A stretch of 64,000 bases of DNA from Limisphaerales bacterium (GTDB lineage: Bacteria; Verrucomicrobiota; Verrucomicrobiia; Limisphaerales; UBA11358). The DNA is taken from the NCBI GenBank assembly GCA_003134375.1, contig PLAY01000176.1, forward strand, positions 48,254 to 112,253, in the 5' to 3' direction. A model generated the notes under the pieces. That model had not been told where the DNA came from and did not search any database. It saw only the letters and a program-made list of their open reading frames with translations. Shown in pieces: positions 1 to 64,000 of the stretch. The position numbers and the translations under genes were made by a program. Within the stretch, counting starts at the first letter, position 1. Every line of letters starts with the position of its first letter.

Positions 1-195
1 CCTTAGCACAGCTTGAGGCCACGACCGCAACCGCAAATGTTGCGCTAAATTTGCGCAACTGTTGCGTAAAAAGTTCAACGCAATTAAACACCATTCAACA
101 CGGTTCAACATCAGCCGTTCATGCCGCTGAAATCGTCCAGCCAAGTCACACCCAGGACATACGCAAGGGAGCGGCGAAAAATGGAAATTAGTCAA

Positions 196-252
196 GGCAC
201 GCGTTACCCCTTATTTTAACAAGGTTTTTGCGGCTCGCCAAAATCTCGCCGA
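196..252 (+). repeat. Conserved hairpin element, copy A (GGCACGCGTTACCCCTT-N8-AAGGTTTTTGCGGCTCGCC...), oriT- or operator-like
   Basis: First 17 nt are identical to 13621-13637. About 49 nt are homologous in inverted orientation to 1434-1483. Contains a CCTT...AAGG stem. Confidence 0.6.
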
Positions 253-299
253 GTGCTGCGCGAAATGCTTCGCCTGATGCTAACCGTCCGTTGACACCC

Positions 300-430
300 T
301 GTTGCCAACCGTGTTGCTTCGGATGGTGCCTCGCGTGATTACCACCCTGTTGCTAACCGCGTTGCCTCGCCGTTGCCAACCCTATTGCGAAGCCGGTGCA
401 ACCGTGCTGCTAACCGTGCTGCTAACCCAA
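300..430 (+). repeat. Array of short GTTGC(C/T)AACC / TGCTGCTAACC motifs (iteron or centromere-like)
   Basis: Read directly: gttgccaacc, ctgttgctaaccgc, gttgcctcgcc, gttgccaaccc, and tgctgctaacc twice. Spacing is irregular, with no CRISPR-like spacers. Confidence 0.5.
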
Positions 431-597
431 AAAAACTTGCTTCTAGGGTGGCGTTACTGGCTTGTCGGGGCGGCGTCCGAACCTTTGCGACTGCGTGTGG
501 CTGGCGGTCGTCGCTGGCCTGCTTATTAGGCGCTCTGGCTGCCGCGCCGGGCAGCGTGGCGATGCTGGCACATCGCCGGATGTCTTTCCGTGCTGTG

Positions 598-1110
598 TTA
601 GCTCGCTGGCGGTTTCGATTTCAGGCTGGCCTCGAATTCTTCCCGTTCGCTTGGAGTCATCATTTTCACGTTGGCGATGTGCGGTCCGCGTGAACGGTAT
701 GGAGAATCTTCTTTTGGCAGCGGCGGGACATTGCCCGCCGAAGCCGTGGTCGGCGCTGGCGTGGCCGGCGTGGGTTTTGCGGCCACGACTGGCACACTTT
801 GAGGCGTGGCCGGGATAGTTGCGGCTGGCGTGGTTCTCGTCCGTTTGCGCCGCTTGCGTTTTTTGCCGCCTTCCAGGACGATGCGTCCGTATTCGGCCAC
901 ACGCGCCCGGCTGGTCTTTACTCCATTTTGTATCAGCAAATCAGCAATGGCAGCGTAGGACGCATTTTTGCCGCGCAATTCTACGATTGAATCATGGAAC
1001 GGCTTCAAATTGTTGAATGGAATGCGACTTGGATCGGGTTGATATTCCCGAATTGCTTTGCGCAGCAATTCCAGATTGGGCGTTGTCGGTGATGTGGGTG
1101 AGGTGTTCAT
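598..1110 (-). CDS. HTH-containing protein with Pro/Ala-rich linker and C-terminal SRGPHIA motif; paralogue of 13830-14285
   Basis: 170-aa ORF. It shares IVELRGKNASYAAIADLLIQNGV (vs IAALRKRGVSYRAISELLTQSGI) and SPYRSRGPHIANV (vs NPFRSRGPHIAKV) with the ICE gene upstream of parA. Confidence 0.7.
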   Translation of the reverse strand: MNTSPTSPTTPNLELLRKAIREYQPDPSRIPFNNLKPFHDSIVELRGKNASYAAIADLLIQNGVKTSRARVAEYGRIVLEGGKKRKRRKRTRTTPAATIPATPQSVPVVAAKPTPATPAPTTASAGNVPPLPKEDSPYRSRGPHIANVKMMTPSEREEFEASLKSKPPAS

Positions 1111-1159
1111 AATTTTAGAACGGGATGGTTGAAAACATGACGGCGGGATTCTGACGAGT

Positions 1160-1390
1160 CATCTTGCGAGATGTTTCGCGGCTGTTGCGCGGCCAAGTTG
1201 CGAGTTGTCTCGCAAGCTTCAGGCGCGAACATTGCGCGGCCAAGTCCGGCGCAAGGCGAGCCGTCTTGCGAGTTGTCTTGACAGACGTTCGGCGGCATTG
1301 CTGCCGCCACTGTCCGGCCATTGCCGGGAAGTTGCGCGGACATGACGCGAGATATTTCGCCGGATTTCTTGCCGGATGTTTCGCGCCCAT
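1160..1390. repeat. Iteron-rich non-coding region (TTGCGAG-TGT-T x3, TTGCGCGGCCAAGT x2)
   Basis: TTGCGAG at 1164, 1198 and 1266, each followed by (A/T)TGT(T/C)T. An exact 14-mer TTGCGCGGCCAAGT occurs at 1185-1198 and 1232-1245. The region lies upstream of the 598-1110 gene. Confidence 0.55.
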
Positions 1391-1433
1391 CGCGCGACCG
1401 TCTCGCGGGACTCCGCGCAATTTTCGGCGAGCT

Positions 1434-1483
1434 ATTGGCGAGCCGTAAAATCCTTGTCGAGACAAGGGGTAAGGCTTCCACCC
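1434..1483 (-). repeat. Conserved hairpin element, copy C (minus strand: TTACCCCTTGTCTCGACAAGGATTTTACGGCTCGCCAATAGCTCGCCGA)
   Basis: The reverse complement aligns with copy A (196-252) over about 49 nt. The stem CCTTGTC/GACAAGG replaces the stems seen in copies A and B. Confidence 0.6.
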
Positions 1484-1672
1484 TATCAAAGCGGTAGCAC
1501 AAAACCGTGCGACTGCACCGTGACTTGAAAATTGCTGCATCACGTTTGACACGCTTCGTGCGTATGACTATGCAAATTGATGGTGCAATTTGTGACGTGA
1601 AATTTAACGTGCAGGTGTTCTCATTTTTGCGAGCGTGTCGGTCATGGTCTGTTTGCCGGGAATGAAATGTGT

Positions 1673-1960
1673 TCATGGTTCGTCCATTGTTTCGTCGTCA
1701 CCGTTCCACGTCTGGTCAACCTCGATGCCGATGATTGGCGGCGGGGATTGCATCGGCGGTTGCATCGTGAAAATGATTGCGGGAACGACCGTGACGGAGT
1801 TTCCTTTCATCCGTTTCCGCAAGCCGCCGCTGAATATCCAGCCGATGGCCAGCAGTGCCAGCCAGACAAACACCAGGTAGAGATAAACGCCGTCGTTTTC
1901 AATCAGGCTGTCCAGCATGTTGAAAATGGGATTGAGCAATTCAGCGGGATTTAAGTTCAT
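1673..1960 (-). CDS. Small membrane protein (hypothetical)
   Basis: 95-aa ORF with one strong hydrophobic helix (VYLYLVFVWLALLAIGWIF). GGAGA lies about 8 nt upstream of the ATG. A possible upstream partner ORF at 1957-2145 overlaps by ATGA. Confidence 0.4.
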   Translation of the reverse strand: MNLNPAELLNPIFNMLDSLIENDGVYLYLVFVWLALLAIGWIFSGGLRKRMKGNSVTVVPAIIFTMQPPMQSPPPIIGIEVDQTWNGDDETMDEP

Positions 1961-2321
1961 GGTTGGTTCTCCGTTTTAAGTTTGTCAGTCTCACGCCCAA
2001 ATCGCAGCCGTGCCGGTTGCCAGCGTTGCCAGCACGTTTTTCCAAAGCGGCAATCTTCCGAATGCCGTCCGCCCAAATCCCCGGCCTGCAAGCGCGTTAA
2101 ATTCGATTTCGCCGCGCTGATGTGCCATGTAAGGTTGAAATTCATGGTGGGAAGCTCGTTGAAAAAATCACTCCGCCGTCTTGATGATGGCGAGGATTGC
2201 GGCCTTGAGTGGGGCCGGAAGTTTTTCCCAAGCGGTGACTACTTGTGCCAGTTCGGGGCTTAACGGGACTGAAGTTTGTGAGTCCCTTTGTGAGTCACCG
2301 TCAGAATTCCCCTGTAAAATA

Positions 2322-2355
2322 TGGCGGAGAGAGGGGGATTCGAACCCCCGATACG
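2322..2355 (-). repeat. attR-type partial copy of the tRNA-Ser 3' end (34-bp direct repeat)
   Basis: TGGCGGAGAGAGGGGGATTCGAACCCCCGATACG is identical to 57643-57676. Flanking sequence diverges immediately on both sides. Confidence 0.9.
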
Positions 2356-2423
2356 ACTCCGCACTGCATATTTAACTATTTCCAAGCAATTCGGCACACA
2401 AAGACACTCTTGACACAGGCGAA

Positions 2424-2448
2424 TGTTGCCACTATTGTTGCCACTAGA
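2424..2448 (+). promoter_or_regulatory. Putative integrase arm-type sites (GTTGCCACT x2), left end
   Basis: TGTTGCCACTATTGTTGCCACTAGA lies about 70 nt inside the left repeat and 20 nt upstream of the int ATG. The same dimer occurs at 57584-57608 inside the right end. Confidence 0.55.
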
Positions 2449-2467
2449 ATTATACGAAAGGCACAAT

Positions 2468-3622
2468 ATGGCATCACTCCGCAAAAAAGACCGCTCACCG
2501 TTCTGGTTCGCCTGCTACACCCTGCCCGATGGCCGTCGCACGCAACGCTCCACCGGCACACCCGACAAGCGCAAGGCTTTGTGCCTCGCCCTCAAATACG
2601 AGGATGCCGCCCGCGAAGCTGTTTCTGGCCGCTTCATCGAATCGCGGGCGCGGAGAGTTATCGCAGACATTTACGCGCTTGCCAACACCGAAGTGCTTCC
2701 CAATTCGTCCACCGACGCATTTTTGAAAACATGGCTTAACCGCAAATCGCTGGAGGCCGATGACGCCACCCACCAACGCTACACCGGCGTCATAACCCAA
2801 TTCCTCGAACACATCGGGCACAAGGCCAACGCCGACATCAAGAAAATCACGCCGACGGATGTTGCCGGTTTCCGCGACGCCGCTGCGCAGCGTCTTGCCG
2901 TCAGTTCGGCCAATTTGATGCTGAAAATTCTCCGCTCTGCTTTTGCCGCCGCCCGCCGCGAAGGATTGATGGACGACAACCCCGCCGAGCGCGTAACCAT
3001 CCTGAAGCAACGGAAAAACTTTGAACGCCGCCCGTTCACGCTGCCCGAATTGAAACAACTCATGGAACTGGCGGATAAAGAATGGCGCGGAATGATTCTT
3101 TTTGGCCTTTACACCGGCCAGCGGCTGGGCGACATCGCCACGCTCACACGGACGAACCTTGATCTCACCAAGAAAGAAATCCGCCTGACCACCGGCAAGA
3201 CCGGCAGACGGCAGCTTCTGCCGCTCTCCGCGCCGTTGCTTGACTACGTTAAAAAATTGCCCGCCAATGATGCGCCCGACGCACCGCTTTTTCCAAACGC
3301 GCACGCCACAGTGCAACGGCAAGGCCGCGCGGGAAACTTGAGCAACCAGTTTCATAAACTGCTTGTCACCGCCGGGCTTGCCGAGAAGCGCAGTCACCAT
3401 AGCACCGGCAAAGGCCGCGACGCTTCGCGAGAACAAAATGAAATCAGCTTTCACTCATTGCGGCACACGGCCACCACCCTGCTCAAGGCTGCCGGGGTAT
3501 CGGACGCCATAACGCGGGAGTTCATCGGCCACGACTCGCCCACTGTGTCCAAACAATACACGCATATTCCCACCGACACCTTGCGGCAGGCCGCGAACAA
3601 GTTGCCAAACATTCTCAAATGA
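2468..3622 (+). CDS. int: Tyrosine recombinase / phage-type integrase (ICE integrase)
   Basis: Motifs TGQRLGDIATL, HSLRHTATTLL and GHDSPTVSKQYTH (R..HxxR..Y). The start is placed at the ATG (MASLRKKDR...) rather than the longest ORF start at 2423. Confidence 0.9.
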   Translation: MASLRKKDRSPFWFACYTLPDGRRTQRSTGTPDKRKALCLALKYEDAAREAVSGRFIESRARRVIADIYALANTEVLPNSSTDAFLKTWLNRKSLEADDATHQRYTGVITQFLEHIGHKANADIKKITPTDVAGFRDAAAQRLAVSSANLMLKILRSAFAAARREGLMDDNPAERVTILKQRKNFERRPFTLPELKQLMELADKEWRGMILFGLYTGQRLGDIATLTRTNLDLTKKEIRLTTGKTGRRQLLPLSAPLLDYVKKLPANDAPDAPLFPNAHATVQRQGRAGNLSNQFHKLLVTAGLAEKRSHHSTGKGRDASREQNEISFHSLRHTATTLLKAAGVSDAITREFIGHDSPTVSKQYTHIPTDTLRQAANKLPNILK

Positions 3623-3964
3623 ATGGCAAGGGCAGTTTCCGCCGTGACCAACGCGCTTTCATGCTACACATCACCGGCTGATGGTCGGCCCTGTTTCCCT
3701 CACGACCACGCCGGTTCTGTTCCGCAGAAAGCGCGCTCGTCACGAGCGGCATCCGTTTCAGCCGAATTATCGGCGTGCTTCCGCCTGTGGATCGGCGACG
3801 GTCGTTGCGCTCCGGCTCCGTTCCTGCGTCTCTGCGCCTGCGCTCCACTTTCCCGTTCGCCGAACCGCAGGCCGAAGCAAAATTGAAGCATTGTCACCAG
3901 TAAATCCATGCAATCACTTTGTTGACTTTTCATTTGGCGGCGCAATGGGTATTCATGTCGGGCT

Positions 3965-4480
3965 ATGGCGTTAATCCAATGCCGGGAATGTGGACAATCC
4001 GTCAGCACCGAAGCCGTGGCCTGCCCTCATTGTGGCGCGCCACAGCAACGTCCCGTGCCGCCGTTGTTGCCTGTTCAGCCACAGGAACAGAAAATTTATT
4101 CCGACAATGTTGTGGCAGTCACCACAACACGGGTAATCATTGGAGGGGCAACCTATGCGCTGCGGAACATTACATCTGTCAAAATGACATACACGCCGCC
4201 GCAACTTGGCTGCGCGATGCTCGTTCTCCTCGGTGGCCTTTTCCTTCTGCTGCTCATCATAATTCCTTTCAACGAAAATAATTACCACCCGATTGTTGGC
4301 TGCATCTTGGGTGGAAGCATCATGCTCGGCAGCATTGTCTGGATGAGTCGTATCAAAACTCAATACCATGTTAATCTGTCGAGCGCGGCTGGCGAAGTCC
4401 ATGCGCTCACTTCCAAAAACAAGGCTTACATTGAAAAGATTGTGGTGAGCATCAATGACGCCATTGTAAAATATAAATAG
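3965..4480 (+). CDS. Zinc-ribbon membrane protein (hypothetical)
   Basis: N-terminal CxxC...CPHC (IQCRECGQSVSTEAVACPHCG) followed by two hydrophobic helices. Confidence 0.7.
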   Translation: MALIQCRECGQSVSTEAVACPHCGAPQQRPVPPLLPVQPQEQKIYSDNVVAVTTTRVIIGGATYALRNITSVKMTYTPPQLGCAMLVLLGGLFLLLLIIIPFNENNYHPIVGCILGGSIMLGSIVWMSRIKTQYHVNLSSAAGEVHALTSKNKAYIEKIVVSINDAIVKYK

Positions 4481-4541
4481 AGTTGAAGGCAGAGGTGAAG
4501 TTTGTCATGCTGGCGCGCGTCAGAAGCAACGTGGGAATTTT

Positions 4542-4886
4542 ATGATTTCAAACGAACGCCCCTCGCCTTTCCACCGGCAACCGTATCATCAGCACTATGC
4601 ACCGCAGCCACCGCGTCCATTCGTTCAGGAAGACGCCCTGAAAGTTGCCGAGGTGCAAATTGAGCGCAAGTGGTTTGTCCTGGCACTGAAAGAAAATCCA
4701 CGCGGAAGATTTCTGCGCATCACCGAAGAAGTTGGTGTCAAACGTAACGCCATCATTATTCCCTCGACCGGTCTTGTCGAATTCAAGCAAATGCTGGATA
4801 AGATGGAGGAGGCAGCCAATGAAATACCGGTGAAACGCGATTTGCCGTCGCAAGACAAAGGCAAATCACACTTGGATACCGTATAG
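4542..4886 (+). CDS. PUR-alpha-like (DUF3276-type) ssDNA/RNA-binding protein
   Basis: IERKWFVLALKENPRGRFLRITEE matches the PUR repeat signature as I remember it from bacterial Pur-alpha homologues. Confidence 0.6.
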   Translation: MISNERPSPFHRQPYHQHYAPQPPRPFVQEDALKVAEVQIERKWFVLALKENPRGRFLRITEEVGVKRNAIIIPSTGLVEFKQMLDKMEEAANEIPVKRDLPSQDKGKSHLDTV

Positions 4887-4898
4887 AACTGGCACACT

Positions 4899-5111
4899 TC
4901 ATTTAACAGGTTCGGGAGCGACTGACGGACATAGCCGCAGGAAGACCTGCTTACCACATTGCCCACTGCTCAAATCGTCGCGCCAGAAAACCCTGTCACC
5001 CTCAATAGCTTCAATCTCACGGATGAACAAGCCATTGCGATGCAAATAACGCTCCCCCACTTTAAGGTTGCTTCCTTTAAGGTGCGAAGGCACTGGCTCG
5101 GCTGAATTCAT
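4899..5111 (-). CDS. Small hypothetical protein
   Basis: 70-aa ORF at the end of the minus-strand cargo operon. No recognisable motif. Confidence 0.35.
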   Translation of the reverse strand: MNSAEPVPSHLKGSNLKVGERYLHRNGLFIREIEAIEGDRVFWRDDLSSGQCGKQVFLRLCPSVAPEPVK

Positions 5112-5167
5112 GCACCGTCAATTAGGGGGTTAAGCCTCATAATGTCAACCATCTGTTGTTCACCATT

Positions 5168-6178
5168 TCAAATTACGAGACAACCTTTTTTCTCTGCTAC
5201 ACCAATAACCGCGCGTGTGCCGGAATTAAATTCCAAAAAATCTTTCTCGATACCGTCGCTAAAAATGACTCCGTGTTCGGCCATTTGGGAAACCAGCACT
5301 AAAGATTGGCCGGATGTCACGCGGCCAAAAACAAGGTTGGCGGCGGTCGTGCGTGTCGGAAAAGGTTCTCGAACCGTGAAACGCAAAAAATCTGCATCCC
5401 AATCAAATTCACTATGAACCGTCAGGCGCATTTTTGGCGGTGTCGAAGTCTTCGATTGTTTTGCCCGGTCTCTGATGTTCAGTTCGTCCTGCATCTCACG
5501 AGCGCGTTTAGTGCCGGCAGCCTGCATGATTCCTGCCGCACCCGTAAGCAAACTTTTGAGCCAGCCCGTTGAACCTAGGCCGGTTGAAACAATGACGCCG
5601 CTGGAAGATTGAGCTTCGGTTTGCTTATCGAGGGTGATGGTGTAGCGCGCGGAAATGTGTGAACGAGGCCCGACGAACAAATCGTTCACGGCATAAAGAA
5701 TCTGGCCGTTATTTAATTCGGCCTTGGCCATTGTGACGAATTTAATCGGACGAGCATGACGGAACACTTCAGGAATAATCTTTTCAAGATCGTTCGTCTT
5801 GAACGGAAGCAGTTGTCCGTCCCACCGCGCGGGGTCGGGATTCACACCCAAGACCGGTTGGCCGTTGAGGTATTTCAAGGTGTTGGCGACCAGTCCGTCC
5901 TGGCCCAACACAACAACGGTATCATCCGGTGCGAACAAAAAATTTGGCAGAAGCGCGCGGTCCAGCTTTTGCACGCGCCCAAAAGTTTCCAGTGTCGCGC
6001 TGACACTGGCTATCGCCGCCTGATAATTTTCATCTTCCCGCTGGTAGTCGGAAAAATCCGCGCCAAGATGTTCGACGTAGAAACGCGCTTGGCTGGCGGT
6101 GTTGAAACGCGCAATCAGTTCGGCAAGTCGTGTCGGTCGCGTAACAAGGACGATCTTGTTTTCGGTGAGCCGCGTCAT
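5168..6178 (-). CDS. NAD-kinase-fold (ATP-NAD kinase family-like) protein
   Basis: GQDGLVAN (cf. GGDG), NDLFVG (cf. NE) and IVSTGLGSTGW (cf. STPTGSTAY). Its start overlaps the stop of the SPFH gene (6175-6178). Confidence 0.65.
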   Translation of the reverse strand: MTRLTENKIVLVTRPTRLAELIARFNTASQARFYVEHLGADFSDYQREDENYQAAIASVSATLETFGRVQKLDRALLPNFLFAPDDTVVVLGQDGLVANTLKYLNGQPVLGVNPDPARWDGQLLPFKTNDLEKIIPEVFRHARPIKFVTMAKAELNNGQILYAVNDLFVGPRSHISARYTITLDKQTEAQSSSGVIVSTGLGSTGWLKSLLTGAAGIMQAAGTKRAREMQDELNIRDRAKQSKTSTPPKMRLTVHSEFDWDADFLRFTVREPFPTRTTAANLVFGRVTSGQSLVLVSQMAEHGVIFSDGIEKDFLEFNSGTRAVIGVAEKKGCLVI

Positions 6179-7191
6179 TGCTTTTTCTGCATCAGTTCCC
6201 GCAATAAATCTGGCGAAATGTTCAACTGGCCGATTTTATCCGCTCTACCGGCCAATTCCTGAAATGCCACGGCAATGAGTTGTTCGGGCTTCATGCCCAC
6301 GCTGGCCAATGCCTGCAAGGTGCGGGAGTCCACTTTGGCCAATGCCTCCATTGCTGTTTGGATGCCGTAAGCGCGGGCATCGGCTTCAGCTTTGGAGTTT
6401 TGCGTGGCAAGCGCCACAAGCTCTTTGCGTTTGTCTTCCAAAACAACCTTCGCCGCCATGCCAGCTTGTTCAAGTTGATGTTGCTTTTCCTGCACGGCAC
6501 GCTCGGCATCCATCTGTGTTTCGCGAATTTGCCGCTTTTTATTTTCCACGGCAATTTCCGTGTTCAATTCATTTTCCTTGATTGCCCGTTCCTGTTCCAC
6601 CGCCGAATTGCGGCGAGCATAAATTGCTCCGTCAGCTTCTTTAAGCAACTGCTCACGCGCCGCCGCTTCCAACGCGCGGGCGGTTTCGGGTGTTGGTTTA
6701 ATAGCCAGAATGTTCAGGCCGAGGATTTCCAGTCCGAGTTGTGAAATCTCTGCCGATGCAACGAGGTTCTTATGCACCGTTTGCACCAATGAGTCTGAAG
6801 CACGGACGGCTTCCTTGAGGGGAAGTTTTTGCAGTTCGGCCCGCGCCAGCACGTTGACGACGTTGATTACCCGTTGCGGCAGTTTCTGCGGATCATCTGA
6901 AACGTGCTTCTGGCCACGCGCATCAAGCGTGAAGTTCATGAGGGCTGCCAATTTCTTGGCATCCGCCACCCGATAAGTCACCTGGCCTTGAATCGAGACG
7001 GTTTGAAAATCAGACGTAACCTCTTGGAAAATAAACGGAGCCTCGGCGCTCGCCACCGGCACGGCGACCAGCGACGTGGTGGGGGCATAATAGAAAAAGG
7101 CCAGCCCCACACCTTCGCGGATAACCCGCCCCTTGGAGTATTGCAGCAGGTAGATGTTGGGTTGAGCCTTGATGAATTTGATGCCGATCAT
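6175..7191 (-). CDS. SPFH/band-7 domain protein with long coiled-coil tail
   Basis: The N-terminal beta-rich SPFH-like region is followed by an A/E/K/Q-rich heptad region (ARALEAAAREQLLKEADGAIYARR...). Confidence 0.65.
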   Translation of the reverse strand: MIGIKFIKAQPNIYLLQYSKGRVIREGVGLAFFYYAPTTSLVAVPVASAEAPFIFQEVTSDFQTVSIQGQVTYRVADAKKLAALMNFTLDARGQKHVSDDPQKLPQRVINVVNVLARAELQKLPLKEAVRASDSLVQTVHKNLVASAEISQLGLEILGLNILAIKPTPETARALEAAAREQLLKEADGAIYARRNSAVEQERAIKENELNTEIAVENKKRQIRETQMDAERAVQEKQHQLEQAGMAAKVVLEDKRKELVALATQNSKAEADARAYGIQTAMEALAKVDSRTLQALASVGMKPEQLIAVAFQELAGRADKIGQLNISPDLLRELMQKKQ

Positions 7192-7216
7192 GGTAGTTCC
7201 TTTTTAGTTTGAATTT

Positions 7217-8278
7217 TTAATATGGGGGAAGCAATCGCCGAAAGCCGTGTAGCAGCACCACGGCCAGAAATACGAGGTTCCGAAAAACGAGTCCGGGCCA
7301 AAAATAATGAATTGAGCCAACGGGATTTTGTTGTGAGGTTTGCCGTTCAAGCCGCGCGGCCAAATCGCGCATTAAAGATATTGAGCGCGGCCATTCCAAA
7401 ATACCATTCCGCCATTCATTCGGAATGCCGTCTTCTCCAGTGCTGGCACCGGCCAATGCGCCGACAATGGCGCCCACGGTGTCCGTGTCTCCGCCGCAAT
7501 CCAGTGTTTGCGTGAGTGCCATTTTGAAGTCACCAGAATGCCGTAACCAGCCGTAGAGCGCAACTGGAACAGTGTGAAAGGCGTAGCCGCTCACACCACG
7601 TTCGAGTCCCAATGAACGACAAAAATCAGGAAGGCTCTCGTTTGCTGCATAAGCGTCTGACAGACGGCGGCACAGGTTTAACCATTCTTGATTTTGTCTG
7701 CAATCAGGCAGGCGTAGGAGAAATTCTTCCACCTTGCTGCCGCCATTAACCGCCCAAGCCGACGCTTCAGCAACTGCCAACGCCGCAATCTCCGCTCTTG
7801 GGTCGGTATGTGTGATGCGTGTGGCTGCGACGACAAATTCGCGTCTTTGCTTTGAGTCATTCGCAAAAAATGCTCCGATGATTGCGCTACGCATTGCCGG
7901 GCCATTGCCCGCCGAATAAATTCCGCTTCGACTTGGAGGAAACCCCATCCAGAGTTTCAGTATTGCCCGCGCAGTTGCGAGGCCAACGCCAGCCGGCAAT
8001 CCCACCAACCAGCATTTTAATTTCCATGCAAGGCATCGCTGAAAACGGTCTGCGTCGAATGGTTCCGTCAGCAATGCTTGTGCGACCATGAAAGTATGTT
8101 CGGTATCATCGCTGCACATTCCACGACCAAAAATAAATCGCTGCTTCCATTCCCCATGCCAACGGCGGCGAATTCGATCCGGGCGCAACCCTTCGGAGGG
8201 TAGCCCCAATGAGTCCCCCACCGCACTTCCGATAAGGACGCCAGCCAAGCGCGTGTGATAATTAACATTCGCGGTCAT
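7217..8278 (-). CDS. ADP-ribosylglycohydrolase (ARH/DraG family) with hydrophobic C-terminal tail
   Basis: GSAVGDSLGLPSEG and CGGDTDTVGAIVGALAGA motifs. The start is moved to the ATG at 8278 (MTANVNYHTRLAG) to avoid a 155-nt overlap with the upstream gene. The C-terminus is FWPGLVFRNLVFLAVVLL. Confidence 0.75.
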   Translation of the reverse strand: MTANVNYHTRLAGVLIGSAVGDSLGLPSEGLRPDRIRRRWHGEWKQRFIFGRGMCSDDTEHTFMVAQALLTEPFDADRFQRCLAWKLKCWLVGLPAGVGLATARAILKLWMGFPPSRSGIYSAGNGPAMRSAIIGAFFANDSKQRREFVVAATRITHTDPRAEIAALAVAEASAWAVNGGSKVEEFLLRLPDCRQNQEWLNLCRRLSDAYAANESLPDFCRSLGLERGVSGYAFHTVPVALYGWLRHSGDFKMALTQTLDCGGDTDTVGAIVGALAGASTGEDGIPNEWRNGILEWPRSISLMRDLAARLERQTSQQNPVGSIHYFWPGLVFRNLVFLAVVLLHGFRRLLPPY

Positions 8279-8315
8279 TTTTTGACGCTGTGAGGTAAAT
8301 TGGGAACGGTAGGCT

Positions 8316-9680
8316 TCATGGCGGCGTTTGGTTGCATTCGGGAAACGGGAGTGGCTCGCAAGCTGTTCGCCAGTCTTCAGGAATGGATTCACTGCCAGCA
8401 TCACAAGCCGCCACAATTCCGCCGACAATTGCCGCGTTGGTGTCGCAATCGCCACCCGCAGAAATTGCACGGCTTATCGCTTCAATGAAATTGTTGAGAT
8501 TTTGAGCGGCGCACCAAATGGCGAAAGGCACGGTATCGGGCGCAGTGACAAGCGAACCATTTCCAAGGGATTTGGCCACAACCTCAATCGGAAGTTCTGG
8601 ACTTGTTTGCGAAGCAAGAAGGAGACCCCGACGCACCTGGCTTTGCGGTGTGAAACGCAAAACTTCTTCAAATAAACGTCGGGTGCGTTCGTTTTCTGGT
8701 GCGTTGCGTAGCTGCCATGCCATAGCGGCAGCTATTGCAACAGCAATGGCACCGGCCACCCCTTCAGGATGCGTATGCGTAACCAGCGACGAGGCTCGCG
8801 CCTCTTCCACTATACGTTCCAATTCATCCGCAAAATACGCTCCAAGCGGGGCGACGCGCATGGCGCTTCCGTTGCCCATGCTGCCCTGACCGCCAAAAGC
8901 TGAAGCAGCCGTATCGCGCCAATTGGCACCGGCAATGATTTCCCGCATCTGAATGCGAGTCATGCTTCCGTAGCCACGGTCGGGCTGTCGGTCAAAGTGC
9001 CAGGTGAATCGGCGCGCAAGTGCGTCTTGATGGACGTAGCCGTATAACTTGAGCACATCCACAACTGAAATTGCCATTTCGGTGTCGTCTGTATGAAACC
9101 AAGGACCGGCTGGCAGGCCAGTGCGTATAATGTGCGGTGCTTCTGCATGACGATAAGCCAGCATTTCGCCAAGAGCGTCCCCAATCGCCAATCCTTTGAG
9201 GGAGTCGAAAACACGCTTGAGCCGTATGATATGGTCGTCTGGTTTTCTAAAAACGACTTCATCTTTTGTCATTGCGAGCAGTTCACGAGCTTTGGGAAGC
9301 CAGAGTTTGGGAATCCAATCATCACCAATTGGCCCAACACGATCCACACGCCATCCAGCAAAGCGGAGTTCATTGTGCATTGACCATGCGCGATCAGCGT
9401 TCGACGAGTGAATAATCACCGGGCATAGTGGCAAATAGCCAGCAAGGTGATTTGCAACTTCAAGCCCCGTGCCCGGATCACCTGCCACCCCTGGTTGAGG
9501 GTTTAAGTCATGGTCGAGCGAAATCAGGGCGGCATTTTCCAAATAATTTTCGCACTCCGCCAGCATGGTTGGCGCATCCTGCCAAAGTTGGATATTCCAG
9601 TTTTCGCCGAGGTTTGTGGCGACCGCGCGAAATGCAGCAACACGCTCTAGGTTGTCTTCAAGAAGAAGCAGCGTTTTCAT
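8316..9680 (-). CDS. Receiver-like (cREC-type) domain fused to ADP-ribosylglycohydrolase
   Basis: The N-terminal ~135 aa (LLLLEDNLERV...ISLDHDLNP...GTGLEVANHL...VIIHSSNADRAWSM) resemble the cyclic-phosphate-processing receiver domain. The C-terminal ARH has GLAIGDALGE and GGDCDTNAAIVGGIVAA. Confidence 0.7.
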   Translation of the reverse strand: MKTLLLLEDNLERVAAFRAVATNLGENWNIQLWQDAPTMLAECENYLENAALISLDHDLNPQPGVAGDPGTGLEVANHLAGYLPLCPVIIHSSNADRAWSMHNELRFAGWRVDRVGPIGDDWIPKLWLPKARELLAMTKDEVVFRKPDDHIIRLKRVFDSLKGLAIGDALGEMLAYRHAEAPHIIRTGLPAGPWFHTDDTEMAISVVDVLKLYGYVHQDALARRFTWHFDRQPDRGYGSMTRIQMREIIAGANWRDTAASAFGGQGSMGNGSAMRVAPLGAYFADELERIVEEARASSLVTHTHPEGVAGAIAVAIAAAMAWQLRNAPENERTRRLFEEVLRFTPQSQVRRGLLLASQTSPELPIEVVAKSLGNGSLVTAPDTVPFAIWCAAQNLNNFIEAISRAISAGGDCDTNAAIVGGIVAACDAGSESIPEDWRTACEPLPFPECNQTPP

Positions 9681-9892
9681 GTTTTAAGAAACTGCTTCAC
9701 CGCATTGGTGCGCCGATGATGTCGGACAGGAACAAATTGTTTGTTGATGCGTTGTGGATTCGAGCCAACAGCATCGGCGAAGCATACTGAACCGATTGGT
9801 TTTTCATAGGCTAGAAATAACTGCTCACAAATACGGAGCAAATGTGCAGGGCAATTGGCAAAATTAGATGAAATCCGTTTTACGCCTCATTT

Positions 9893-10249
9893 TTAATTGA
9901 GTGCCGCCTTCGTCTGCGAATCGCCGGGCTTGTTTTCCGTCACCACAATTTCCCGAATCTTCGGCTGATTCTCAGCAATGAGCGGCTGATATTTCGCCGG
10001 CAACGCCATGACGAATGACAGTTCCATCACTTGCATGGCTACTTCAATTCGCCGCAGCGCGTGACCGGAAATCAAAATCTCGTGCGTGGCAAAGACCAAA
10101 CGCAATTTTTGTTCCTTGTCCTCACTGGCGAGTTCGGCAAACGCGAATTGATCAAACGGCAGCAGCACCGATTTCGTCGCGGAAATCTCGACCCGCAGAC
10201 AGCGGGCTTGCGGGTTAGTGGTGAAACATTCGGGTGATTTGGTGCTCAT
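9893..10249 (-). CDS. Hypothetical protein downstream of relaxase; possible distant paralogue of 40737-41159
   Basis: 118-aa ORF overlapping the relaxase stop by 35 nt. It shows an LPFDQFAFAEL...LRLVF...ILISGHAL pattern. Confidence 0.5.
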   Translation of the reverse strand: MSTKSPECFTTNPQARCLRVEISATKSVLLPFDQFAFAELASEDKEQKLRLVFATHEILISGHALRRIEVAMQVMELSFVMALPAKYQPLIAENQPKIREIVVTENKPGDSQTKAALN

Positions 10250-13034
10250 GTTTTTGTCCTGGTTGAGGGTGACGACGGGATTGTTTTAACCGGCAAAACG
10301 TATCGGCGGCGTGCTGGCCGAACCGCAGGAGATAGTCATGCAGCCGGTCCCAAAGCTGGTTGCCATTGCGCGGGCGCAAGCCACCGGCAAATTCCAGCGC
10401 CAGCGGCCTGTGACCGGAGCGAATGAGATTTTCACGCAATTGAATTTTGTCCGGGGTGAAAATGCGGACGCCGCGCCGACCGCGCGAAATGGTGACATAC
10501 CATTGTTGGGCGTTGGTGGCAGGCTTGACGGTGGAATCGGAAAAAAGAACGTAATCCACCGTTTTGCCCTGTGAACCGTAGGACGTGACGGCATAGCCGG
10601 GAAGAAATTCACGAAAACTTTTGTCCAACACCCGGCCATCGGCAAGCTCAATTCCCCCGTCGGCACGGACGGACTTCACCGCGACCAACTCGCCATTGGT
10701 GACACGCGCGCCGGAGGCCAGCTTGCGATTGGCCTTGAGGTGCAGTTTGTCGCCTTGCGCGACGGGGATTTCACGCGGCAAGCAGACGGTAATTTTGTTC
10801 AGCACTTTGTTTGAAACCGTGACGCACTTGCCGTCAATCTCGACAAGAACGCTCGCTTTGCGGATGCCCACCAACTTTCCACGCATCCCCGGCCCGGCTT
10901 GGCGCACCTTCTGATTGAACACAATCACCGCATCTGGTGGATAAAATCGTTTGTCGCGTTTTTGTGCATCGGTCAAATCCATTTTGTCCAATGCTTGAAT
11001 CGTCACATCGTTTGCGCCAAGCAGCCCTTTTGATTTAAGCGCATCGCGCACCTTTGAATTGACCCGATGCACTTCCGCCCATGTCTGCGAGACCACGACG
11101 GCGGAAGCAGTTTGCTCCGCCAGCCGGACATATTCATCGGCCAGTTTGTCCGCCTGTTCACCCAGGCCGCAGGAAACGACCGCGCCCATTTTGTCGAGGC
11201 GGTCAAACGATTCAGCGAGCTTGCCCGCTGCCGCCACTTCGACGGCCTTGCGGTATTGCTTGATCTCCGAGCGTTCCTTTTGGTCACGCCCACGCGCCGG
11301 GTCTTGCCGTCGAATCGTGTGAAGCTGGACCGGCTTGACACCGGAATGCCGTTCAATGGCCAGCAGTGCATCGGACGCCTCGACCGCTCCATGCTGGCGC
11401 GTGTCGCCCGACAGAATCACCCGCGCCTTTCGCTCCCGCGCCAGCCGCAGCAATTCAAGCATCTGGCGACCGCCAATCTGTCCGGCCTCGTCCACGACGA
11501 CCACGGCACCCTCAACCAGTTCACGCTTGAGCAGAAAATTTGTCACTGTCGTCGGCGATGGAAAACCGTCTGTCTCCATCACCACGACTTGCTGGCGTTG
11601 TGGCGCGAGGACGGCCAAGCTTTTGCCGGATTGCCGGACTTGCTCGACCAGCTCGCGCAGGACGAAACTTTTTCCAGTGCCAGCGCCGCCACGAAATAGT
11701 GAAATGGCGTGGGTGGAACAGAGCAGCGCGTCCAAAGCTAGACGCTGTTCAGCATCCAATTTTGGATTTGCCGTGAATGAATTTTCCACCAGTGGCCGAC
11801 AATTTCCAACGCCGTCTTTGACGGTCTGAACGATTTCCATTTCCCGCAACAAGACTTCGCGCGTGGTTACTTCGCTCGGCCGTTCAGGATTGCGAATGTA
11901 ATCACGCTGGCGCGTGAACTCTTTGAGTTCAGTGACGGAAAGATTCTCGCCGCGCCCCCGTTCCAGTGCGTGCTGCCACAACTGGCATTCCAGCACGACC
12001 GAGTTGCGGTCAAACAGATGATCCTCGGCCCACTGGACTGCCTCCCCCACATTCACTCGGTTGCTCGTGACTTTCTCTGGCTGTTTCTGAAGCTGACGCA
12101 AGGCGGCGCGTTCGGTTTCACTCAACTGCCCATTCCACAACGCCCGTTGTTCGTCCCGGCTTAATTCCTTTTGCTTCCGCGCCCGCTCCGCTGTCGCCAG
12201 CAACCGGCGCATCGCCATCATGTCACCGCCCGCGCATTCGGGTTTTTCAGCCAGCAGTTTTTTAATGGCCTCATCAATCTGGATGCGCCGTTTGGAAAAT
12301 CGTTCGCAAATTTCATCCGAAATGCCCTCGATTTGAAAATCACCGCGCGCCTGGTTGTGAATCTCATAACCGAACCCGCGCAGCTTGCGGGCAAGTTCAT
12401 GGTAATAGAGGTTCTCGGCGAATTTCCGCGCCTGCAACAGTTCAAAATTTTGCAGAGCCTTCCAGCGATTTTCAACGGCGTCAAACGTCGCATTGAAAAC
12501 AATGCAGTGCGTATGCAAATGCGGGTCTAAAGCGCGTGAAGTATCATGCGTGAACAAGGCCGCTGTGAAATTGCCGGTGGAGCGGTCAATGTTTGACCTG
12601 CCCATCCGAACGCGCGTCGTTGCGAACGCCTCAAATTCCCGTAAAGCCGACCGGACAGCCTGTGCGTGGGCTTCCAGAATCCGTGCATCCTCACCGACAA
12701 ATGCCGCGACCGAAACCGATTTGGGGGGCGAGAAGGTGAAGTCATAAAAAATCCGGCGATTGGCGGTGTTATCTCCGGCCTCATCCATTCGCGTTGTGTT
12801 CAACCGTTGGGTTAGCGACTCGCCAGAAGCCGGATGCCGGTTTTCACAGAGGCGTAGAAACGCTTCCGCCCCGACTTTGCCGGACAAGCCCAGCCGATCC
12901 GCGCCGAGGCCCATCCATTCACCGGCCACCCGCTGCCCTTCATCATAGTAATCCCCGACGCAAAGGTGTTCCTCAAAGTATTCCTTCGCGTTCTTCAAAT
13001 TGTATTGCGTCTTGGCCGTGACCACAAAGACCAC
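10215..13034 (-). CDS. MOBF-family conjugative relaxase-helicase (TrwC/TraI-like)
   Basis: TrwC-type N-terminus (GDYY, HDTSRALDPHLHTHCIVFN His triad). Central Walker A GGAGTGKS and a C-terminal UvrD-like region. GTG start. Confidence 0.9.
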   Translation of the reverse strand: MVFVVTAKTQYNLKNAKEYFEEHLCVGDYYDEGQRVAGEWMGLGADRLGLSGKVGAEAFLRLCENRHPASGESLTQRLNTTRMDEAGDNTANRRIFYDFTFSPPKSVSVAAFVGEDARILEAHAQAVRSALREFEAFATTRVRMGRSNIDRSTGNFTAALFTHDTSRALDPHLHTHCIVFNATFDAVENRWKALQNFELLQARKFAENLYYHELARKLRGFGYEIHNQARGDFQIEGISDEICERFSKRRIQIDEAIKKLLAEKPECAGGDMMAMRRLLATAERARKQKELSRDEQRALWNGQLSETERAALRQLQKQPEKVTSNRVNVGEAVQWAEDHLFDRNSVVLECQLWQHALERGRGENLSVTELKEFTRQRDYIRNPERPSEVTTREVLLREMEIVQTVKDGVGNCRPLVENSFTANPKLDAEQRLALDALLCSTHAISLFRGGAGTGKSFVLRELVEQVRQSGKSLAVLAPQRQQVVVMETDGFPSPTTVTNFLLKRELVEGAVVVVDEAGQIGGRQMLELLRLARERKARVILSGDTRQHGAVEASDALLAIERHSGVKPVQLHTIRRQDPARGRDQKERSEIKQYRKAVEVAAAGKLAESFDRLDKMGAVVSCGLGEQADKLADEYVRLAEQTASAVVVSQTWAEVHRVNSKVRDALKSKGLLGANDVTIQALDKMDLTDAQKRDKRFYPPDAVIVFNQKVRQAGPGMRGKLVGIRKASVLVEIDGKCVTVSNKVLNKITVCLPREIPVAQGDKLHLKANRKLASGARVTNGELVAVKSVRADGGIELADGRVLDKSFREFLPGYAVTSYGSQGKTVDYVLFSDSTVKPATNAQQWYVTISRGRRGVRIFTPDKIQLRENLIRSGHRPLALEFAGGLRPRNGNQLWDRLHDYLLRFGQHAADTFCRLKQSRRHPQPGQKHEHQITRMFHH

Positions 13035-13049
13035 TGTGCCAGAACTTCG

Positions 13050-13077
13050 TTTTCATCCTGTGCGATTCCCGCACAGG
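13050..13077. promoter_or_regulatory. Palindromic box TTTTCATCCTGTGCGATTCCCGCACAGG in the divergent relaxase/13108 intergenic region
   Basis: Inverted repeat CCTGTGCG/CGCACAGG. A near-identical copy lies at 39905-39933, in front of the Clp-like gene and the T4SS operon. Confidence 0.6.
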
Positions 13078-13107
13078 ACGACCAAAAAAAACTGGTTCAC
13101 TGATGGC

Positions 13108-13614
13108 ATGGAAATGATCGAAATACCGAAGCCAAAACCTGGCAACCAGCAATGGGGGATTTACTTCACCGACCGGGAATATGCGCGTGTCATGGGCGAC
13201 CCGTTGCGCGCGGTAATTGAAGCGCCAACGAAAATCGCCGCCGAGGAAGCCGCCAGCCGACTCGGTTTGAGTGACGCCTGGGCGCATCCCGTCACACCCG
13301 AACAAGCCAAACAAATCCGGGGGCCGGCAACACGGTCTCCGGGAAAACCACACCAGACCATGCTCACACCCACCACCGCTGAATTATTCACCGCCATTGA
13401 TGTCCTCAAAAAGCTCGGCCTCCGCATCAACGAACACGCCAATCACTCGGTGACGCAATTGCCGGCCACCGAATTGGGCGAAACGTATGCCGCGCACATC
13501 AAAGACCAATCCATCGAACAAACCAGTCACATTGAAGTCGTCAAAACCCAGCTTCAAAACTGGCGTGACGAATTGCAACAGCAAAGGAGGCAGCATGTCT
13601 CGCAAACCGTTTAA
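13108..13614 (+). CDS. Hypothetical protein (possible relaxosome accessory)
   Basis: Start is set at the ATG at 13108 (MEMIEIPKPK). Divergent from the relaxase. No recognisable motif. Confidence 0.5.
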   Translation: MEMIEIPKPKPGNQQWGIYFTDREYARVMGDPLRAVIEAPTKIAAEEAASRLGLSDAWAHPVTPEQAKQIRGPATRSPGKPHQTMLTPTTAELFTAIDVLKKLGLRINEHANHSVTQLPATELGETYAAHIKDQSIEQTSHIEVVKTQLQNWRDELQQQRRQHVSQTV

Positions 13615-13830
13615 GACAGGGGCACGCGTTACCCCTTCCAAGGGGAAGGTTTCTACGCTGCGCTGGCGGTTGCGCGAAGATTGCGCCAGCGGTGCCGGAA
13701 TCAAACGCATCCGCGTTGCGTGCAAGGTTGCACCCGGTGCTGCGCCAAATGCTGCGTCATTGCTGCTTCAACGCAGCCAGTTCGCTGCTCAATCGAGTCC
13801 ATCATTGTTGCAATCATGCTGCCATTGCCA
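13615..13830 (+). promoter_or_regulatory. Candidate oriT / centromere-like region containing hairpin element copy B (13621-13660)
   Basis: GGCACGCGTTACCCCTTCCAAGGGGAAGGTTTCTACG is followed by several inverted repeats: CGCTGGCG..CGCCAGCG, GTGCAAGGTTGCAC and CTGCGT..ACGCAG. It lies between the relaxase side and the HTH/ParA genes. Confidence 0.5.
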
Positions 13831-14285
13831 TGACTAGACCTGTCATCCCGCCCGATGCGTTGGAGCGCTTCCGCAATGCTGCGGCGCAATTTGCGCTCCA
13901 TGCTACGCCGCGTGCTTCCCGGCTGCTGACAATCAAGGACGACATTGCTGCGCTCCGCAAACGCGGTGTTTCCTATCGCGCCATCAGTGAGCTGCTCACG
14001 CAGAGCGGCATTGCTGCCTCGGATACTTGCGTGATGCGCTTCTGTCACCGCGTCTTCAAGAAAAGGCCACCACGCCAACCATCCGTTGCGCGAACCGCTG
14101 CGCCAGCCGACAACCATGATGCTGCGCCCAAAAGTGCGCCGGACACGGCCAGCAAAGCTGCGTTGCCGGCTGCGCCGGTTCTCACCAGCAACATTCCGCC
14201 CGCACCGACCGAAAGCAATCCGTTCCGGTCACGCGGCCCGCACATCGCCAAAGTTGAACTTCTAAAACCTGATGAACAAATATGA
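13830..14285 (+). CDS. HTH protein with C-terminal SRGPHIA motif, translationally coupled to ParA (possible centromere-binding or relaxosome accessory protein)
   Basis: Start at the ATG at 13830 (MTRPVIPPD). Paralogue of 598-1110. Its stop overlaps the parA start (ATGA at 14282). Confidence 0.7.
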   Translation: MTRPVIPPDALERFRNAAAQFALHATPRASRLLTIKDDIAALRKRGVSYRAISELLTQSGIAASDTCVMRFCHRVFKKRPPRQPSVARTAAPADNHDAAPKSAPDTASKAALPAAPVLTSNIPPAPTESNPFRSRGPHIAKVELLKPDEQI

Positions 14286-14980
14286 CTAAACGACTCGACC
14301 TCATTCTGAATGGCAAGGGCGGTGTCGGCAAAAGTTTCTTTGCCGTCAACCTCGTCCAATACCTTAAAGACAAAAAAATCCAGTTTGTCGCCTGCGACTG
14401 CGATAACGAAAACTCGACCTTAAAACGGTTTCACGGTGAAGTTGAATTTTTGGAACTGGCCCATCCGCGCGGGCTGGACCCGATGATTCGCGCGCTGGAA
14501 AAATTCGATCTCGTCGTCGTGGATTGCCGCGCGGCGTCAACGGAAGTGTTCTTCAACTATTTCGACGAAATCAATCTGCCGGAGACGTTGCAAAAATTGT
14601 CCGCCGCGCTCACGGTTGTCATGCCCGTAAATCAGGAGGCCGACAGCATTGACCAGCTTCAGCGCATCGTCGGCAAACTGAAAAAAAGCTGCTCCTATGT
14701 CGTTCTGCGTAACGCGGTTCACAACAACAATTTCGTCCTCTACGACCAGTCCGTCATCCATGACAAGCTGCAAAAGGAACTCGGCGCGAAGGAAATCACG
14801 ATGGCCAAATTGCAGCCGTGGCTGGTCGAGGAATTGAGCCACAAAAACCTGACCATCACCGCCGCCCTGACCGATGGCCGCTTTTATCTGCTGGATCGCC
14901 AGCGTCTGCAAACATGGCAGCGGAAACTTTACGCCGAAATCGAGTCGGCGGCGGACTTATTATTACCCGCAAAATCATGA
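14282..14980 (+). CDS. parA: ParA/MinD-family ATPase (conjugative TraL/ParA-like)
   Basis: Deviant Walker A motif LNGKGGVGKSF. Confidence 0.85.
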   Translation: MTKRLDLILNGKGGVGKSFFAVNLVQYLKDKKIQFVACDCDNENSTLKRFHGEVEFLELAHPRGLDPMIRALEKFDLVVVDCRAASTEVFFNYFDEINLPETLQKLSAALTVVMPVNQEADSIDQLQRIVGKLKKSCSYVVLRNAVHNNNFVLYDQSVIHDKLQKELGAKEITMAKLQPWLVEELSHKNLTITAALTDGRFYLLDRQRLQTWQRKLYAEIESAADLLLPAKS

Positions 14981-15348
14981 GCGCGCCCGACCAATCACCG
15001 CCGCCCGACTTCGACGAGGAGTTTCTGGAGGCCGTCAAGCAATGGCGTGAGCGGAACAAGGTGAGCAGCGATGACGTGGTTCTGTTGCTCCTGGATTTGT
15101 TTCGGATTCACCAAAACCATTGGGATGCGCTGCGTCGCCGTCAGATGCCTTCGCTGGATATGTTTCGCACCGACATCGGATTGATAGGCGCAGCGGTAAA
15201 AACCTTTAAGGAGCAAACCACGGCTCTGATCGAGGCGCTCAAACAAACTCCAGCCGTCACTCAAGCCAGAACCATTTCCTTGGACACGGCTATTATAGCC
15301 GTCATCGCCGCCATGCTCGCGGGTTTTCTCATCGCAAAGGCTTTATGA
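14977..15348 (+). CDS. Hypothetical protein with C-terminal TM helix
   Basis: ATGA overlaps with both neighbouring genes. Start at MSAPDQSPPP. C-terminus is AIIAVIAAMLAGFLIAKAL. Confidence 0.55.
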   Translation: MSAPDQSPPPDFDEEFLEAVKQWRERNKVSSDDVVLLLLDLFRIHQNHWDALRRRQMPSLDMFRTDIGLIGAAVKTFKEQTTALIEALKQTPAVTQARTISLDTAIIAVIAAMLAGFLIAKAL

Positions 15349-16820
15349 AACTCGATTACGTTCCACTCCACTTCTTTCCCCTTTCGGCATTGTCCAAACC
15401 GTTGCGGGCCATTTTGCTTGGGTATGGAGTTCTATTGTTAATCATCGTCCTCCGCCTGCTATCCGGCGCACGCGAACGCAACCGGCACGTCGCGCAACTC
15501 GCCGGCCTCACTTGGAAACGCAACCAGTTTTGTCGCGGCTGGCTCATCACCGGCGACACCGGCTCCGGTAAAACATCTTCCGGCATCAATCAACTGGCCC
15601 ATCAGGTGTTTCAAAATGAATCCAAATGGGGCGGCCTGTGCATTGACGAAAAAGGCGTTTATTGGGAAACGCTCTCGGCAATGGCGCGATTCTACGAGCG
15701 GGAGCAGGATTTGATTCATCTGCAAATCCGCACCGACGACAAGGATGCACAATGGACGCCGCCCTACCGGTTCAACCTCACCGGCGACCGGAGCATCCCG
15801 TATTCCACCTACGCCAAATTCGTCGTGGACACGGCCACCAGCCTTGGCCAGGGCGGTGACAAGGGGTTTTTCAAGACCCAGGCGCAGACCCATATCGCCC
15901 ACGCCCTCGAATTCCTTTCCGAATTGAACCAGCCAGTCACCCTGTCCGGCGCGTTCGCGCTGCTGTCCAATAAAGGATTGCTGACCACGGAATTGGAAAA
16001 TCTGAACGCCCTGACGCTGGAAACGCCACGCCGGAGAGTGGTTTATGATCATTTCATCCATCGCTTTCTCAACCAGCCCGAAGAACAGCTTGGCGGCGTC
16101 CGTGAAACCATCGGCAATTACCTTCAATACTTCCTGACACCCGAAGTAGCCGAGGTTTTCTGCGCGGCCAAAAGCACGTTTGGCTTCCCGGTGATTGACA
16201 CGGGCAAAATCATCCTCGTGACCATGCCGCAGAAATTTCAGACCGAGCGGCGTTATGTCAACACGTTCCTGAAATTGCTTTATTATCATCACGCGCTGCG
16301 GCGTTTCGACCAGGCGAAAACCCAACGGGGTGAAAATAATTTGCTCATCCTATGGGCGGACGAGGCGCAGCGGTTTATGACCGCCAGCGAGGACGGCATG
16401 AGCGATTACAATTGCGTGGACGTGATCCGCGAAGCGGGCGCAACCATCGTCGCCGCTGCCCAATCCACCACATCGCTGATTCCACCTTTGGGAACCGACA
16501 AGTCCAGAGTGCTCACCTTGAATCTCCGCAACCGGATGATTTTCCGCGCCGCCGATGAAGCCGACGCGGTTCAAGCCGCCGATTTTCTTGGCAAGAAACA
16601 AGTCGTGAAACGGTCATGGGGGTCAAGTGCAGGCAGGCGCAGCGTTAATTACTCCGAGACCGACGAACACAAAATCAAACCGCACAAGCTCCGCAATCTC
16701 CGCGACCATGAGTGTGTGCTCGTCCATTGCGAGCAGGGTTTTCGCCGGACGGTGCTGCCGCCGTTGGAATTCGACGGGACGGTTGCCAAGTGGTTTCCGT
16801 GGTGGAAAAAATTATTCTGA
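15345..16820 (+). CDS. virD4: Type IV coupling protein (VirD4/TraG/TraD family)
   Basis: N-terminal TM helix, Walker A GDTGSGKTSSG, and 491 aa located in the Dtr module. Confidence 0.8.
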   Translation: MKLDYVPLHFFPLSALSKPLRAILLGYGVLLLIIVLRLLSGARERNRHVAQLAGLTWKRNQFCRGWLITGDTGSGKTSSGINQLAHQVFQNESKWGGLCIDEKGVYWETLSAMARFYEREQDLIHLQIRTDDKDAQWTPPYRFNLTGDRSIPYSTYAKFVVDTATSLGQGGDKGFFKTQAQTHIAHALEFLSELNQPVTLSGAFALLSNKGLLTTELENLNALTLETPRRRVVYDHFIHRFLNQPEEQLGGVRETIGNYLQYFLTPEVAEVFCAAKSTFGFPVIDTGKIILVTMPQKFQTERRYVNTFLKLLYYHHALRRFDQAKTQRGENNLLILWADEAQRFMTASEDGMSDYNCVDVIREAGATIVAAAQSTTSLIPPLGTDKSRVLTLNLRNRMIFRAADEADAVQAADFLGKKQVVKRSWGSSAGRRSVNYSETDEHKIKPHKLRNLRDHECVLVHCEQGFRRTVLPPLEFDGTVAKWFPWWKKLF

Positions 16821-16852
16821 ACCGACTGACTAAATCCGAAATACGAAAGGCC

Positions 16853-17170
16853 ATGAAAACGCAAAAGGAAATTCTCAAATGGTTGCAAGCCAATCTTGAC
16901 AGACGTTGCACTGCCCCGCTCACCAGCACTGATTGCTATGCGCTTGTAACCAGCGTCAACCTCTGCAACCTCATCGGTCATTCATCTGCACCGCCAGAGC
17001 TTTTCGTTGCCTATGGTGCCATCGTCCGACAAATGCAGCCGCACACGCGGGGATTGGCGTATCACGCTATCGCTTGTGAATTGGACTGGCCGCACCGTGA
17101 CATGATTTGGGAGTTGGCCGGGCTTCCGGCTGACAACAAACCCAAATACAAATGTGCATTTGAACACTAA
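16853..17170 (+). CDS. Hypothetical protein
   Basis: ATG at 16853 preceded by GAAAGG. 105 aa with no recognisable motif. Confidence 0.45.
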   Translation: MKTQKEILKWLQANLDRRCTAPLTSTDCYALVTSVNLCNLIGHSSAPPELFVAYGAIVRQMQPHTRGLAYHAIACELDWPHRDMIWELAGLPADNKPKYKCAFEH

Positions 17171-17236
17171 AACAAATTACGCCACCGATAATGGCCGTCT
17201 CGCGTCACCGCCAAACGAAAATTCCGGCGGCGCAAA

Positions 17237-17506
17237 TTATTTTTGCGCTGCTTTGACCTTTGCCCAACGAGCTTTGGCCGCAGCAGAAATCCTGGCTCTG
17301 CCTGCCGCGCTCATTTTGCGCCTTTTCTTCGGAGCAGCGGTGGCCACAGGTTTGGTTGAAGAACCCAAAATCTGCTCAAGCTCTTTTTCAAGTGATTGGA
17401 TTTTGTCTTTGATGTCGGCAGCACGACGTAGTTGTTGGGCTGACAGGCTGGCAATGGATGCACTCATGCCGTCAGTTAGAAACTTTTGGCCTAAAAAGTC
17501 AACCAT
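17237..17506 (-). CDS. Small coiled-coil protein with basic tail (possible DNA-binding)
   Basis: SLSAQQLRRAADIKDKIQSLEKELEQIL followed by KKRRKMSAAGRARISAAAKARWAKVKAAQK. The true start may be the internal ATG at 17467. Confidence 0.5.
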   Translation of the reverse strand: MVDFLGQKFLTDGMSASIASLSAQQLRRAADIKDKIQSLEKELEQILGSSTKPVATAAPKKRRKMSAAGRARISAAAKARWAKVKAAQK

Positions 17507-17850
17507 CGGTTGCCGGAGTCCATTTCTGTTGAGTCTTGATCCTGATGCAAAATTCGTGTTCCAGAGTGGCGGAGAATTCTGGAATCGGCATAGCCGCCAG
17601 CACTGACGGCAAAAAATCTTAAACTATTTTTCGCCCTGCAAACATTGAATGAAAATGGCGTCGAAGTTGAAAACCAGCCAAGTCGCCCCGCGTAAAATCA
17701 GTGTGCTTTTGTGTCAAGTATCGGCGGCGACGATGATTTCATTCAATGTTTTCAATGGTTCGATTGACAAATTCGCAGTTCTGCAAAAGTGCGCCTGATA
17801 AAATAGTGGTGTCGTTGAATGAATCAGCGACGCAACCAAGAAAGCAAATT

Positions 17851-18078
17851 ATGGAAACAACTGAAATGACGGACACACTCAAAAGCATCAACACCACTCC
17901 GCACCTTTGCCGGAGCAAGGTGAAACAAACCGCGCTGGAAATTGCCGCCGCGATCCGGCCAGCCAATAAATTCAACCGGGTTGGCATGAGCTTCGTTGAA
18001 CGCATCGAGGCCAAAGTCCGCGCCGCCATCCGCGAGGAAGTCAGGATTCATCCCAGCAGGGGCAAGACCCTTTTGTAA
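17851..18078 (+). CDS. Small hypothetical protein
   Basis: 75-aa ORF starting at METTEMTD. No recognisable motif. Confidence 0.4.
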   Translation: METTEMTDTLKSINTTPHLCRSKVKQTALEIAAAIRPANKFNRVGMSFVERIEAKVRAAIREEVRIHPSRGKTLL

Positions 18079-18185
18079 CCGACAGTGAAACGAATGAACA
18101 GTTGCTGGCCCGTTGGCATGTAAAGGCAAATGAGAGAAAAGTCGCTAAAATAGCAAACAACATCATTTCACGCACAAATCGAAAT

Positions 18186-18452
18186 TCACTTTGCCAAATC
18201 ATCTGCCACGGCCTTGAAAGATTGTTCAGCCTGTTTAATCAATGGCCAAAGGTCAATTTCCATCGCGTCGGCGATGCGCAGCAACGTGTCAAATGAGGGG
18301 CGACACAGTTCATGTTCCACGCGGCTAATCATTGAATGAGACATTCGAGCACGTTTGGCAACCACATACATTGAAAGTTTTTTTGCCACCCGCTTTTTAC
18401 GCAGCAGATGAACCACAGACGAACCAATGACATCAGGCTTTGATTTGGCCAC
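18186..18452 (-). CDS. XRE-family HTH transcriptional regulator
   Basis: LLRKKRVAKKLSMYVVAKRARMSHSMISRVEHE is an HTH_3-like pattern. GTG start. Confidence 0.8.
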   Translation of the reverse strand: MAKSKPDVIGSSVVHLLRKKRVAKKLSMYVVAKRARMSHSMISRVEHELCRPSFDTLLRIADAMEIDLWPLIKQAEQSFKAVADDLAK

Positions 18453-18477
18453 ATCATAGCAATAGCGTAAAAAGGGA

Positions 18478-18507
18478 TTGACAAGTTATGTGCTTATACG
18501 CACATAA
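18478..18507 (+). promoter_or_regulatory. Sigma70-like -35 (TTGACA) with overlapping perfect palindrome TTATGTGC-N6-GCACATAA (operator candidate)
   Basis: TTGACA at 18478-18483. The palindrome spans 18486-18507 and covers the expected -10 region (cacataat). It lies between the divergent XRE and receiver genes. Confidence 0.55.
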
Positions 18508-18519
18508 TCGTCAAAATCT

Positions 18520-18936
18520 GTGGCGCACATGGCAAAAATTCTTGTGATCGAAGACGAAATGCCGCTGGCAATGATGATGGTGTTTTTGTTGTCGCGCGTA
18601 GGCTATGACGTGACGACCGCCAACAACGGCCAGAAAGGGATGGAACTGGCGACCACGCGGAAATTCGACCTCATCACGCTGGACGTGGACTTGCCAGGCA
18701 TCAATGGGTTTGAAGTCTGCCGCGAACTTAAACAGCGGTGGATTTCCCATCGGACGCCGATAATTTTCCTTTCCGGGAACGCGATTGAAGAACGGCGGGC
18801 AATGGCGTTTGAATTTGGCGCGGTAGATTTTATCGGCAAGCCGTTTCTGGTGGAGGATTTTCTGGAGCGCATCGCGTCCTATATTTCACCGGCACAGCCG
18901 AGCGTGACGGCCACGGCAACAGGCGAGCCGGTATGA
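18520..18936 (+). CDS. Stand-alone response-regulator receiver (CheY-like) protein
   Basis: ILVIEDE...DLITLDVDLPGINGFEVC...PIIFLSG...KPF is the canonical REC pattern. There is no output domain. Confidence 0.85.
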   Translation: MAHMAKILVIEDEMPLAMMMVFLLSRVGYDVTTANNGQKGMELATTRKFDLITLDVDLPGINGFEVCRELKQRWISHRTPIIFLSGNAIEERRAMAFEFGAVDFIGKPFLVEDFLERIASYISPAQPSVTATATGEPV

Positions 18937-18986
18937 AAACACTTGTGCCATTCAGGAGGTGTTCCGCGATTTCAAAATCCTCAAAA

Positions 18987-19211
18987 TCAGATGTCCCAAG
19001 CGAGGTCGCGCACCCGGCACTTGAGGGCCTTCGCAAGTTTGGCAAGCGTTTCGAGAGTTATCTTCTTTTCCGCCCGTTCAATGTCGCCAATATAATTCCG
19101 CGTCAAATCGGCCTTTTCCGCCAGTTGCTCCTGACTCAAACGGAATTTCTTCCGCTTGGCGCGGACGGTTTCCCCCAAAACGCGATAAATTCTGCGCGAC
19201 GATGCTTGCAC
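18987..19211 (-). CDS. XRE-family HTH transcriptional regulator
   Basis: RLSQEQLAEKADLTRNYIGDIERAEKKITLETLAKLAKAL. Confidence 0.85.
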   Translation of the reverse strand: MQASSRRIYRVLGETVRAKRKKFRLSQEQLAEKADLTRNYIGDIERAEKKITLETLAKLAKALKCRVRDLAWDI

Positions 19212-19245
19212 AAACTAGCATCAAAGCAGAACAGCGAAATGATTC

Positions 19246-19264
19246 TACCAACTACCAGTTGGTA
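19246..19264. promoter_or_regulatory. Perfect palindrome TACCAACT-ACC-AGTTGGTA upstream of the XRE gene (operator candidate)
   Basis: Read directly. Located 35 nt upstream of the start codon at 19211. Confidence 0.45.
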
Positions 19265-19546
19265 TTATTTCAAAAATTTGCCTTGCCAATGCCGGGGAGC
19301 TTTGCCAGATATTTGTATGCGGGAGCCTAAATTAGTTTATCAAATAAACGATGTTAGCTTTGGCGAAAAGAGGTTTTTTGCCGAAAGTGAAGGCACATTT
19401 TGCCGACTGGCAAGGAGTCCTGTCCAGTCCTTGAAAATTCCACAGGGCGTTTTTTTCCGCCAGCCCCCAGAGAAACATAAAAGGTTCACCATTTTGTCAC
19501 AGGACTGCCACCCATCAAATTTAGGAATCATCAACACTAACCGAAA

Positions 19547-19966
19547 ATGAAAACCATAAGAAGACACTGGACTGCATTGACTGGAACTGCCGGCTGCGGG
19601 TTGCTCATTGTTGCCACCGCGCTGACCGTCTGGTCTCAAACCGCCCCCGTCTTGACGGTGGCCCCGACCGGCACGAACCAGCTTTTAATTACCATTACCA
19701 ATGGCGTCAGCGCAACCACCTATGACATCTACACGACGCCTGTTTTGGGCAACAGCGTGACTTATCCGTGGAAGGCGGCGGTGATTGGCACCAACGGCCA
19801 GACCAATTTCACGTTGAACATCGGGCCATATCAGGCGGGATTTTTTCGAGCGGTGGTGGATACAAACTCAGTGCCACTTTGGGAAGCTGCCGATCCGAAT
19901 AATCCAAGCGCAGGCATTCTGTCAGTGTTCATAGACAGTCCAGCCAACGGAGCGGTGCTGCAATAA
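19547..19966 (+). CDS. Secreted beta-rich protein upstream of the Rhs gene
   Basis: Signal-peptide-like N-terminus (GCGLLIVATALTVWSQT) and an Ig/FN3-like composition. Confidence 0.6.
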   Translation: MKTIRRHWTALTGTAGCGLLIVATALTVWSQTAPVLTVAPTGTNQLLITITNGVSATTYDIYTTPVLGNSVTYPWKAAVIGTNGQTNFTLNIGPYQAGFFRAVVDTNSVPLWEAADPNNPSAGILSVFIDSPANGAVLQ

Positions 19967-19993
19967 ATCAGAAAACTTCAAATTTTAATCGCC

Positions 19994-22900
19994 ATGAATT
20001 CACACTTGAAATTTACCAAGAAAAGTCTGTGGAAAATTGCCACGACTCTTTCGCTTCTTACTATCTGCATTAACTCTGCATTTGCAACGGCGGAGCAAAC
20101 CTACCTGACGGCTTCCAGTTACACGGCGACATCTGGTGGCGGTTCTATTTCCGGTTCGGCAACCGTCGCTTCCGACAGTTCATCAAGTTGCTCCTCGTTT
20201 GATACGACGTGGGAAAATCATTTCAGCAGTTCTCAAGTTTGGTGTCTAAATCTTAACGGGACAGGCACGCATCCGATTACGTCAAGCGATGTGAATTTTG
20301 GTGTAAATATAGCCTGTCCTAACCCAAATGTTGTGACCTTTCCGGCGAGCGGCGGCACGGAAACTGAAGGTTTCAGTATCAGTTGCACAAACGCGGCATT
20401 AGACTACGATAAAACTGGGACATTATCAATCAATTCGGACTGCACAGCATTGACTTCAGGACACGCATCAGCTTCGGTGACCATCTACAACATGGGTTCA
20501 GTCATGAACGCGGTGTTCGTTTCTGGCGGTGCGAATTATTCAAATTGGATAATGACCAAGGGTGATGGGAATCAAAGCGTCACCTTTCGCATTGTTCGCG
20601 GCGATACGGTGAACGCGAGGACAGTTACTTACACGGTGAGCGGCACTGCGGTCAATGGCACAGACTATACCGTTTCCCCTTCGTTGAGCGGTTCAGTCAC
20701 GATTAACGCCGGCAGTTCAAACGCAGATTTCACCATTTCGATTTCGGGAGCTTCGAGCCTTGTGAGTCCCAAGACACTGACCATAACGCTGCAATCGGGA
20801 TATTATCAAATCGGCAACGCCAGTGCCACCTTGACGATAGTGCAGGATGTGCCGGTAATCAGCGTGGCCGCTCCCGGTCAATATGACTCGCAAAACGGAT
20901 TATACGCCGGGCAATTTACCCTCACCCGCAGCGGAGAATTGACCAATTCTGTTACGGCAAATCTCTCTGTCGGCGGCACGGCTGTGGCTGGCAGCGATTA
21001 TATTCCACTGCCAACGTCGGTCACATTTGCGGCCAACCAAACCAGCACCAATCTTTATGTTGTGACTACCAATGCAAATTTGACCTATGCCAAGACCATT
21101 GTCTTATCGCTTAATAACAGCAGTTCATACTTTCAAGGGCTGACAACTAATGCCACCGTCACCATCCTGCCGAATGGTTCGACAACAAATTCGGTTCCAT
21201 CACCAACGGGAATGTATTGGCGTGGCAGCGGCAGCGACCCGACCTACTGGTCGCAAGTGATCCCCTTGGAATATGAAACGGGAACCGTGTATAGCAATTT
21301 GAACGGCAACTGTTCGGTCTTGTATCCCGGACTTTCATCATGGAGCAGCCAGACGCTTTACCATTACAACGCCACGAATTCATCGCCGCAGACCAACACG
21401 GCCAATCGAATTGCGTTTAACAATCCCATCGTCGCATTCGGCGAGCGCGTTGGTGGAACACCGCTGTATTACAGCCAGCCTTACTCTTTTGGTATCTACG
21501 CAGGCGACCCGATCCCGTCGAATCAGCCGGTGGTAATTCAGGCGTATTACCGCACTAATTTCCAACTGGCTGGCACAGTCAGTCTTTATCCACCCACGCT
21601 TTCCAATACAAATTTGTGGAATACCTACATGACAAATGGCTTTCAACTTATCACCAACGCCTATGGGTTGACGACCATTCTGGCCGGTATTCCCAACCTG
21701 TATTGGGGGGAAAATTCGAGGGGCGCGTTTATGCTGACGCACACCGCCAGCACCCAAGCCACTAATTATTTTTATGTCGTTGGCGTTGCCGGAAATCCCG
21801 CCGACATCAGCAACCCGATGGTGATAAATGCCAGTGGGCAGATGACAAATTCACTGCTTTACTCGTTGGAATTTGAGCAGCGACCGCCGTGGCGTTCGGC
21901 ATTTCTCGACCAGCCGCATTTTAACGGCAGTCCGTTGCCGCCATTCTACGCGGGCGACACTCTATCCGAAATGTTGACCAACACTCCGTCAGTGACCAAC
22001 GCAGTCAGTTTTTCGCTATCTACCGCGACTAATTTGGACAACAGCCCCGAACTGCGGCGACATCCGGTTTTGGACAACTTCGTTGCCAGCATGGGCAACG
22101 ATCCGATTGCACTGGCCAACTACGTCATCAATCAAATTGGCCTGACTGATCCGATGGATGTTAACGACAACGGAAATGTCGCGGAAAATTCTATAAATCC
22201 ACCGGGCGTAACGCGCGGCGCGTTGGGAACATTCTTGGAAAAGCAGGGTTCTCCCATTGAGCAATGCGCGCTGCTAGTTTATCTGCTACGTCAGGCAGGC
22301 GTGCCTGCGGTTTATGAATTTGCTCCGCACAACGGTATGCAAATTTTGGATGCCCGCTTGAGCCAGATGCTCAAATTTCAAGTGCATGGCGACATTAACG
22401 AAGCAGGGCAGCTTTACACCACCAACACGATGATTGCGGTAAATTATCCGTGGGTTGCCGCCTATATCGGAACGAATTGGGTGCATATTTTTCCGTGGAT
22501 GAAGGATTATCGAATCAATGAAGGGCTTAATTTGTTTGATGAAATGCCCACCAATTACAGCAACTCCTATGAATGGGTGCATGATTACATTTATGGCAAC
22601 ACCAACTTGATGTCGCTGGCCGTGGACAATGACAACACGATGCGGGTTATCTTCCCGCGATACTTGCAACAAACCCTTTTGCAAAATCATCCGGGCGTCT
22701 CCGTGGATGACATCGGCGTTAAAATCATCAACCGCCAGCATTACTACGCACGCTGGCAAGATTTTCCGACTCCGACCTGGGTGACCAATGTCAGCACGCC
22801 CATTGAAAATCTTTCTTCCAGCAGCATCACCAACATCAATCCGGCGTTGACCAATGTCTTCGACACGATGAGCGTCGAAATTTACAGCCTGAACGACCCG

Positions 22901-25900
22901 ACCAAAGACATCAAGACCGGCGATATGCGTCTGGTGGACTTGCACAACCGCGAATTTTACATCAACCAGTCCGTTGTCAGCGGCAATGTGCAGTTAAATC
23001 TCATCTTGATGCCTTTCCGCACCAACATTACCAGTCAATTTGCGTTCAGCAATGACACCAACCTATTGTCGAAAGAAGTGCTTACTTTGAATTTCGACTC
23101 GAATGACTACTCATTGGGAGTGCGCTTTAAGTATCACCGTCATCGCGCCATCACTCCATCCTATGCGATTGATCCGACCCTCACATTTCTAGGGCTGAAC
23201 GGCTATAACGAAATTGACATCGAACGTCCGCTTCGTGTCGGCGATCAAGCGGCAATCTGTTTGGATTACGGACAGGTGACGCGCGATATGCTCAATGTTC
23301 ACGCGGCGGATTTATGGCAGATGCAAAGCCTGTTGAACGCCAGCCCATCACAGGCAGGCAGTCAATCGCCTGATGTCTATGAAGGGGCATTGATGTATTT
23401 GGCTGGCATGTCTTATTACGAAAAGGTCAGCGAATTTGACCAGATGAACCAGCAATGGCAAAAATTTGACCAGCTTTCGGTTTTTGCAGCCGGTCTGTCA
23501 AAAATCGTTCCGGCGCGGGACAGCAGCGGCAATTTAAGCAATGGAACCGACCCCATCCTGCCATGTGTGGATATGTTCTTTTACGAAACGATGGTGGCGG
23601 GCAATGGCACGCTGCACCCGGATTCAGGACAGAACTACACCATGTCAGAATGGAATTACAACCTGTTCGGCATCGTGGATGGCTCCGCCGAGGAACACCA
23701 GGTCATCAACCGTTTTTATCAGCAGACTAACGCCGTTTCCACCATCCGGCTGTTGCAACTGGCGCAAAGCAGAGGCATGGGAATCGTGGCGTTGAACGTC
23801 TATAACTACGCTGCTCAAGGCACAACGAATTATCAGGGAAAGCAGTTGCAAAGTTGGGATTCAAGTATGTGGTCACAGGTTACAAGCGATTTGAAAAACT
23901 CCTCGACTTACGGTTATGTGACCGTCTTTATGACGCCGGGGCCGGTGACTAATTCCGCCTACAAGGGAATGGGGGCGTTGATTTTGAATCCGTATGACTA
24001 CGAGGCGTTGATTACTCCCAACAGCATGAATGGCGGGTTTGCCGGTCAGAATTTGCCAGCCAACACCGTGGAAGCCGCCAACACGCCCAACTACAATGTG
24101 AGTGACAACAACAATGATTATTCAGCCGCGTTGAACCAGCCAGCCAACAACACTACCACGGTGCCGGATGAAATCGCCAGTTACGATGCGCCGTCCGTGG
24201 CCAGTCAGGTCGGCAATGATGTGGTTGACCAGTTTACTACTGTTTGGGCAGCCGGTGTTTCACAGCAGCTTGGAACCACGGCAGGCACTTCGTCCTCGGC
24301 CTTGTCTGCGGACATTCTGGCGAGCGAGCAAACCGGCAGCTTGGGCACACCCAATGACCCGTCGCAGGCGGGCGCGCAGGTCGGAGACCCGGTGAACAAC
24401 ATTACGGGCGAATTTTATGTGAGCGAAACCGATTTGCAGTTGCCCGGCCCCATTCCGCTGGTGCTCCATCGCAATTATTCCAGCCAGAACATCGCGGACA
24501 ATCAGTTTGGCCGGGGTTGGAAGCTCAACATCATGCCTTACTTGAGCCTCAGCAAAAACAGCACCAACATCTATGCTGCCGACATGGATGGCGCGGTGCT
24601 GGCCTATGTCCACAGCACCAACGGCGCTACTACCAATATGTGGTTCCCCACGCAGGCCGCTAATCCGCAACTGCAAAACAATACCACTGCTGGCGCGGGC
24701 GGACTTGTCAACCGGCTGCGTGACTATATCCAGCGCTCCGTGAACGGTAGCATTACCAATTACACCCTCTATGGTGCTGATGGCAGCGTTCGAGTTTTCC
24801 AATACATGAAGTTCAACAGCGGCGCAGTTACCAATGCCAGACCATATCTGCTCCAATGGACGGATAACCGTGGCAATTATTACACGTTCACATACGATAC
24901 GAATTCGGCAGACGCTAATTTCGGCCAGATGCAGCGCATTCAGTGCAGCAACGGCAATTTCCTCGGCTTCGATTACGACGTTTACGGCCACATCATTGAC
25001 GCCTACACCGGCGATGGTCGCTGGATGTATTACTATTACGACGATTACGGCGATCTGGTGAGCGTCACCCTGCCGGATGGTTCAACGCGTTCTTATCAAT
25101 ACCAGCACGCTAATCAATCGGTGACAGGAGGCACGAACATCTATTCCACGCACCTGCTGATTGAAGAAGACAAGCCCGATGGCCGGGAACTGGTCAACGC
25201 CTATGATTCGCAACGGCGCGTCACCAACCAGTTGTCCACCGCCGGGCTGGACTTGAATCCCATCCGCACGGCGACGTTCACCTATTCCAATAATTATGTG
25301 TTCACGAATTCATGGACGAACACCATCTCTGGCTACACGCTCGTAGTTGACGGGAACAACCACACCAACCGTTACGATTACACTAACAATCTCATAACAC
25401 AAATCACCGACCCATTGGGGCAGACAATTCAACAAGTTTGGTTCACCACCAACACTAATGCGGTCGGTTACTATGCGCGCAGCGTGTCGCAGCGCACCGA
25501 CAAGCGTGGCCTTGTCAGTCAATATCAATACGATTCATACGGTAACGTCACGAATACCATTGTAACCGGCGACCTCACCGGGGACGGCATCACTTCTCAA
25601 ACGGCCACGAACACGGCCATTTACAGCACGAATTGTTTGCCGGTTCAAACAACCGACCCTGTTGGTAATAGCATGGTCACGGTCTATGACCCGACATTCA
25701 CGTTCATGCCGCAACAAGTTATTCGCTATGCGGGCGCAACGCCGGTCAGCACCGACTTCATGTTCTACGGCAATGCGACAAATGTTATAGTGAACGGCAA
25801 CATCACCCAAACAAACCGGGCATTTGGTGTCTTGACGCGCTTGGTTCGCGCTTATGGTTCAACCGACGCAGCCACCAATGATTTAGCTTATGATGGACAT

Positions 25901-28900
25901 GGATTCGTCACACAATCCACCCTTTATACCGGCACTGGCGACCCGAATGTGGTCAATACTTTCTTCTACAATGAGCGTGGGCAAATGGTGAATCAGGTAG
26001 ATGCTTTGGGGGCGGACAAGTTCTTTGATTATGACGCACTCAACCGGCCAACCGAACAGGAAAACTTCGACGAATTCGGTAATGCGCTGTCGTGGGGCTT
26101 TAATTATTACAATGACAATGGCGAACTGACTTGGGTGGATGGCCCGCGTTACAACCCCGAAGACTATGTGTTTTACGATTACGACGGCATGGGCCGCCGC
26201 TCGACGGAAATCCACTGGCGTTCGGAGGCCAAAAGCGATGGCAGCGGCGTCGAAGCCCCTGCCGGTTACAATCAATACGCCCAAAGTTTTTATCAATACG
26301 ACCCGCTTGGAAACCTGACGCTGGCTGTTGATCCGCGTGGCGCGATGACGACCAATTCTTGGGATGCCCTGTGCCGGTTGGTGCAGACCAAGCATCTTGA
26401 CGTGGATGGCGTCACCGTCTTGAGCACGGAAGGATTCAGTTATGAGCCGGGTGGATTGGTGCAGACGCATACCAACGGACTTGGCGGAGTTGCTGTCGCA
26501 CTTTATACTGACACCGGCAAACCAGAGTATCGCAGCAATTCCGATGGCTCGACAAACGCTTGGCGTTACTACCTTGACGGACGAGTAAATAAAGAGATTC
26601 AGGGCAACGGAGCTTACTGGCAGATTACTTATGATGATGTGAATAGAATTACCACCCGCATCTTCTATTCCGCCGCAGGCGTTCCAGAAGCGACTAATTC
26701 CATTCAACTTGACCGGCGTGGAAATGTGGTTCAACAAGTGGATGCCGGGGGCAATGTGTTCACCGCCACTTATGACGATTTGGACAGAGCCAAAGTCGTT
26801 GCCGGGCCAGCCATCGTTACGGTAAATAGCATAGTCACATTCCCAGGCGACCCGCCCACTTATGTCACCAACGTGCTGCAACAAGTCGGCACTTATTTCT
26901 ATGATGCTGCCGGACGCTTAATGACGAACATCAACGCACTCGGTGAAAGCACTATTACTACAAAGGATGCCTTGGGGCGCGTCACCAGTAACCGCATTTA
27001 CAGTTCTTCCGGCGCGCTTGTGCGCGAGAAATACATGACTTACTCGCCCGACCATAACAGCGTTACCACCACTGACGGTTCAGGTGCTTCAGCCATCGTC
27101 AACACAACCTATACTGACAACAACGGACACACAGTTCTGTCAGTTGCCTACCCATCTGTAAATGCGACTGAATTCACCTTGAATCAATATGACCTAGCCG
27201 GAAACCTCGCTTCAGCACAGCACGATTCTTCGGCTAGTGGCACACTCACAACTTGGACGACTGCAAGCCTTACTTACGATGGCCTAAACCGACCCATTGG
27301 CAAGATTGACCGCGACAACGCGCTTACCATATATGGGTATGACCCAATGGGCGACGTGACTAACCGCACCATGCCGGGTGGATTACAGTGGCAGGCGACC
27401 TACAATAACTCCGGCCAGATGTTGCAGGAGCAAAACTATGGCAACGGCAGCACCACCCGCACCACAACTTATAGCTACTACTCCAGCGGGAACCCGTTCG
27501 CCGGATTGCTTCAGACAAAGACTGATGGGCGGAGTGTTAGTTGCACTTACAGTTATGATGACTGGTTGCGCCCCACCAACATGGCTTACAGTGGTTCGTT
27601 GCCGGAGCAGAACCTGACGACCACTTGGCAATACGAGCCGCGAGGTCTTGTCACCGGCATCATTGAGCAGTTCGCCAGCACCAATACCGGCCCGGCAACA
27701 AGTATATCACGTTCTTTCGATCCTTATGGGCAACTGGCATCGGAATCTGTCAACGGTGGCTCATTCTCCTACGGAACGAGCCAGAGTTGGGACGCAGCCG
27801 GAAGACGCACCCAGTTGGGACTTGGCTATGGCTTCACTTGGCGGGCGGATGGCGCTCTGACATCGGCCAGCGATTCGACTGGCAGCGGCAGTTATGGTTA
27901 CGATACTGCCGGATTGCTGACCAACCGCTTGGTTGGCAACCGCACGACTGCCATCACATCCCGCGATGGCGAGGGGCGTCCGTTGTCCATCACTACCGCA
28001 GTCAATCTACTGACGCAACTGACTGAATCTCTTTCATGGTCGGGCGATGGATTGCTGGCCTCGCATACTTTGGCGCGCACCGACTTTACCGATTCGCGCT
28101 CGTATGCTTACGCCAGCCAAAGCCGCCGATTGGTTCAGGAACAACTCAACTTGAACGGCAGTGCCACTTGGACAAATACATTGAGTTATGACAACGGTGC
28201 TGGCTCTGGCCCAGGTGTTCTAACTCAAATGGGACAGGCCAACAGCACAGCCAACTTGTGGAATGGCCTTGCTGATTCGTTCTCACGCATCAGCGCGGAA
28301 ACCAACAACACCTTCCAGTATGCGGCCTACGGCCACGTCAACGGCCAAGCGACCGTCAACGCCTTTTTAGACAACCAGCCAATCCCTGTTACTGCCGTTG
28401 GGACAAATGCGATGCAATGGCGCGCGATGATGGAACTTTCGCCCGGCACGCATCAATTAAGCGTCAGTGCATTGCATCCGAGCGGGCAATTCACCGCATG
28501 GACGACGAACGCATTTACAAACAACATCGCTTATCAAACAACGGCGGATTCATTCGACAGTGCGGGTAATGTCACACAGCGCATTTGGAAAAATCCGAAC
28601 GGCACAACCAACCGCACCCAAACACTTTCTTGGGATGCGCGTGGACGGCTGCATGAAGTTAGTGAACGCGACAGTAGCAACAGCGGTTATGATTGGACAG
28701 TAACCTATGACGGATTGAATCGCCGGTTGCAGACGACAACCGCTTCCATCACCAACGGAATTGCCCTAACCGTGCCGCCGACAACCATCAATTCCTATTA
28801 CGATCCGCAAGTCGAGTTTCTGGAACTTGGAGTTTCCTACGGAACAAAAACCGTTTGGAAACTTTACGGCCCGGATTTGAACGGTCTATACGGCGGACTC

Positions 28901-30088
28901 AACGGCACTGGCGGATATGAAGCCGATTCGCCAAAACTTAATTTGTTCAATCCGACCATCAGCGATTTTCGCGGCAACATTCTTGGCTATTACAGTGCGT
29001 CGCAGGGCAGCAACGTATGGAATACCGCGCGTCCCACAGGTTTCGGAGCAGTGCCGGGCTATCGGCCAACGGCTTTGGCCAACGGCGCAAATATGCCGCA
29101 GTCGTCAGCATGGCGTGGACACTGGGTTGACATCACCGGCTATTACAACATCGGGATGCGTCCTTACGACCCGATTTCAGGACGCTGGCTCTCTGGCGAC
29201 CCGGCTTGGAACGAGCGCGATCCAAACTACTATACGTTTGCCGGTGGCGACCCCATCAATGGCTTTGACCGCGATGGAAGAATGTCCCGTAGTGATTATG
29301 GCAATGGGCTGTTTAGTCCCGCGAATGAAGGCATCACATGGAAATGGACTTTGATGCCAGCACCCTATCTAGGTTACACCGTAACGCTGATAAATGGCCC
29401 AAGTGATATGGGTGATGCAAGCCCCACCCGGTCTGTCGGCTCCACCGTGGCCAACGCCGTGTGGAATACTGACCTGTTGGATCAAAGCTGGGATGAATGG
29501 CAGCATCGGGATTTCAGCACAGGCATCGGAGCCGCAACGGCCATTACGGCAGGCGTTGGTTTAGTTTTTGGCGGCGCAGACGCGGTAGCCAACTCCATTC
29601 CCATAGTTGGCACTGGCAAGGCGTTGGTTGAAAATGCAGTTAAAGTAGGAGTCAAAGAAATTGCAGGCATCGGAAGCAAAACTGCCACCGAAGCAGCTGC
29701 AAGAACTGGAGAAGATTGGTTTGCATTTTATATGAAACAGGCTCAAACTGTGGATGTTTCTACCGCAAGAAATGAGGCCGTCTTTTATTCTGGTGAAGGG
29801 AATCAAGCGTTAGCCAGCGAATTTGCCGTAGCAAATGAAAAAAAGACAATCGAAATGACACCCGGAGGGAATTGGATGAACGCCGAAGAATTATACAGCC
29901 CTTACAGTCCATTAACAGGAGATCAGGCGGAGCAAGTTTGGTCAGTTCTTTCAGAAAGATTTGCCAATGGTGCAACAGGAAGTGCTGTTGGTTTTGTTAA
30001 TGGAGCTAGGGCAAATGGTGTTTTTAATACTATTGAATCCCCTGCGCTTTTCAAAAACCAAGTCAATCTAATCACAGGAGGTTACTAA
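19994..30088 (+). CDS. Giant Rhs/YD-repeat polymorphic toxin (3364 aa) with signal peptide, Calx-beta-like repeats, transglutaminase-like core, Rhs cocoon and variable C-terminal toxin
   Basis: Signal peptide LLTICINSAFATA. Calx-beta-like segments VTYTVSGTAVNGTDYTV and LSVGGTAVAGSDYIPL. Transglutaminase-like QCALLVYLLRQAGVPAVY. Rhs entry GDPVNNITGEFYVSETDLQLPG, followed by dozens of YDxxGxL repeats. Core end YYNIGMRPYDPISGRWLSGDP...GGDPINGFDRDG. Confidence 0.95.
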   Translation: MNSHLKFTKKSLWKIATTLSLLTICINSAFATAEQTYLTASSYTATSGGGSISGSATVASDSSSSCSSFDTTWENHFSSSQVWCLNLNGTGTHPITSSDVNFGVNIACPNPNVVTFPASGGTETEGFSISCTNAALDYDKTGTLSINSDCTALTSGHASASVTIYNMGSVMNAVFVSGGANYSNWIMTKGDGNQSVTFRIVRGDTVNARTVTYTVSGTAVNGTDYTVSPSLSGSVTINAGSSNADFTISISGASSLVSPKTLTITLQSGYYQIGNASATLTIVQDVPVISVAAPGQYDSQNGLYAGQFTLTRSGELTNSVTANLSVGGTAVAGSDYIPLPTSVTFAANQTSTNLYVVTTNANLTYAKTIVLSLNNSSSYFQGLTTNATVTILPNGSTTNSVPSPTGMYWRGSGSDPTYWSQVIPLEYETGTVYSNLNGNCSVLYPGLSSWSSQTLYHYNATNSSPQTNTANRIAFNNPIVAFGERVGGTPLYYSQPYSFGIYAGDPIPSNQPVVIQAYYRTNFQLAGTVSLYPPTLSNTNLWNTYMTNGFQLITNAYGLTTILAGIPNLYWGENSRGAFMLTHTASTQATNYFYVVGVAGNPADISNPMVINASGQMTNSLLYSLEFEQRPPWRSAFLDQPHFNGSPLPPFYAGDTLSEMLTNTPSVTNAVSFSLSTATNLDNSPELRRHPVLDNFVASMGNDPIALANYVINQIGLTDPMDVNDNGNVAENSINPPGVTRGALGTFLEKQGSPIEQCALLVYLLRQAGVPAVYEFAPHNGMQILDARLSQMLKFQVHGDINEAGQLYTTNTMIAVNYPWVAAYIGTNWVHIFPWMKDYRINEGLNLFDEMPTNYSNSYEWVHDYIYGNTNLMSLAVDNDNTMRVIFPRYLQQTLLQNHPGVSVDDIGVKIINRQHYYARWQDFPTPTWVTNVSTPIENLSSSSITNINPALTNVFDTMSVEIYSLNDPTKDIKTGDMRLVDLHNREFYINQSVVSGNVQLNLILMPFRTNITSQFAFSNDTNLLSKEVLTLNFDSNDYSLGVRFKYHRHRAITPSYAIDPTLTFLGLNGYNEIDIERPLRVGDQAAICLDYGQVTRDMLNVHAADLWQMQSLLNASPSQAGSQSPDVYEGALMYLAGMSYYEKVSEFDQMNQQWQKFDQLSVFAAGLSKIVPARDSSGNLSNGTDPILPCVDMFFYETMVAGNGTLHPDSGQNYTMSEWNYNLFGIVDGSAEEHQVINRFYQQTNAVSTIRLLQLAQSRGMGIVALNVYNYAAQGTTNYQGKQLQSWDSSMWSQVTSDLKNSSTYGYVTVFMTPGPVTNSAYKGMGALILNPYDYEALITPNSMNGGFAGQNLPANTVEAANTPNYNVSDNNNDYSAALNQPANNTTTVPDEIASYDAPSVASQVGNDVVDQFTTVWAAGVSQQLGTTAGTSSSALSADILASEQTGSLGTPNDPSQAGAQVGDPVNNITGEFYVSETDLQLPGPIPLVLHRNYSSQNIADNQFGRGWKLNIMPYLSLSKNSTNIYAADMDGAVLAYVHSTNGATTNMWFPTQAANPQLQNNTTAGAGGLVNRLRDYIQRSVNGSITNYTLYGADGSVRVFQYMKFNSGAVTNARPYLLQWTDNRGNYYTFTYDTNSADANFGQMQRIQCSNGNFLGFDYDVYGHIIDAYTGDGRWMYYYYDDYGDLVSVTLPDGSTRSYQYQHANQSVTGGTNIYSTHLLIEEDKPDGRELVNAYDSQRRVTNQLSTAGLDLNPIRTATFTYSNNYVFTNSWTNTISGYTLVVDGNNHTNRYDYTNNLITQITDPLGQTIQQVWFTTNTNAVGYYARSVSQRTDKRGLVSQYQYDSYGNVTNTIVTGDLTGDGITSQTATNTAIYSTNCLPVQTTDPVGNSMVTVYDPTFTFMPQQVIRYAGATPVSTDFMFYGNATNVIVNGNITQTNRAFGVLTRLVRAYGSTDAATNDLAYDGHGFVTQSTLYTGTGDPNVVNTFFYNERGQMVNQVDALGADKFFDYDALNRPTEQENFDEFGNALSWGFNYYNDNGELTWVDGPRYNPEDYVFYDYDGMGRRSTEIHWRSEAKSDGSGVEAPAGYNQYAQSFYQYDPLGNLTLAVDPRGAMTTNSWDALCRLVQTKHLDVDGVTVLSTEGFSYEPGGLVQTHTNGLGGVAVALYTDTGKPEYRSNSDGSTNAWRYYLDGRVNKEIQGNGAYWQITYDDVNRITTRIFYSAAGVPEATNSIQLDRRGNVVQQVDAGGNVFTATYDDLDRAKVVAGPAIVTVNSIVTFPGDPPTYVTNVLQQVGTYFYDAAGRLMTNINALGESTITTKDALGRVTSNRIYSSSGALVREKYMTYSPDHNSVTTTDGSGASAIVNTTYTDNNGHTVLSVAYPSVNATEFTLNQYDLAGNLASAQHDSSASGTLTTWTTASLTYDGLNRPIGKIDRDNALTIYGYDPMGDVTNRTMPGGLQWQATYNNSGQMLQEQNYGNGSTTRTTTYSYYSSGNPFAGLLQTKTDGRSVSCTYSYDDWLRPTNMAYSGSLPEQNLTTTWQYEPRGLVTGIIEQFASTNTGPATSISRSFDPYGQLASESVNGGSFSYGTSQSWDAAGRRTQLGLGYGFTWRADGALTSASDSTGSGSYGYDTAGLLTNRLVGNRTTAITSRDGEGRPLSITTAVNLLTQLTESLSWSGDGLLASHTLARTDFTDSRSYAYASQSRRLVQEQLNLNGSATWTNTLSYDNGAGSGPGVLTQMGQANSTANLWNGLADSFSRISAETNNTFQYAAYGHVNGQATVNAFLDNQPIPVTAVGTNAMQWRAMMELSPGTHQLSVSALHPSGQFTAWTTNAFTNNIAYQTTADSFDSAGNVTQRIWKNPNGTTNRTQTLSWDARGRLHEVSERDSSNSGYDWTVTYDGLNRRLQTTTASITNGIALTVPPTTINSYYDPQVEFLELGVSYGTKTVWKLYGPDLNGLYGGLNGTGGYEADSPKLNLFNPTISDFRGNILGYYSASQGSNVWNTARPTGFGAVPGYRPTALANGANMPQSSAWRGHWVDITGYYNIGMRPYDPISGRWLSGDPAWNERDPNYYTFAGGDPINGFDRDGRMSRSDYGNGLFSPANEGITWKWTLMPAPYLGYTVTLINGPSDMGDASPTRSVGSTVANAVWNTDLLDQSWDEWQHRDFSTGIGAATAITAGVGLVFGGADAVANSIPIVGTGKALVENAVKVGVKEIAGIGSKTATEAAARTGEDWFAFYMKQAQTVDVSTARNEAVFYSGEGNQALASEFAVANEKKTIEMTPGGNWMNAEELYSPYSPLTGDQAEQVWSVLSERFANGATGSAVGFVNGARANGVFNTIESPALFKNQVNLITGGY

Positions 30089-30384
30089 TGTTCACAAGTA
30101 TTAAGCCGCAAATAGCTCGGCATGATTCTGGATATATTGTCCAAAGTGGCGGAAAATATAGATTGCAGTATTTGGATAAAGATGTATTCGCGGAAATCAT
30201 GATTGATCGTGCGGCTATAACTGGCCTCTATCCTGAGTCCATGACTATCCGCAAGGGGGAAAAAGCGCCGTTAATAGCCCCCAATTTAGACGAGCAAGAA
30301 CTAATAATGGGCAGAATAATAAGTGCCTTGGGATTTTGGAAAATGAAATACGAAATTCTTAAAGGCAGACCGTATAACACCTGA
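30088..30384 (+). CDS. Candidate cognate immunity protein for the Rhs C-terminal toxin
   Basis: 98-aa ORF whose ATG overlaps the Rhs stop (TAATG). It lies in the same visibly A/T-richer tract as the toxin tip. Confidence 0.6.
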   Translation: MFTSIKPQIARHDSGYIVQSGGKYRLQYLDKDVFAEIMIDRAAITGLYPESMTIRKGEKAPLIAPNLDEQELIMGRIISALGFWKMKYEILKGRPYNT

Positions 30385-30481
30385 TTCAAACCATTCTCAA
30401 AAGAATGTTCAAGCGTATCGCGCCACAAAATTGGCGGTTGAATTCCGCCAACCTAAAGCCAAAACCTTATCCAGAACAATA

Positions 30482-30901
30482 ATGAAGATTGTTTATCGTG
30501 TTTTTCTTTGCATTGGGTTGGCTTGCGTGATCCCAGCACAAGCACAGCTTGCCGTCACAGTGTCATCGCCGAAAGTTGTCGGCCAAAAGGCCGTTGTGGA
30601 ATTGAAAATGACAAACGGTTTCCCCGAAAAAATTGAATCGGCCCGCGCAGTTTGTTTCTTGCTGGACGAACAGGGCAAAATGGCTGGCCAAGCCACCAAA
30701 TGGGTGATCGGCGGCACAAAAGACCGGGCAGCACTTGAATCAAAAGGCGAAACGACGTTCAATTTTGTCATCACCAGCAGCCAACCGTTTGCGACCACGA
30801 ATCTGACGGCAAATGTGAGTTTTTCCCGCGTGATTTTGAATGGCGGCAAGCCGGCGAACGTAATCAGAGACGTGAGCGTGACTGCACAATCGCAACATTG
30901 A
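30482..30901 (+). CDS. Secreted hypothetical protein
   Basis: Start at MKIVYRVFLCIGLACVIPAQAQ (signal peptide). 139 aa. Confidence 0.55.
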   Translation: MKIVYRVFLCIGLACVIPAQAQLAVTVSSPKVVGQKAVVELKMTNGFPEKIESARAVCFLLDEQGKMAGQATKWVIGGTKDRAALESKGETTFNFVITSSQPFATTNLTANVSFSRVILNGGKPANVIRDVSVTAQSQH

Positions 30902-30966
30902 AAAATTGCGTTTCCGCAAAAAATCCGGCAAAATCACCGGCCAAACAAATTGGAAATTTTTGTGGC

Positions 30967-32355
30967 ATGAAGTTTTTTTCTCGCATCCAAATGTTGCTGC
31001 TATTCGCGGTCGGGCTGATGGTCGCCTGTCCGCGAGCCGATGCACAGGGTTTCGGCCTTTCCGTAACAGCCTCGCCAAATCTTGTTGTCGGCACAAATTC
31101 CCTGACGTATGCCATCAACCTGACCAACCAGACGGGCATTCTGTTGACGAATGTTTTTGTGACCAACACGTTTTCAGCCGGGGTGACGCTCATCAGCGCC
31201 ACCAACAGCCAGGGAAGCAACAGCATCGTTTCATCCAGCCTCGTTTTCAGCCTCGGCGCAATCACCAACGGCAATTCTGCGAAAATGTCCGCGACCATCC
31301 AAACGACGACGATTGGATTTCTAACGAACACGGTTGTTGCCGCCGCCACCGGCGTAACAAACACCGCTTCCACAAACATCGTGACCCAAGTTGTCAGTTC
31401 GCAATCTGATCTTGGTGTTCAAATCGTCCCGCCAGTGCAGGCAGTCATCACCAACGATTTGACGACATACGAAGTGGTTGTGAACAATTACGGGCCGGGT
31501 TCTGCGTCCAATGTCGCATTGACAAACACGCTGCCCGTCGGAGTAATTTTGAAAAGCGCAAGCCAAAGCTACACCGTCAGCAGTAGCAATCTGATTTTCA
31601 ATCTCGGCACGCTGGCAAGCGGCGGCTCTGCCAATGTGCAGTTCGCGATTCAGCCCACCAATGCGGGTGTGTTGACATTTTCTGCATCCGTCGGCGCACC
31701 GGGACTGCTTGATCCAAACCCTACCAACAATGTAGCCAGCACGAACATCACCATCATCGGTTATCTTTCCGGCACGCTCATTGCAGTCACCAATTCCCCG
31801 CAATCCATCAATCTGCAAAACGGACTCACGGAACAATCCATTTTGCTTTCAAACATCGGCTTAACCGATGTTGCTGCCGCGCGGGTTGTCGTGACCGGCT
31901 TGACCAATCAGTTGTTTAACGCCGTTGGCACGAACAACGGCAGTCCGTTTGTTTATTACAGCAGGACATTGGCGGCAGGGAAAAGCGTGAACTTATTGCT
32001 TCAATACAATCCAAGAGGCTTTTTTCCATTCACAAACGGACAACTACACGCCTTCGCCGTGCCGCTGCCAAATTGGACTCCACCGAAGGCAACGGCCACC
32101 AGCACGAACCTAAACATCAGTCGCATCGTCAGGCTGCCCAGCGGCAATATGCTAATCGAATTTCCGTCCACATTGGGACAGGCTTACACGGTGGTTTATA
32201 GCGACAATGTTTTGTTTTCAAACGCCATGATTGCGCCGCCATCCGTCATTGCTCCCGCAGATCGTGTGCAGTGGATTGATTACGGCCCGCCAACAACGGT
32301 GAGCGCACCAACGAACAGCAATGCGCGTTTTTATCGCGTGTTCCAAAACCCGTAA
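30967..32355 (+). CDS. Secreted DUF11-type (conserved repeat domain) protein
   Basis: Signal peptide MKFFSRIQMLLLFAVGLMVACPRADA. Repeats such as LTYAINLTNQTG and YEVVVNNYGPGSASNVALTNTLPVGV. Confidence 0.65.
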   Translation: MKFFSRIQMLLLFAVGLMVACPRADAQGFGLSVTASPNLVVGTNSLTYAINLTNQTGILLTNVFVTNTFSAGVTLISATNSQGSNSIVSSSLVFSLGAITNGNSAKMSATIQTTTIGFLTNTVVAAATGVTNTASTNIVTQVVSSQSDLGVQIVPPVQAVITNDLTTYEVVVNNYGPGSASNVALTNTLPVGVILKSASQSYTVSSSNLIFNLGTLASGGSANVQFAIQPTNAGVLTFSASVGAPGLLDPNPTNNVASTNITIIGYLSGTLIAVTNSPQSINLQNGLTEQSILLSNIGLTDVAAARVVVTGLTNQLFNAVGTNNGSPFVYYSRTLAAGKSVNLLLQYNPRGFFPFTNGQLHAFAVPLPNWTPPKATATSTNLNISRIVRLPSGNMLIEFPSTLGQAYTVVYSDNVLFSNAMIAPPSVIAPADRVQWIDYGPPTTVSAPTNSNARFYRVFQNP

Positions 32356-32359
32356 CGTC

Positions 32360-33472
32360 ATGCAAACGCTGAAACATCGCCTTCTGAAAAACGGCTGTTC
32401 TCACAGCCTGTTTGCATGGAGTTTGGCTTGCTTTCTCGCGGGCATTGCGCCGAATTGCATGGCGCAAACGAATGCCGACGCACAGTTTGATTCGAGTGGC
32501 TTTGTATTGATCCGCCCTGGAGATGATTGGACGCGCCATTTCCACGTCGGCGCAATGGTTGGAATGAACATTGGAGCCAGTTTCCATGAAAATGGATTAT
32601 TCAAGATTTCTGGAAACAATGCCGCGAACGGGATTTACGATGATGGCTATGTCCGCGAGGATCAGACTGGCAATGCCGGAGGTTACACAGGTTATTGGGG
32701 ATACAACAACGCTTCCCAATATAATGCAGCCGCGCAGACCCTGACCTTTCATAGCGCGTCATCCTATTCAACATCTGGCGGTGCAAATGTGGACGGCAAT
32801 CCATCTGTCGGATTCGATTTGGCCTATGGTGATGATTATGTTTATTGGAAAGATGCCCATGCCCGCATCGGTTGGGAACTTGGTTTTGACTTGCTGCCAA
32901 TAAGCATCACTGATAGTCATCCCATGTCGGCGACCGTCAATCAATCGCTTTACACTTTCAACACTGGCGGAATTGTTGTGCCAGGTGCGCCCTATCATGG
33001 CGGTTCAAGCGGGCAAGGGCCGCTTCTGCCCGGCTCCCCTTCGTCCGTGACCAGCCAGACATTCACGACCGGGACAGTAACCGGCACACGCTCGTTGGAC
33101 GTGATGCTTTATACTATCAGACTGGGGCCATCATTTTTTTGGGATATAACTGAAAATCTAGGTTTATCTGTGAGCGCAGGGCCGGTTATCGGTGTTGCAT
33201 CCGGCGATTACAAATACGATGAAATTATCACTACCGGCAATTCCAGCGCACATAATTCAGGCAGCTTTGCGGGGACTGACGTTATCTACGGTGGCTATGT
33301 GAACGCGACGTTGAAGTATCATGTCGTGGACAATGGCAGAGATGCCTATTTCTATATTGGCGCACAATACACGCCGATGGGGTCTGCCACATTCAGCAAT
33401 GGAGGCCGTTCAGGACAATTGAATTTGGATGGACAAGTTTATTTATCGGCAGGCATCGGTTGGCCATTTTGA
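32360..33472 (+). CDS. Outer-membrane beta-barrel-like protein
   Basis: Signal peptide (AWSLACFLAGIAPNCMAQ), alternating aromatic/Gly-rich strands and a C-terminal ...SAGIGWPF ending in Phe. Confidence 0.6.
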   Translation: MQTLKHRLLKNGCSHSLFAWSLACFLAGIAPNCMAQTNADAQFDSSGFVLIRPGDDWTRHFHVGAMVGMNIGASFHENGLFKISGNNAANGIYDDGYVREDQTGNAGGYTGYWGYNNASQYNAAAQTLTFHSASSYSTSGGANVDGNPSVGFDLAYGDDYVYWKDAHARIGWELGFDLLPISITDSHPMSATVNQSLYTFNTGGIVVPGAPYHGGSSGQGPLLPGSPSSVTSQTFTTGTVTGTRSLDVMLYTIRLGPSFFWDITENLGLSVSAGPVIGVASGDYKYDEIITTGNSSAHNSGSFAGTDVIYGGYVNATLKYHVVDNGRDAYFYIGAQYTPMGSATFSNGGRSGQLNLDGQVYLSAGIGWPF

Positions 33473-33659
33473 GTTTTTGTGGGTCAAATCAGCCCAAATG
33501 TTATTTGCAATCATTCAAAAACTGGTGAAAGTTTTCTAAAGCAGAGGATAAGGTAATTTTTTGAAACCCATCGAAGTTTGGGGGCGCTTCAGGTTGAATA
33601 AATCATCCTGCACCAGCGCAAACGATAGTGATGCTGGCATAAACATAAATCCGCGAATC

Positions 33660-34496
33660 ATGCCAAAACTTCGCATAAAACGATTTTATTATCGTAACGG
33701 CCATGTCCACGCGGAAATCAGGGAAGTGGGGGGGGAGTTCCACGGTCTAAACCGCACCTGGCACCATAACGGCCAACTGGCCGAGGAATTGCGCTATCGC
33801 CACGGTCTTTTGCATGGCATCAACCGGCATTGGGATGAAAACGGTCGCCTGTTTGGTTCCTTCACCATGAACCACGGCACGGGCACGCAGCGTTACTGGC
33901 ATCAGAACGGAAAATTGAGGCTGGAAATAAATTTATTCAACGGCAAATTTTTCGGGCGCACTAGGACTTGGCTGCGGGACGGCACACTGGTTCAAGAAAC
34001 CTACTACATCAGCAACGTGGACGTAACCCGAGCCGCCTATCTGAAAGCCGCCCGGAAGCATCCTGACTGGCCGCAACACGAAGGACAACCGGCAGGCCGA
34101 GTCGCCCGCGAGGGGCCGGCCTTGAAACGCAAGGAACATGAATTGTTTATCGAATCCCTTTTGGAAAAATCCCATGCCGAAGCCCGGCAATGGTTGAGCG
34201 CGGCCAAAAATCCCGATCTTCGCTCGCTCGCAAGGTTTCGCACGGCAAAGGCGGCGCTTCAATTCGTGGAAACGCTATACACTGCCGGTGCAGAAACTGT
34301 CATTGCTGCTCTCATTTATGCGGGCAGACGCGGAAAACAATTTGCCGACCGGCTATTGGTCAAACTGCCGAAGGCGTCGGCAAAACGGAAGGCACTGCGA
34401 AAGATTTGTCAGGATTTATGCACCAAACGAGGCGGCGCATTGTTGCCAGACGAGAAGGATATGGGCGAGAGCCACCTGTTTATCAATCTGGAGTGA
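33660..34496 (+). CDS. MORN-variant repeat (YwqK-family antitoxin-like) protein with C-terminal helical extension
   Basis: Repeats YYRNGHVHAE, RTWHHNGQLAEE, NRHWDENGRL and RYWHQNGKLR. Start is taken at the ATG at 33660. Confidence 0.65.
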   Translation: MPKLRIKRFYYRNGHVHAEIREVGGEFHGLNRTWHHNGQLAEELRYRHGLLHGINRHWDENGRLFGSFTMNHGTGTQRYWHQNGKLRLEINLFNGKFFGRTRTWLRDGTLVQETYYISNVDVTRAAYLKAARKHPDWPQHEGQPAGRVAREGPALKRKEHELFIESLLEKSHAEARQWLSAAKNPDLRSLARFRTAKAALQFVETLYTAGAETVIAALIYAGRRGKQFADRLLVKLPKASAKRKALRKICQDLCTKRGGALLPDEKDMGESHLFINLE

Positions 34497-34832
34497 CAAA
34501 ATGAAACCTCAATCAAGGTGGTTGCCGCTTGTTGTTACGAACTTTTTTGGCATCGTAAAAATGGCCGAACTGGCGTCGCAAGGTTTTTGGCCGTTTGACC
34601 GAACTCCCATCGTAATTCGTGGCCGAATAGCCGCGCTCTGATCGCAAGGTTATGACGCGGCTGGTTCATTTTTGGATTTTCAAGTGACCGGGGGATTTCT
34701 CACCACATTGGCATCGTAAGTGACCGCTGCTCCTGGCGGTTTGCCGCACTGGCATCGTAAGGCCCGGATTTTGCCGTTGCCCCGGCTTTTGGCCGAACTG
34801 GCGTCGTAGCTGTTATGACGCTGGCAGACGGA

Positions 34833-35180
34833 TTATGTGCCGGTGATCTGGCGCATGGCGTCGTGGAAGGACAGGCCGAGGACTTGGACGTGGAAGTCAA
34901 TAGCATTGCCGGCGAGGTTTCGTTCCGGCCAGCGCCAGTAGCTGTCTTTGACGATAAGACCGGGATAGGCGGGCAAAATAAAATTACCGGCCTCGCACGC
35001 GATGATTTGGAGTCCGCGTTTTTCCAGCAGCGGCACCAGTGGTGCGAGCCGGGCGGTGCGGATTTGCTCGCGCGACCACCGAACATTTTTAAGCGATGGG
35101 TTGGTCACAGTCTTTTCGCCAATGGGGTTGAATGAGGACATGGTTGACCTGTTTGAGATCCACGATGCGGGTCTGGTCAC
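34833..35180 (-). CDS. Small transposon-associated protein (hypothetical)
   Basis: ORF downstream of tniB. The likely start is the GTG at 35108, overlapping the tniB stop. GNAIDFHVQVLGLSFHDAMRQI resembles a primase CHC2-finger region that lacks the cysteines. Confidence 0.4.
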   Translation of the reverse strand: MTRPASWISNRSTMSSFNPIGEKTVTNPSLKNVRWSREQIRTARLAPLVPLLEKRGLQIIACEAGNFILPAYPGLIVKDSYWRWPERNLAGNAIDFHVQVLGLSFHDAMRQITGT

Positions 35181-35889
35181 GGACGGCTTCGATGAGCGCG
35201 CCTAGGCAAAGGTTTCGGGTGCGGCGCAACAGACCTTCGCCGGAACGAACGATCAACGCGAGAGCTTCCGGGGTGAAGGTGTTGTGACCTAGGCCGGCGC
35301 GGTCGAGTTGATCCAAAACAAAGGTTTCCACAGTTTCTGGAGCCAGGCGCGAGAGCAGTGCCGAGTAAGTGACGCGGGATCGGATTTCCTCGTTGATGGA
35401 CAGCGAGAGCGATTGCAGCAGCGGTGGCTGACCAATCAGCACCAAGTTATGCGAGCGCGGGAAGTCCTCGCACAATAACCGGAGTTTGCGCAGGCAGTCC
35501 GGCGGCATGAGGTGGGCGTCGTCAATAATGGGCACGAGCATTTTGCCGGCGCGATGCACGCTGAAGGCTTGCTGCACCAGCAGGCGTTCGCAGTGATGGT
35601 CGCGGCCCTCGAACTCGATTTGAAACGCCTCACACAAAATGCGCAGCGTGTTGTGATAGGTGTGCAAGGTGCGGTTGACGACGGGCGTGATCATGCGTTT
35701 GGGGTCGTGGGTCAGGAGCGTTTGTTTGAGGACGCTTTTGCCGGTGCCGGGTTCGCCGAGCACCAGGCACAAACCGCCCTGCTGGGCATGGACGCGGAGG
35801 ATGTCGAAGATTTCCTGCTGGTGTGGCAGCAGCGTGAGGGCCTCCGGGTCGAAGGGATTGCGTTGCAGGCCGAAGTGGGAGCGGATCAT
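35089..35889 (-). CDS. tniB: AAA+ transposition helper ATPase (TniB/ExeA/MuB-like)
   Basis: Walker A LGEPGTGKS and Walker B VPIIDDAH. Positioned immediately after the DDE transposase. Confidence 0.8.
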   Translation of the reverse strand: MIRSHFGLQRNPFDPEALTLLPHQQEIFDILRVHAQQGGLCLVLGEPGTGKSVLKQTLLTHDPKRMITPVVNRTLHTYHNTLRILCEAFQIEFEGRDHHCERLLVQQAFSVHRAGKMLVPIIDDAHLMPPDCLRKLRLLCEDFPRSHNLVLIGQPPLLQSLSLSINEEIRSRVTYSALLSRLAPETVETFVLDQLDRAGLGHNTFTPEALALIVRSGEGLLRRTRNLCLGALIEAVRDQTRIVDLKQVNHVLIQPHWRKDCDQPIA

Positions 35890-35892
35890 AAA

Positions 35893-37119
35893 TTAAATTT
35901 CAGTTGGCGGGTTGAGCGGTTTTCTGTCGTTGGCGATGGCATTGAGCAAACGCGCTTCGCCCATGCGTTCACCCTTGTAATAAACCACCACGCGATTGAT
36001 CGGCTGCGAACGCTGGAAACGAATGTGGATGGTGCGATCCGGCAGGTGGCGTGGCGCTTCCCAGCGAAGCGATTTGAACGCGAACGTGTTGTCGGCGCGG
36101 ACGTGGCGCTCCTCCTCGACAAAGAACAGCTCGTCGTTGGCCTCATTGGGTGGCAGAAAGCGAACCCACTTGCGATCCAGCGCGTAGCGGTCCAGCGGAC
36201 TCATGCCCAGCACGGAATGCAGTTGGGCGTTGTAATGTTCCTCGACCCACTGCGTGAACTGGCGATTGAGCGCGTCGAGCGAACTCAAATCCAGGTCGCG
36301 CGCTAAAAACTGGTCGCGCACCGTGCGAAAGAACCGCTCGATTTTGCCCTTGGCCGCGCCGTCGCGCACCGGCGCATGGTGCAGCAGGCAGCCGACGCGG
36401 GCGCAGATTTGGAGGATTTCCTTGGAGGAGTAAATGGAGCCGTTGTCCACATAGAGCGCGTGGGGCACGCCGCGTTTGTAAAACGCCGCGCGGAACGATT
36501 CGATGAGCGTGTCCACATTTTCCGCCGGGAAGAACTGACCGTGACAACAGACCCGCGACGCATCATCAAGGAAGGCGATGAGCCGGGTTTGCACGGACAC
36601 CCCGTTGATTTTCACAAACGGGCCGTAAAGCGTGTCCGCCTGCCACATTTCGTTGGCGTGGGCTTTGGCGAACGCCAGGCGGATTTTCTTGCTGGCCTCC
36701 GCGTCTGGCTTGAGCAGCTCAAACTCCCGCACCAGCCGGTTGAAGGTGTTGGGCGCAATCTGGGAACGGGTTATAAGTCCGGCTTCGATGCACAACCGGT
36801 AGAGCAACGCCCGCGCCGGCGTTTTACCGTGGACTTTGGGCAGCACCTTTTGCACGGCCTCCAGCACGTCTTCGATCACCACCTTGCGCCGCTTGCCCTT
36901 GTCGGAACGCGGCTGGTTTTCCATGACGGTCACGCCATGTTTCTGATAACGCGAATACCAGGTCTGGATCGTGCGCCAGGTGAACTGGCGCGGGTGGCCA
37001 TCCTCATCGGTAAAGGTCATCTGGCTGACGGCCCGGATGCGGGCCTGAATCGAATTGCCTTCAGCCATGTCAATGGCCCCAAGCACCCGCATTTTCAAAT
37101 AGGCAGTGGGATTTCGCAT
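35893..37119 (-). CDS. tniA: DDE (rve) transposase, Mu/TniA-like
   Basis: WQADT, LYVDNGSIYSS and AAKGKIERFFRTV (D, D, E). N-terminal HTH region. Confidence 0.85.
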   Translation of the reverse strand: MRNPTAYLKMRVLGAIDMAEGNSIQARIRAVSQMTFTDEDGHPRQFTWRTIQTWYSRYQKHGVTVMENQPRSDKGKRRKVVIEDVLEAVQKVLPKVHGKTPARALLYRLCIEAGLITRSQIAPNTFNRLVREFELLKPDAEASKKIRLAFAKAHANEMWQADTLYGPFVKINGVSVQTRLIAFLDDASRVCCHGQFFPAENVDTLIESFRAAFYKRGVPHALYVDNGSIYSSKEILQICARVGCLLHHAPVRDGAAKGKIERFFRTVRDQFLARDLDLSSLDALNRQFTQWVEEHYNAQLHSVLGMSPLDRYALDRKWVRFLPPNEANDELFFVEEERHVRADNTFAFKSLRWEAPRHLPDRTIHIRFQRSQPINRVVVYYKGERMGEARLLNAIANDRKPLNPPTEI

Positions 37120-37281
37120 GAGTCATTATTTTTTGCAGTGGTTTGTATTCACGTCGGCGACGCTACCGGACACGGGATGCCGAGAGGGATGGGATTGTCG
37201 TGTTGTCGCCGGCCGGCAAAACCCCGCCGACAAAATCCCGACATGATAATTCGGCAAAGATCAGAGGCCGTGACGTCCGTC

Positions 37282-37893
37282 TTATCCCAGAAACGGACGC
37301 TGAAACCGGAGTTGAAAGGCCGCTGGTGGGCACTCGCTGTCAGGAAAGACTGCCCGCAGATGCTCCACGGTTTGCAGCAAGGGATCGGCGTGCGCGCTGG
37401 CTGGGGGTGGTTGCTCCCGGCAAAGCCGGCTGCGAAGTTGATCCAACCCGTGCCGCAAACGGCGGCGCACCCGATAGACCGTTTCCAGCGTAAAGGGCAG
37501 CCGCAGCTTTTCCGCCGCCGCCTTGAGGGAAAGTCCGGCCAGTAATTTGACCAGCCACGGCCACACCAGCGAAGCCGTCAATGTGTGGCGTGGCAAAATA
37601 TCCGCCAGGAACAAGGCGAATGTCCGCCCGCACCCGCCGCGTTGTCCGCGATTGGAACAATACACCCGCTGTCCCCGGAACGTTTCTCCGTCAGCGGCCT
37701 GGAGATCATTGCCCAATGCCCGGCTGTGCCGGTTCAAACTGCCAATGCAGCCGCAATGCGGACACGGCGACTGCTTGAGGGAAAAAGCTGTGCGTTCAAC
37801 TCCTGGTCGTCGCGCACAAAATGAAAAGGCAGATGGAACATCCCCATTGCTGCCCGAACTGGAAATGGTTCGTCGAGCTTTTTTCGACGGCAC
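37282..37893 (-). CDS. Cys-rich (zinc-ribbon-like) transposon accessory protein
   Basis: CPHCGC...YCSNRGQRGGCGR. First gene of the transposon operon. The start is uncertain. Confidence 0.45.
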   Translation of the reverse strand: MPSKKARRTISSSGSNGDVPSAFSFCARRPGVERTAFSLKQSPCPHCGCIGSLNRHSRALGNDLQAADGETFRGQRVYCSNRGQRGGCGRTFALFLADILPRHTLTASLVWPWLVKLLAGLSLKAAAEKLRLPFTLETVYRVRRRLRHGLDQLRSRLCREQPPPASAHADPLLQTVEHLRAVFPDSECPPAAFQLRFQRPFLG

Positions 37894-38099
37894 TTCCAGA
37901 CGGCGGGACTCGGTTCAAGAGGATTGTGAGAACAGGAGGACGGCGCTGACGGCACTTCACCCACACTGGGATCGTAATCTCACCCGGAACTGTGATTTTA
38001 ATTCGGCACAAACACGGCACTTCTTACGACGGCACTGCGGCACTTAACAGCTTGTCAAAATAGATTGCAAAGAAAGAAATTCCCTTCACACTTTCCCGC

Positions 38100-38759
38100 A
38101 TGGGAATGAAACCGAATGCCGCAACAATCGCTTTGGCACTCGCCTTTATTGCGAATGTCATTCCCGCACGCGCAGATGAAAAGCTTTCAAGTCTTCAAAC
38201 CGCGTTATCCCCGGCGACAATCAGCGGTTATGTATCAACCGAAATGTTCATCCCAACGGTTAATCCCGCGTTGGCCACATTTCAGCCAGAGCAGCCAATT
38301 TTTGGAAGACGGGCATGGCTTGCCGATTTTTCCGAACGGCGGTCAGGATATGACGCCTCATCTTTGTCGCCGCTTACGCTCCTAAATCCATCCGAAGTTG
38401 AAAGCATCGCACCGACTCTCAATTTGATTGATGTGGGCGTTCAAAATCCTTCACTTAATTTGCAAATTTTTCAGCCAACAGTTGGCGACGCGAATTCCAA
38501 TACAGGCGTGACCGCTGGTGAAGATTCATCGGGCGCAGTAATGATGGAAGCAATTCGCCAAACGACAGGAGCATCGCAATTTCCATCCATGCCCCCGCCA
38601 CCGGATTTGCAAATTCAATTTAGCCAGGCAGGGATACAACCAGCGCCCGAACCGTCCTCAATTGCCCTCGGCAGTTTGGCTTTCGGATTGATCGCATTAA
38701 CGCGATTGAACCAACGCCAGAGAATTTTGAAATCTTGTCATGGGGCAGCCACCTCGTAA
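38100..38759 (+). CDS. PEP-CTERM-sorted secreted protein
   Basis: Signal peptide ALALAFIANVIPARA. C-terminal PEPSSIALGSLAFGLIALTRLNQRQR. Confidence 0.7.
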   Translation: MGMKPNAATIALALAFIANVIPARADEKLSSLQTALSPATISGYVSTEMFIPTVNPALATFQPEQPIFGRRAWLADFSERRSGYDASSLSPLTLLNPSEVESIAPTLNLIDVGVQNPSLNLQIFQPTVGDANSNTGVTAGEDSSGAVMMEAIRQTTGASQFPSMPPPPDLQIQFSQAGIQPAPEPSSIALGSLAFGLIALTRLNQRQRILKSCHGAATS

Positions 38760-38967
38760 GGCAATTGCTTGGCTTATGACACTGACACTGGCGCGAATTG
38801 CCGTTCCGATGATATGGCTCAACTGCGCTTGTCAACGATACTACGGGTCGGCTCGAACACCATCGCTCGCCGCTTCCGTTCCTCGTTGACAATGCTCGTT
38901 GAGCCAGGAAGGGGGACGGCTGGTTAGGAATTCGCGCCGGGATTTCTGACCAGTGGGGGGAAGGTGG

Positions 38968-39879
38968 TTATTCAATTTTGAGGCGGTCACTGGCATTGTC
39001 AGCCATGAGGCAACCCTCCGCGCGTCCGTTGGCGAGCAATGCACCGGCCACGGCGTCGCCCACGAGTTTTTCGGTTGCGTCCCGCATGGGGCGCGCTCCG
39101 AGCTTGGGATGGAAACCCTTTCGCACCAGAAACGGCAAGACCGTTTTGTCCAATTCAAGTTTGTGGCCGCGCGAGGTGAGGAACTCAACTTCCCGCGACA
39201 AAAACTTTTCGGCAATCTCCAATTGATGCTCATAGCTCAACCGGTTGAACACGAGCTTCTCGGTGATGCGCGCGAAAATTTCCGGGCGCAGGGCTTGTTG
39301 TGCGCGTGACAGAACGTGCCGTTCCAATGTCGCGTCATTGGAATGTTGCAGGCTCATCAGTTCGGCAGAGCCGATGTTGGAAGTCAGCCAGATATAAAAT
39401 CCACTGAAGTCCAGTGTCTCCCCCGTCGCCACGGTGATGCGGGCTGCGTCGAGCAGTTGCAGCATAATGTCCAGCACGCGCGGATGCGCTTTTTCGGCTT
39501 CATCAAACAATAACGATCCTTCGGCGGCACGTTCACGCATCGCCCCCAAATAACCCGTCTCGCCCAGCTTCGCGCCCAACAACAAACCAAGTGATTCCTG
39601 CGTTTGAAATTCCGACATATCGAACCGGAATAATTTTTCTGCGCCAAAGATTTGCCTTGTCAGCACCACGACGGTTTCGGTTTTGCCGACACCGGTGGGA
39701 CCGAGCAGCAGAAAACTTCCGCGCGGACGACCCGGTTTGGTAAGGCTGAATTCCCCCCGTTGCACCACGGAGACCACGCGCGGCAGAACTTGGTTCTGCC
39801 CGCGAATTTCCGTCCGTAATACGCCATCCAGTTTGCGGAGGCGTTCGATTTTCTCACCGTCAATAGTTGTCGTGTTCAT
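38968..39879 (-). CDS. Stand-alone Clp/Hsp100 D2-type AAA+ ATPase
   Basis: LLLGPTGVGKTE (Walker A), LLFDEAEKAH (Walker B) and LGARPMRD (sensor 2), plus a D2-small-like C-terminus. Start at the ATG at 39879. Confidence 0.75.
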   Translation of the reverse strand: MNTTTIDGEKIERLRKLDGVLRTEIRGQNQVLPRVVSVVQRGEFSLTKPGRPRGSFLLLGPTGVGKTETVVVLTRQIFGAEKLFRFDMSEFQTQESLGLLLGAKLGETGYLGAMRERAAEGSLLFDEAEKAHPRVLDIMLQLLDAARITVATGETLDFSGFYIWLTSNIGSAELMSLQHSNDATLERHVLSRAQQALRPEIFARITEKLVFNRLSYEHQLEIAEKFLSREVEFLTSRGHKLELDKTVLPFLVRKGFHPKLGARPMRDATEKLVGDAVAGALLANGRAEGCLMADNASDRLKIE

Positions 39880-39904
39880 GTCCCGCCATGATGCCTGAAA
39901 GCAT

Positions 39905-39933
39905 TTTTCATCCTGTGCGATTTCCGCACAAGG
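39905..39933. promoter_or_regulatory. Second copy of the palindromic box (TTTTCATCCTGTGCGATTTCCGCACAAGG) between the Clp-like gene and the T4SS operon
   Basis: The 18-nt TTTTCATCCTGTGCGATT is identical to 13050-13067, followed by (C/T)CCGCACA. Confidence 0.6.
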
Positions 39934-40006
39934 CGCTTTTGAAAACATGAGAAGATGACCCCGTGTTCGGCGGAAGACCCCGCCGGGAAAATTAAACAAC
40001 AATGAT

Positions 40007-40372
40007 ATGAAAAAAATACTGGCTCAAAAAATCGTTCCTAAAATCCGCTCGCGGCTGCGCCCGTTCCTCACCGTCGCGGCCTTGTTCGCACTCAATACGC
40101 TGCCCGCCCTGGCTCAAGGGACGGGCTTCAGTTCCACCGACTTGAAAACCGGCATCAGCAACAGCCTTGCCGTAATCATGATGTTCGGCTTCGTCCTCGG
40201 CATCTCCGCTGTCATCTACGGCGGCTTTGCCATCCGTCGCGGCGATGTTGACCAGGGCAAGATGTCCATCATCGGCGGGGCCATCATCGCGGCGGCTCCG
40301 GCGGTGGTTTATGCCTTCTATAAAATCTTCGGCCTTGATGCCAACAGCGCCGTCGGCGTCGGCAACTTTTAG
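40007..40372 (+). CDS. virB2: T4SS pilin (VirB2/TrbC-like)
   Basis: Long signal peptide ending ALAQG, then two hydrophobic helices. First gene of the T4SS operon. Confidence 0.6.
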   Translation: MKKILAQKIVPKIRSRLRPFLTVAALFALNTLPALAQGTGFSSTDLKTGISNSLAVIMMFGFVLGISAVIYGGFAIRRGDVDQGKMSIIGGAIIAAAPAVVYAFYKIFGLDANSAVGVGNF

Positions 40373-40404
40373 CCAGCCAAACATAATCCAAATCCACGCC
40401 CACC

Positions 40405-40740
40405 ATGAGCGCCAAAAGTGAACTTCGCCTGACCGACACCAATGCCGCGTCCGACTCCAAAGGCCGGACGTGGGGTTTGGAAGGGGGTCTCTTTTGGTGG
40501 CTCATTGGCGGCATCGGCGCGGGCATCATTGTGTTCTTTGTTTTGCTCGTCCCCATGAATTCATCGCTGACCTTATCGTTCGTCGTCGCCCTCGTGCCGG
40601 TCTCGATCTGCCTCGCCTATATCTTTGCGTTGCGGCAGGGCAAACCGCCCGGTTACGACCGCGACTGTTTTGAATACCTGATGACGGGACGCGGCTTCAG
40701 TCCCGATGTTGACCGTTCATGTTCCCATCCACTTTTATGA
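40405..40740 (+). CDS. virB3: VirB3-like small inner-membrane protein
   Basis: Two TM helices (LFWWLIGGIGAGIIVFFVLLV and LSFVVALVPVSICLAYIFAL). Positioned between the pilin and VirB4. Confidence 0.55.
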   Translation: MSAKSELRLTDTNAASDSKGRTWGLEGGLFWWLIGGIGAGIIVFFVLLVPMNSSLTLSFVVALVPVSICLAYIFALRQGKPPGYDRDCFEYLMTGRGFSPDVDRSCSHPLL

Positions 40741-41159
40741 AATCTGAAAAATCACATCACCCCAAACACAAGCGCGAGTTCGGCGGCTGTGTTGAATTCA
40801 TCCCGACGCTGCCGGATTACACCGAGTTCATTGATGCTCACCGGATATGGTGTTTTCCGATCAACCACCTGACGCACTTTGTCCTGCAAGAGAATCCCAA
40901 CAGCAGCGGCCAGAAAACTTTGCCGCCCGACCAGCTCGTCCTGGTTTATCCGCCGGCAACCGTCGTCCTCAAAGGCTGGCGGCTGGAACTTCTGCTTGGC
41001 CCGCTGGTGAATGGGCGTGTGGCGCGCGTTCACGCCGAGAAACATCTCGGTGCGTTGATTCTCGAAGAAGCGTGGGTCTCCGAGATTCGCGTTCTGCTGC
41101 GCGACAACCTCATTCGGGACCGCGAAAAATTTGAAGACTTAATTTCACAACAATCATGA
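40737..41159 (+). CDS. Hypothetical T4SS-operon protein
   Basis: ATGA overlaps with both neighbouring genes. Possible distant paralogue of 9893-10249. Confidence 0.5.
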   Translation: MKSEKSHHPKHKREFGGCVEFIPTLPDYTEFIDAHRIWCFPINHLTHFVLQENPNSSGQKTLPPDQLVLVYPPATVVLKGWRLELLLGPLVNGRVARVHAEKHLGALILEEAWVSEIRVLLRDNLIRDREKFEDLISQQS

Positions 41160-41437
41160 ATCCCGGCGAACTTCAGGCAATTGAAAGCCAGCGGCAGGCG
41201 TTGCTTGGCCAGCTCACCGCCGCCGAAACCGCCTTGCGTGCCGGTCTGCATAACACACGCGGCTTCGGTGACACCGCCCGCGCGCACATGGAGCGGGCAA
41301 GGGCGCACCTCTGCGAAGCCTACATCGCCATCAACGAGAGCAAGTCTGTCCGCACCGTCCAGCAACTTGTGGATGACGTGAACCGTGTCCAGCAGGTGAT
41401 GGACGATGTGCAGCGGCGCAAATCCCAACGCATCTGA
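41156..41437 (+). CDS. Small helical hypothetical protein
   Basis: 93-aa ORF translationally coupled within the operon. Confidence 0.5.
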   Translation: MNPGELQAIESQRQALLGQLTAAETALRAGLHNTRGFGDTARAHMERARAHLCEAYIAINESKSVRTVQQLVDDVNRVQQVMDDVQRRKSQRI

Positions 41438-41440
41438 TTT

Positions 41441-44194
41441 ATGTTTGAACGTCCACCCAACGGTTTTTTTGTGCGCGATTTGATGGTGTTCAACCATCTG
41501 CGGCGCGGCGGTTATGTCTCCAAGGGGTTTGTCTTTGAACCGCCCGACCTCACCAACAGTCCCATCGCCGACCTGAACGAATTTCAAGAACAACTCTGTT
41601 TGTTGCTCGCTTCGCTGCACGAAAACCAGCGGTTGCAGGTTCAATACTTTTCCGACTCGGATTACAAAACCGAACTGCTCCGGTATCAGCAGGAGACGGA
41701 ACGGTTTGAAAATGTCTGGACGAAGCGTTCGCGCAACGAACGGTTCGCACGCTACTGGCAGGCGATGACCGAACGCAAACTCCGGCGGCAGCGCGTGATC
41801 CTTTATGTGTCCCGCTCGTTGGAAAACACGCCCCGGACGCTCACCTCCAATAGCGCGCTGCGCGAGTATTACCTGACCATGCTCGACCAGTTGGAAACGG
41901 AGTTCAGCCACGTTCACCATTTGTTAAAGGAGATTTTCGCCAGTGCCGGGACGCGCGTGCTGCCCATGAGCGACCTCGACCACTTCAAGCATTGCAAAAA
42001 TTTTCTCAATCCGTCCCTAGCCGACCGCTTTGATTTTGATGCGGCCAGTGATTTTCAACCCGAACTTTCGATTCAGGAAAATTGCTGGCACAGCGAAGGC
42101 AACGGCCAGAGTGATTTCGGGTTTTTCATGGATGGACATTATCACTCCGTCATCGCGCTCACGCGCTGGCCGCGCACGACCTATCCCGGCATCATCCAAC
42201 GCCTCACCAATCTGCGGCTGTTGGACTACGCCATCACGGTCAATGTTGATCCGCTCCCCATCACCCAGGAAATCAACAAGGAGGAAAAAGAGCATGACCG
42301 CGTAGCCGGCGACTACGCCAGTGAAAAGAAAATCTCGCTGCTCACGGTAATGGAAAAGAAGCAGAAAAAAATTCATGCGCTGATGCAGGGACAGACCATT
42401 CCGTTCAATGCGCTGTTTGTGATTCGGGTTTGGGACAAGTCGAAGGACGGTTTGAACGCGAAAGCCAGCGCCATCAAGAACGCCATCAACTCGATGAATT
42501 CGGCGCAGTATTTTGAAAGCAACCTGCCCACCACGTCCAAAAGCCTTTTCTTCCAGACCTGGCCGGGCTGGACGTGGGGACGTTATGAGCATCGCAAACT
42601 TTATTCGGAACATCGTTATCTGGCCGATATGCTGCCTGTCACCAGCACATTCACCGGCCATCTGGCAACCGCCGAGGCCATCTACGATGGCCCGGCAAAC
42701 AATCTTATCGGTGTCGAAACTTTCTCCGGCTCAAAGGACAATCAATCTCCCCAGCACGCCGTGTTGTTGGGAATGTCGGGCGCGGGCAAATCTGTGACCG
42801 TTTGCGACCTGCTTTCGCAGACCGAAGGTTATTTCGCCTACACCGTCATCATTGAAGAAGGTTTGTCGTATGGCATCTACACACAGACCGTCGAACCCGG
42901 TGCGCGGCCCATCATCATTCATCCCGATGGCGACCTCACCATAAACTATTTGGACACCAAAGGACTGCCGCTGACCTCCGACCATTTGTCCGCTTCAACG
43001 GCACTTGTTGCCCGGATGATCGGCACGTCGAGTCAGGAAGATAAACAAATGCTCCGGCAGGCGCAGATCGCCAAGTATTTGAATTTGCTTTACGAGGATT
43101 CGTTTCAGGACTGGCAGAAGAAGCGTTACGGTCAGTTGCTTGACATCGCGCGTCACGCGCTCGCGTTGCAGAAATTCCGCGCCGAACGGATGCCGCCGGG
43201 CGCGACGAGCCTCGAAACTTTTGCGGACTTCAGAGACTTGGCGGGGTCAGGACTCATATCGTCCACCGCAGAGCCACGCTTCAATGAATGGGGACGGGAT
43301 TATCTCGCCCAATTCGACGAAGGAACGGTTCTGAAATTCCTAAAAGACCCCAAGACCAGCCGCGAAGTCCGCAATCTCGCTTTCGCCTATTTCACGCCGG
43401 AAGAATTCCCGACGCACCGGATGTTGCAGGAATTGATGATGCTCGATCCGGTCGGTTCGGAGCGTGAACAGATCGTCGAAATCGCCACCCTGATTCTGCC
43501 CTGGTGTCGGGACGGCAACTACGGCTGCTTGTTCGACGGCACGAGCAATCTTTCGCTTACCGGTAAGATTGCCCACTTTGAGTTGGGCTACATCCCGGAA
43601 TCTGCCAAGGAACTGAAGGCGGCGGCGGGTTTCCTCATCACCAACCACGCGCGCAAGCACATCATCACGCTGCCGCGCGCATTGCGGAAACGGAACGTGT
43701 ATGAGGAAGTCGCCCGCTTCCTTGACATTCCCGGTGGGCAGGAAATCGTCCAAGAGAGCTACGCTCAATTACGGAAATTCAATTGCTGGAACATTTCCAT
43801 CGTGCAGCAATACGCCCGGTTCAAACAATCGCGCATCCGCTCCGCCGTGTTCGGCAATTCGCGCCAGTTTTTCATCATGCGCCAGAATGACCGCGCGGAT
43901 CTGGAGGACATGGCGCAGGACATCGCGCTGCCCGAAGTCACCAAACACGCGATTATGAATTACCCGCTGCCCGACCATCAATCGGGACAGAAGTATTCGC
44001 CGTTCACTTATTTTCACACCGACTCCGGCAGAAATCTTTGCGGCACGGTTCACAACGTCTCATCGCGTGAAATGCTCTATTGCAGTTCATCCAGCGGCGA
44101 GCATTTCGATAAACGCGCCCGCGAACTGCGCCAGAGTGCCAACATCGTCGAGGGCATTATCGCCCACGCAAACCCGCAAAAGGAGGAAGCATGA
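41441..44194 (+). CDS. virB4: T4SS ATPase VirB4/TrbE family
   Basis: 917 aa with Walker A LLGMSGAGKSV. Size and operon position are typical. Confidence 0.9.
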   Translation: MFERPPNGFFVRDLMVFNHLRRGGYVSKGFVFEPPDLTNSPIADLNEFQEQLCLLLASLHENQRLQVQYFSDSDYKTELLRYQQETERFENVWTKRSRNERFARYWQAMTERKLRRQRVILYVSRSLENTPRTLTSNSALREYYLTMLDQLETEFSHVHHLLKEIFASAGTRVLPMSDLDHFKHCKNFLNPSLADRFDFDAASDFQPELSIQENCWHSEGNGQSDFGFFMDGHYHSVIALTRWPRTTYPGIIQRLTNLRLLDYAITVNVDPLPITQEINKEEKEHDRVAGDYASEKKISLLTVMEKKQKKIHALMQGQTIPFNALFVIRVWDKSKDGLNAKASAIKNAINSMNSAQYFESNLPTTSKSLFFQTWPGWTWGRYEHRKLYSEHRYLADMLPVTSTFTGHLATAEAIYDGPANNLIGVETFSGSKDNQSPQHAVLLGMSGAGKSVTVCDLLSQTEGYFAYTVIIEEGLSYGIYTQTVEPGARPIIIHPDGDLTINYLDTKGLPLTSDHLSASTALVARMIGTSSQEDKQMLRQAQIAKYLNLLYEDSFQDWQKKRYGQLLDIARHALALQKFRAERMPPGATSLETFADFRDLAGSGLISSTAEPRFNEWGRDYLAQFDEGTVLKFLKDPKTSREVRNLAFAYFTPEEFPTHRMLQELMMLDPVGSEREQIVEIATLILPWCRDGNYGCLFDGTSNLSLTGKIAHFELGYIPESAKELKAAAGFLITNHARKHIITLPRALRKRNVYEEVARFLDIPGGQEIVQESYAQLRKFNCWNISIVQQYARFKQSRIRSAVFGNSRQFFIMRQNDRADLEDMAQDIALPEVTKHAIMNYPLPDHQSGQKYSPFTYFHTDSGRNLCGTVHNVSSREMLYCSSSSGEHFDKRARELRQSANIVEGIIAHANPQKEEA

Positions 44195-45048
44195 AAGAAT
44201 TGCACATCCTCAATCTCGGCGCGGGCGTCCAGTCCACGACCCTTTACCTGATGTTTTTGCGCGGTGTTCTCCAGCCGCAGATTGACTACGCCATCTTCGC
44301 CGATACCGGCGAGGAACCCACACCCGTTTATCGGCATCTGGAATGGCTGCAATCCTTGAACGGCCCGCGCATCTTGGTGCGTTCCATCGGCAGGCTTGGG
44401 GAAGATTTGAAGCACGGACGCAATTCCACCGGCCAGCGGTTTGCCAGCATTCCCGCCTACACCACGGACGAGCCGGGTTCGCCCAAGGGGATGATTCGCC
44501 GCCAATGCACCAAGGAATACAAGCTGGATGTCATTGAACAGACCATCCGCCACGAAATCGTCGGCCTTAAACCCCGCCAATGGTTTCCCCGCGATGAAGT
44601 CCATGTTCGGCAATACCTCGGTATCAGTTTCGACGAGGCCGGACGCGCCGCGCGTGTGCGGCTGCGCTTCGCGGAAGTTCCTTGGGCAACGCCGTTGTTT
44701 CCGCTCATCGAACGCCAAATCACCCGCGCCATGTGTCAGCAACGGCTGAAAGCCTTTGGTGTCCCCCATGAAGTCCCGCGCTCGGCGTGCGTATTTTGTC
44801 CCTACCGTTCCAACGACGAATGGCGCTGGCTGCGGGACAATGATCCGACCGGTTTTCAACGTGCCGTTGAAATTGACGTGGCGTTGCGAACGCCCGGCAA
44901 TGTCGTCAACCGGAACCTTGACCAGAAACTATATGTGCATCGCTCGTGCGTGCCGCTGGCCGAGGCGTTCATCGAGAAAAAGGAATCATTCCGAGACCAG
45001 ACGTTCATGGGTTTTTACCAAGAATGCAACGGCCTGTGCGGAAACTAA
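44191..45048 (+). CDS. PAPS-reductase / PP-loop ATP-pyrophosphatase family protein embedded in the T4SS operon
   Basis: LHILNLGAGVQSTTLYLM (SGGxDS-like PP-loop position), IFADTGEEP and RRQCTKEYKLDVIE. ATGA overlap with the virB4 stop. Confidence 0.6.
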   Translation: MKELHILNLGAGVQSTTLYLMFLRGVLQPQIDYAIFADTGEEPTPVYRHLEWLQSLNGPRILVRSIGRLGEDLKHGRNSTGQRFASIPAYTTDEPGSPKGMIRRQCTKEYKLDVIEQTIRHEIVGLKPRQWFPRDEVHVRQYLGISFDEAGRAARVRLRFAEVPWATPLFPLIERQITRAMCQQRLKAFGVPHEVPRSACVFCPYRSNDEWRWLRDNDPTGFQRAVEIDVALRTPGNVVNRNLDQKLYVHRSCVPLAEAFIEKKESFRDQTFMGFYQECNGLCGN

Positions 45049-45061
45049 AACCATCAACCTT

Positions 45062-45478
45062 ATGAAAAAATTATTATTCATCGTTCCTCTTGCTTGTGCC
45101 GCGTGTTTGTTCACCGGCTGCGCCGCCGTGACCCGAACTGCCACTGATGTCGGCCTGGGCGCGGGCGGCGCGGCCCTCGGCGGCGAACTATCCCACAACA
45201 ATCCGATGGCCATCGTTGGCGGCGCGGCGGGCGGCGCTTTGCTTGGCGAGGGACTCCACGCCGCCAACGGCAAACTGAACGACCAGTCTTATCAGTCCGG
45301 CTACGACAAAGGCCGCAGTGATGCGGTGAAGCAGCAGTATTGGCTTTACGTTTCGTTGCAGCAGGCCAGAGCCGGTGACAATGGCCGGGTCCGGCTCTAC
45401 GAAGTTCATTTGCCGGAGCAAGTAATTGACGGCGTGATTTTCCAGCCCACCACCCAATTTCTCCGCATCGAGCAGTAA
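45062..45478 (+). CDS. Lipoprotein (VirB7/TrbH-position) with Gly-rich segment
   Basis: Lipobox LFTGC followed by a glycine-zipper-like GLGAGGAALGG...VGGAAGGALLGEG. Confidence 0.6.
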   Translation: MKKLLFIVPLACAACLFTGCAAVTRTATDVGLGAGGAALGGELSHNNPMAIVGGAAGGALLGEGLHAANGKLNDQSYQSGYDKGRSDAVKQQYWLYVSLQQARAGDNGRVRLYEVHLPEQVIDGVIFQPTTQFLRIEQ

Positions 45479-45550
45479 CTGCGTTACGGCCACCAGCCTG
45501 CACCCAACTATTTCCCTCAAAAACAAACAACCAAAGAAAGGACAACAAAA

Positions 45551-46351
45551 ATGAAAAAGTTAATCGCAGTAATCGCAATCGCCCTGCCGCTGGCATTCTC
45601 CGCCCGCGCACAGTGGATCGTGTATGACCCGACCATGAACGTGGAACAAATTCTCGCCGAAGCCGAGAGCATCGCCAAATACGTCACGATGATTGACAAC
45701 CAGGTGCAGCAAATCAACACGCTCACCAGCCAGTTGAGCGAGTTTAAGAATTACGAAAGTTTGTTCGGCAACCCGTCCCAAGTGGTGCTGTCAATGGTGC
45801 CTGCCCTCGACTCGGATTTGCAGAGCCTTGAGCCGGGTAAAAACCTCGAAAATCTGGTGTCAAGCGCCGACGGCAATTATGCACTGACCTACAATGATTC
45901 AGGCATCTATGCCACAGTAGGCGTCAGTTTCCAGACACCGGGCGGCCAGACCATCCAGCGACCCGCCGACCAATACAAACCGTTTGCGGCAATCAATGAC
46001 ACGGCCAACAACTATGTCACGGTTGCCGACAACGCGGCGCAACGGCGCGCGACCATCAAGGATCAAATCGCGCAGACGACCCAGCAACTCCAGAACGCCA
46101 CCACGGATGCCGAGGTGCAGAAGTTGCACGGCGTCCTCACCAGTCTGAACGGCGACCTTGCCAGCACCGATGACGAGGTGAATCAAGCCGCGTCATCGGC
46201 AATGGTTCAGGACATCCAGAACCGGAACGACCAGCAGAAACAAATTCAGGCGTTGACCGAGCAGCAGAACGCCGAGTTCGAGGAGTCCGTCAGCAACTAC
46301 ACGGCGAAGTTCCAGTTGCTCAATGCGCCGGTGGTCTTCCCAACCCCGTAA
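45551..46351 (+). CDS. virB5: VirB5/TrbJ-like protein
   Basis: Signal peptide, then QWIVYDPTMNVEQILAEAESIAKYVTMIDNQVQQINTLTSQL (TrbJ-like pattern). Confidence 0.6.
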   Translation: MKKLIAVIAIALPLAFSARAQWIVYDPTMNVEQILAEAESIAKYVTMIDNQVQQINTLTSQLSEFKNYESLFGNPSQVVLSMVPALDSDLQSLEPGKNLENLVSSADGNYALTYNDSGIYATVGVSFQTPGGQTIQRPADQYKPFAAINDTANNYVTVADNAAQRRATIKDQIAQTTQQLQNATTDAEVQKLHGVLTSLNGDLASTDDEVNQAASSAMVQDIQNRNDQQKQIQALTEQQNAEFEESVSNYTAKFQLLNAPVVFPTP

Positions 46352-46370
46352 CCCTCAACCTGCGTTAATC

Positions 46371-47438
46371 ATGGCCACGTTCGACAGCATCTTCCCCACA
46401 TTCCTCGCCAAATGTGGTGAACTCCACACGTTGTTGTTGAGCGTGGCCTTCGCCCTTTTCATCGTCGGCGTCATCGTTACGGTGATGCACCATTCCTCGC
46501 ACGATGCCATTCTGCATCTGCTCCTGCGTCTGTTGTTGCTCACGTCCTTGCTCGTGTTTCTGCCTGCTTGGGGCAATACCCTGCAAAATCTGCTGCAAAC
46601 TTCCATCCTCTCCGGCTTGGGCGTTGACCCGGCCAATGTGTATCAGCAGTTCAATCAATTGCTTGTCATCAAACGCGATCCGGCCACGACCACATCTTGG
46701 TGGAATGTCATGTCGCAGCTCCACAATTTCACCACCGACTTGATCATCTCCGCCGTTCTCTGGCTCGTCGGCGAGTTCGCCTCGTTGATGATGTTTTGGG
46801 CTTACATCTTTCAGACAATCATTCTCAATCTCGGCTACGCGCTCTCGCCCTTGCTCATCGGTTTCATGGCAATTCCGGCGTTGAAGCACACCGGCAACCG
46901 CTACCTCATGAATCTTGTCGGCGTTTTGCTCTGGCCGCTGGGCTGGGCGCTCGCCGCGCTCGTCACCCAGGGCATTCTCGACTTTATGACCGACCCCAGC
47001 TTTGAATATATTGACCCGACTTCCACGCTGCCCGATCTGCAAAAAACCATCGGCGTCGCCGTCGTCGGCTTCTGGATTATTTTCAGCACCGTTGCCGCAC
47101 CAGTCATTATCCAGAACGTCATCGCGCACGGCATTCAGCCCGGAGGCCCGTTGCTCGCGGGCGGTGTCAGCAGTTTTCTCCAGACCGCCGCCACCACTGC
47201 GGGCGCAGCCGCGACCGCTTCCACCGCTGGTATGCCGGCAGTGACCGCTGGCGCGGCGGGCATGGCCGCGCTGTTAAGCACCATGTCGTCTGCCGCCAAC
47301 ATGGGCAGCGCGGGCGCCATCATCATCGCCGGTTCCGGCCTGCCGCCGCGCTCCGCACGCGGTCGGCCCGGCGACGACATCACCGGCAACAAGGCCGTCC
47401 GCGAACTCATCGCCAAATCCAAACCCAATTATTACTGA
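46371..47438 (+). CDS. virB6: VirB6/TrbL-like polytopic membrane protein
   Basis: At least 6 hydrophobic helices and an Ala/Gly-rich C-terminus. Start at MATFDSIFP. Confidence 0.6.
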   Translation: MATFDSIFPTFLAKCGELHTLLLSVAFALFIVGVIVTVMHHSSHDAILHLLLRLLLLTSLLVFLPAWGNTLQNLLQTSILSGLGVDPANVYQQFNQLLVIKRDPATTTSWWNVMSQLHNFTTDLIISAVLWLVGEFASLMMFWAYIFQTIILNLGYALSPLLIGFMAIPALKHTGNRYLMNLVGVLLWPLGWALAALVTQGILDFMTDPSFEYIDPTSTLPDLQKTIGVAVVGFWIIFSTVAAPVIIQNVIAHGIQPGGPLLAGGVSSFLQTAATTAGAAATASTAGMPAVTAGAAGMAALLSTMSSAANMGSAGAIIIAGSGLPPRSARGRPGDDITGNKAVRELIAKSKPNYY

Positions 47439-47441
47439 CCT

Positions 47442-48107
47442 ATGGAAACATCTGACTTGAAAACCACGCCAACGAATTCTGCTTCGCCTTCAATGGTGGC
47501 CGTGCGCAAGCACTTTGATCCTACCCGCCTTTTGGTCCAGCGCGACCGCCTGCCGTGGTTCTGGTTTTTCTTCACCATTGCCGTGTTGCTGCTGTCGGCC
47601 ATTGACCGTTACCACATCGTTTCACAGTTCAAGCAGCGCGAGCGCGTCGTCATCATTGATCCCGCCGGAACTTATTATTTAAGTCCGTTGCTTCAATTTT
47701 CGGAGGCCAAAGAGTTGCACGTTCAACAGGCCGAGTTGGCGACGCTCGCATTTCTCGAACGCAGTCCCAAAGATTTTGACAATCCCGATTTGCTCAAATT
47801 GGTGTTTCTCAAATCTGCGCTGGCCAAGGCGCAGGACGAACGTATCAGCGAGTCCGTCGAATTTCGTTCCAAGCAACTCCACCAGAAAGCTGAAATTGGC
47901 CGCATTGACATTCTCGCCACGCGCGACAACGAAGTGCTGGCCGCCGTCACCGGCCAGATCATCCGCAGCGGCATATTCCAGGACAAGGCGTTCACCGAGG
48001 CGTTTCCGTTCACGCTCCGGTTACGCTTGGTTCGCAACCCCAACATGGCGTTGAACGGACGCTTCCCAACCGCAGTAGGAGACTTCAAATATGAAATCAA
48101 TCGCTAA
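47442..48107 (+). CDS. virB8: VirB8-like protein
   Basis: Bitopic: a short cytoplasmic N-terminus, one TM helix (WFWFFFTIAVLLLSAI) and a ~150-aa periplasmic domain. Operon position fits. Confidence 0.5.
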   Translation: METSDLKTTPTNSASPSMVAVRKHFDPTRLLVQRDRLPWFWFFFTIAVLLLSAIDRYHIVSQFKQRERVVIIDPAGTYYLSPLLQFSEAKELHVQQAELATLAFLERSPKDFDNPDLLKLVFLKSALAKAQDERISESVEFRSKQLHQKAEIGRIDILATRDNEVLAAVTGQIIRSGIFQDKAFTEAFPFTLRLRLVRNPNMALNGRFPTAVGDFKYEINR

Positions 48108-49005
48108 TCTATTATTACTCACCGTCACGGTGCTCACTGCCACGGTTGCGCTGGCCGATTCACCGGCCATCCATCGTGTTCTGCTCGACGACCACACGGT
48201 TGTATCCGTGCCGGTTGCGACCAACCGCGTGACCACCATCAGTTTTCCCGGCCCGATTGAAGCCATTGACGGCGCGGGGTTCACGGTGGATGGAAAAACT
48301 CCGGGGCAATTCCAACTGGCTCATGTCAAAGGCTCGACGTTTCTTTCCGTGCGCGCCCTCACTGGCAGGGCCGCCGGCAACCTGAATGTCCGCTGGAACA
48401 ATTGCACTTACGTTTTCGAGTTGTCGGCCAGCGACACGCCGGCACTGTCACTCATCATGGAATCGCCGCCCGCGCCGGAGGAGTTGGGTGCAGGCCGTGC
48501 GCCCGAAGTCAGCCCGCTAAAACTTTTGGCGTTGCTCGACAAGGCGAAGGCGTTTCCGCTGTTAAAATCGCAACAGCCGGAAAGTGTCGCCGATGTCGGA
48601 TTCACCACCTATGACGGCAAGCCGCTGGTCAGCGACTTCAACGACTACGAAATCCAGATTGAACAGTCATTCCGGTTCAACGCCGAGGACACGCTGGTTT
48701 TTCGTGTCGGCATCACCAACAAGACCGGCACGCCCTTGATTTATCAGCCCGACAGTTTCGCGTTGCGCGCGGGCGACCGGCTTTATCCCCAATCCATCAG
48801 CGACAGCGACGGCCACGTCCCGCCCAATGGCCGCAGCATCGTTTATTTTGCCGTCACCGGCACGCCGGACGGCGGACGCAATGAGTTGTCTCTGAAAAAC
48901 CAATTCACCGTGTTGGTGCAACGACTGTCGCCGCCACCGCCGCCCTCAATCATCGTCACCAATGTTCCGGTGCGTCCCATCCGTTCACCCAAAGGCCAGC
49001 CATGA
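48091..49005 (+). CDS. virB9: VirB9/TrbG-like protein
   Basis: Signal peptide. NRVTTISFPGPIEAIDG...GNLNVRWNNCTYVFEL resembles the VirB9 N-domain pattern. Confidence 0.6.
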   Translation: MKSIANLLLLTVTVLTATVALADSPAIHRVLLDDHTVVSVPVATNRVTTISFPGPIEAIDGAGFTVDGKTPGQFQLAHVKGSTFLSVRALTGRAAGNLNVRWNNCTYVFELSASDTPALSLIMESPPAPEELGAGRAPEVSPLKLLALLDKAKAFPLLKSQQPESVADVGFTTYDGKPLVSDFNDYEIQIEQSFRFNAEDTLVFRVGITNKTGTPLIYQPDSFALRAGDRLYPQSISDSDGHVPPNGRSIVYFAVTGTPDGGRNELSLKNQFTVLVQRLSPPPPPSIIVTNVPVRPIRSPKGQP

Positions 49006-50084
49006 AACCACGAGATTTCCTCAATTTTTTCAAGACCAAGAGCGGCAGATTGATTGCCTTTGGTGGTTTGTTTGCGGCGGCGCTCATTATTTTCAGCGTT
49101 GTCCGCAAGCACCACCAGGCTCCCGAAGACGCGGCTTCGGCGGCGCCACTTGGCACCAACACCGTTGGCGGCAAGCCCCAGGTGGTGCAGTCGGTCGTGC
49201 GACCGATGACGGCTTTCCATCCGCCCGCAGCCAAACCGGAACCGGCTTCAGCTTCGTCCACCGCGTCATCGGCAACCTCGTCAGGTTTCCCCAACGCATC
49301 GCCACAACCGTTGCCGGTTGTTCCCGCGAACCAATTGCCAACCCTCTCGCCGATCAGTTTGTTTTCAGATAGCACGGCGGGAGTTGCCGCCCAAAAAAAG
49401 TTGAGCGCCGCGTATGCCCCGTTTGGCCGGTTGATTTCTTGCGAGACGGTCATCACGGTGGATTCGTCTTCCATGCAGACACCCATCATCGGCCTTGTCA
49501 CCGAGGATGTTTATCACGCGGGCAAACTCATCATTCCCGCTGGCACCGAGGTTCATGGCACGGCCAAAACCGACCATCAACGCGAACGCATTGCCAGCGG
49601 CAGCAGTTGGACATTGGTTTGGCAGAACGGTGAAGAAATGCAAATCAAGGCCATCGCGCTTGACCGAGAATTTGAAAACAACACCAATCAAACCGGTTGG
49701 AGCATCACGGACGGCAGCGCCGGGTTGCGCGGTGAACTCATCAAGTCGGACAGTCTCGCGGAGATAAAATTGTTCGCCGCCACGTTCCTTTCCGGCGCGG
49801 CGGGTGCGCTGACCGAAAAACAGCAGACCATCTTTGGCCCCATCAACAGTCCCACGCTCAACAACGCGCCGTTTGCGGGCGCGCAGGATGTTCTAAAAAT
49901 CTACGCGCAGCAAATCTCCGATTCGATTCAGAAGGACGGGTTTTACATCCGTGTGCCGAGTGGAAAACAGTTTTACCTCTACGTCCTGCAAACCCTGGAC
50001 CGCGCCGATGCCTCCGTCGGCGGCGCGGCCATCCCGGTCGCACCAGAAATAGATGAACCAACCAAAACCACATCAACACCATGA
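49002..50084 (+). CDS. virB10: VirB10/TrbI-like protein
   Basis: N-terminal TM helix, a Pro/Ala-rich linker, and a C-terminal IIGLVTEDVYHAGKLIIPAGTEVHG...DGSAGLRGE pattern. Confidence 0.7.
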   Translation: MKPRDFLNFFKTKSGRLIAFGGLFAAALIIFSVVRKHHQAPEDAASAAPLGTNTVGGKPQVVQSVVRPMTAFHPPAAKPEPASASSTASSATSSGFPNASPQPLPVVPANQLPTLSPISLFSDSTAGVAAQKKLSAAYAPFGRLISCETVITVDSSSMQTPIIGLVTEDVYHAGKLIIPAGTEVHGTAKTDHQRERIASGSSWTLVWQNGEEMQIKAIALDREFENNTNQTGWSITDGSAGLRGELIKSDSLAEIKLFAATFLSGAAGALTEKQQTIFGPINSPTLNNAPFAGAQDVLKIYAQQISDSIQKDGFYIRVPSGKQFYLYVLQTLDRADASVGGAAIPVAPEIDEPTKTTSTP

Positions 50085-50659
50085 AAATGCTCCGCTTTAT
50101 TCCACTCCTGTTTTTGACGGCGTGTTCGACCGCGCCCAAGCTGACGCTGTTTCCGCAGCCACCGCTCGCGGACACGGATAATTCCAATGTCCGTTATCCC
50201 GAAGTGATTCATGCCTATCACGTCGGGCGCTATGCCGACCCGAATGACGGTCTGGTGATGCACGAGCAGCACGTCGTTTATCGCGTCGAGGAAAACACGC
50301 GCTGGGATTTGCATCCCGCCACCATTGGGGGCAACGCATTTTCCCCCGCAGCACCGTCATCTCACGACGCGGCGTTCAGTCCGGTGCCAGTCAACGATGC
50401 GATTCTGGCCGAGGTCAATTCGCAGCGGTTCGCCACCACTCAAATCATGGTGCAAGCCCGCACTTTGTCGGCGGCACTGATGCAGTTTCAAAGCGCGTTG
50501 CAACAGACCCAAACGAATTTGCAGCAGACGGCGGCGTTGCGCGCAACGGTGGGCGAAATGAAGCAGCGGCTCGCCGCGCTCGAAGCCGCGCAGAGCCAGC
50601 AACCGCCATTTGCAACCGCCACGACCACCAACGAACCGGCTGATCCGTTGAGTCCCTAA
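50081..50659 (+). CDS. T4SS-associated lipoprotein with coiled coil
   Basis: Lipobox LFLTACS. ATGA overlap with virB10. Confidence 0.55.
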   Translation: MKMLRFIPLLFLTACSTAPKLTLFPQPPLADTDNSNVRYPEVIHAYHVGRYADPNDGLVMHEQHVVYRVEENTRWDLHPATIGGNAFSPAAPSSHDAAFSPVPVNDAILAEVNSQRFATTQIMVQARTLSAALMQFQSALQQTQTNLQQTAALRATVGEMKQRLAALEAAQSQQPPFATATTTNEPADPLSP

Positions 50660-50728
50660 AACAATTTTACGCTTTGTCGGCAACTACGCCGGCAATCTTA
50701 AAACATAAACAACAAATCAAACCTCATT

Positions 50729-51139
50729 ATGAGCACAACAAAAACGAAACCCGCGCCCAATGGCGCTTCTGGCGCCGGTGCGCCCCCGCAACCCGTCAAC
50801 TACCGGATCAATCCCGAAGTGGAAGCCAAAATTGACAATTGGATTACTGAGAAACCCAAGGATTGGCAATACATCCAGACCATGCCCCGCGACCGGCTCG
50901 AACGCACCGTCGTCCTGAACGAAGTGCGCCAGCTTGAACGGCAGCAGCGTATGCGTGAAGGCATGATGGAGCGCATCAATGCCAATCCCGATCTCAAGCA
51001 AGCCTACGAAATTCTGGTCAAGGACGTGCCCCAAGACCAGCGCGAGGAGGTCATGTCCCAGATGGCGCGGCAGAAACAGCGCACCGTTGCCCGCACACAA
51101 ACCCAGGAACAAACAAAAGGACACGCAGTCGGGGTTTGA
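50729..51139 (+). CDS. Hypothetical protein
   Basis: 136-aa charged, helical ORF at the end of the T4SS operon. Confidence 0.5.
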   Translation: MSTTKTKPAPNGASGAGAPPQPVNYRINPEVEAKIDNWITEKPKDWQYIQTMPRDRLERTVVLNEVRQLERQQRMREGMMERINANPDLKQAYEILVKDVPQDQREEVMSQMARQKQRTVARTQTQEQTKGHAVGV

Positions 51140-51151
51140 TTTGCCATCGTG

Positions 51152-51188
51152 CCGGTCTGGTTCCGGCAACGGATTCCAGACCGGTTTT
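51152..51188 (+). terminator. Possible intrinsic terminator after the T4SS operon
   Basis: CCGGTCTGG-N15-CCAGACCGG followed by TTTT. The loop is long, so this is only tentative. Confidence 0.4.
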
Positions 51189-51486
51189 GGCAGCCGGAGC
51201 AGATTAGTTTTCGTGGCAATGAAAGGCATTCACACATGGGCATTAAAGATGCTTACATTGGAGCGTTAATTGTCGTGCCGGTGGCTTTTGTGCCGGGTTT
51301 ATATGCAAGCTGTTGTCCAGCATGGCGCGCGCAGTGGCAAGTTTCTGGACACTTGGCTTCAGAAACCGAGCGTCCTTCGTTGTCTTCACAGAGCGTTTTT
51401 CATCTTCAAGAAAACAGGTCTAAATCGTTTTCAACCGCGTTTCCGGGATCGAAACGCGCCCTGTATAAATTAAGGGGGACGATGCC

Positions 51487-51837
51487 ATGCTCCCCCGGAA
51501 TCCCATTGGCCGGAACGTTTCCCGTTTGCGTTCCGAAAAGAACTGGTCACAGCAGGATCTGGCGACGCAGTTGCAATGCAAGGGAGTGGATGTCAGCCGG
51601 GACATGCTCGCCCGTGTTGAGCTGGGCATTGCCAAGGCGAGCGTTGATTTTCTCCTCGGTGTTCAAAAGGTTTTTTGCCTGCCCATCATCCGGTTTTTCT
51701 CAAAACAGATTCAAGACTTGGACGCAATGTATGCCAAGCCTGTCGCCGACCAACCGCCCGCTCCCGCAAAGAAACCCCGGCGAAAAAACTCCCGTCGCAA
51801 ATGCCAAAAGTTGACAAAAAAGCGACCGCCGATATAG
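51487..51837 (+). CDS. XRE-family HTH regulator with basic C-terminal tail
   Basis: IGRNVSRLRSEKNWSQQDLATQLQCKGVDVSRDMLARVELG. Confidence 0.75.
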   Translation: MLPRNPIGRNVSRLRSEKNWSQQDLATQLQCKGVDVSRDMLARVELGIAKASVDFLLGVQKVFCLPIIRFFSKQIQDLDAMYAKPVADQPPAPAKKPRRKNSRRKCQKLTKKRPPI

Positions 51838-51876
51838 ATAACCAGTTGGAACTTTTTGGTTCCAACCGCACATACC

Positions 51877-52137
51877 ATGAACATGCTGACCCAATACGGA
51901 CGAATGGCCGAGAAACACTGGCGCGAACATTGCCCGCACCTGGTGCGCGACTTGGAGGCGAAAGGACAGTTGCACACGATGTTGCTGGAGGCCGAGGAGA
52001 AGACGAAGGACGAGATGATCGAACTGACGCAGCAGTTCACCAAACAGGGGCTGACTCCGCAGCAGGCGCACGACCGCGCCTGGGAAATGGTGCGGGAGGA
52101 ATACATCCTGCTGCCGCCCGAAATGGTGACGAGTTAG
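51877..52137 (+). CDS. TnpV-like small protein
   Basis: LTQYGRMAEKHWREHCPHLVRDLEAKGQLHTMLLEAEE resembles the TnpV family (..GKYGRM...YLKEH.P..Y..L...G.L...L), from memory. Confidence 0.5.
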   Translation: MNMLTQYGRMAEKHWREHCPHLVRDLEAKGQLHTMLLEAEEKTKDEMIELTQQFTKQGLTPQQAHDRAWEMVREEYILLPPEMVTS

Positions 52138-55100
52138 TCCTCAATCAAAACTGTTATCGGATTTCCCCCGCCGATGGCCTTGGCGCCGGCTCGCCAAAGG
52201 AAAAGTTCCGCACCAACCTGGCCGCGATAAAGCTGGTTCACAGATTGCACGCCGAAAACCAACCAGCCAACCAAGAGGAGAAATCCGCGCTGGTGCGCTA
52301 TGTCGGCTGGGGTGCGATGCCCCAGGTGTTCGACGTGGACAGCACGAACTGGCACAAGGAACAAATCCAGCTTTCCGAAGTCCTGTCCGACGCGGAACAC
52401 CGCTCCGCCCGCGCCACCACCCTTAACGCCCATTACACCGCGCCCGTCGTCATCCAGGCCATGTATCAGGCCGCGCAACGGTTCGGCTTTCAAGGCGGCA
52501 ACATTTTGGAACCGGCGTGCGGCATCGGCCATTTCATCGGCCTCATGCCCGATGATATGCTCCGGCGCTCCGCAATCACCGGCATTGAAATTGATCCGCT
52601 GACAGCCCGGATTGCGAAGGCGCTTTATCCTGATGCCGACATCCGCGAGCAGCCGTTTGAAAAGTCCAAACTCACGGACGAATCTTACGACCTCGCCATT
52701 TCGAATGTGCCGTTCGGGGATTACACCGTCCATGATCCGCGCTGGAACGATTACAAATTTTCCATCCACGATTATTTCTTTGCCGCCGCGCTGGACAAGG
52801 TGCGTCCGGGCGGGCTGCTCATGTTCGTCACGTCCCGGCACACGCTGGACAAGCTCGATTCAACCTTGCGTGAAACACTTTCCGGCAAAACCGAGTTCCT
52901 TGGCGCAATCCGTCTCCCCAACACGGCGTTCAAGAAAAATGCCGGCACGGAAGTGACCACCGACATTGTGATGCTCCGCAAACTGCGCACCGGTGAATCA
53001 CCGCGCGGCCCCGCTTGGAAAATGGCGACAGATTTTGCCAATGACCGGCAGGAAAAGTTTTCCATCAACGAATACTTCGCCACCCATCCCGAAATGATGT
53101 TGGGCCAGATGCGGCTCGCCAGAGGAATGTATCGGGACGGTGAGCCGGTGCTGGTGCCGGACGACCGCGAGTTGGGCGCGGCGCTGGCACAGGCGGTTGC
53201 CCGGCTGCCCCAAAACATTTACGAAACCAAAACCCAATCCGCTGGCGAAAAAGTTTTTGATCCGGCCATTCCCGCGCCGGATTACATCAAGCCCAATGCC
53301 TATTGTATCCACGAGGATGGCCGGTTGTGTCTCAACGAGGATGGTGTCTTGCAACCATTGGACGATCTGCCGGTCGAAACGCGCTCGCGGATTCGGCGGC
53401 TGATTGCCGTGCGGGACGCGGTGCGGGATTGTATGCGCTCGCAGCTCGATGGCAGCGGCGAGGGGCAGATGGTCGAGGCGCGCGAGCAACTCAACTTCGC
53501 CTACGACCGTTTTATTTCCAGGTTCGGCTCCATCAATGCCCCGATCAATCAACGGGCGTTTCATGGCGACCCGGATTTGCCGTTGCTGCTTTCGCTGGAA
53601 AGCTACGACGAGGAAGCGAAAGTAGCGGTCAAAGCCGCGATTTTCCGCGAGCGCACCATCCATCACAAACAGCCGGTTGAATCGGTCGGTTCACCCAAGG
53701 AAGCCTTGCTTGTATCGCTGAATGAAAAAGGCCGGGTGGACTTGGCACACATGGCTGGTTTGCTGTCCCGTCCGGCAGAGGAATTCTTGCCGGACTTGAA
53801 AGGGATGGTTTTTCTCAACCCGGAAACCAAACAATGGGAAACCGAAGACCAGTATCTTTCCGGCAATGTCCGCGAGAAACTCGTCGCCGCCGATGCCGCC
53901 AGTGTCGCCGATGCCCGCTTCCGTGAAAATGTCGAGGCGTTGAAATCGGTGCAGCCGCAGGATTTGCCCGCGACCGAGATTGACGTGCGGCTGGGCGCAT
54001 CCTGGTTGCCGCCCGCAGACGTGCAGCAGTTCGTCCACGAGTTGCTCGCCGTCCCGTCCGGGGTTGAGGTCGGCCACATCCACGCGCTCGGCTCGTGGCA
54101 TATCACCGCGAATTGGGAGGCGAAGGGCGCGACCGCCAACACCACCGATTGGGGAACAAATCGTTACACCGCCCTCGAACTCATCGAGGAAACGCTGAAT
54201 CTTAAAACCCCCACCGTTTATGATTATGTGGACAAGAAGCCCGTCGTCAACGCGCAGGCGACCGAGGCCGCGCGGGAAAAACAGGAGCGCATCAAGGAAC
54301 GGTTTTCAAAATGGATATGGTCGGATGACGACCGGCGGGAACGGCTTTGCCGCCTTTACAATGACACCTTCAATCATTCGCGGGTCCGCACGTTCAACGG
54401 CGAACACCTGACGTTGCCGGGAGCCAGTGCGGCCGTGCAACTTCAAGGACACCAAAAGTCGGGTGTGTGGCGAACTTTGCAGACACCAAACATATTGCTC
54501 GGCCACGTCGTCGGCGCGGGCAAGACCTACACGATGGTTGCCTCTGCGATGGAACTGAAGCGGCTGGGGCTGGCACGCAAGCCCCTGTTTGCCGTTCCTA
54601 ATCACATGCTCGGCCAGTTTTCCAGCGAACTGCTCATGTTGTATCCGGGTGCAAACATCCTCGTGGCGGGCAAGGAGGACTTCGAGGCGCAGAACCGCAA
54701 GAAACTTTTCAGCCGCATCGCCACCGGCAATTGGGATGCCGTCATCGTCACGCACTCCGGCTTTGAGCGCATCCCGCTGTCACGCGAAACCCAGGAACGC
54801 TTTTTCAAGGAGCAGTTGGAGGAATTGGAAAAAATTAAACGGGAACACGCCGACCCGGACAACCGGCGCTTGGTGAAGGAACTCGAAAAGGCCAAGAAAC
54901 GTCTGGAAGCCAAACTCGAATCCCTCGCCGCCACGCATAAGAAAGACAACACGCTGACTTTTGAGGAACTAGGCATTGACCGGCTGTTTGTGGACGAGGC
55001 GCATTATTTCAAAAACCTGTTTTACGTCTCCAAGATGACGCGCATTGCCGGCCTGCCGCAGACCGCGAGCGAACGCGCATTCGATATGTATTTGAAAGTT

Positions 55101-56939
55101 CGTCATGTTCAATCCGTGAACAATGGCGGCGGCGTGGTGTTTGCCACCGGCACACCCATCGCCAACAGCATGGCCGAGATGTTCACCATGCAACGCTATT
55201 TGCAGCCGGACGACTTGAAAAAACATAACCTGAATCATTTTGATTCATGGGCCGCCACCTTCGGCGAGCCGGTGACAGCGATGGAACTTTCCCCGGACGG
55301 CGCGGGCTACCGGATCAACACGCGCTTCGCCCGGTTCGTCAACGTCCCGGAGCTGATGCAGATTTTCCGGCAGACGGCGGACGTGCAGACCGCGCAGATG
55401 CTCAATCTCAAACGTCCGAAACTGGAAGGGGAGAAACCGGCGATCCGCAATGCGCCGGCCTCTCCTGAATTAAAAAAGTTTGTCGAGGGGCTGGCCAAGC
55501 GCGCCGAGGCGTTGAAAACCGGGCGGGTTGACCCGCGCGAGGACAACATGCTCAAAATCACCACCGAAGGCCGCAAGGCCGCGCTGGATTTGCGCCTGAT
55601 GAAACCCGGCCTGCCGGACGACCCGCAGAGCAAAGTTAATCTCGCCGTGGAGAAAATTCATCAGATTTGGGAGGCGACCAAGGATGATCGTTTGGCGCAA
55701 CTTGTGTTTTGCGATTTGTCCACGCCGCAAGACCGGGGCTTTTCCGTTTATCGTGACGCAGCAGACAAATTGAAGCGCCTGGGCATACCGGAAAACGAAA
55801 TCGCCTTCATTCAGGATTATGATGCGGACAACGCGAAGGTGGCGCTTTTCCGTTCCGTTCGCGCGGGCAAGGTTCGCGTTCTGTTTGGCAGCACACAGAA
55901 GATGGGTTCCGGCACCAATGTCCAAGAACGTCTGATTGCGCTCCACCATCTGGATGCGCCGTGGCGACCCGCCGACGTGGAGCAGCGCGAGGGACGTATT
56001 TTGCGGCAGGGCAATCGAAATGCCAGCGTGCAGATTTATCGTTACGTCACGGAAGGCTCGTTCGATGCCTACATGTGGCAGACGTTGGAAACCAAGGCCA
56101 AGTTCATCGCCCAGGTGATGAGCGGAGACATGACCATGCGCCGCCTTGAAGACATGGACTCCGCTGCTTTGACCTATGCCGAGATCAAAGCCATTGCGTC
56201 CGGCAATCCGCTCGTCATCGAAAAAGCCCAGGTGGATGCCGAGTTGATCCGGCTGACCCGGCTGCGCTCTGCCCATGCCGAGGAACAATATCGCATCCGT
56301 AGCAGCCTGCGTCATTCGCACGAGGAGGTTGAGACTTGGACGGAACGGCTGGCAAACTTGCGCGAAGATTTAACCGGGCGGCAGGATACATCCGGCGACC
56401 GGTTTCGCATCGAATTGGACAAGCAGGTTCTGGATAATCGCGGAATTGCCGGGGAGTTGCTTTTGCGGCGGGCGGAGAAAACTAAAACTCGTTTTGGCGA
56501 GGACATCCGCATCGGGCGGTTCGCTGGTTTCGATATGTTCATCCGTTCCGGTTTCAACAATACCGCTGAACTCGTCCTGCGGGGCAAAAACAGTTACAGC
56601 AGCCGCGTTACCGATACGGCCTTGGGCACCATCCGTTCGCTGGAATCCGAGGTGCAGGGTTTTGAGGAGCGCGCCGCGCGGCTGGAAACCGACATCCGCG
56701 ATTCACGAAAACGCGGGGTTGAACTGGAAGCCAAGGTTGGCGCACCCTTCGAGAAGGAGGAACGGTATCATCATCTGGTCAAACGCCAGTCGGAAATCGA
56801 GGATCAACTTGACCTCACCAAGAATCAGGCTCCCAACCAGCTTGAAGCCGCTGAAAACACCGAGGCCATCGTCGAAGGGGAGCAGCCCGATAAAAACGAA
56901 ACCATCAAAACCAAACCCGCCCGGAGAATGAAAGTGTGA
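52134..56939 (+). CDS. N6-adenine DNA methyltransferase-SNF2/DEAD helicase fusion (conjugative-element type); start codon unresolved
   Basis: ILEPACGIGHFIG (SAM motif I) and ISNVPFGDY (motif IV). Helicase motifs VVGAGKTYT, VDEAHYFKN and QREGRILRQGN. The ORF is open from 51675, but 51675-52133 overlaps the TnpV-like frame and reads as Arg/Gly/Ala-rich shadow sequence. Confidence 0.85.
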   Translation, partial: LVLNQNCYRISPADGLGAGSPKEKFRTNLAAIKLVHRLHAENQPANQEEKSALVRYVGWGAMPQVFDVDSTNWHKEQIQLSEVLSDAEHRSARATTLNAHYTAPVVIQAMYQAAQRFGFQGGNILEPACGIGHFIGLMPDDMLRRSAITGIEIDPLTARIAKALYPDADIREQPFEKSKLTDESYDLAISNVPFGDYTVHDPRWNDYKFSIHDYFFAAALDKVRPGGLLMFVTSRHTLDKLDSTLRETLSGKTEFLGAIRLPNTAFKKNAGTEVTTDIVMLRKLRTGESPRGPAWKMATDFANDRQEKFSINEYFATHPEMMLGQMRLARGMYRDGEPVLVPDDRELGAALAQAVARLPQNIYETKTQSAGEKVFDPAIPAPDYIKPNAYCIHEDGRLCLNEDGVLQPLDDLPVETRSRIRRLIAVRDAVRDCMRSQLDGSGEGQMVEAREQLNFAYDRFISRFGSINAPINQRAFHGDPDLPLLLSLESYDEEAKVAVKAAIFRERTIHHKQPVESVGSPKEALLVSLNEKGRVDLAHMAGLLSRPAEEFLPDLKGMVFLNPETKQWETEDQYLSGNVREKLVAADAASVADARFRENVEALKSVQPQDLPATEIDVRLGASWLPPADVQQFVHELLAVPSGVEVGHIHALGSWHITANWEAKGATANTTDWGTNRYTALELIEETLNLKTPTVYDYVDKKPVVNAQATEAAREKQERIKERFSKWIWSDDDRRERLCRLYNDTFNHSRVRTFNGEHLTLPGASAAVQLQGHQKSGVWRTLQTPNILLGHVVGAGKTYTMVASAMELKRLGLARKPLFAVPNHMLGQFSSELLMLYPGANILVAGKEDFEAQNRKKLFSRIATGNWDAVIVTHSGFERIPLSRETQERFFKEQLEELEKIKREHADPDNRRLVKELEKAKKRLEAKLESLAATHKKDNTLTFEELGIDRLFVDEAHYFKNLFYVSKMTRIAGLPQTASERAFDMYLKVRHVQSVNNGGGVVFATGTPIANSMAEMFTMQRYLQPDDLKKHNLNHFDSWAATFGEPVTAMELSPDGAGYRINTRFARFVNVPELMQIFRQTADVQTAQMLNLKRPKLEGEKPAIRNAPASPELKKFVEGLAKRAEALKTGRVDPREDNMLKITTEGRKAALDLRLMKPGLPDDPQSKVNLAVEKIHQIWEATKDDRLAQLVFCDLSTPQDRGFSVYRDAADKLKRLGIPENEIAFIQDYDADNAKVALFRSVRAGKVRVLFGSTQKMGSGTNVQERLIALHHLDAPWRPADVEQREGRILRQGNRNASVQIYRYVTEGSFDAYMWQTLETKAKFIAQVMSGDMTMRRLEDMDSAALTYAEIKAIASGNPLVIEKAQVDAELIRLTRLRSAHAEEQYRIRSSLRHSHEEVETWTERLANLREDLTGRQDTSGDRFRIELDKQVLDNRGIAGELLLRRAEKTKTRFGEDIRIGRFAGFDMFIRSGFNNTAELVLRGKNSYSSRVTDTALGTIRSLESEVQGFEERAARLETDIRDSRKRGVELEAKVGAPFEKEERYHHLVKRQSEIEDQLDLTKNQAPNQLEAAENTEAIVEGEQPDKNETIKTKPARRMKV

Positions 56940-57120
56940 GACAAGGCAACATCATTGTAGAACGTATCCGCCTCCTGTGCGAGTTGCGGGGAGGTATGCG
57001 GAGGAAATTGCCTCGGAGCAGTGGCAAAATTCTTTTGTGAACGTCAGTCCAACATTGCCAGCGAACACCGACGGGCTTGATAGCGGCAGCCGTTCCGCGC
57101 CGCATCGCGCAACCCAATTC

Positions 57121-57372
57121 ATGGCCGACCGGGATGGTGATTTGCCGGTCTGGGTTCGCGCGCCAAAGCGCGGGCATGAATTTTATTCCGGCTGCTCGCG
57201 AGCAAAACTCTACGAATGGGCGGCCAAAAGTTTTATTCGATCCGTCTCCATTCGTGAACCCGGACGGATAAAAGGCGTCCGGCTTTTCCATCTTGCCAGC
57301 CTTCTGGCATTCATCGAGCGGTGTGAAGTCCGAGCGAATTCCGACCAAAACGACACCGGCAAACAACCCTGA
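57121..57372 (+). CDS. Xis-like small DNA-binding protein at the ICE end
   Basis: 83 aa (MADRDGDLPVWVRAPKRGHEFYSGCSRAKLYEWAAKSFIRSVSIREPGRIKGVRLFHLASLLAFIE). Position is adjacent to the att site. The functional assignment is by context. Confidence 0.5.
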   Translation: MADRDGDLPVWVRAPKRGHEFYSGCSRAKLYEWAAKSFIRSVSIREPGRIKGVRLFHLASLLAFIERCEVRANSDQNDTGKQP

Positions 57373-57408
57373 ACAAGGGTGGATTTATTATTGCTGCCAA
57401 GCCGGGCC

Positions 57409-57582
57409 TACGAGTGGGCGTTCAAAGGGTTCATCCACCGGCATCAATTCGTGAACTCAAACGGATAAAAGGCATCCGGTTTTTCCCTCTTGTCGGCATT
57501 CTGGCATTCATCAAGCAGTGTAAAATTCGGGTGGATTCTAACCCAAATGACATCGGCAAATAACCCTGAATAAAGGTGGACT
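57409..57582 (+). pseudogene. Degenerate duplicate of the 3' part of the Xis-like gene
   Basis: DNA-level homology to 57211-57385 (for example ggataaaaggc(g/a)tccgg, ttctggcattcatc(g/a)agc and caaa(c/t)aaccctgaa). The reading frame is broken by an early TAA. Confidence 0.65.
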
Positions 57583-57583
57583 T

Positions 57584-57608
57584 GTTGCCACTGGATGTTG
57601 CCACTAGA
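57584..57608 (+). promoter_or_regulatory. Putative integrase arm-type sites (GTTGCCACT x2), right end
   Basis: GTTGCCACTGGATGTTGCCACTAGA lies 35 nt inside the right att repeat. It matches 2425-2448. Confidence 0.55.
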
Positions 57609-57642
57609 CCCATAAATCCCATAAAACCATTGAAAATCAAAG

Positions 57643-57734
57643 TGGCGGAGAGAGGGGGATTCGAACCCCCGATACGGTTTAACCCGTATAACGGTTTAGC
57701 AAACCGTCGCCTTCAGCCACTCGGCCATCTCTCC
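57643..57734 (-). tRNA. tRNA-Ser: tRNA-Ser (anticodon GCU), with encoded CCA
   Basis: The reverse complement folds as acceptor GGAGAGA/TCTCTCC, D-arm GCC..GGC, anticodon stem ACGGT/ACCGT with loop TTGCTAA, a long variable arm and T-arm GGGGG-TTCGAAT-CCCCC. Confidence 0.9.
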
Positions 57735-57828
57735 AATAACCAATAGAATCAAGGTGTTTATGAGTTTTCAGACACCTTGAAAAACTTTGCATTTGACATT
57801 TGCCGACACTTTGCCGACATTAAAGGGC

Positions 57829-59115
57829 ATGAACGCAACCAAAGAACGGAACTGGACGCCGGTTAAGGGCGAGCAATTCGAGGCTGTCAGCGTTGGCAAT
57901 GTCACGGTGAAACTCTACCGTCGCCGACGCCTAACCGCAAACCGAAAAAAGAAGCGGACAATTTACGAGCTGGCCGACTACACCAGCGGCGTGCGCCGGT
58001 TGCGCGGCTTCACCGATCACGGCGGCGCCCGCAAGGAAGCCGAAAAAATCGCCCGCCAGCTTTCCAGCGGTGACGCGACGGCGGCAACCATGCGGAACAG
58101 TGAGGCGGCCAGTTACGGGCGGGCGGTTGAATTGCTGCGTCCAACCGGAATTGCCCTGGAAGTGGCGGCGGGCATCGTTGCGAAGGCTGTTGAGATTCTC
58201 GGCGAGGACCGCATCATCGAGGCGGCGCATTTTCTCAAACGGCACGGAGCTTGCCAAGTGACGCGCAAGCGCGTTGCCGACGTGGTAGCCGAATTGATTG
58301 CAGCCAAAGAAGCGCGCGGCAAATCGGCGCGTTACACCGGCGACCTGTCCGCACGGTTGAACCGTTTCGCCAAGTCGTTTGCCGTGGACATTAGCACGGT
58401 GACGACCGCCGAAGTGCAAAAGTGGCTGGACGGCCTGAAACTCTCGGCGCAATCGGCGCGGAATTTCCGCACGGTTATCGGCACGCTGTTTTCTTTCGCC
58501 GAGTCACGCGGTTACATTTTCAAAGGCGGCAATCCAATCGAGGGCACGGAACAAATCACGGCCAACGGCGGCAACATTCAGATTTTCACCCCGGACGAAA
58601 TCACCGCGTTACTCAAAGCCGCGACGCGGGAATTTTTGCCCATCATTGCGCTTGGCGCGTTCGCCGGATTACGCACCGCAGAAATTGAACGGCTGGAATG
58701 GAAAGACGTGGACTTGACCGGCGCGTTTATCACCGTCGCCAGCGACAAAGCCAAGACACGATCACGGCGGCTTGTGCCTGTCCTGCCGAATCTCGCGCAA
58801 TGGCTCGCGCGTTACGCCCGGCGCAAGGGCAAAATCTGGAAGGGCACAACCAACGATTTACAGGACGCACGCGCAGCTTGTGTGAAGGCGGCAAAGACAC
58901 CATGGAAAGATAACGGCTTGCGGCACAGCTTCATTTCCTACCGGCTGGCCAGCATTCAAAACGCCGCGCAAGTGGCATTGGAAGCGGGCAACAGCCCGGC
59001 AATGGTGTTCAAACACTACCGCGAGATTGTGAAGCCCGCCGCCGCCGTAACTTGGTTTGCCGTCGCGCCAGAGCAACCAGCCAACATCGTGAACCTAAAA
59101 GGAAAGGCCGCATAA
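57829..59115 (+). CDS. int: Second tyrosine recombinase/integrase (different family member from 2468-3622)
   Basis: GLRTAEIERLEW, LRHSFISYRLA and GNSPAMVFKHYRE. ATG at 57829 preceded by AAAGGG. Confidence 0.85.
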   Translation: MNATKERNWTPVKGEQFEAVSVGNVTVKLYRRRRLTANRKKKRTIYELADYTSGVRRLRGFTDHGGARKEAEKIARQLSSGDATAATMRNSEAASYGRAVELLRPTGIALEVAAGIVAKAVEILGEDRIIEAAHFLKRHGACQVTRKRVADVVAELIAAKEARGKSARYTGDLSARLNRFAKSFAVDISTVTTAEVQKWLDGLKLSAQSARNFRTVIGTLFSFAESRGYIFKGGNPIEGTEQITANGGNIQIFTPDEITALLKAATREFLPIIALGAFAGLRTAEIERLEWKDVDLTGAFITVASDKAKTRSRRLVPVLPNLAQWLARYARRKGKIWKGTTNDLQDARAACVKAAKTPWKDNGLRHSFISYRLASIQNAAQVALEAGNSPAMVFKHYREIVKPAAAVTWFAVAPEQPANIVNLKGKAA

Positions 59116-59522
59116 TGAAAAACAAAACGCAACGAACAACAGAGCCAATAAAATACCCGCTGACACTCAAAAAGTTTTTAATCCTTATGCTTCCCGCGCT
59201 TTACAACAAGCCCAAGCGACGCGAGGCCGCATGGCGCGTGTTTCGCAACAGCGACCACGCTCTAGGCCATCATTTTAGTATTCAGGGCGGCAAGTGGTGG
59301 ACAATGAAACAACTGGCAGACCACATAAATAAAACAAAAGAGATTCCAGACGAGGGCATTTACTGGAATCTCGCTAAATCCTTTGGTTCTTGGTATGGAT
59401 ATTGGCGGCCACAAACGACAAGCGACCAGAACAAGCAAAAGGCACTCAAACGCCACAAAAAAACCGGCGCACGGCCAAACCGCGTTGCCTTGAAAGAAAT
59501 CTCAAAGAGCCTATTGACATAA
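59115..59522 (+). CDS. Hypothetical basic protein
   Basis: 135-aa ORF whose ATG overlaps the integrase stop by 1 nt. Confidence 0.45.
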   Translation: MKNKTQRTTEPIKYPLTLKKFLILMLPALYNKPKRREAAWRVFRNSDHALGHHFSIQGGKWWTMKQLADHINKTKEIPDEGIYWNLAKSFGSWYGYWRPQTTSDQNKQKALKRHKKTGARPNRVALKEISKSLLT

Positions 59523-59554
59523 TTTTTTCGCCGTAAAGTTACCTTTAGCACAAG

Positions 59555-59589
59555 CCGCCTTGCACTTTTGCAGGGCGGTTTTTGTTTTT
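59555..59589 (+). terminator. Rho-independent terminator
   Basis: CCGCCTTGCA-CTTT-TGCAGGGCGG followed by TTTTTGTTTTT. Confidence 0.7.
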
Positions 59590-59703
59590 CTACCATTCCC
59601 CCCGCTGAATCGTTCAAAACGCCACGCGCAAACGGCCAAAAGTTACCTTTTGCAGGCCGCCCGCGAGACGCCGCCTTGCGACACGTCGAGTATTTTTGCG
59701 GGC

Positions 59704-59925
59704 ATGGGAAAAAAATATTCGACACAAAACGCGGCAGCAAAACCCGCCGCTGAACTTCTTACGGATGCACAGGCCGCCGAGATTTTAACGGTTGAACCAA
59801 GGACGTTGAGGCTTTGGCGGAACACTCGCCAGCTTCCTTTTCTAAAAATCACTTCGAGGGTTATCAGGTATCGGCGCGCCGATCTGGAAGCCTGGCTGAA
59901 CCGCACGCGCACCGTCATTTCGTAA
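59704..59925 (+). CDS. AlpA/excisionase-family HTH protein
   Basis: LTDAQAAEILTVEPRTLRLWRNTRQLPFLKITSRVIRYRRADLEAWL. Confidence 0.75.
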   Translation: MGKKYSTQNAAAKPAAELLTDAQAAEILTVEPRTLRLWRNTRQLPFLKITSRVIRYRRADLEAWLNRTRTVIS

Positions 59926-60083
59926 AACTTGGACTTCTTTACATGGGTAGATGATGAAAAGTTTTTTACGATTCTCCAAGGCCAGTGGCTCGACAAAGAG
60001 GCGCGTTGAAAATTTTGTCCGCCGTGGCGAACGCGCTACGCGCCGCGCTCTGACATCCTCAAAACGCCGCGAGCTTTACAATC

Positions 60084-61202
60084 TTGAAAGGGTGGGAAGC
60101 GTTGAATGACACCCTACAATTTCCGCTTCCGTTGCTGGCTTATGGAAAAAACGCGAACGAACGGCTCGAAGCCTCGATCACCTACGCGACCATCGCCACC
60201 GGGATGCACCGGGTAAAAATTCTTTCGCCGTCACAAGTTGCGGAAGAATTGTCCGGCGTCGAACTTCCGAAACCCAACCGCGAAATCACCGCCGAGGAAA
60301 TCAAGATCATGGCGCTTGGTTGCGCGTTTTGTGGCGTATGCGCTGCGGATAGCACCAGCGGCGCGCGTTGGCGTTTTGTGAGATTCAAAGCAGTAGAAGA
60401 ATTTCTGCAATCATGGAAATCAAAAGGCCGGTCAATCCCGTGGACGCGCGTTCCGAAAGCGATGGTGTTTGAAGCCCGCGACGGCAACGCGAAAACCTAC
60501 CAGCGATTCTCGGCGCTCTGCGCGGTCAATGCGGCCATCGGCTCGAAACCGTTTGCCATCGTCACGGCCAACCGCGTGCGTGCCGGGATGGGTGGTTACG
60601 CCAGCGGCAAGGTTTTGTTTGCCAAAGATGGAACAGTCACCCACGCCGGCGCGGTGACTCTATCCGAGCGCACGGATGGATGGACACCGCCAACGCGAAG
60701 CCAGGCCCGCACGCTGCTGGACAACCTTGTCAGGAGCGGATTGGCGCACAGGTTCAACGAATACCACGGTGGGTTGACCTACTACTCAAAAGACCTGTCG
60801 GCGGAAAAGATTGCCGAAACCCTGCTGCTTCGCGCCAATCGAAAAGCGTCAAATCCGAAACTGCAAAAGCTTTCGGAAGCCATCCGACAAGCCAAACAGG
60901 ACGGCGTTCTATTAAGTGGCGAACTTTTGCCGCAGTCGCCACATAATACAGACTCGCCACATAATAGAGAAGTCGCCACCCAGTCGCCACCCGGTAGCCA
61001 CCCAATCGCCACCCAGTCGCCACATAATGCTGCTTCTTATGCTTCTCTTAATGCTTCTTCAAATGCTTCTCTCAATGCGGGGGCGAGCGCTCTTTCTGAA
61101 AAAATGGAAGAAAAGCACTTTAATGCGCATGACGATTGGACACCCGAACAGCGAGCCGAAGCCTTCAGACAATTACGGGATGCAGTGAACGGAAAGCCAT
61201 GA
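60084..61202 (+). CDS. Hypothetical protein with C-terminal SPHN/ATQSP and ASxNAS repeats (possible replication/initiator-type protein)
   Basis: 372-aa ORF with a TTG start. The repeat region coincides with DNA iterons at 60933-61078. Confidence 0.5.
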   Translation: MKGWEALNDTLQFPLPLLAYGKNANERLEASITYATIATGMHRVKILSPSQVAEELSGVELPKPNREITAEEIKIMALGCAFCGVCAADSTSGARWRFVRFKAVEEFLQSWKSKGRSIPWTRVPKAMVFEARDGNAKTYQRFSALCAVNAAIGSKPFAIVTANRVRAGMGGYASGKVLFAKDGTVTHAGAVTLSERTDGWTPPTRSQARTLLDNLVRSGLAHRFNEYHGGLTYYSKDLSAEKIAETLLLRANRKASNPKLQKLSEAIRQAKQDGVLLSGELLPQSPHNTDSPHNREVATQSPPGSHPIATQSPHNAASYASLNASSNASLNAGASALSEKMEEKHFNAHDDWTPEQRAEAFRQLRDAVNGKP

Positions 61203-61990
61203 ACACCCCGCCGGAAAACGTTTCGGAAGTCTCCTTTTACCGCGCCTTCAAGCAAGCAAGCTGGCGATTGCCGAAGAACCCTCTGATTCACCAATCAAAG
61301 CCATTTCCGTTTCCCGTCATGAAAACCGACCATGATCTTGAAAGTGCCTTGTGCGCGGCGCTGGACACGCTGCCCAAGTGCCGGAACGCCGCCGCGACCA
61401 TCGGCCAGCGGCTCGGCGTCTCGGCGCGTGAGGCTGGCCTGCACAGCCACAGGACGCGCCGCCGGGTGTTCCATGATGGCCGCGGCCAGGTTGCCGCCGG
61501 CGAACTGGTGACACGCCTGCCAGCCAAAGGCGAAACAGTTCATTTCCTGATGGACGGAAATTTCCGGTTGTCTGATGTCATTCCGATAATCCAGCAACAC
61601 ATCGGCCAACCGTGCCGCCTGACAATTTGCACCCTTGGATTAAATAACGACACGACAGACCAGCTTGCCGCCATGCTGAAGGCCGGAACGCTGGCAGAAT
61701 TGCGGCTCGCCTTTTCGTCCTATTTCAAAGCCAGTGACCCGGACACCGCCGTCTATGCCGTGCAAACGTTGACCAGACAAGGCGCGACCGTTGCCGTCGA
61801 GCGGTTGCACGCCAAGTTGCAGCTATATCAGCCAGCCAAAGGCCGGGCCCGCTACGTCCTCGAAACGTCCTCGAATCTCCGGTCCTGCCAATGCGTTGAA
61901 GTCGTCAGCGTGACCAACGACCCCGGCTTGTATCGCTGGCATGATCAGTGGCTGACCGGATTTTTTAACCGTAACTCCATCAAATTATGA
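61199..61990 (+). CDS. Hypothetical protein
   Basis: ATGA overlap with the upstream gene. 263 aa with no recognisable motif. Confidence 0.5.
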   Translation: MNTPPENVSEVSFYRAFKQASWRLPKNPLIHQSKPFPFPVMKTDHDLESALCAALDTLPKCRNAAATIGQRLGVSAREAGLHSHRTRRRVFHDGRGQVAAGELVTRLPAKGETVHFLMDGNFRLSDVIPIIQQHIGQPCRLTICTLGLNNDTTDQLAAMLKAGTLAELRLAFSSYFKASDPDTAVYAVQTLTRQGATVAVERLHAKLQLYQPAKGRARYVLETSSNLRSCQCVEVVSVTNDPGLYRWHDQWLTGFFNRNSIKL

Positions 61991-62475
61991 GAAAGAAAAA
62001 CACCACGACCCCACGACCGCCCGCGCCCGCCGCCGCCATGATTGACGCCGAAAAGTTGGCAGAACTGGCGAACCTGACAAAGCGGCGACTCTACCAACTC
62101 GCCGAGGAAGGCAAAATCCCCCCGGCAACGAATGGCCAGTTTCCATTACTCGCCACCCTCAAAGCGTTATTCAGTTTTTACCAACGGGATGGCGAGGAAA
62201 TTCAAAAGGAGAAACTGAAAAAGTTGACCGCCGAACGGCAGCGACTTGAACTAAAACTGTCAAAGGAGCAAGGCAAGCTGATGGGAACCGCCGAAGGTTG
62301 CCGACAAGTCAGCGAGGCAATGGCCCTCATTTTCTCCGACATGGCGCGCGACGCGGCGGAATTGCCGCCAAACTTGGCAGGGAGAACGGCCGTAGATATT
62401 GGAATCATTCTTTCCGCCCGGATTGAAAAACACCGCAAGGAATGGGCGGATAAATTCGACGCCATCGGCCAATGA
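61987..62475 (+). CDS. HTH protein resembling phage terminase small subunit (Nu1-like)
   Basis: N-terminal LAELANLTKRRLYQLAEEGKIPP followed by a coiled coil. The assignment is tentative. Confidence 0.4.
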   Translation: MRKKNTTTPRPPAPAAAMIDAEKLAELANLTKRRLYQLAEEGKIPPATNGQFPLLATLKALFSFYQRDGEEIQKEKLKKLTAERQRLELKLSKEQGKLMGTAEGCRQVSEAMALIFSDMARDAAELPPNLAGRTAVDIGIILSARIEKHRKEWADKFDAIGQ

Positions 62476-62654
62476 AAACCGCCGAAACAAAAACCGCAAC
62501 GTGCCGCTGCTGTCAGGCGCGATACGAATACACCGAGGCCAACCGCCATTTGCTTTTGCCGTTTCTGTGCTGGAAATGCACCGACGCGGCCAATGCAAAA
62601 TTTGAAAGCCAACCGCCCCGCCGCCGTGAACGGATATTTTTCACCAAGCTTTGA
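62472..62654 (+). CDS. Small Cys4 zinc-ribbon protein
   Basis: CRCC...CWKC. ATGA overlap with the upstream gene. Confidence 0.4.
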   Translation: MKTAETKTATCRCCQARYEYTEANRHLLLPFLCWKCTDAANAKFESQPPRRRERIFFTKL

Positions 62655-62992
62655 ACGACGACCCCGACATCACGCCGGAAATGCCGCTCGCATTTGACGA
62701 GGCCGGGCATCCCGTCGCCGTGTCGCCGCCGGTTTATGAGACGCCGGACGAAACCCAGGACGACCAACCCGGCAAGATAACACTGGCCGACATTCCCGAC
62801 TTGCTGCTTTGCGGCGCACAGGACGATCACGACACCGCCGGCCGCGCCGCCATGCTCGGCTATATCCTAAAATCTCAATTTGCTCCGCAATCCCTTGACG
62901 AACTCGGCTTGCGGCTCGGTATTTCAAAGCAGGCCGCGCACAAGCGGTTGACGACATTTCGGCGTAAATGCGCGGAAATACTCGCTTTTTAA
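62651..62992 (+). CDS. Small protein with sigma-70 region-4-like HTH
   Basis: SLDELGLRLGISKQAAHKRLTTFRRKC. Non-ATG (TTG) start. Confidence 0.45.
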   Translation: MNDDPDITPEMPLAFDEAGHPVAVSPPVYETPDETQDDQPGKITLADIPDLLLCGAQDDHDTAGRAAMLGYILKSQFAPQSLDELGLRLGISKQAAHKRLTTFRRKCAEILAF

Positions 62993-63024
62993 CGCCGCTA
63001 GGTTGACGGCGCGGCCATAGGTGT

Positions 63025-63612
63025 ATGAATGAAACAATTTCAAATCTGGCGGCAGAGCTAAAAGCCGCGATCACCGGCACGAGGCCGACGCCCAAATTTC
63101 CAACGGAAAATTCGGCAAGAATCATCTGCGAGCTTGCACTTGACGAAATAAAAAAACTGGACGGCTTGCAAGACTACCTCGACGGCGAGGAAAAATGCGT
63201 GGCATTGCAGCATGACCTTAATTTCGTTCTCGTGCCTGGACTGGCTGACCGACTTTATCAGCAACAATTTGATTCTCATTCAAAACTCGCCAGCACCGGG
63301 AAAAGTTTGAGCGAAATTGATCGTGGCCGCGACCGCGAAAGCTGGGTGCAAGACGTGGCAAGTAGGAAGTCAGCAGCGGAGAACGCCTCACTCCAACTGT
63401 CCGGCAAGCTGCAACCCTTCCGGCGCAAAATTTCCGAAATTGCCGTGCAAACATTGAACGAGCACGCCGCCAAACTCATGCTCGCCGAATCCAAACTGGG
63501 CGCGGCCTATGGTTTGCAATACGACGAAAGCCCGGCTCTGAAAAAACTTCGCGCTCTGCAAAATTACATCACCCACACCGCCCCGGCCATCGTCACGAAA
63601 CTCCTGAAATAA
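63025..63612 (+). CDS. Hypothetical helical protein
   Basis: 195-aa ORF with no recognisable motif. Confidence 0.45.
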   Translation: MNETISNLAAELKAAITGTRPTPKFPTENSARIICELALDEIKKLDGLQDYLDGEEKCVALQHDLNFVLVPGLADRLYQQQFDSHSKLASTGKSLSEIDRGRDRESWVQDVASRKSAAENASLQLSGKLQPFRRKISEIAVQTLNEHAAKLMLAESKLGAAYGLQYDESPALKKLRALQNYITHTAPAIVTKLLK

Positions 63613-63616
63613 ATTT

Positions 63617-64000
63617 ATGGCAAATTCCTACACCACCACAATCGCAACAATGGTTACGACTCTTTGCCGCGAAGGGCAGCGCGTCGCGCAAAGCAAACTC
63701 GCCCCGCTGACGGCTTACGGCACGCTTCTACCGATTATCGGCGAACCGTTCCGAGCTGGCTTGGATTCGGTAGTCCCCCTTGTGACCGCCGCGCCCGCAA
63801 CCCAGATTCTAGGCCGGACTGACGCCGCAATTTTTCAGGCCGACGGCACGGTGACGAATCCCGTTTCTTGCGCGCACAAACTTTTCCTTCAAACGATTAA
63901 CGTGGAAAACGCCGCCTACCAATCCGGCAACCGCATTGCCTACGCCGCAAGTTTCGCGATGAATCAGCTTTGCAACGCAATCGTTGACTATGTTAAAGCG
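63617..64000 (+). CDS. Partial ORF running off the window end (hypothetical)
   Basis: ATG at 63617 (MANSYTTTIATMV...) stays open to the end of the window. Confidence 0.35.
   Translation, partial: MANSYTTTIATMVTTLCREGQRVAQSKLAPLTAYGTLLPIIGEPFRAGLDSVVPLVTAAPATQILGRTDAAIFQADGTVTNPVSCAHKLFLQTINVENAAYQSGNRIAYAASFAMNQLCNAIVDYVKA

Follow-up and report, generated by a model that had tools for sequence, protein, structure and literature searches.

[quoted passage not shown] Tac1 and ARCtox deplete NAD(P)+ and have four essential cleft residues, and the immunity protein has been modelled in the cleft; RHS carriers of ARC toxins are already listed in both papers (PMC12356396, PMC12605009). The Rhs-ARC tip analysed here belongs to this known class, predicted in 2012 and shown in 2025; the original prediction, which spoke of a proposed class, understated its status after the work of 2025 (PMC12356396, PMC12605009). 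Our main reading, to which we assign a probability of about 0.88, is that the locus encodes a Sec-exported Rhs polymorphic toxin with a tip (about residues 3239-3364) that is a CD38-like Tox-ARC domain and would act as an NAD(P)+ glycohydrolase; we infer the toxic and enzymatic function of the tip from homology.

The window, a stretch of 64,000 nucleotides of DNA from a Limisphaerales bacterium (GCA_003134375.1 PLAY01000176.1:48254-112253), has a Rhs/YD-repeat polymorphic toxin ORF of 3364 amino acids at 19994..30088 (plus strand, as are all genes, protein segments and residues placed below). The assignment is based on the ORF translation and on Pfam matches to RHS_repeat (E 4.3e-19, seven stretches), DUF6531 (1.6e-16) and Calx-beta (2e-7); a transglutaminase-like match is weak. 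The N-terminus has the appearance of a Sec-type signal peptide (MNSHLKFTKKSLWKIATTLSLLTICINSAFA followed by TAEQ). As in other Rhs/YD-repeat polymorphic toxins, the RHS repeats and DUF6531 are found together with an Asp-rich motif at the core end and a variable C-terminal tip: the core end reads RPYDPISGRW...GGDPINGFDRDG, with GGDPINGFDRDG at 29243..29278, preceded by RPYDPISGRWLSGDP, and the equivalent motif in the related locus L004 is GGDPVNYFDHDG, while a related Rhs protein (L005) ends in another tip, Colicin-DNase/WHH. From established knowledge of Rhs proteins, this motif is the presumed site of the C-terminal autoproteolytic release of the tip. The tail behind it, originally given as about 269 amino acids, has exactly 269 (29279..30085). 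A Pfam scan of the 20 larger window ORFs, among them those that flank the Rhs gene, detected no PAAR, VgrG or Hcp.

The tail ends in a Tox-ARC domain, a minimal bacterial version of about 130 amino acids of the ADP-ribosyl cyclase/CD38 fold, which profile and model place at 29681..30085 (residues 3230-3364), its structured part beginning at about residue 3239. All four motifs quoted in the original prediction are present in the last ~105 amino acids and in the order given: VFYSGEGNQALASEFA, TIEMTPGG, VWSVLSERFANGATGSAVGFVNG and FNTIESPAL. When a family profile built from 43 relatives was searched against PDB sequences, 43 of 43 matches at E <= 10 were ARC-family chains: 9ouf (S. parasanguinis Tac1; E 7.2e-17), 9ro8 ('ADP-ribosylcyclase toxin', the Pantoea T6SS ARC toxin; E 1.1e-16), Aplysia cyclase (7.5e-8), bovine CD38 (2e-7), human CD38 (~0.005) and BST1 (0.016) are among them. 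Because this profile matches solely ARC-family chains in the PDB, the motif resemblance is not due to chance. The four motifs are in register with the PDB ARC chains in the profile alignment, and the correspondence with the CD38 and Aplysia blocks that had been claimed earlier, including the two acidic residues, is correct. PF02267 is matched by 37 of the 43 relatives (best 2.2e-9) and is already the precomputed annotation of many relatives in the databases. The window sequence alone scores with E 0.009-0.075 against PF02267 (12.8-15.8 bits, below the cut-off of 25), and a single-sequence phmmer search with the window tip found no ARC chain. The clade is far from the Pfam models PF02267 and PF15603, so that single sequences stay below both cut-offs.

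The AlphaFold2 model of the tip (pLDDT 94.1, pTM 0.87) has four strands and five main helices, in agreement with the description of the ARCtox crystal structure, and the predicted fold shows the beta-sheet, helical cap and cleft of ARC enzymes. In a Foldseek search of this model against the PDB, the top 36 matches were all ARC-fold chains (probability 1.00, TMq 0.51-0.64), the best being 9ro8, CD38, 9ouf and Aplysia cyclase with TM 0.57-0.64; these matches have modest E-values, between 1.6e-5 and 1e-3, at an rmsd of 4-5 A. Profile and structure searches thus return solely ARC structures, as expected from the ADP-ribosyl-cyclase/CD38 fold that had been predicted, and by profile and model the Rhs tip is a member of the ARC family. 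An exhaustive search for ARC relatives yielded 1019 representative clusters at E <= 1e-3; relatives occur in Acidobacteriota, Pseudomonadota, Verrucomicrobiota, Bacillota, Actinomycetota, Myxococcota and other groups. The carriers include RHS, SpvB+RHS, filamentous haemagglutinin/DUF637 and PAAR proteins, and in 140 of 151 matches examined the ARC domain is 10 or fewer residues from the C-terminus.

Conservation within the cleft was counted over 149 aligned relatives. The catalytic glutamate is Glu3348 (FNTIESPAL; 30035..30037), which corresponds to Glu226 of CD38, Glu179 of the Aplysia cyclase and Glu356 of ARCtox: it is Glu in 142 relatives, invariant in A2 and aligned with venvELPrL, FGKYELPNL and FGRVEVHSL. 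Glu3287 (TIEMT; 29852..29854) is the 'second' glutamate (CD38 Glu146, Tac1 Glu516, ARCtox Glu299), aligned with TLEsT, TLEDT and TLENT. Only one of the two cleft tryptophans is present: Trp3316 (QVWSVLSERFA; 29939..29941; Trp in 143/149, invariant in A2 and A3) matches CD38 Trp189 and ARCtox Trp323, and the position of CD38 Trp125 and ARCtox Trp273 is occupied by Tyr3265 (VFYSG; 29786..29788; avFYsG aligned with aFFWSG). This first position is essential in ARCtox, where W273A is inactive (PMC12605009). Tyr3265 is still aromatic and therefore a variant of the first tryptophan rather than its loss; Tyr is found in 116 of the 149 relatives, Trp in 32. The exchange raises the question of whether an enzyme of the same fold could make mainly a cyclic or modified nucleotide (cADPR, or NAADP by base exchange), with Tyr in the cleft shifting the choice of substrate or product: ARC enzymes are multifunctional, the bacterial Nac1 makes cADPR (PMC12356396), and toxic nucleotide products were already raised by Zhang et al. 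2012 (PMC3482391). However, the second glutamate, which favours hydrolysis to linear ADP-ribose (PMC12356396), is kept as Glu in 136 of the 149 relatives, cADPR release by Tac1 E516A and by Nac1 needs this residue to be absent (PMC12356396), and neither of the two characterised toxins makes detectable cADPR (PMC12356396, PMC12605009); we consider a mainly cyclic or modified product very improbable.

In the main reading, the tip would be enclosed in the Rhs shell, freed by autoproteolysis at the core end and would enter the cytoplasm of a neighbouring cell, perhaps aided by the hydrophobic Gly/Ala-rich linker. There, NAD+ and NADP+ would be rapidly hydrolysed to nicotinamide and linear ADP-ribose (or its 2'-phosphate) via a transient cyclic intermediate, and growth of the target cell would stop. 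The producer is proposed to be protected because the immunity protein, bound 1:1, would cover the catalytic cleft.

The candidate immunity gene is the 98-amino-acid ORF at 30088..30384, present just as described earlier: its ATG shares the A with the TAA stop of the Rhs gene (TAATG; ggttacTAATGttc). Its Shine-Dalgarno sequence AGGAGG (30076..30081) is 6 nt upstream of the ATG, inside the last codons of the toxin (ACA GGA GGT, encoding T-G-G of ...ITGGY*), and most related loci whose toxin ends in ...TGG[YHFN] likewise have GGAGG inside the TGG codons; the gene is translationally coupled to the toxin. Nearly all related loci have a small ORF that either overlaps the stop codon of the toxin or lies right next to it. 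An iterated profile groups the window ORF and 37 of 52 ORFs directly downstream of the ARC toxins examined into one family, with members that pass Pfam Imm74 (PF15603; E 6.6e-27 and 9.7e-11; 93.9 and 42.1 bits, cut-off 27.1). Neither the window ORF nor any of the seven relatives closest to it matches Pfam Imm74 at E <= 10; after one iteration, the window-type profile reaches the strict Imm74 sequences L009_745 (E 1.1e-12) and L037_2736 (E 6.5e-5), with 0 matches among 1092 reversed or shuffled decoys. Superfamily membership is thus found via intermediate sequences, and the 98-amino-acid protein is, judged from its sequence, probably a divergent relative of Imm74 and not the new immunity protein that had been expected. 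Its structure model (pLDDT 79) is of the alpha+beta type, with six or seven strands, a single long helix and a last strand; a search with the model found no similar solved structure.

Alternatively, the ORF could stand in the position of Imm74 without being related to it, like the T6SS ARC partners that are reported to have a different fold and not to be Imm74 (PMC12356396). The silence of Pfam is in line with this, as is the PAAR/T6SS locus L007, which carries a window-type immunity gene, and hhalign gives a probability of only 40% when the window-type profile is compared with two strict Imm74 sequences alone. But this probability is 66.6% with an independent Firmicute/strict Imm74 set and 95.9% (E 6e-9) with the intermediates, both alignments being full-length and colinear, and the proteins share a similar length (80-100 amino acids) and an identical gene position, the predicted fold of the window protein being alpha+beta. 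Together with the iteration result, this makes an unrelated family unlikely.

Relatives also have orphan immunity genes, and L003/L004 have three tandem immunity paralogs behind the same toxin. Tandem and orphan immunity genes, like a coupled immunity gene, are a signature of interbacterial polymorphic toxins (PMC3482391), and immunity is needed only where a toxin can reach the bacterial cytoplasm. Both points speak against eukaryotic cells, grazers or hosts, as the targets in place of rival bacteria, even though NAD(P)+ is a universal target, the Pantoea ARCtox is toxic to yeast as well as E. coli (PMC12605009), and the signal peptide, the Calx-beta-type surface domains and the lack of T6SS parts among the scanned window ORFs would suit such a role. 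There is thus a slim chance of a eukaryotic target, and a toxin directed at neighbouring bacteria stays the preferred reading.

The linker between core end and toxin domain (134 amino acids; 29279..29680) has no family assigned. It contains a Gly/Ala-rich hydrophobic stretch at 29513..29626 (FSTGIGAATAITAGVGLVFGGADAVANSIPIVGTGKAL) with IPIVGTGKAL at 29597..29626, a segment that had been likened to PT-TG. This likeness did not hold: no Pfam family, PT-TG (PF14449) included, matches at E <= 1, neither with tail residues 1-140 nor with the whole 269-amino-acid tail. A 'TG' motif is by itself not diagnostic. Homologous linkers were found only in a few close relatives (L003/L004/P0010 and P0039), and the DNA identity to L004 is 0.43-0.59 in the linker versus 0.71-0.81 in the core.

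Toxin domain and immunity gene form a cassette of low G+C content. The A/T-richer stretch noticed by eye from about 29.6 to 30.45 kb is borne out by a G+C scan: with 0.426, the segment 29601..30450 is the lowest of the 64-kb window (z = -3.5; 850-bp windows, mean 0.543, sd 0.034), and the three 850-bp windows with the least G+C in the entire 64 kb all fall here. G+C is 0.519 in the Rhs body, 0.543 in the linker (29279..29600), 0.432 in the ARC domain and 0.411 in the immunity ORF; at third codon positions it drops from 0.60 in the Rhs body to 0.30 in the ARC domain. The cumulative G+C has its change point at about 29623, at the VGTGKAL motif rather than at the Rhs core end. The drop of overall and third-position G+C indicates that the cassette was gained by recombination, with a junction near VGTGKAL.

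The whole Rhs toxin/immunity locus travels on a conjugative element. The toxin/immunity pair could be a competition or addiction module of this element; if so, cells that take up the element would gain a weapon together with its immunity. Likewise, the Tyr-variant clade could prefer another substrate or product than Tac1 and ARCtox, and the partners of T6SS ARC toxins that were described as 'non-Imm74' may be the same divergent Imm74 branch that is seen here. Taken together, that the Tyr-variant clade and its Pfam-invisible Imm74 branch are functionally unlike Tac1/ARCtox or serve a conjugative element, with the T6SS partners in the same branch, appears quite unlikely.

Among the closest described systems is Pantoea ananatis PANA_2924 ARCtox/PANA_2923 ARCimm (9ro8; Martinkus et al., J Biol Chem 2025, PMC12605009), the best Foldseek match (E 1.6e-5) and the second-best profile match behind 9ouf. 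Both have an ARC domain of ~130 amino acids at the extreme C-terminus, both glutamates and the second tryptophan, a small immunity gene directly downstream and, according to the model of the window tip, a four-strand sheet with a five-helix cap. In contrast to ARCtox, which is carried by a PAAR/T6SS spike, the window carrier is a Rhs protein of 3364 amino acids with a Sec signal; the tip is only ~20% identical in structural alignment, has Tyr at the W273 position, TIEMTPGG instead of TLEST, and a longer loop between TxExT and the Trp helix. Streptococcus parasanguinis Tac1/Tci1 (9ouf; PMC12356396) likewise combines the ARC fold (Foldseek probability 1.00) with an immunity protein of the Imm74 superfamily. 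Tac1 is an NAD(P)+ hydrolase and the same role is predicted from the sequence of the window tip, with linear ADP-ribose as the predicted product since the second glutamate (Tac1 E516) is present in both. Unlike the window Rhs, Tac1 belongs to a Gram-positive bacterium and is an LXG/T7SSb substrate, and its partner Tci1 is a Pfam-recognisable Imm74, while the window partner is from a divergent branch missed by Pfam. Metazoan CD38/CD157 and Aplysia ADP-ribosyl cyclase (PF02267) share catalytic core, motif order and both acidic residues with the window domain, but are larger (~250 versus ~130 amino acids), with N-terminal helical lobe extensions and disulfides that the window domain lacks; CD38 has Trp125 in place of the Tyr and is a signalling ectoenzyme rather than a toxin. 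From the Tox-ARC + Imm74 systems of Zhang et al. 2012 (PMC3482391), with RHS repeats followed by a C-terminal ARC toxin and Imm74 and a wide phyletic spread, the window locus does not differ in any categorical way.

The Rhs gene (19994..30088, plus strand) encodes a protein of 3364 aa with a predicted Sec-type signal peptide and, by Pfam, a Calx-beta domain, a DUF6531 domain and seven RHS-repeat matches. As read from the sequence, the Rhs core ends with RPYDPISGRWLSGDP...GGDPINGFDRDG (29243..29278, plus strand) and is followed by a tail of 269 aa (29279..30085, plus strand); all motif strings that the original prediction quoted are present, and in the order given there. The small ORF that was said to begin on the Rhs stop is present too: it encodes 98 aa (30088..30384, plus strand) and its ATG overlaps the TAA of the Rhs gene. 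The cassette is A/T-richer, as predicted: the Rhs body has a G+C content of 0.519, against 0.432 for the terminal domain and 0.411 for the small ORF, the third-position G+C drops from 0.60 to 0.30, and 29601..30450 is the 850-bp stretch with the lowest G+C of the whole window (0.426; z = -3.5). The change point in G+C is at about 29623, on the VGTGKAL motif within the linker and not at the Rhs core end. The core of the earlier interpretation is right: a predicted ARC NADase toxin and its immunity gene sit in a foreign cassette. Two of its parts did not hold, namely a PT-TG-like segment upstream of the toxin and a new immunity family.

The linker, 134 aa between the Rhs core end and the tip, matched no Pfam family at E <= 1, PT-TG included, and the PT-TG identity was dropped. 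The linker is lineage-restricted and common only to L003/L004/P0010 (two related loci and a related protein) and to the related protein P0039. Compared with L004 at the DNA level, the core is 0.71-0.81 identical, the linker 0.43-0.59 and the toxin 0.67-0.72. Speculatively, the Gly/Ala-rich hydrophobic stretch of the linker may aid membrane passage. A promoter and terminator scan of 29500..31000 returned matches at consensus level, all within coding sequence and none of them convincing. Directly 5' of the Rhs gene are three overlapping small ORFs (18520..19966): the first has a response-regulator receiver domain (18520..18936; Pfam E 1e-25), the other two (18933..19550 and 19547..19966) have no Pfam match. 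All three might share a transcript with the toxin gene and act as regulators or accessory factors.

Single-sequence searches are too weak to reveal the family of the tip: the tail alone has a sub-threshold match to PF02267 (ADP-ribosyl cyclase, E 0.075) in Pfam, no match in NCBIfam and nothing relevant in a phmmer search of the PDB (one spurious transporter match), and a word-indexed protein search returned one toxin homologue and six immunity homologues. Only an exhaustive HMM scan, started from a two-sequence profile, uncovered the family, with 1019 representative clusters at E <= 1e-3 and 442 at E <= 1e-10. The domain ends at most 10 residues from the C-terminus in 140 of the 151 hits examined, and these proteins range from 79 to 2898 aa in length; C-terminal position and wide length range together are the signature of a polymorphic-toxin tip. 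Carriers include RHS, SpvB+RHS, filamentous-haemagglutinin/DUF637 and PAAR proteins. The nearest named relatives are metagenome-assembled genomes of Opitutaceae/Verrucomicrobiota; a tblastn search of the tip against PLSDB plasmids found no match. When a profile of 43 tip relatives was searched against the PDB sequences, all 43 matches were ARC-family chains, among them the Streptococcus parasanguinis enzyme Tac1 (9ouf, 7.2e-17), the Pantoea 'ADP-ribosylcyclase toxin' ARCtox (9ro8, 1.1e-16), porcine CD38 (6.6e-9), Aplysia cyclase (7.5e-8), bovine CD38 (2e-7), human CD38 (~0.005) and BST1 (0.016). Individually, 37 of the 43 relatives match PF02267 (best 2.2e-9).

The AlphaFold2 model of the tip, built from a 77-sequence alignment (pLDDT 94.1, pTM 0.87), has four strands and five main helices, the same topology as in the published description of the ARCtox crystal. 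Foldseek ranks 9ro8, bovine CD38, 9ouf, Aplysia cyclase and human CD38 at the top of the PDB, all with a probability of 1.00 and query TM-scores of 0.57-0.64. Similarity to the ARC fold was thus found by profile as well as by predicted structure, and the ADP-ribosyl-cyclase/CD38 fold proposed for the tip is borne out.

In the profile alignments, VFYSG pairs with aFFWSG/vFWS, TIEMT with TLEST/TLEDT/TLENT, QVWSVLSERFA with kaWedvSasYA/vfWnllSkrFA and FNTIESPAL with WenvELPrL/FGKYELPNL/FGRVEVHSL. This places E3348 at the position of CD38 E226, ARCtox E356 and Aplysia E179 (Glu in 142 of 149 relatives), E3287 at CD38 E146, ARCtox E299 and Tac1 E516 (Glu in 136), W3316 at CD38 W189 and ARCtox W323 (Trp in 143) and Y3265 at CD38 W125 and ARCtox W273 (Tyr in 116, Trp in 32). 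In ARCtox, the four equivalent cleft positions are all essential (PMC12605009). The second Glu drives hydrolysis of the cyclic intermediate in CD38 and Tac1, and enzymes without it (Tac1 E516A; Nac1) produce cADPR (PMC12356396). As this Glu is kept in the tip, the predicted products from NAD(P)+ are nicotinamide and linear ADP-ribose(-2'-P) rather than cADPR.

Close homologues of the downstream ORF are 60-84% identical. In nearly all of the 46 loci that carry ARC domains, a small ORF either overlaps the toxin stop or lies right next to it. Neither the ORF nor its close relatives match Imm74 in Pfam (PF15603), and T6SS ARC toxins have been reported to have non-Imm74 partners with a different fold (PMC12356396). 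The main rival explanation is that the downstream ORF is a partner of this kind; a clearly different ARC partner does exist, in the form of a 102-aa ORF behind an orphan ARC cassette in the locus L005. An iterated profile seeded with the window family joins 37 of 52 ORFs downstream of ARC toxins, including those of L007 (PAAR/T6SS context), of Firmicutes loci and of Actinoplanes. Two members of this joined family pass the Pfam cut-off for Imm74 (L037:2736, E 6.6e-27; L009:745, 9.7e-11) and several others match at about 1e-4. A profile made of window-type sequences only reaches the same two proteins (L009:745 at 1.1e-12, L037:2736 at 6.5e-5) and has no match among 1092 reversed or shuffled decoys. 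The hhalign probability reaches 95.9% (E 6e-9) when intermediates are included, 66.6% for an independent set and 40% for two strict Imm74 sequences by themselves, and each of the three alignments is full-length and colinear. The modelled product is alpha+beta (pLDDT 79); neither the profile nor Foldseek of this model found a significant match or solved relative in the PDB. We conclude, with a probability of roughly 85%, that the downstream ORF encodes a predicted immunity protein that is a divergent member of the Imm74 superfamily rather than of a new family.

The arrangement of immunity genes differs between related loci. On a single Thermoanaerobaculia contig (L009), there are two tandem ARC toxin/Imm74 pairs (2..1044 and 1210..3668), with a Pfam-recognisable Imm74 gene in one and a window-type gene in the other, bridging both immunity branches. 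In L004 (2449..3343) and L003 (5680..6574), three tandem paralogues (89, 91 and 98 aa; 41-59% identity with the window ORF) stand behind the same Rhs-ARC toxin as a small poly-immunity array, and L001/L002 have an orphan immunity homologue with no toxin upstream. L005/L006 (1..3949) encode a full-length Rhs protein with a Colicin-DNase/WHH tip and, 268 bases on, a free-standing ARC cassette of 212 aa (P0165) with its own hydrophobic N-terminus, followed by the 102-aa ORF, which does not resemble Imm74; the arrangement suggests a displaced or orphan tip that has a different immunity family. Several Firmicute and Acidobacteriota loci contain a further ORF (~185 aa) that shows a weak, partial match to ARC over its last ~80 residues only (E 1e-10 to 1e-13); it overlaps the immunity gene or comes directly after it (L016 1236..1823, L019 1584..2141, L021 3612..4169, L023 3630..4184) or lies 68 bases 3' of it (L044 3429..3980). 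The toxin C-terminus is conserved as ITGG plus Y, H, F or N before the stop, with ITGG's last three residues coded ACN GGA GGN (window 30070..30090; L003-L013, L027); these codons contain a GGAGG Shine-Dalgarno sequence 6-9 nt 5' of the immunity start codon, and translational coupling may thus constrain the last residues of the toxin.

The Rhs toxin locus is carried by a conjugative element, with genes for a TrwC relaxase (10215..13034, minus strand; E 2e-83), a ParA-like protein (14282..14980), a TrwB/TraG T4SS coupling protein (15345..16820), a ClpB-like AAA_2 protein (38968..40002, minus strand), a TraG/VirB4-like P-loop ATPase (41441..44194), TrbI/VirB10 (49002..50084) and a 1754-aa methyltransferase with SNF2/ResIII helicase (51675..56939). 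The neighbours CLIPPER/DUF11, MORN_2, AAA_2, TrbC and P-loop_TraG recur around relatives in L001, L003 and L004. An IS-type integrase (rve, rve_3; 35893..37119, minus strand) separates the genes next to Rhs from those of the T4SS; in the corresponding stretch of L001, AAA_2 directly follows the MORN_2 gene, without this insertion. Delivery by a T6SS was considered, but a scan of the 20 larger ORFs of the window showed no PAAR, VgrG or Hcp.

In 2012, Tox-ARC was predicted to occur on RHS and other carriers, with Imm74 as its primary immunity protein (PMC3482391). In 2025, work on Tac1/Tci1 (PMC12356396) and ARCtox/ARCimm (PMC12605009) established NAD(P)+ depletion, structure, catalytic residues and neutralisation, and RHS is already among the ARC-toxin carriers listed in PMC12605009. 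The locus adds a well-supported Rhs-borne case to the CD38-like antibacterial toxins that deplete NAD(P)+, a family validated only recently. Annotation that relies on Pfam greatly understates the size of this family (about 1000 clusters at 50% identity, many labelled only 'hypothetical'), and within the cognate immunity family a large branch is missed by the Imm74 model; the Tox-ARC and Imm74 profile models both need rebuilding to cover the clade of the tip. As a new and divergent member of the Tox-ARC/Imm74 kind, the locus leaves the concept of the system unchanged. Unlike Tac1, ARCtox and CD38, the tip and most of its clade have a Tyr at an essential Trp position of the cleft, and the locus is further distinguished from the known systems by an Imm74 branch invisible to Pfam, by the Shine-Dalgarno sequence inside the ITGG codons of the toxin and by its carriage on a conjugative element.

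Follow-up and report, generated by a model that had tools for sequence, protein, structure and literature searches.

The SspABCD system carries out DNA phosphorothioation, and its sulfur-inserting subunit, SspD, is a PAPS-reductase-like protein. DndC and BrxP are believed to target the DNA backbone and to use an Fe-S cluster in doing so (PMC12914056, PMC12839542). In phages, PAPS-reductase genes cluster in anti-defence hot spots (PMC13551039), and the acquisition of p0018 of Vibrio phage 44E38.1, a PAPS-Dam fusion, enables a phage to escape from Dnd, an effect demonstrated for two genes jointly (bioRxiv 10.1101/2021.05.05.442762; cited in PMC13551039).

We analysed a window of 64,000 nucleotides from a peat-soil Verrucomicrobium, whose conjugative element carries a gene for a protein of this superfamily, named P0001. 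The open reading frame and the main motifs that it encodes are the following.

44191–45048, forward strand: 285-aa open reading frame with no internal stop in its translation, encoding P0001, an orphan SspD-like, phage-type PAPS-reductase-like enzyme (ORF and translation, profile matches, AF2 model)
44218–44235, forward strand: nucleotide-loop variant G10-A-G-V-Q-S15, in the place of SGGKDS of SspD and DndC and aligned with that of SspD
44302–44310, forward strand: D38-T39-G40 motif in FADTGxEP, nearly invariant in the family and aligned with DTG of SspD and of CysH/APS reductases
44506–44508, forward strand: Cys106 in RRQCTxEYK, at least 90% conserved and aligned with the RWCT Cys of SspD and the CC pair of APS reductases
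44788–44799, forward strand: C200-x-x-C203 in SACVFCPY, at least 90% conserved and aligned with RSGCFFC of SspD
45025–45039, forward strand: C279-x-G-x-C283 in a flexible C-terminal tail, with C279, G281 and C283 invariant

Motifs and fold of P0001

The three motifs named in the preliminary description, LNLGAGVQST (residues 7–16), ADTGEEP (37–43) and QCTKEYK (105–111), are all present in P0001, and the assignment to the PAPS-reductase/PP-loop superfamily is borne out by the profile matches and the AF2 fold alike. The loop is PP-loop-like, as described, but not a canonical PP-loop, since it reads GAGVQS and not SGGKDS; as it has neither the Lys nor the Asp of the latter, ATP-pyrophosphatase chemistry of the SspD and DndC kind is not assured. 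Residues G10, G12 and S15 are invariant among 46 family members, and residue 14 varies between Q, S and P across the T4SS-linked alleles. All of these alleles have C200-x-x-C203, and in the divergent allele L066 the Cys106 position is displaced by two residues. The succession of Cys106, the CxxC and the C-terminal Cys pair probably corresponds to a [4Fe-4S] site with a reactive tail.

The AF2 model (pLDDT 91, falling below 50 in the C279-x-G-x-C283 tail) has a single domain with the PP-loop (adenine-nucleotide alpha-hydrolase) fold, and its best match is a PAPS reductase, with a Z score of 11.8. The structure matches form a plateau, with Z scores of 9.3–11.8 covering the whole PP-loop superfamily, and are thus unable to name a substrate.

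Closest characterised families

Profile searches placed P0001 beside SspD, within the phage family PHROG_424, weakly close to CysH and away from DndC. The hhalign alignment with SspD (99.4%, E 5e-22) extends over 208 columns and includes all motifs: both proteins have DTG, R-x-C-T...K, GI(S/R)xDExxR, fPL, RS-x-C-x-F-C and EW...L...P...A, together with a Cys pair at the C-terminus (CxxC in the true SspD examined) and a similar size of about 270–285 aa. The PADLOC SspD model matches P0001 with an E value of 2e-14 and is matched by 45 of 46 members of its family. Judged from these sequence comparisons, SspD is the nearest characterised family, and the P0001 family stands to it as a sister group. 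P0001 itself was rejected as a true SspD: its loop is GAGVQS where SspD has SGGKDS, it scores 52 bits on the model (DndC scores about 52 too) against 290–379 for true SspD, and it is encoded by a lone gene on mobile elements. The SspB partner, searched for as DUF4007, was not found in the genome of P0001, whereas it lies 3.5–4.5 kb from sspD in all four true-SspD genomes tested. Neither the operon nor the window ORFs scanned contained a cysteine desulfurase, a nickase or an SspC/DndD-type ATPase.

The kinship with DndC and BREX suggested in the preliminary description holds at the level of the superfamily and not more closely. For DndC, hhalign gives only 2% (E 0.02) and NCBIfam TIGR03183 is not matched by P0001, while BrxP is matched by one of the 46 family members (E 7e-4). 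Both DndC (430–630 aa) and BrxP (a 779-position model, with a DUF4007 fusion) are far larger than P0001 and have NTPase partners. CysH and APS reductases share the fold of P0001 (Z 9.9–11.8), and their hhalign alignment (84%, E 8e-6) pairs DTG, the cluster cysteine (Cys106 to the CC pair) and Lys111; a loop other than SGGxDS and a conserved Cys in the C-terminal tail are further points in common with CysH. P0001 nevertheless falls below every curated CysH/APS/PAPS model, and CysH proteins match the PADLOC BrxP model and not that of SspD, the reverse of the P0001 family, whose gene context is DNA-related.

Relatives on phages and plasmids

PHROG_424, annotated as a phage 'PAPS reductase', matches P0001 with an E value of 5e-32; Pfam has no model for the P0001 family. 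This mobile-element family comprises 4251 clusters at 50% identity, mostly viral, and the ESM Atlas models that resemble P0001 at TM 0.85–0.90 are 80–93% viral. Identity is 24–39% over the full length with proteins of named phages and 39–43% in the 25 plasmid records listed. Phages with PHROG_424 members include Geobacillus phage vB_GthS_PK5.1 (gp43), Thermus phage P23-77, Salisaeta phage SSIP-1 and Pelagibacter phage HTVC034P; further relatives occur in M. abscessus prophages and on the Agrobacterium pAt and Roseobacter pTB1 plasmids. We found no family member with an assayed function.

The phage and plasmid members examined each stand singly in a variable region that is DNA-related, whereas the P0001 gene lies within a T4SS operon to which it is translationally coupled. 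Of 78 loci on viral contigs, 22 contain a DNA methyltransferase cluster (directly upstream of the gene in 11) and 6 contain Mom-like genes, counts that are not independent since many of these loci come from related phages; primase, helicase and DNA polymerase genes also flank the gene. One prophage homologue stands between a terminase gene and ParB-methylase genes, and those of conjugative plasmids overlap an ArdC-N (DUF1738) gene or adjoin a ParB gene. One homologue has an RNA-repair cassette (Thg1, RNA ligase and kinase genes) at a distance of about 3 kb.

The conjugative element and the virB4 junction

The other features of the element in the window are listed below.

2423–3622, forward strand: tyrosine integrase (PF00589, E 3e-19)
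10215–13034, reverse strand: TrwC-type relaxase-helicase of the same element (PF08751, E 2e-83, and AAA_30)
15345–16820, forward strand: TrwB/VirD4-like type IV coupling protein (PF10412, E 1e-13)
40007–41437, forward strand: upstream T4SS genes, for a TrbC-like pilin (40007–40372, weak PF04956 TrbC match), then proteins of 111, 146 and 93 aa
41441–44194, forward strand: VirB4-like T4SS ATPase, 917 aa (PF19044 TraG P-loop, above cut-off)
44180–44194, forward strand: translational-coupling junction read from the sequence, with AAGGAGG at 44180–44186, ATG at 44191–44193 and the virB4 stop TGA at 44192–44194
45062–45478, forward strand: 138-aa lipoprotein with an LFTGC lipobox read from the sequence
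45551–50659, forward strand: downstream T4SS genes (Pfam scan), for a DUF4141/VirB5-position protein of 266 aa, a TrbL/VirB6-like protein of 371 aa, a 221-aa protein, a CagX/VirB9-like protein of 304 aa, TrbI/VirB10 of 360 aa and a 192-aa lipoprotein
51675–56939, forward strand: 1754-aa methyltransferase and SNF2/ResIII helicase fusion (weak Pfam matches to Methyltransf_11/25, ResIII, SNF2 and Helicase_C)

The relaxase, coupling protein and integrase within the window establish that the P0001 gene stands in a bona fide integrative conjugative element (ICE). Genes for an ADP-ribosylglycohydrolase/cREC and an SPFH protein also lie within the window. Relatives of its VirB4 occur across the phylum, with identities of 29–99%; the synteny of the upstream T4SS genes is conserved in relatives and that of the downstream genes is common to operons L001–L005. 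The TrbI/VirB10 match is solid (E 5e-16), and those to TrbL/VirB6 and CagX/VirB9 are weak. As in the preliminary description, the P0001 gene is followed by the lipoprotein gene and then by VirB5-, VirB6-, VirB9- and VirB10-like genes. In most related operons the lipoprotein gene directly follows virB4, and the gap measures 16–108 bp in 63 relatives.

The ATGA overlap is likewise as described, the start codon of P0001 sharing bases with the stop codon of virB4. The gene occupies the same position in 16 related operons, and most of the 16 alleles retain the AAGGAGG-type site and the ATG; in operons without the gene, virB4 stops a few codons sooner and the site is missing. The same placement in 16 operons, where absence from all related T4SS operons had been proposed as the sign of a chance insertion, together with a uniform length of 858 nt and a median dN/dS of 0.066 in the 11 main-group alleles, makes the junction more than chance.

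Distribution and selection

The P0001 gene is present in a single copy in its own genome and is absent from the second T4SS operon of that genome, L036, in which VirB4 is 93% identical and the virB4-lipoprotein gap is 22 bp. In the survey of VirB4 neighbourhoods, 76 genome loci whose VirB4 is 79–99% identical could be evaluated, of which 13 have the gene and 63 lack it. In 26 genomes from the phylum whose VirB4 is 29–66% identical, no homologue was detected genome-wide at E 1e-10 or better. The cassette has clean edges, its roughly 870 nt filling precisely the stretch from the stop codon of virB4 to the spacer ahead of the lipoprotein gene; at L015–L019 the junction is occupied by an unrelated virB4-coupled protein of 205–226 aa and at L012 by a 273-aa secreted protein. 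At least four gains or losses are required on the VirB4 tree, and in the contexts examined the T4SS-coupled placement is restricted to one verrucomicrobial T4SS lineage. The gene is thus very probably accessory cargo and no T4SS part, in agreement with the earlier remark that such enzymes are not canonical components.

All 11 main-group alleles are exactly 858 nt long with no indels, and their median dN/dS is 0.066 versus 0.068 for VirB4. Even alleles with only 63% and 42% identity retain the key Gly, Ser, Asp-Thr-Gly and Cys. By this evolutionary signature, the gene is functional and under purifying selection where it is retained. The T4SS-linked alleles form one clade within the phage/plasmid family (SH-aLRT 99), and a single such clade is not rejected by the AU test (p 0.79).

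The preliminary description had also considered that P0001 might have been domesticated as a T4SS subunit with a structural or regulatory role. The tight coupling to virB4, a purifying selection equal to that on VirB4 and the single clade of T4SS-linked alleles speak for such a subunit, but the paralogous operon and 63 close relatives do without the gene, its gains and losses are repeated, its family conserves catalytic-type motifs, and close homologues on phages and plasmids have no T4SS gene nearby. We consider this possibility close to refuted and extremely unlikely.

Proposed role and alternatives

Our overall reading, to which we would give an even chance, is that P0001 is optional ICE cargo, an SspD-sister enzyme of phage type that is expressed in the donor, modifies nucleic acid and acts against defence systems. 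As its translational coupling to virB4 would confine expression to times when the mating apparatus is made, P0001 would be produced only along with this apparatus, i.e., in transfer-competent donor cells. Its likeliest target is nucleic acid, which it would modify by transferring sulfur or in some other nucleotide-dependent way. The best candidate substrate would be the DNA of the element itself, in single-stranded or nicked form, ahead of transfer, and the DNA entering the recipient could thereby evade the recipient's defences. Nucleic-acid modification serving anti-defence is, as a function, a tentative proposal that we hold to be slightly less probable than its opposite. The anti-restriction or marking role suggested earlier for transferred DNA would fit, by analogy, the genes that surround members of the wider family, and likewise the published anti-Dnd effect of p0018, a different phage protein with a PAPS domain. 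Against it, phosphorothioate synthesis is reported to require an NTPase in addition to the PAPS-domain protein (PMC12914056). Like P0001 relatives, p0018 of phage 44E38.1 is a mobile-element protein with a PAPS-reductase domain accompanied by a DNA methylase, but it is 479 aa long, with the PAPS domain at residues 4–175 fused to Dam. No tblastn match between it and P0001 was obtained at E 1e-3 or better in a phage collection that may lack its record, so that it is a precedent from probably another branch.

Phage 'cysH' genes are often interpreted in viromics studies as auxiliary metabolic genes, and P0001 might correspondingly be a true APS/PAPS reductase that boosts sulfite and cysteine in the carrier cell. 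The aligned DTG, Cys106 and Lys111 of the CysH/APS profile match, the PAPS reductase at the top of the structure matches, a loop without the ATP-pyrophosphatase Lys and Asp, as in CysH, and an E-C motif in the C-terminal tail that recalls ECG(L/I)H of CysH proteins are all in keeping with such an enzyme. We nevertheless judge it improbable: Pfam PAPS_reduct and all NCBIfam CysH/APS models are unmatched, SspD is by far the better match (E 5e-22, compared with 8e-6 for CysH/APS reductases), and the phage and plasmid neighbours are genes of DNA replication, modification and anti-restriction, not of sulfur metabolism. Moreover, the host genome already has cysH and cysD, so P0001 is not needed for sulfate assimilation, and a metabolic gene would hardly be expected to be coupled to virB4.

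A less remote alternative, although still rather unlikely, is that P0001 serves anti-defence or takeover in some way other than DNA modification. It could be an RNA/tRNA thiolase of the TtuA/NcsA type, an enzyme acting on nucleotides or small molecules, or a mimic of SspD, altered in its catalysis, that would bind the partners of phosphorothioate-based defences and so block these defences. The [4Fe-4S] tRNA thiolases NcsA and TtuA, as well as LarE, YcfA and Cap9, come within about 1.5 Z of the top match, the degenerate loop with its variable residue 14 fits an altered or lost adenylation step, and the RNA-repair cassette near one homologue points the same way. The genes that recur in the neighbourhood, however, encode DNA methyltransferases, Mom-like proteins and DNA replication functions, and G10, G12, S15, DTG and all Cys are strongly conserved, which speaks for an active site and not a mere mimic. 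ICEs often carry defence cargo, and P0001 could instead protect the host, as a defence or addiction gene carried by the ICE, for instance as the modifying half of a Dnd-, Ssp- or BREX-4-like system; the nearest named families, SspD, BrxP and DndC, are indeed defence-system subunits, and the ADP-ribosylglycohydrolase/cREC and SPFH genes share the window. This is very improbable for a lone gene that lies within the transfer operon and outside the cargo region, that belongs to a mostly viral family, and that in the contexts examined is adjacent neither to an NTPase nor to a DUF4007, desulfurase or restriction partner.

The 1754-aa fusion downstream of the operon is a candidate for a second DNA-modifying cargo gene of the element; its homologues have WH_1/DUF8437/Helicase_dom matches.

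The enzyme gene in the T4SS operon of a conjugative element

The open reading frame at 44191–45048 (plus strand) is genuine and encodes P0001, a PAPS-reductase-like protein of 285 aa that carries all the motifs quoted for it in the preliminary description. It belongs to a complete conjugative element contained in the window. The expression signals of the enzyme gene are tied to virB4: the ATGA overlap with the virB4 stop codon noted earlier is confirmed at 44191–44194, where the stop is overlapped by the enzyme ATG, and an AAGGAGG sequence (44180–44186) lies within the 3′ end of virB4.

Principal genes of the conjugative element
2423–3622: tyrosine integrase
10215–13034, minus strand: TrwC relaxase-helicase
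15345–16820: coupling protein
41441–44194: VirB4-like ATPase, 917 aa, directly upstream of the enzyme gene (PF19044, above cut-off)
44191–45048, plus strand: P0001
45062–45478: lipoprotein, downstream of the enzyme gene
Downstream of the lipoprotein gene: DUF4141/VirB5-position protein
Downstream T4SS genes: TrbL/VirB6-like and CagX/VirB9-like (weak Pfam matches), TrbI/VirB10 (clear Pfam match)
51675–56939: methyltransferase-helicase fusion, 1754 aa

A ClpB-like AAA+ ATPase (AAA_2 and ClpB_D2-small; 38968–40002, minus strand) is encoded divergently from the T4SS operon, in a position conserved in L003 and L005, two loci from outside the window. The scanned genes of the T4SS operon include no VirB11-type ATPase. 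An IS21-type pair (rve transposase and AAA_22 helper; 35089–37119, minus strand) separates the operon from the cargo region, and upstream of this pair lies a 3364-aa open reading frame (19994–30088, plus strand), the L003 homologue of which matches RHS and Calx-beta. The cargo block at 5168–9680 (minus strand), a possible module of defence or counter-defence, comprises two ADP-ribosylglycohydrolase genes, one with a fused cREC_REC receiver domain, together with genes for an SPFH/Band-7 protein and for an uncharacterised protein of 336 aa.

A clean cassette in a variable cargo slot

The genome has two T4SS operons and one copy of the enzyme gene. In its second operon (L036), whose VirB4 is 93% identical, the enzyme gene is absent and the lipoprotein gene begins 22 bp past virB4. 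We surveyed 80 loci with VirB4 79–99% identical in species-representative genomes, mostly Verrucomicrobiota MAGs; four are cut off, leaving 76 evaluable. The enzyme gene is present in 13 of these, and virB4 is followed by the lipoprotein gene within 16–108 bp in the remaining 63. No enzyme homologue (E ≤ 1e-10) was detected in 26 genomes with VirB4 29–66% identical, out of 300 sampled in the phylum. On a VirB4 tree (MAFFT and FastTree), the enzyme gene is limited to one subclade, and at least four gains or losses are required.

The DNA alignment reveals that the enzyme gene is a clean cassette. Operons without it have a virB4 shorter by a few codons, followed by a short A-rich spacer leading to the lipoprotein ATG; in those with it, the extra virB4 codons hold the ribosome-binding site, and a similar spacer follows the enzyme stop codon. 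These sister operons constitute a natural presence/absence experiment. A core component would be expected to recur among relatives with this type of T4SS; since the enzyme is absent from the paralogous operon, from 63 of the 76 close operons and from the 26 distant genomes, it is not part of the T4SS. This agrees with the earlier remark that enzymes of this kind do not count among the canonical T4SS parts, whereas the alternative that it is a domesticated structural or regulatory T4SS subunit is close to refuted by the paralogous operon and the 63 relatives. The VirB4 neighbourhoods nevertheless show 13 carriers, so the gene is not missing from all relatives.

The virB4–lipoprotein junction is a variable cargo slot. 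In more distant loci, with VirB4 45–52% identical, it is occupied by other genes: a secreted protein in L012 and, in L015–L019, an unrelated protein of 205–226 aa, which in L015 likewise overlaps the virB4 stop. This slot protein has no Pfam match, and an Atlas feature search with the 219-aa occupant gave no usable match. In addition, six operons carry an extra conserved open reading frame (80–87 aa, helical and charged) between the enzyme and lipoprotein genes, which is missing from the window.

Other genes of the virB4–lipoprotein junction, by locus
L015, 4191–4871; L017, 4199–4858; L019, 4195–4812; also L016 and L018: unrelated slot protein
L012, 4107–4928: secreted coiled-coil protein, 273 aa
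L053, 7640–7882; L056, 7588–7851; L057, 7595–7837; L060, 7594–7836; L063, 7589–7840; L065, 7589–7831: extra conserved open reading frame

Contigs with VirB4 84–92% identical were also encountered in MAGs labelled Bifidobacterium, Pseudomonadales, Nitrospira, Caldisericales and Saccharimonadales (L051, L054, L069, L075, L078, L086, L097, L099, L120 and L124). These labels probably reflect a mis-binned mobile element; a very wide host range is less likely. VirB4 matches in several genomes belonging to one family (L015–L020 and L038) contain a single in-frame stop, TGA or TAA, close to the N-terminus of the match. This stop probably marks where a small gene upstream ends and is not a sign of recoding.

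Fold and motifs of a large phage and plasmid family

Pfam and NCBIfam scans assigned P0001 to no family. It matches the PHROG_424 'PAPS reductase' profile over residues 2–284 (E 4.9e-32), and this full-length match indicates membership of the phage PAPS-reductase-like family. The family is very large, with more than 7300 matches in a word-indexed search and 4251 representatives at 50% identity (E ≤ 1e-3); Pfam has no model for it, and no function tested for any member turned up in the literature. Its members occur on at least 506 viral contigs, in 52 phage records and in 183 plasmid records, 110 of which are from Agrobacterium and which also include Rhizobium plasmids.

The AF2 model of P0001 (pLDDT 91, the last 15 residues excepted) adopts a PP-loop fold of the Rossmann-like α/β/α superfamily. 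The best structure match obtained with VIA-align is nominally the PAPS reductase 7rge (Z 11.8), which together with the PHROG_424 match upholds the placement in the PP-loop/PAPS-reductase superfamily proposed in the preliminary description. It is followed by a plateau at Z 9–11 comprising GMP synthetase, LarE, NcsA/TtuA, Cap9, YcfA and CysH, which, as judged from the model, picks out no substrate. Foldseek returned weak matches in the PDB (TM 0.35–0.48), and 80–93% of the ESM Atlas look-alikes (TM 0.85–0.90) are viral. DndC and SspD structures are missing from the structure-match lists, which says nothing of a difference in fold.

The nucleotide loop of P0001 reads GAGVQS and departs from the canonical SGGxDS: Gly10, Gly12 and Ser15 are invariant, while Gln replaces Asp. 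CysH-type members of the PAPS-reductase branch also lack SGGxDS. Five cysteines (Cys106, Cys200, Cys203, Cys279 and Cys283) are conserved, and Cys182 is found in at least 90% of the family. Cys279 and Cys283 are carried by the C-terminal tail, which has a conserved E-C...C pattern and is modelled at pLDDT below 50. Three or four of the conserved cysteines could bind an Fe–S cluster; [4Fe–4S] sulfur-transfer PP-loop enzymes of the TtuA, NcsA and LarE type hold theirs with three or four cysteines beside the nucleotide site.

A single-sequence search of the PDB with P0001 gave nothing real. With the family profile, the only PDB entry matched by sequence is chain C of 21fy, 'PptA' (270 aa; E 5e-4, residues 139–230); its sequence includes a CxxC motif as well as a GF(T)xEExxR block. 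A literature search on PptA found no relevant paper.

P0001 resembles SspD but differs from it in the nucleotide loop

The preliminary description had called for placing the protein among the CysH, DndC, BrxP and phage PAPS-reductase clades. It falls in the phage family of the PAPS-reductase branch, its nearest characterised relative proves to be SspD, and the DndC, BrxP and CysH models are not matched. Alignments of true SspD, DndC and CysH/APS reductases were drawn from genomes of the same phylum and subjected to profile–profile comparison.

Profile–profile comparison (hhalign)
SspD: probability 99.4%, E 5e-22, 208 columns
CysH: probability 83.6%, E 8e-6, 146 columns
DndC: probability 2.3%, E 0.021, 95 columns

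The blocks aligned with SspD are DTG, R-x-C-T...K, GIxxDExxR, PL, CxxC and an EW...P...A helix; both families conserve R-x-C-T and CxxC, as well as a Cys pair at the C-terminus. We considered whether this could be a generic superfamily match and rejected it: with the PADLOC models, the family matches SspD while housekeeping CysH proteins do the reverse, matching BrxP and not SspD, so the preference of the family for SspD is real.

On the PADLOC SspD model, however, P0001 scores 49–52 bits, where full-length true SspD proteins from the phylum score 290–379 and DndC proteins reach 43–45. The loop is SGGKDS in 12 of 12 SspD and 12 of 12 DndC sequences, as opposed to GAGVQS in P0001. A search for DUF4007 (SspB) in the P0001 genome, which is 92.8% complete, found none, whereas in the control it lies 3.5–4.5 kb from sspD in all four genomes with a true SspD. 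Likewise, no Ssp partner genes (SspA, SspB or SspC) are present in the operon or among the scanned window open reading frames. By profile comparison P0001 is thus a sister of SspD, one whose nucleotide loop is altered, while the low model score, the GAGVQS loop and the lack of DUF4007 in the genome show that it is not itself an SspD.

P0001 is also distinct from the remaining groups. It differs from DndC in having no NCBIfam match to TIGR03183 or any other model (E ≤ 0.1). Unlike BrxP, it is a single-domain protein and not a DUF4007 fusion; it has no BrxP match itself, one of 46 family members does (E 7e-4), and no brxC/Z/L were found among the called genes of the locus. CysH/APS reductases are set apart by its matching no Pfam family, PF01507 included, and none of the NCBIfam CysH/APS models. 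A C-terminal Cys serves these reductases in the thioredoxin-dependent reduction of APS/PAPS; in P0001 the conserved E-C...C pattern stands at this end, and such activity would be a matter for assay. The PF01507 matches in the genome are confined to cysH and cysD, housekeeping genes on contig 24.

Allelic variation and history of the cassette

The 11 main-group alleles are all 858 nt long, with a median pairwise dN/dS of 0.066 versus 0.068 for VirB4 of the same loci, which shows the enzyme gene to be functional where kept. Two divergent alleles occupy the same slot, in L005 (63% identical) and in L066/L068 (42%), next to VirB4 87–88% identical to that of the window. Both retain Gly10, Gly12, Ser15, Asp38-Thr39-Gly40, Lys111, Cys182, Cys200, Cys203, Cys279 and Cys283; the equivalent of Cys106 is displaced by two residues in L066.

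In the FastTree tree, the 42% allele fell well apart from the remaining T4SS-linked ones, suggesting an independent second insertion, a claim that we have dropped. With IQ-TREE, the T4SS-linked alleles form one clade (SH-aLRT 99) with the L066/L068 allele as a long branch (1.06) inside it, and a single clade is not rejected by the AU test (p 0.79); independent capture is therefore not claimed. The cassette is of phage/plasmid origin, and its simplest history is a single capture from the phage/plasmid pool, followed by repeated loss or exchange between operons, with very fast divergence in one enzyme lineage.

The Verrucomicrobiota SPRUCE 652 MAG has three T4SS operons of the same type, L046 and L053 on JBEKXN010000003.1 and L066 on JBEKXN010000007.1, all with an enzyme allele (99%, 92% and 42% identical to that of the window, respectively).

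Gene neighbourhoods and possible role

The enzyme gene travels alone, in DNA-related company. Recurrent neighbours in 78 viral loci are a primase, a helicase, a DNA polymerase and a small kinase-like protein. Of these loci, 22 contain a DNA methyltransferase cluster, directly upstream in 11, and six a Mom-like modification protein; many of the phages are related and the counts overstate independence. The homologue lies between the large terminase and ParB-methylase genes in a Bryobacterales prophage, between HNH endonuclease and SSB genes in Geobacillus phage PK5.1, and after a large ParB gene in Roseobacter pTB1. An ArdC-N (DUF1738) gene precedes the homologue of an Agrobacterium pAt plasmid, the stop of the former overlapping the start of the latter. 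Another homologue is part of a chromosomal island bordered by an ArdC gene; an RNA-repair cassette lies 3 kb from this homologue.

Viromics studies often label the family 'cysH', a sulfur-metabolism gene. A true sulfonucleotide reductase is an unlikely alternative: the SspD placement and the DNA-centred neighbourhoods favour an enzyme directed at nucleic acid, with a part in the contest of mobile elements with host defences, and the host already has its own cysH and cysD. Nucleic acid modification would have the DNA of the element as its likeliest target, protecting it in the recipient. Coupling to virB4 adds an argument of timing, as expression would track transfer and the enzyme would be made only in transfer-competent donors. 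Less likely, the protein would act on RNA or nucleotides, with which the homologue near the RNA-repair cassette would be consistent, or would serve as a mimic. A defence module is an unlikely reading. If the role in DNA protection holds, conjugative elements and phages would share a new class of counter-defence enzymes, and the count of viral 'sulfur AMGs' would need correcting.

In one specific form of the modification reading, the enzyme, co-produced with the mating channel, would act in the donor and tag the strand being transferred with sulfur, as a thiolated base or a phosphorothioate. The places of the nickase (SspB) and the ATPase (SspC) of the Ssp system would be taken by the nick of the relaxase and by the unwound single-stranded DNA, and the thousands of phage and plasmid homologues would mark replicating or packaged DNA in the same way. 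We regard such a conjugation-coupled, one-protein DNA modification pathway, built on an orphan SspD-like Fe–S enzyme, as improbable. In BREX type 4, phosphorothioate synthesis is reported to need both a PAPS-domain protein and an NTPase (PMC12914056), which disfavours a lone enzyme making phosphorothioate.

Our literature search found no report of a PAPS-reductase-like enzyme in a T4SS operon or associated with conjugation. A 2026 survey locates PAPS-reductase genes in phage operons under Aca control and in variable anti-defence hot-spot regions; on escape from Dnd promoted by a PAPS reductase of a phage, it cites Piel et al. (PMC13551039). In the preprint by Piel et al., two genes moved into a sensitive Vibrio phage conferred full plating on a Dnd-carrying host, and one of them encodes a 479-aa PAPS-Dam fusion (10.1101/2021.05.05.442762). 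This fusion was not found by tblastn with P0001 in phage records; it is a precedent from another branch and no member of the family.

Unusual family members

One family member, P0130, has 601 aa, double the usual length, with a weak LAGLIDADG match mid-protein, and is probably an intein-bearing copy; inteins tend toward conserved active-site regions. Elsewhere, a fusion of DUF6339 with the PAPS-reductase-like domain (540 aa) closes a three-gene module encoding proteins of 643, 295 and 543 aa (L041, 3189–7632; L042, 714–5157). The module lies in a CRISPR-Cas locus, flanked on one side by cas3 and an RHH-ParE pair and on the other by cas6e/cas1; no cas7 or cas5 was called in this locus. A literature search on DUF6339 found nothing relevant. 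The fusion is common to at least five cluster representatives.
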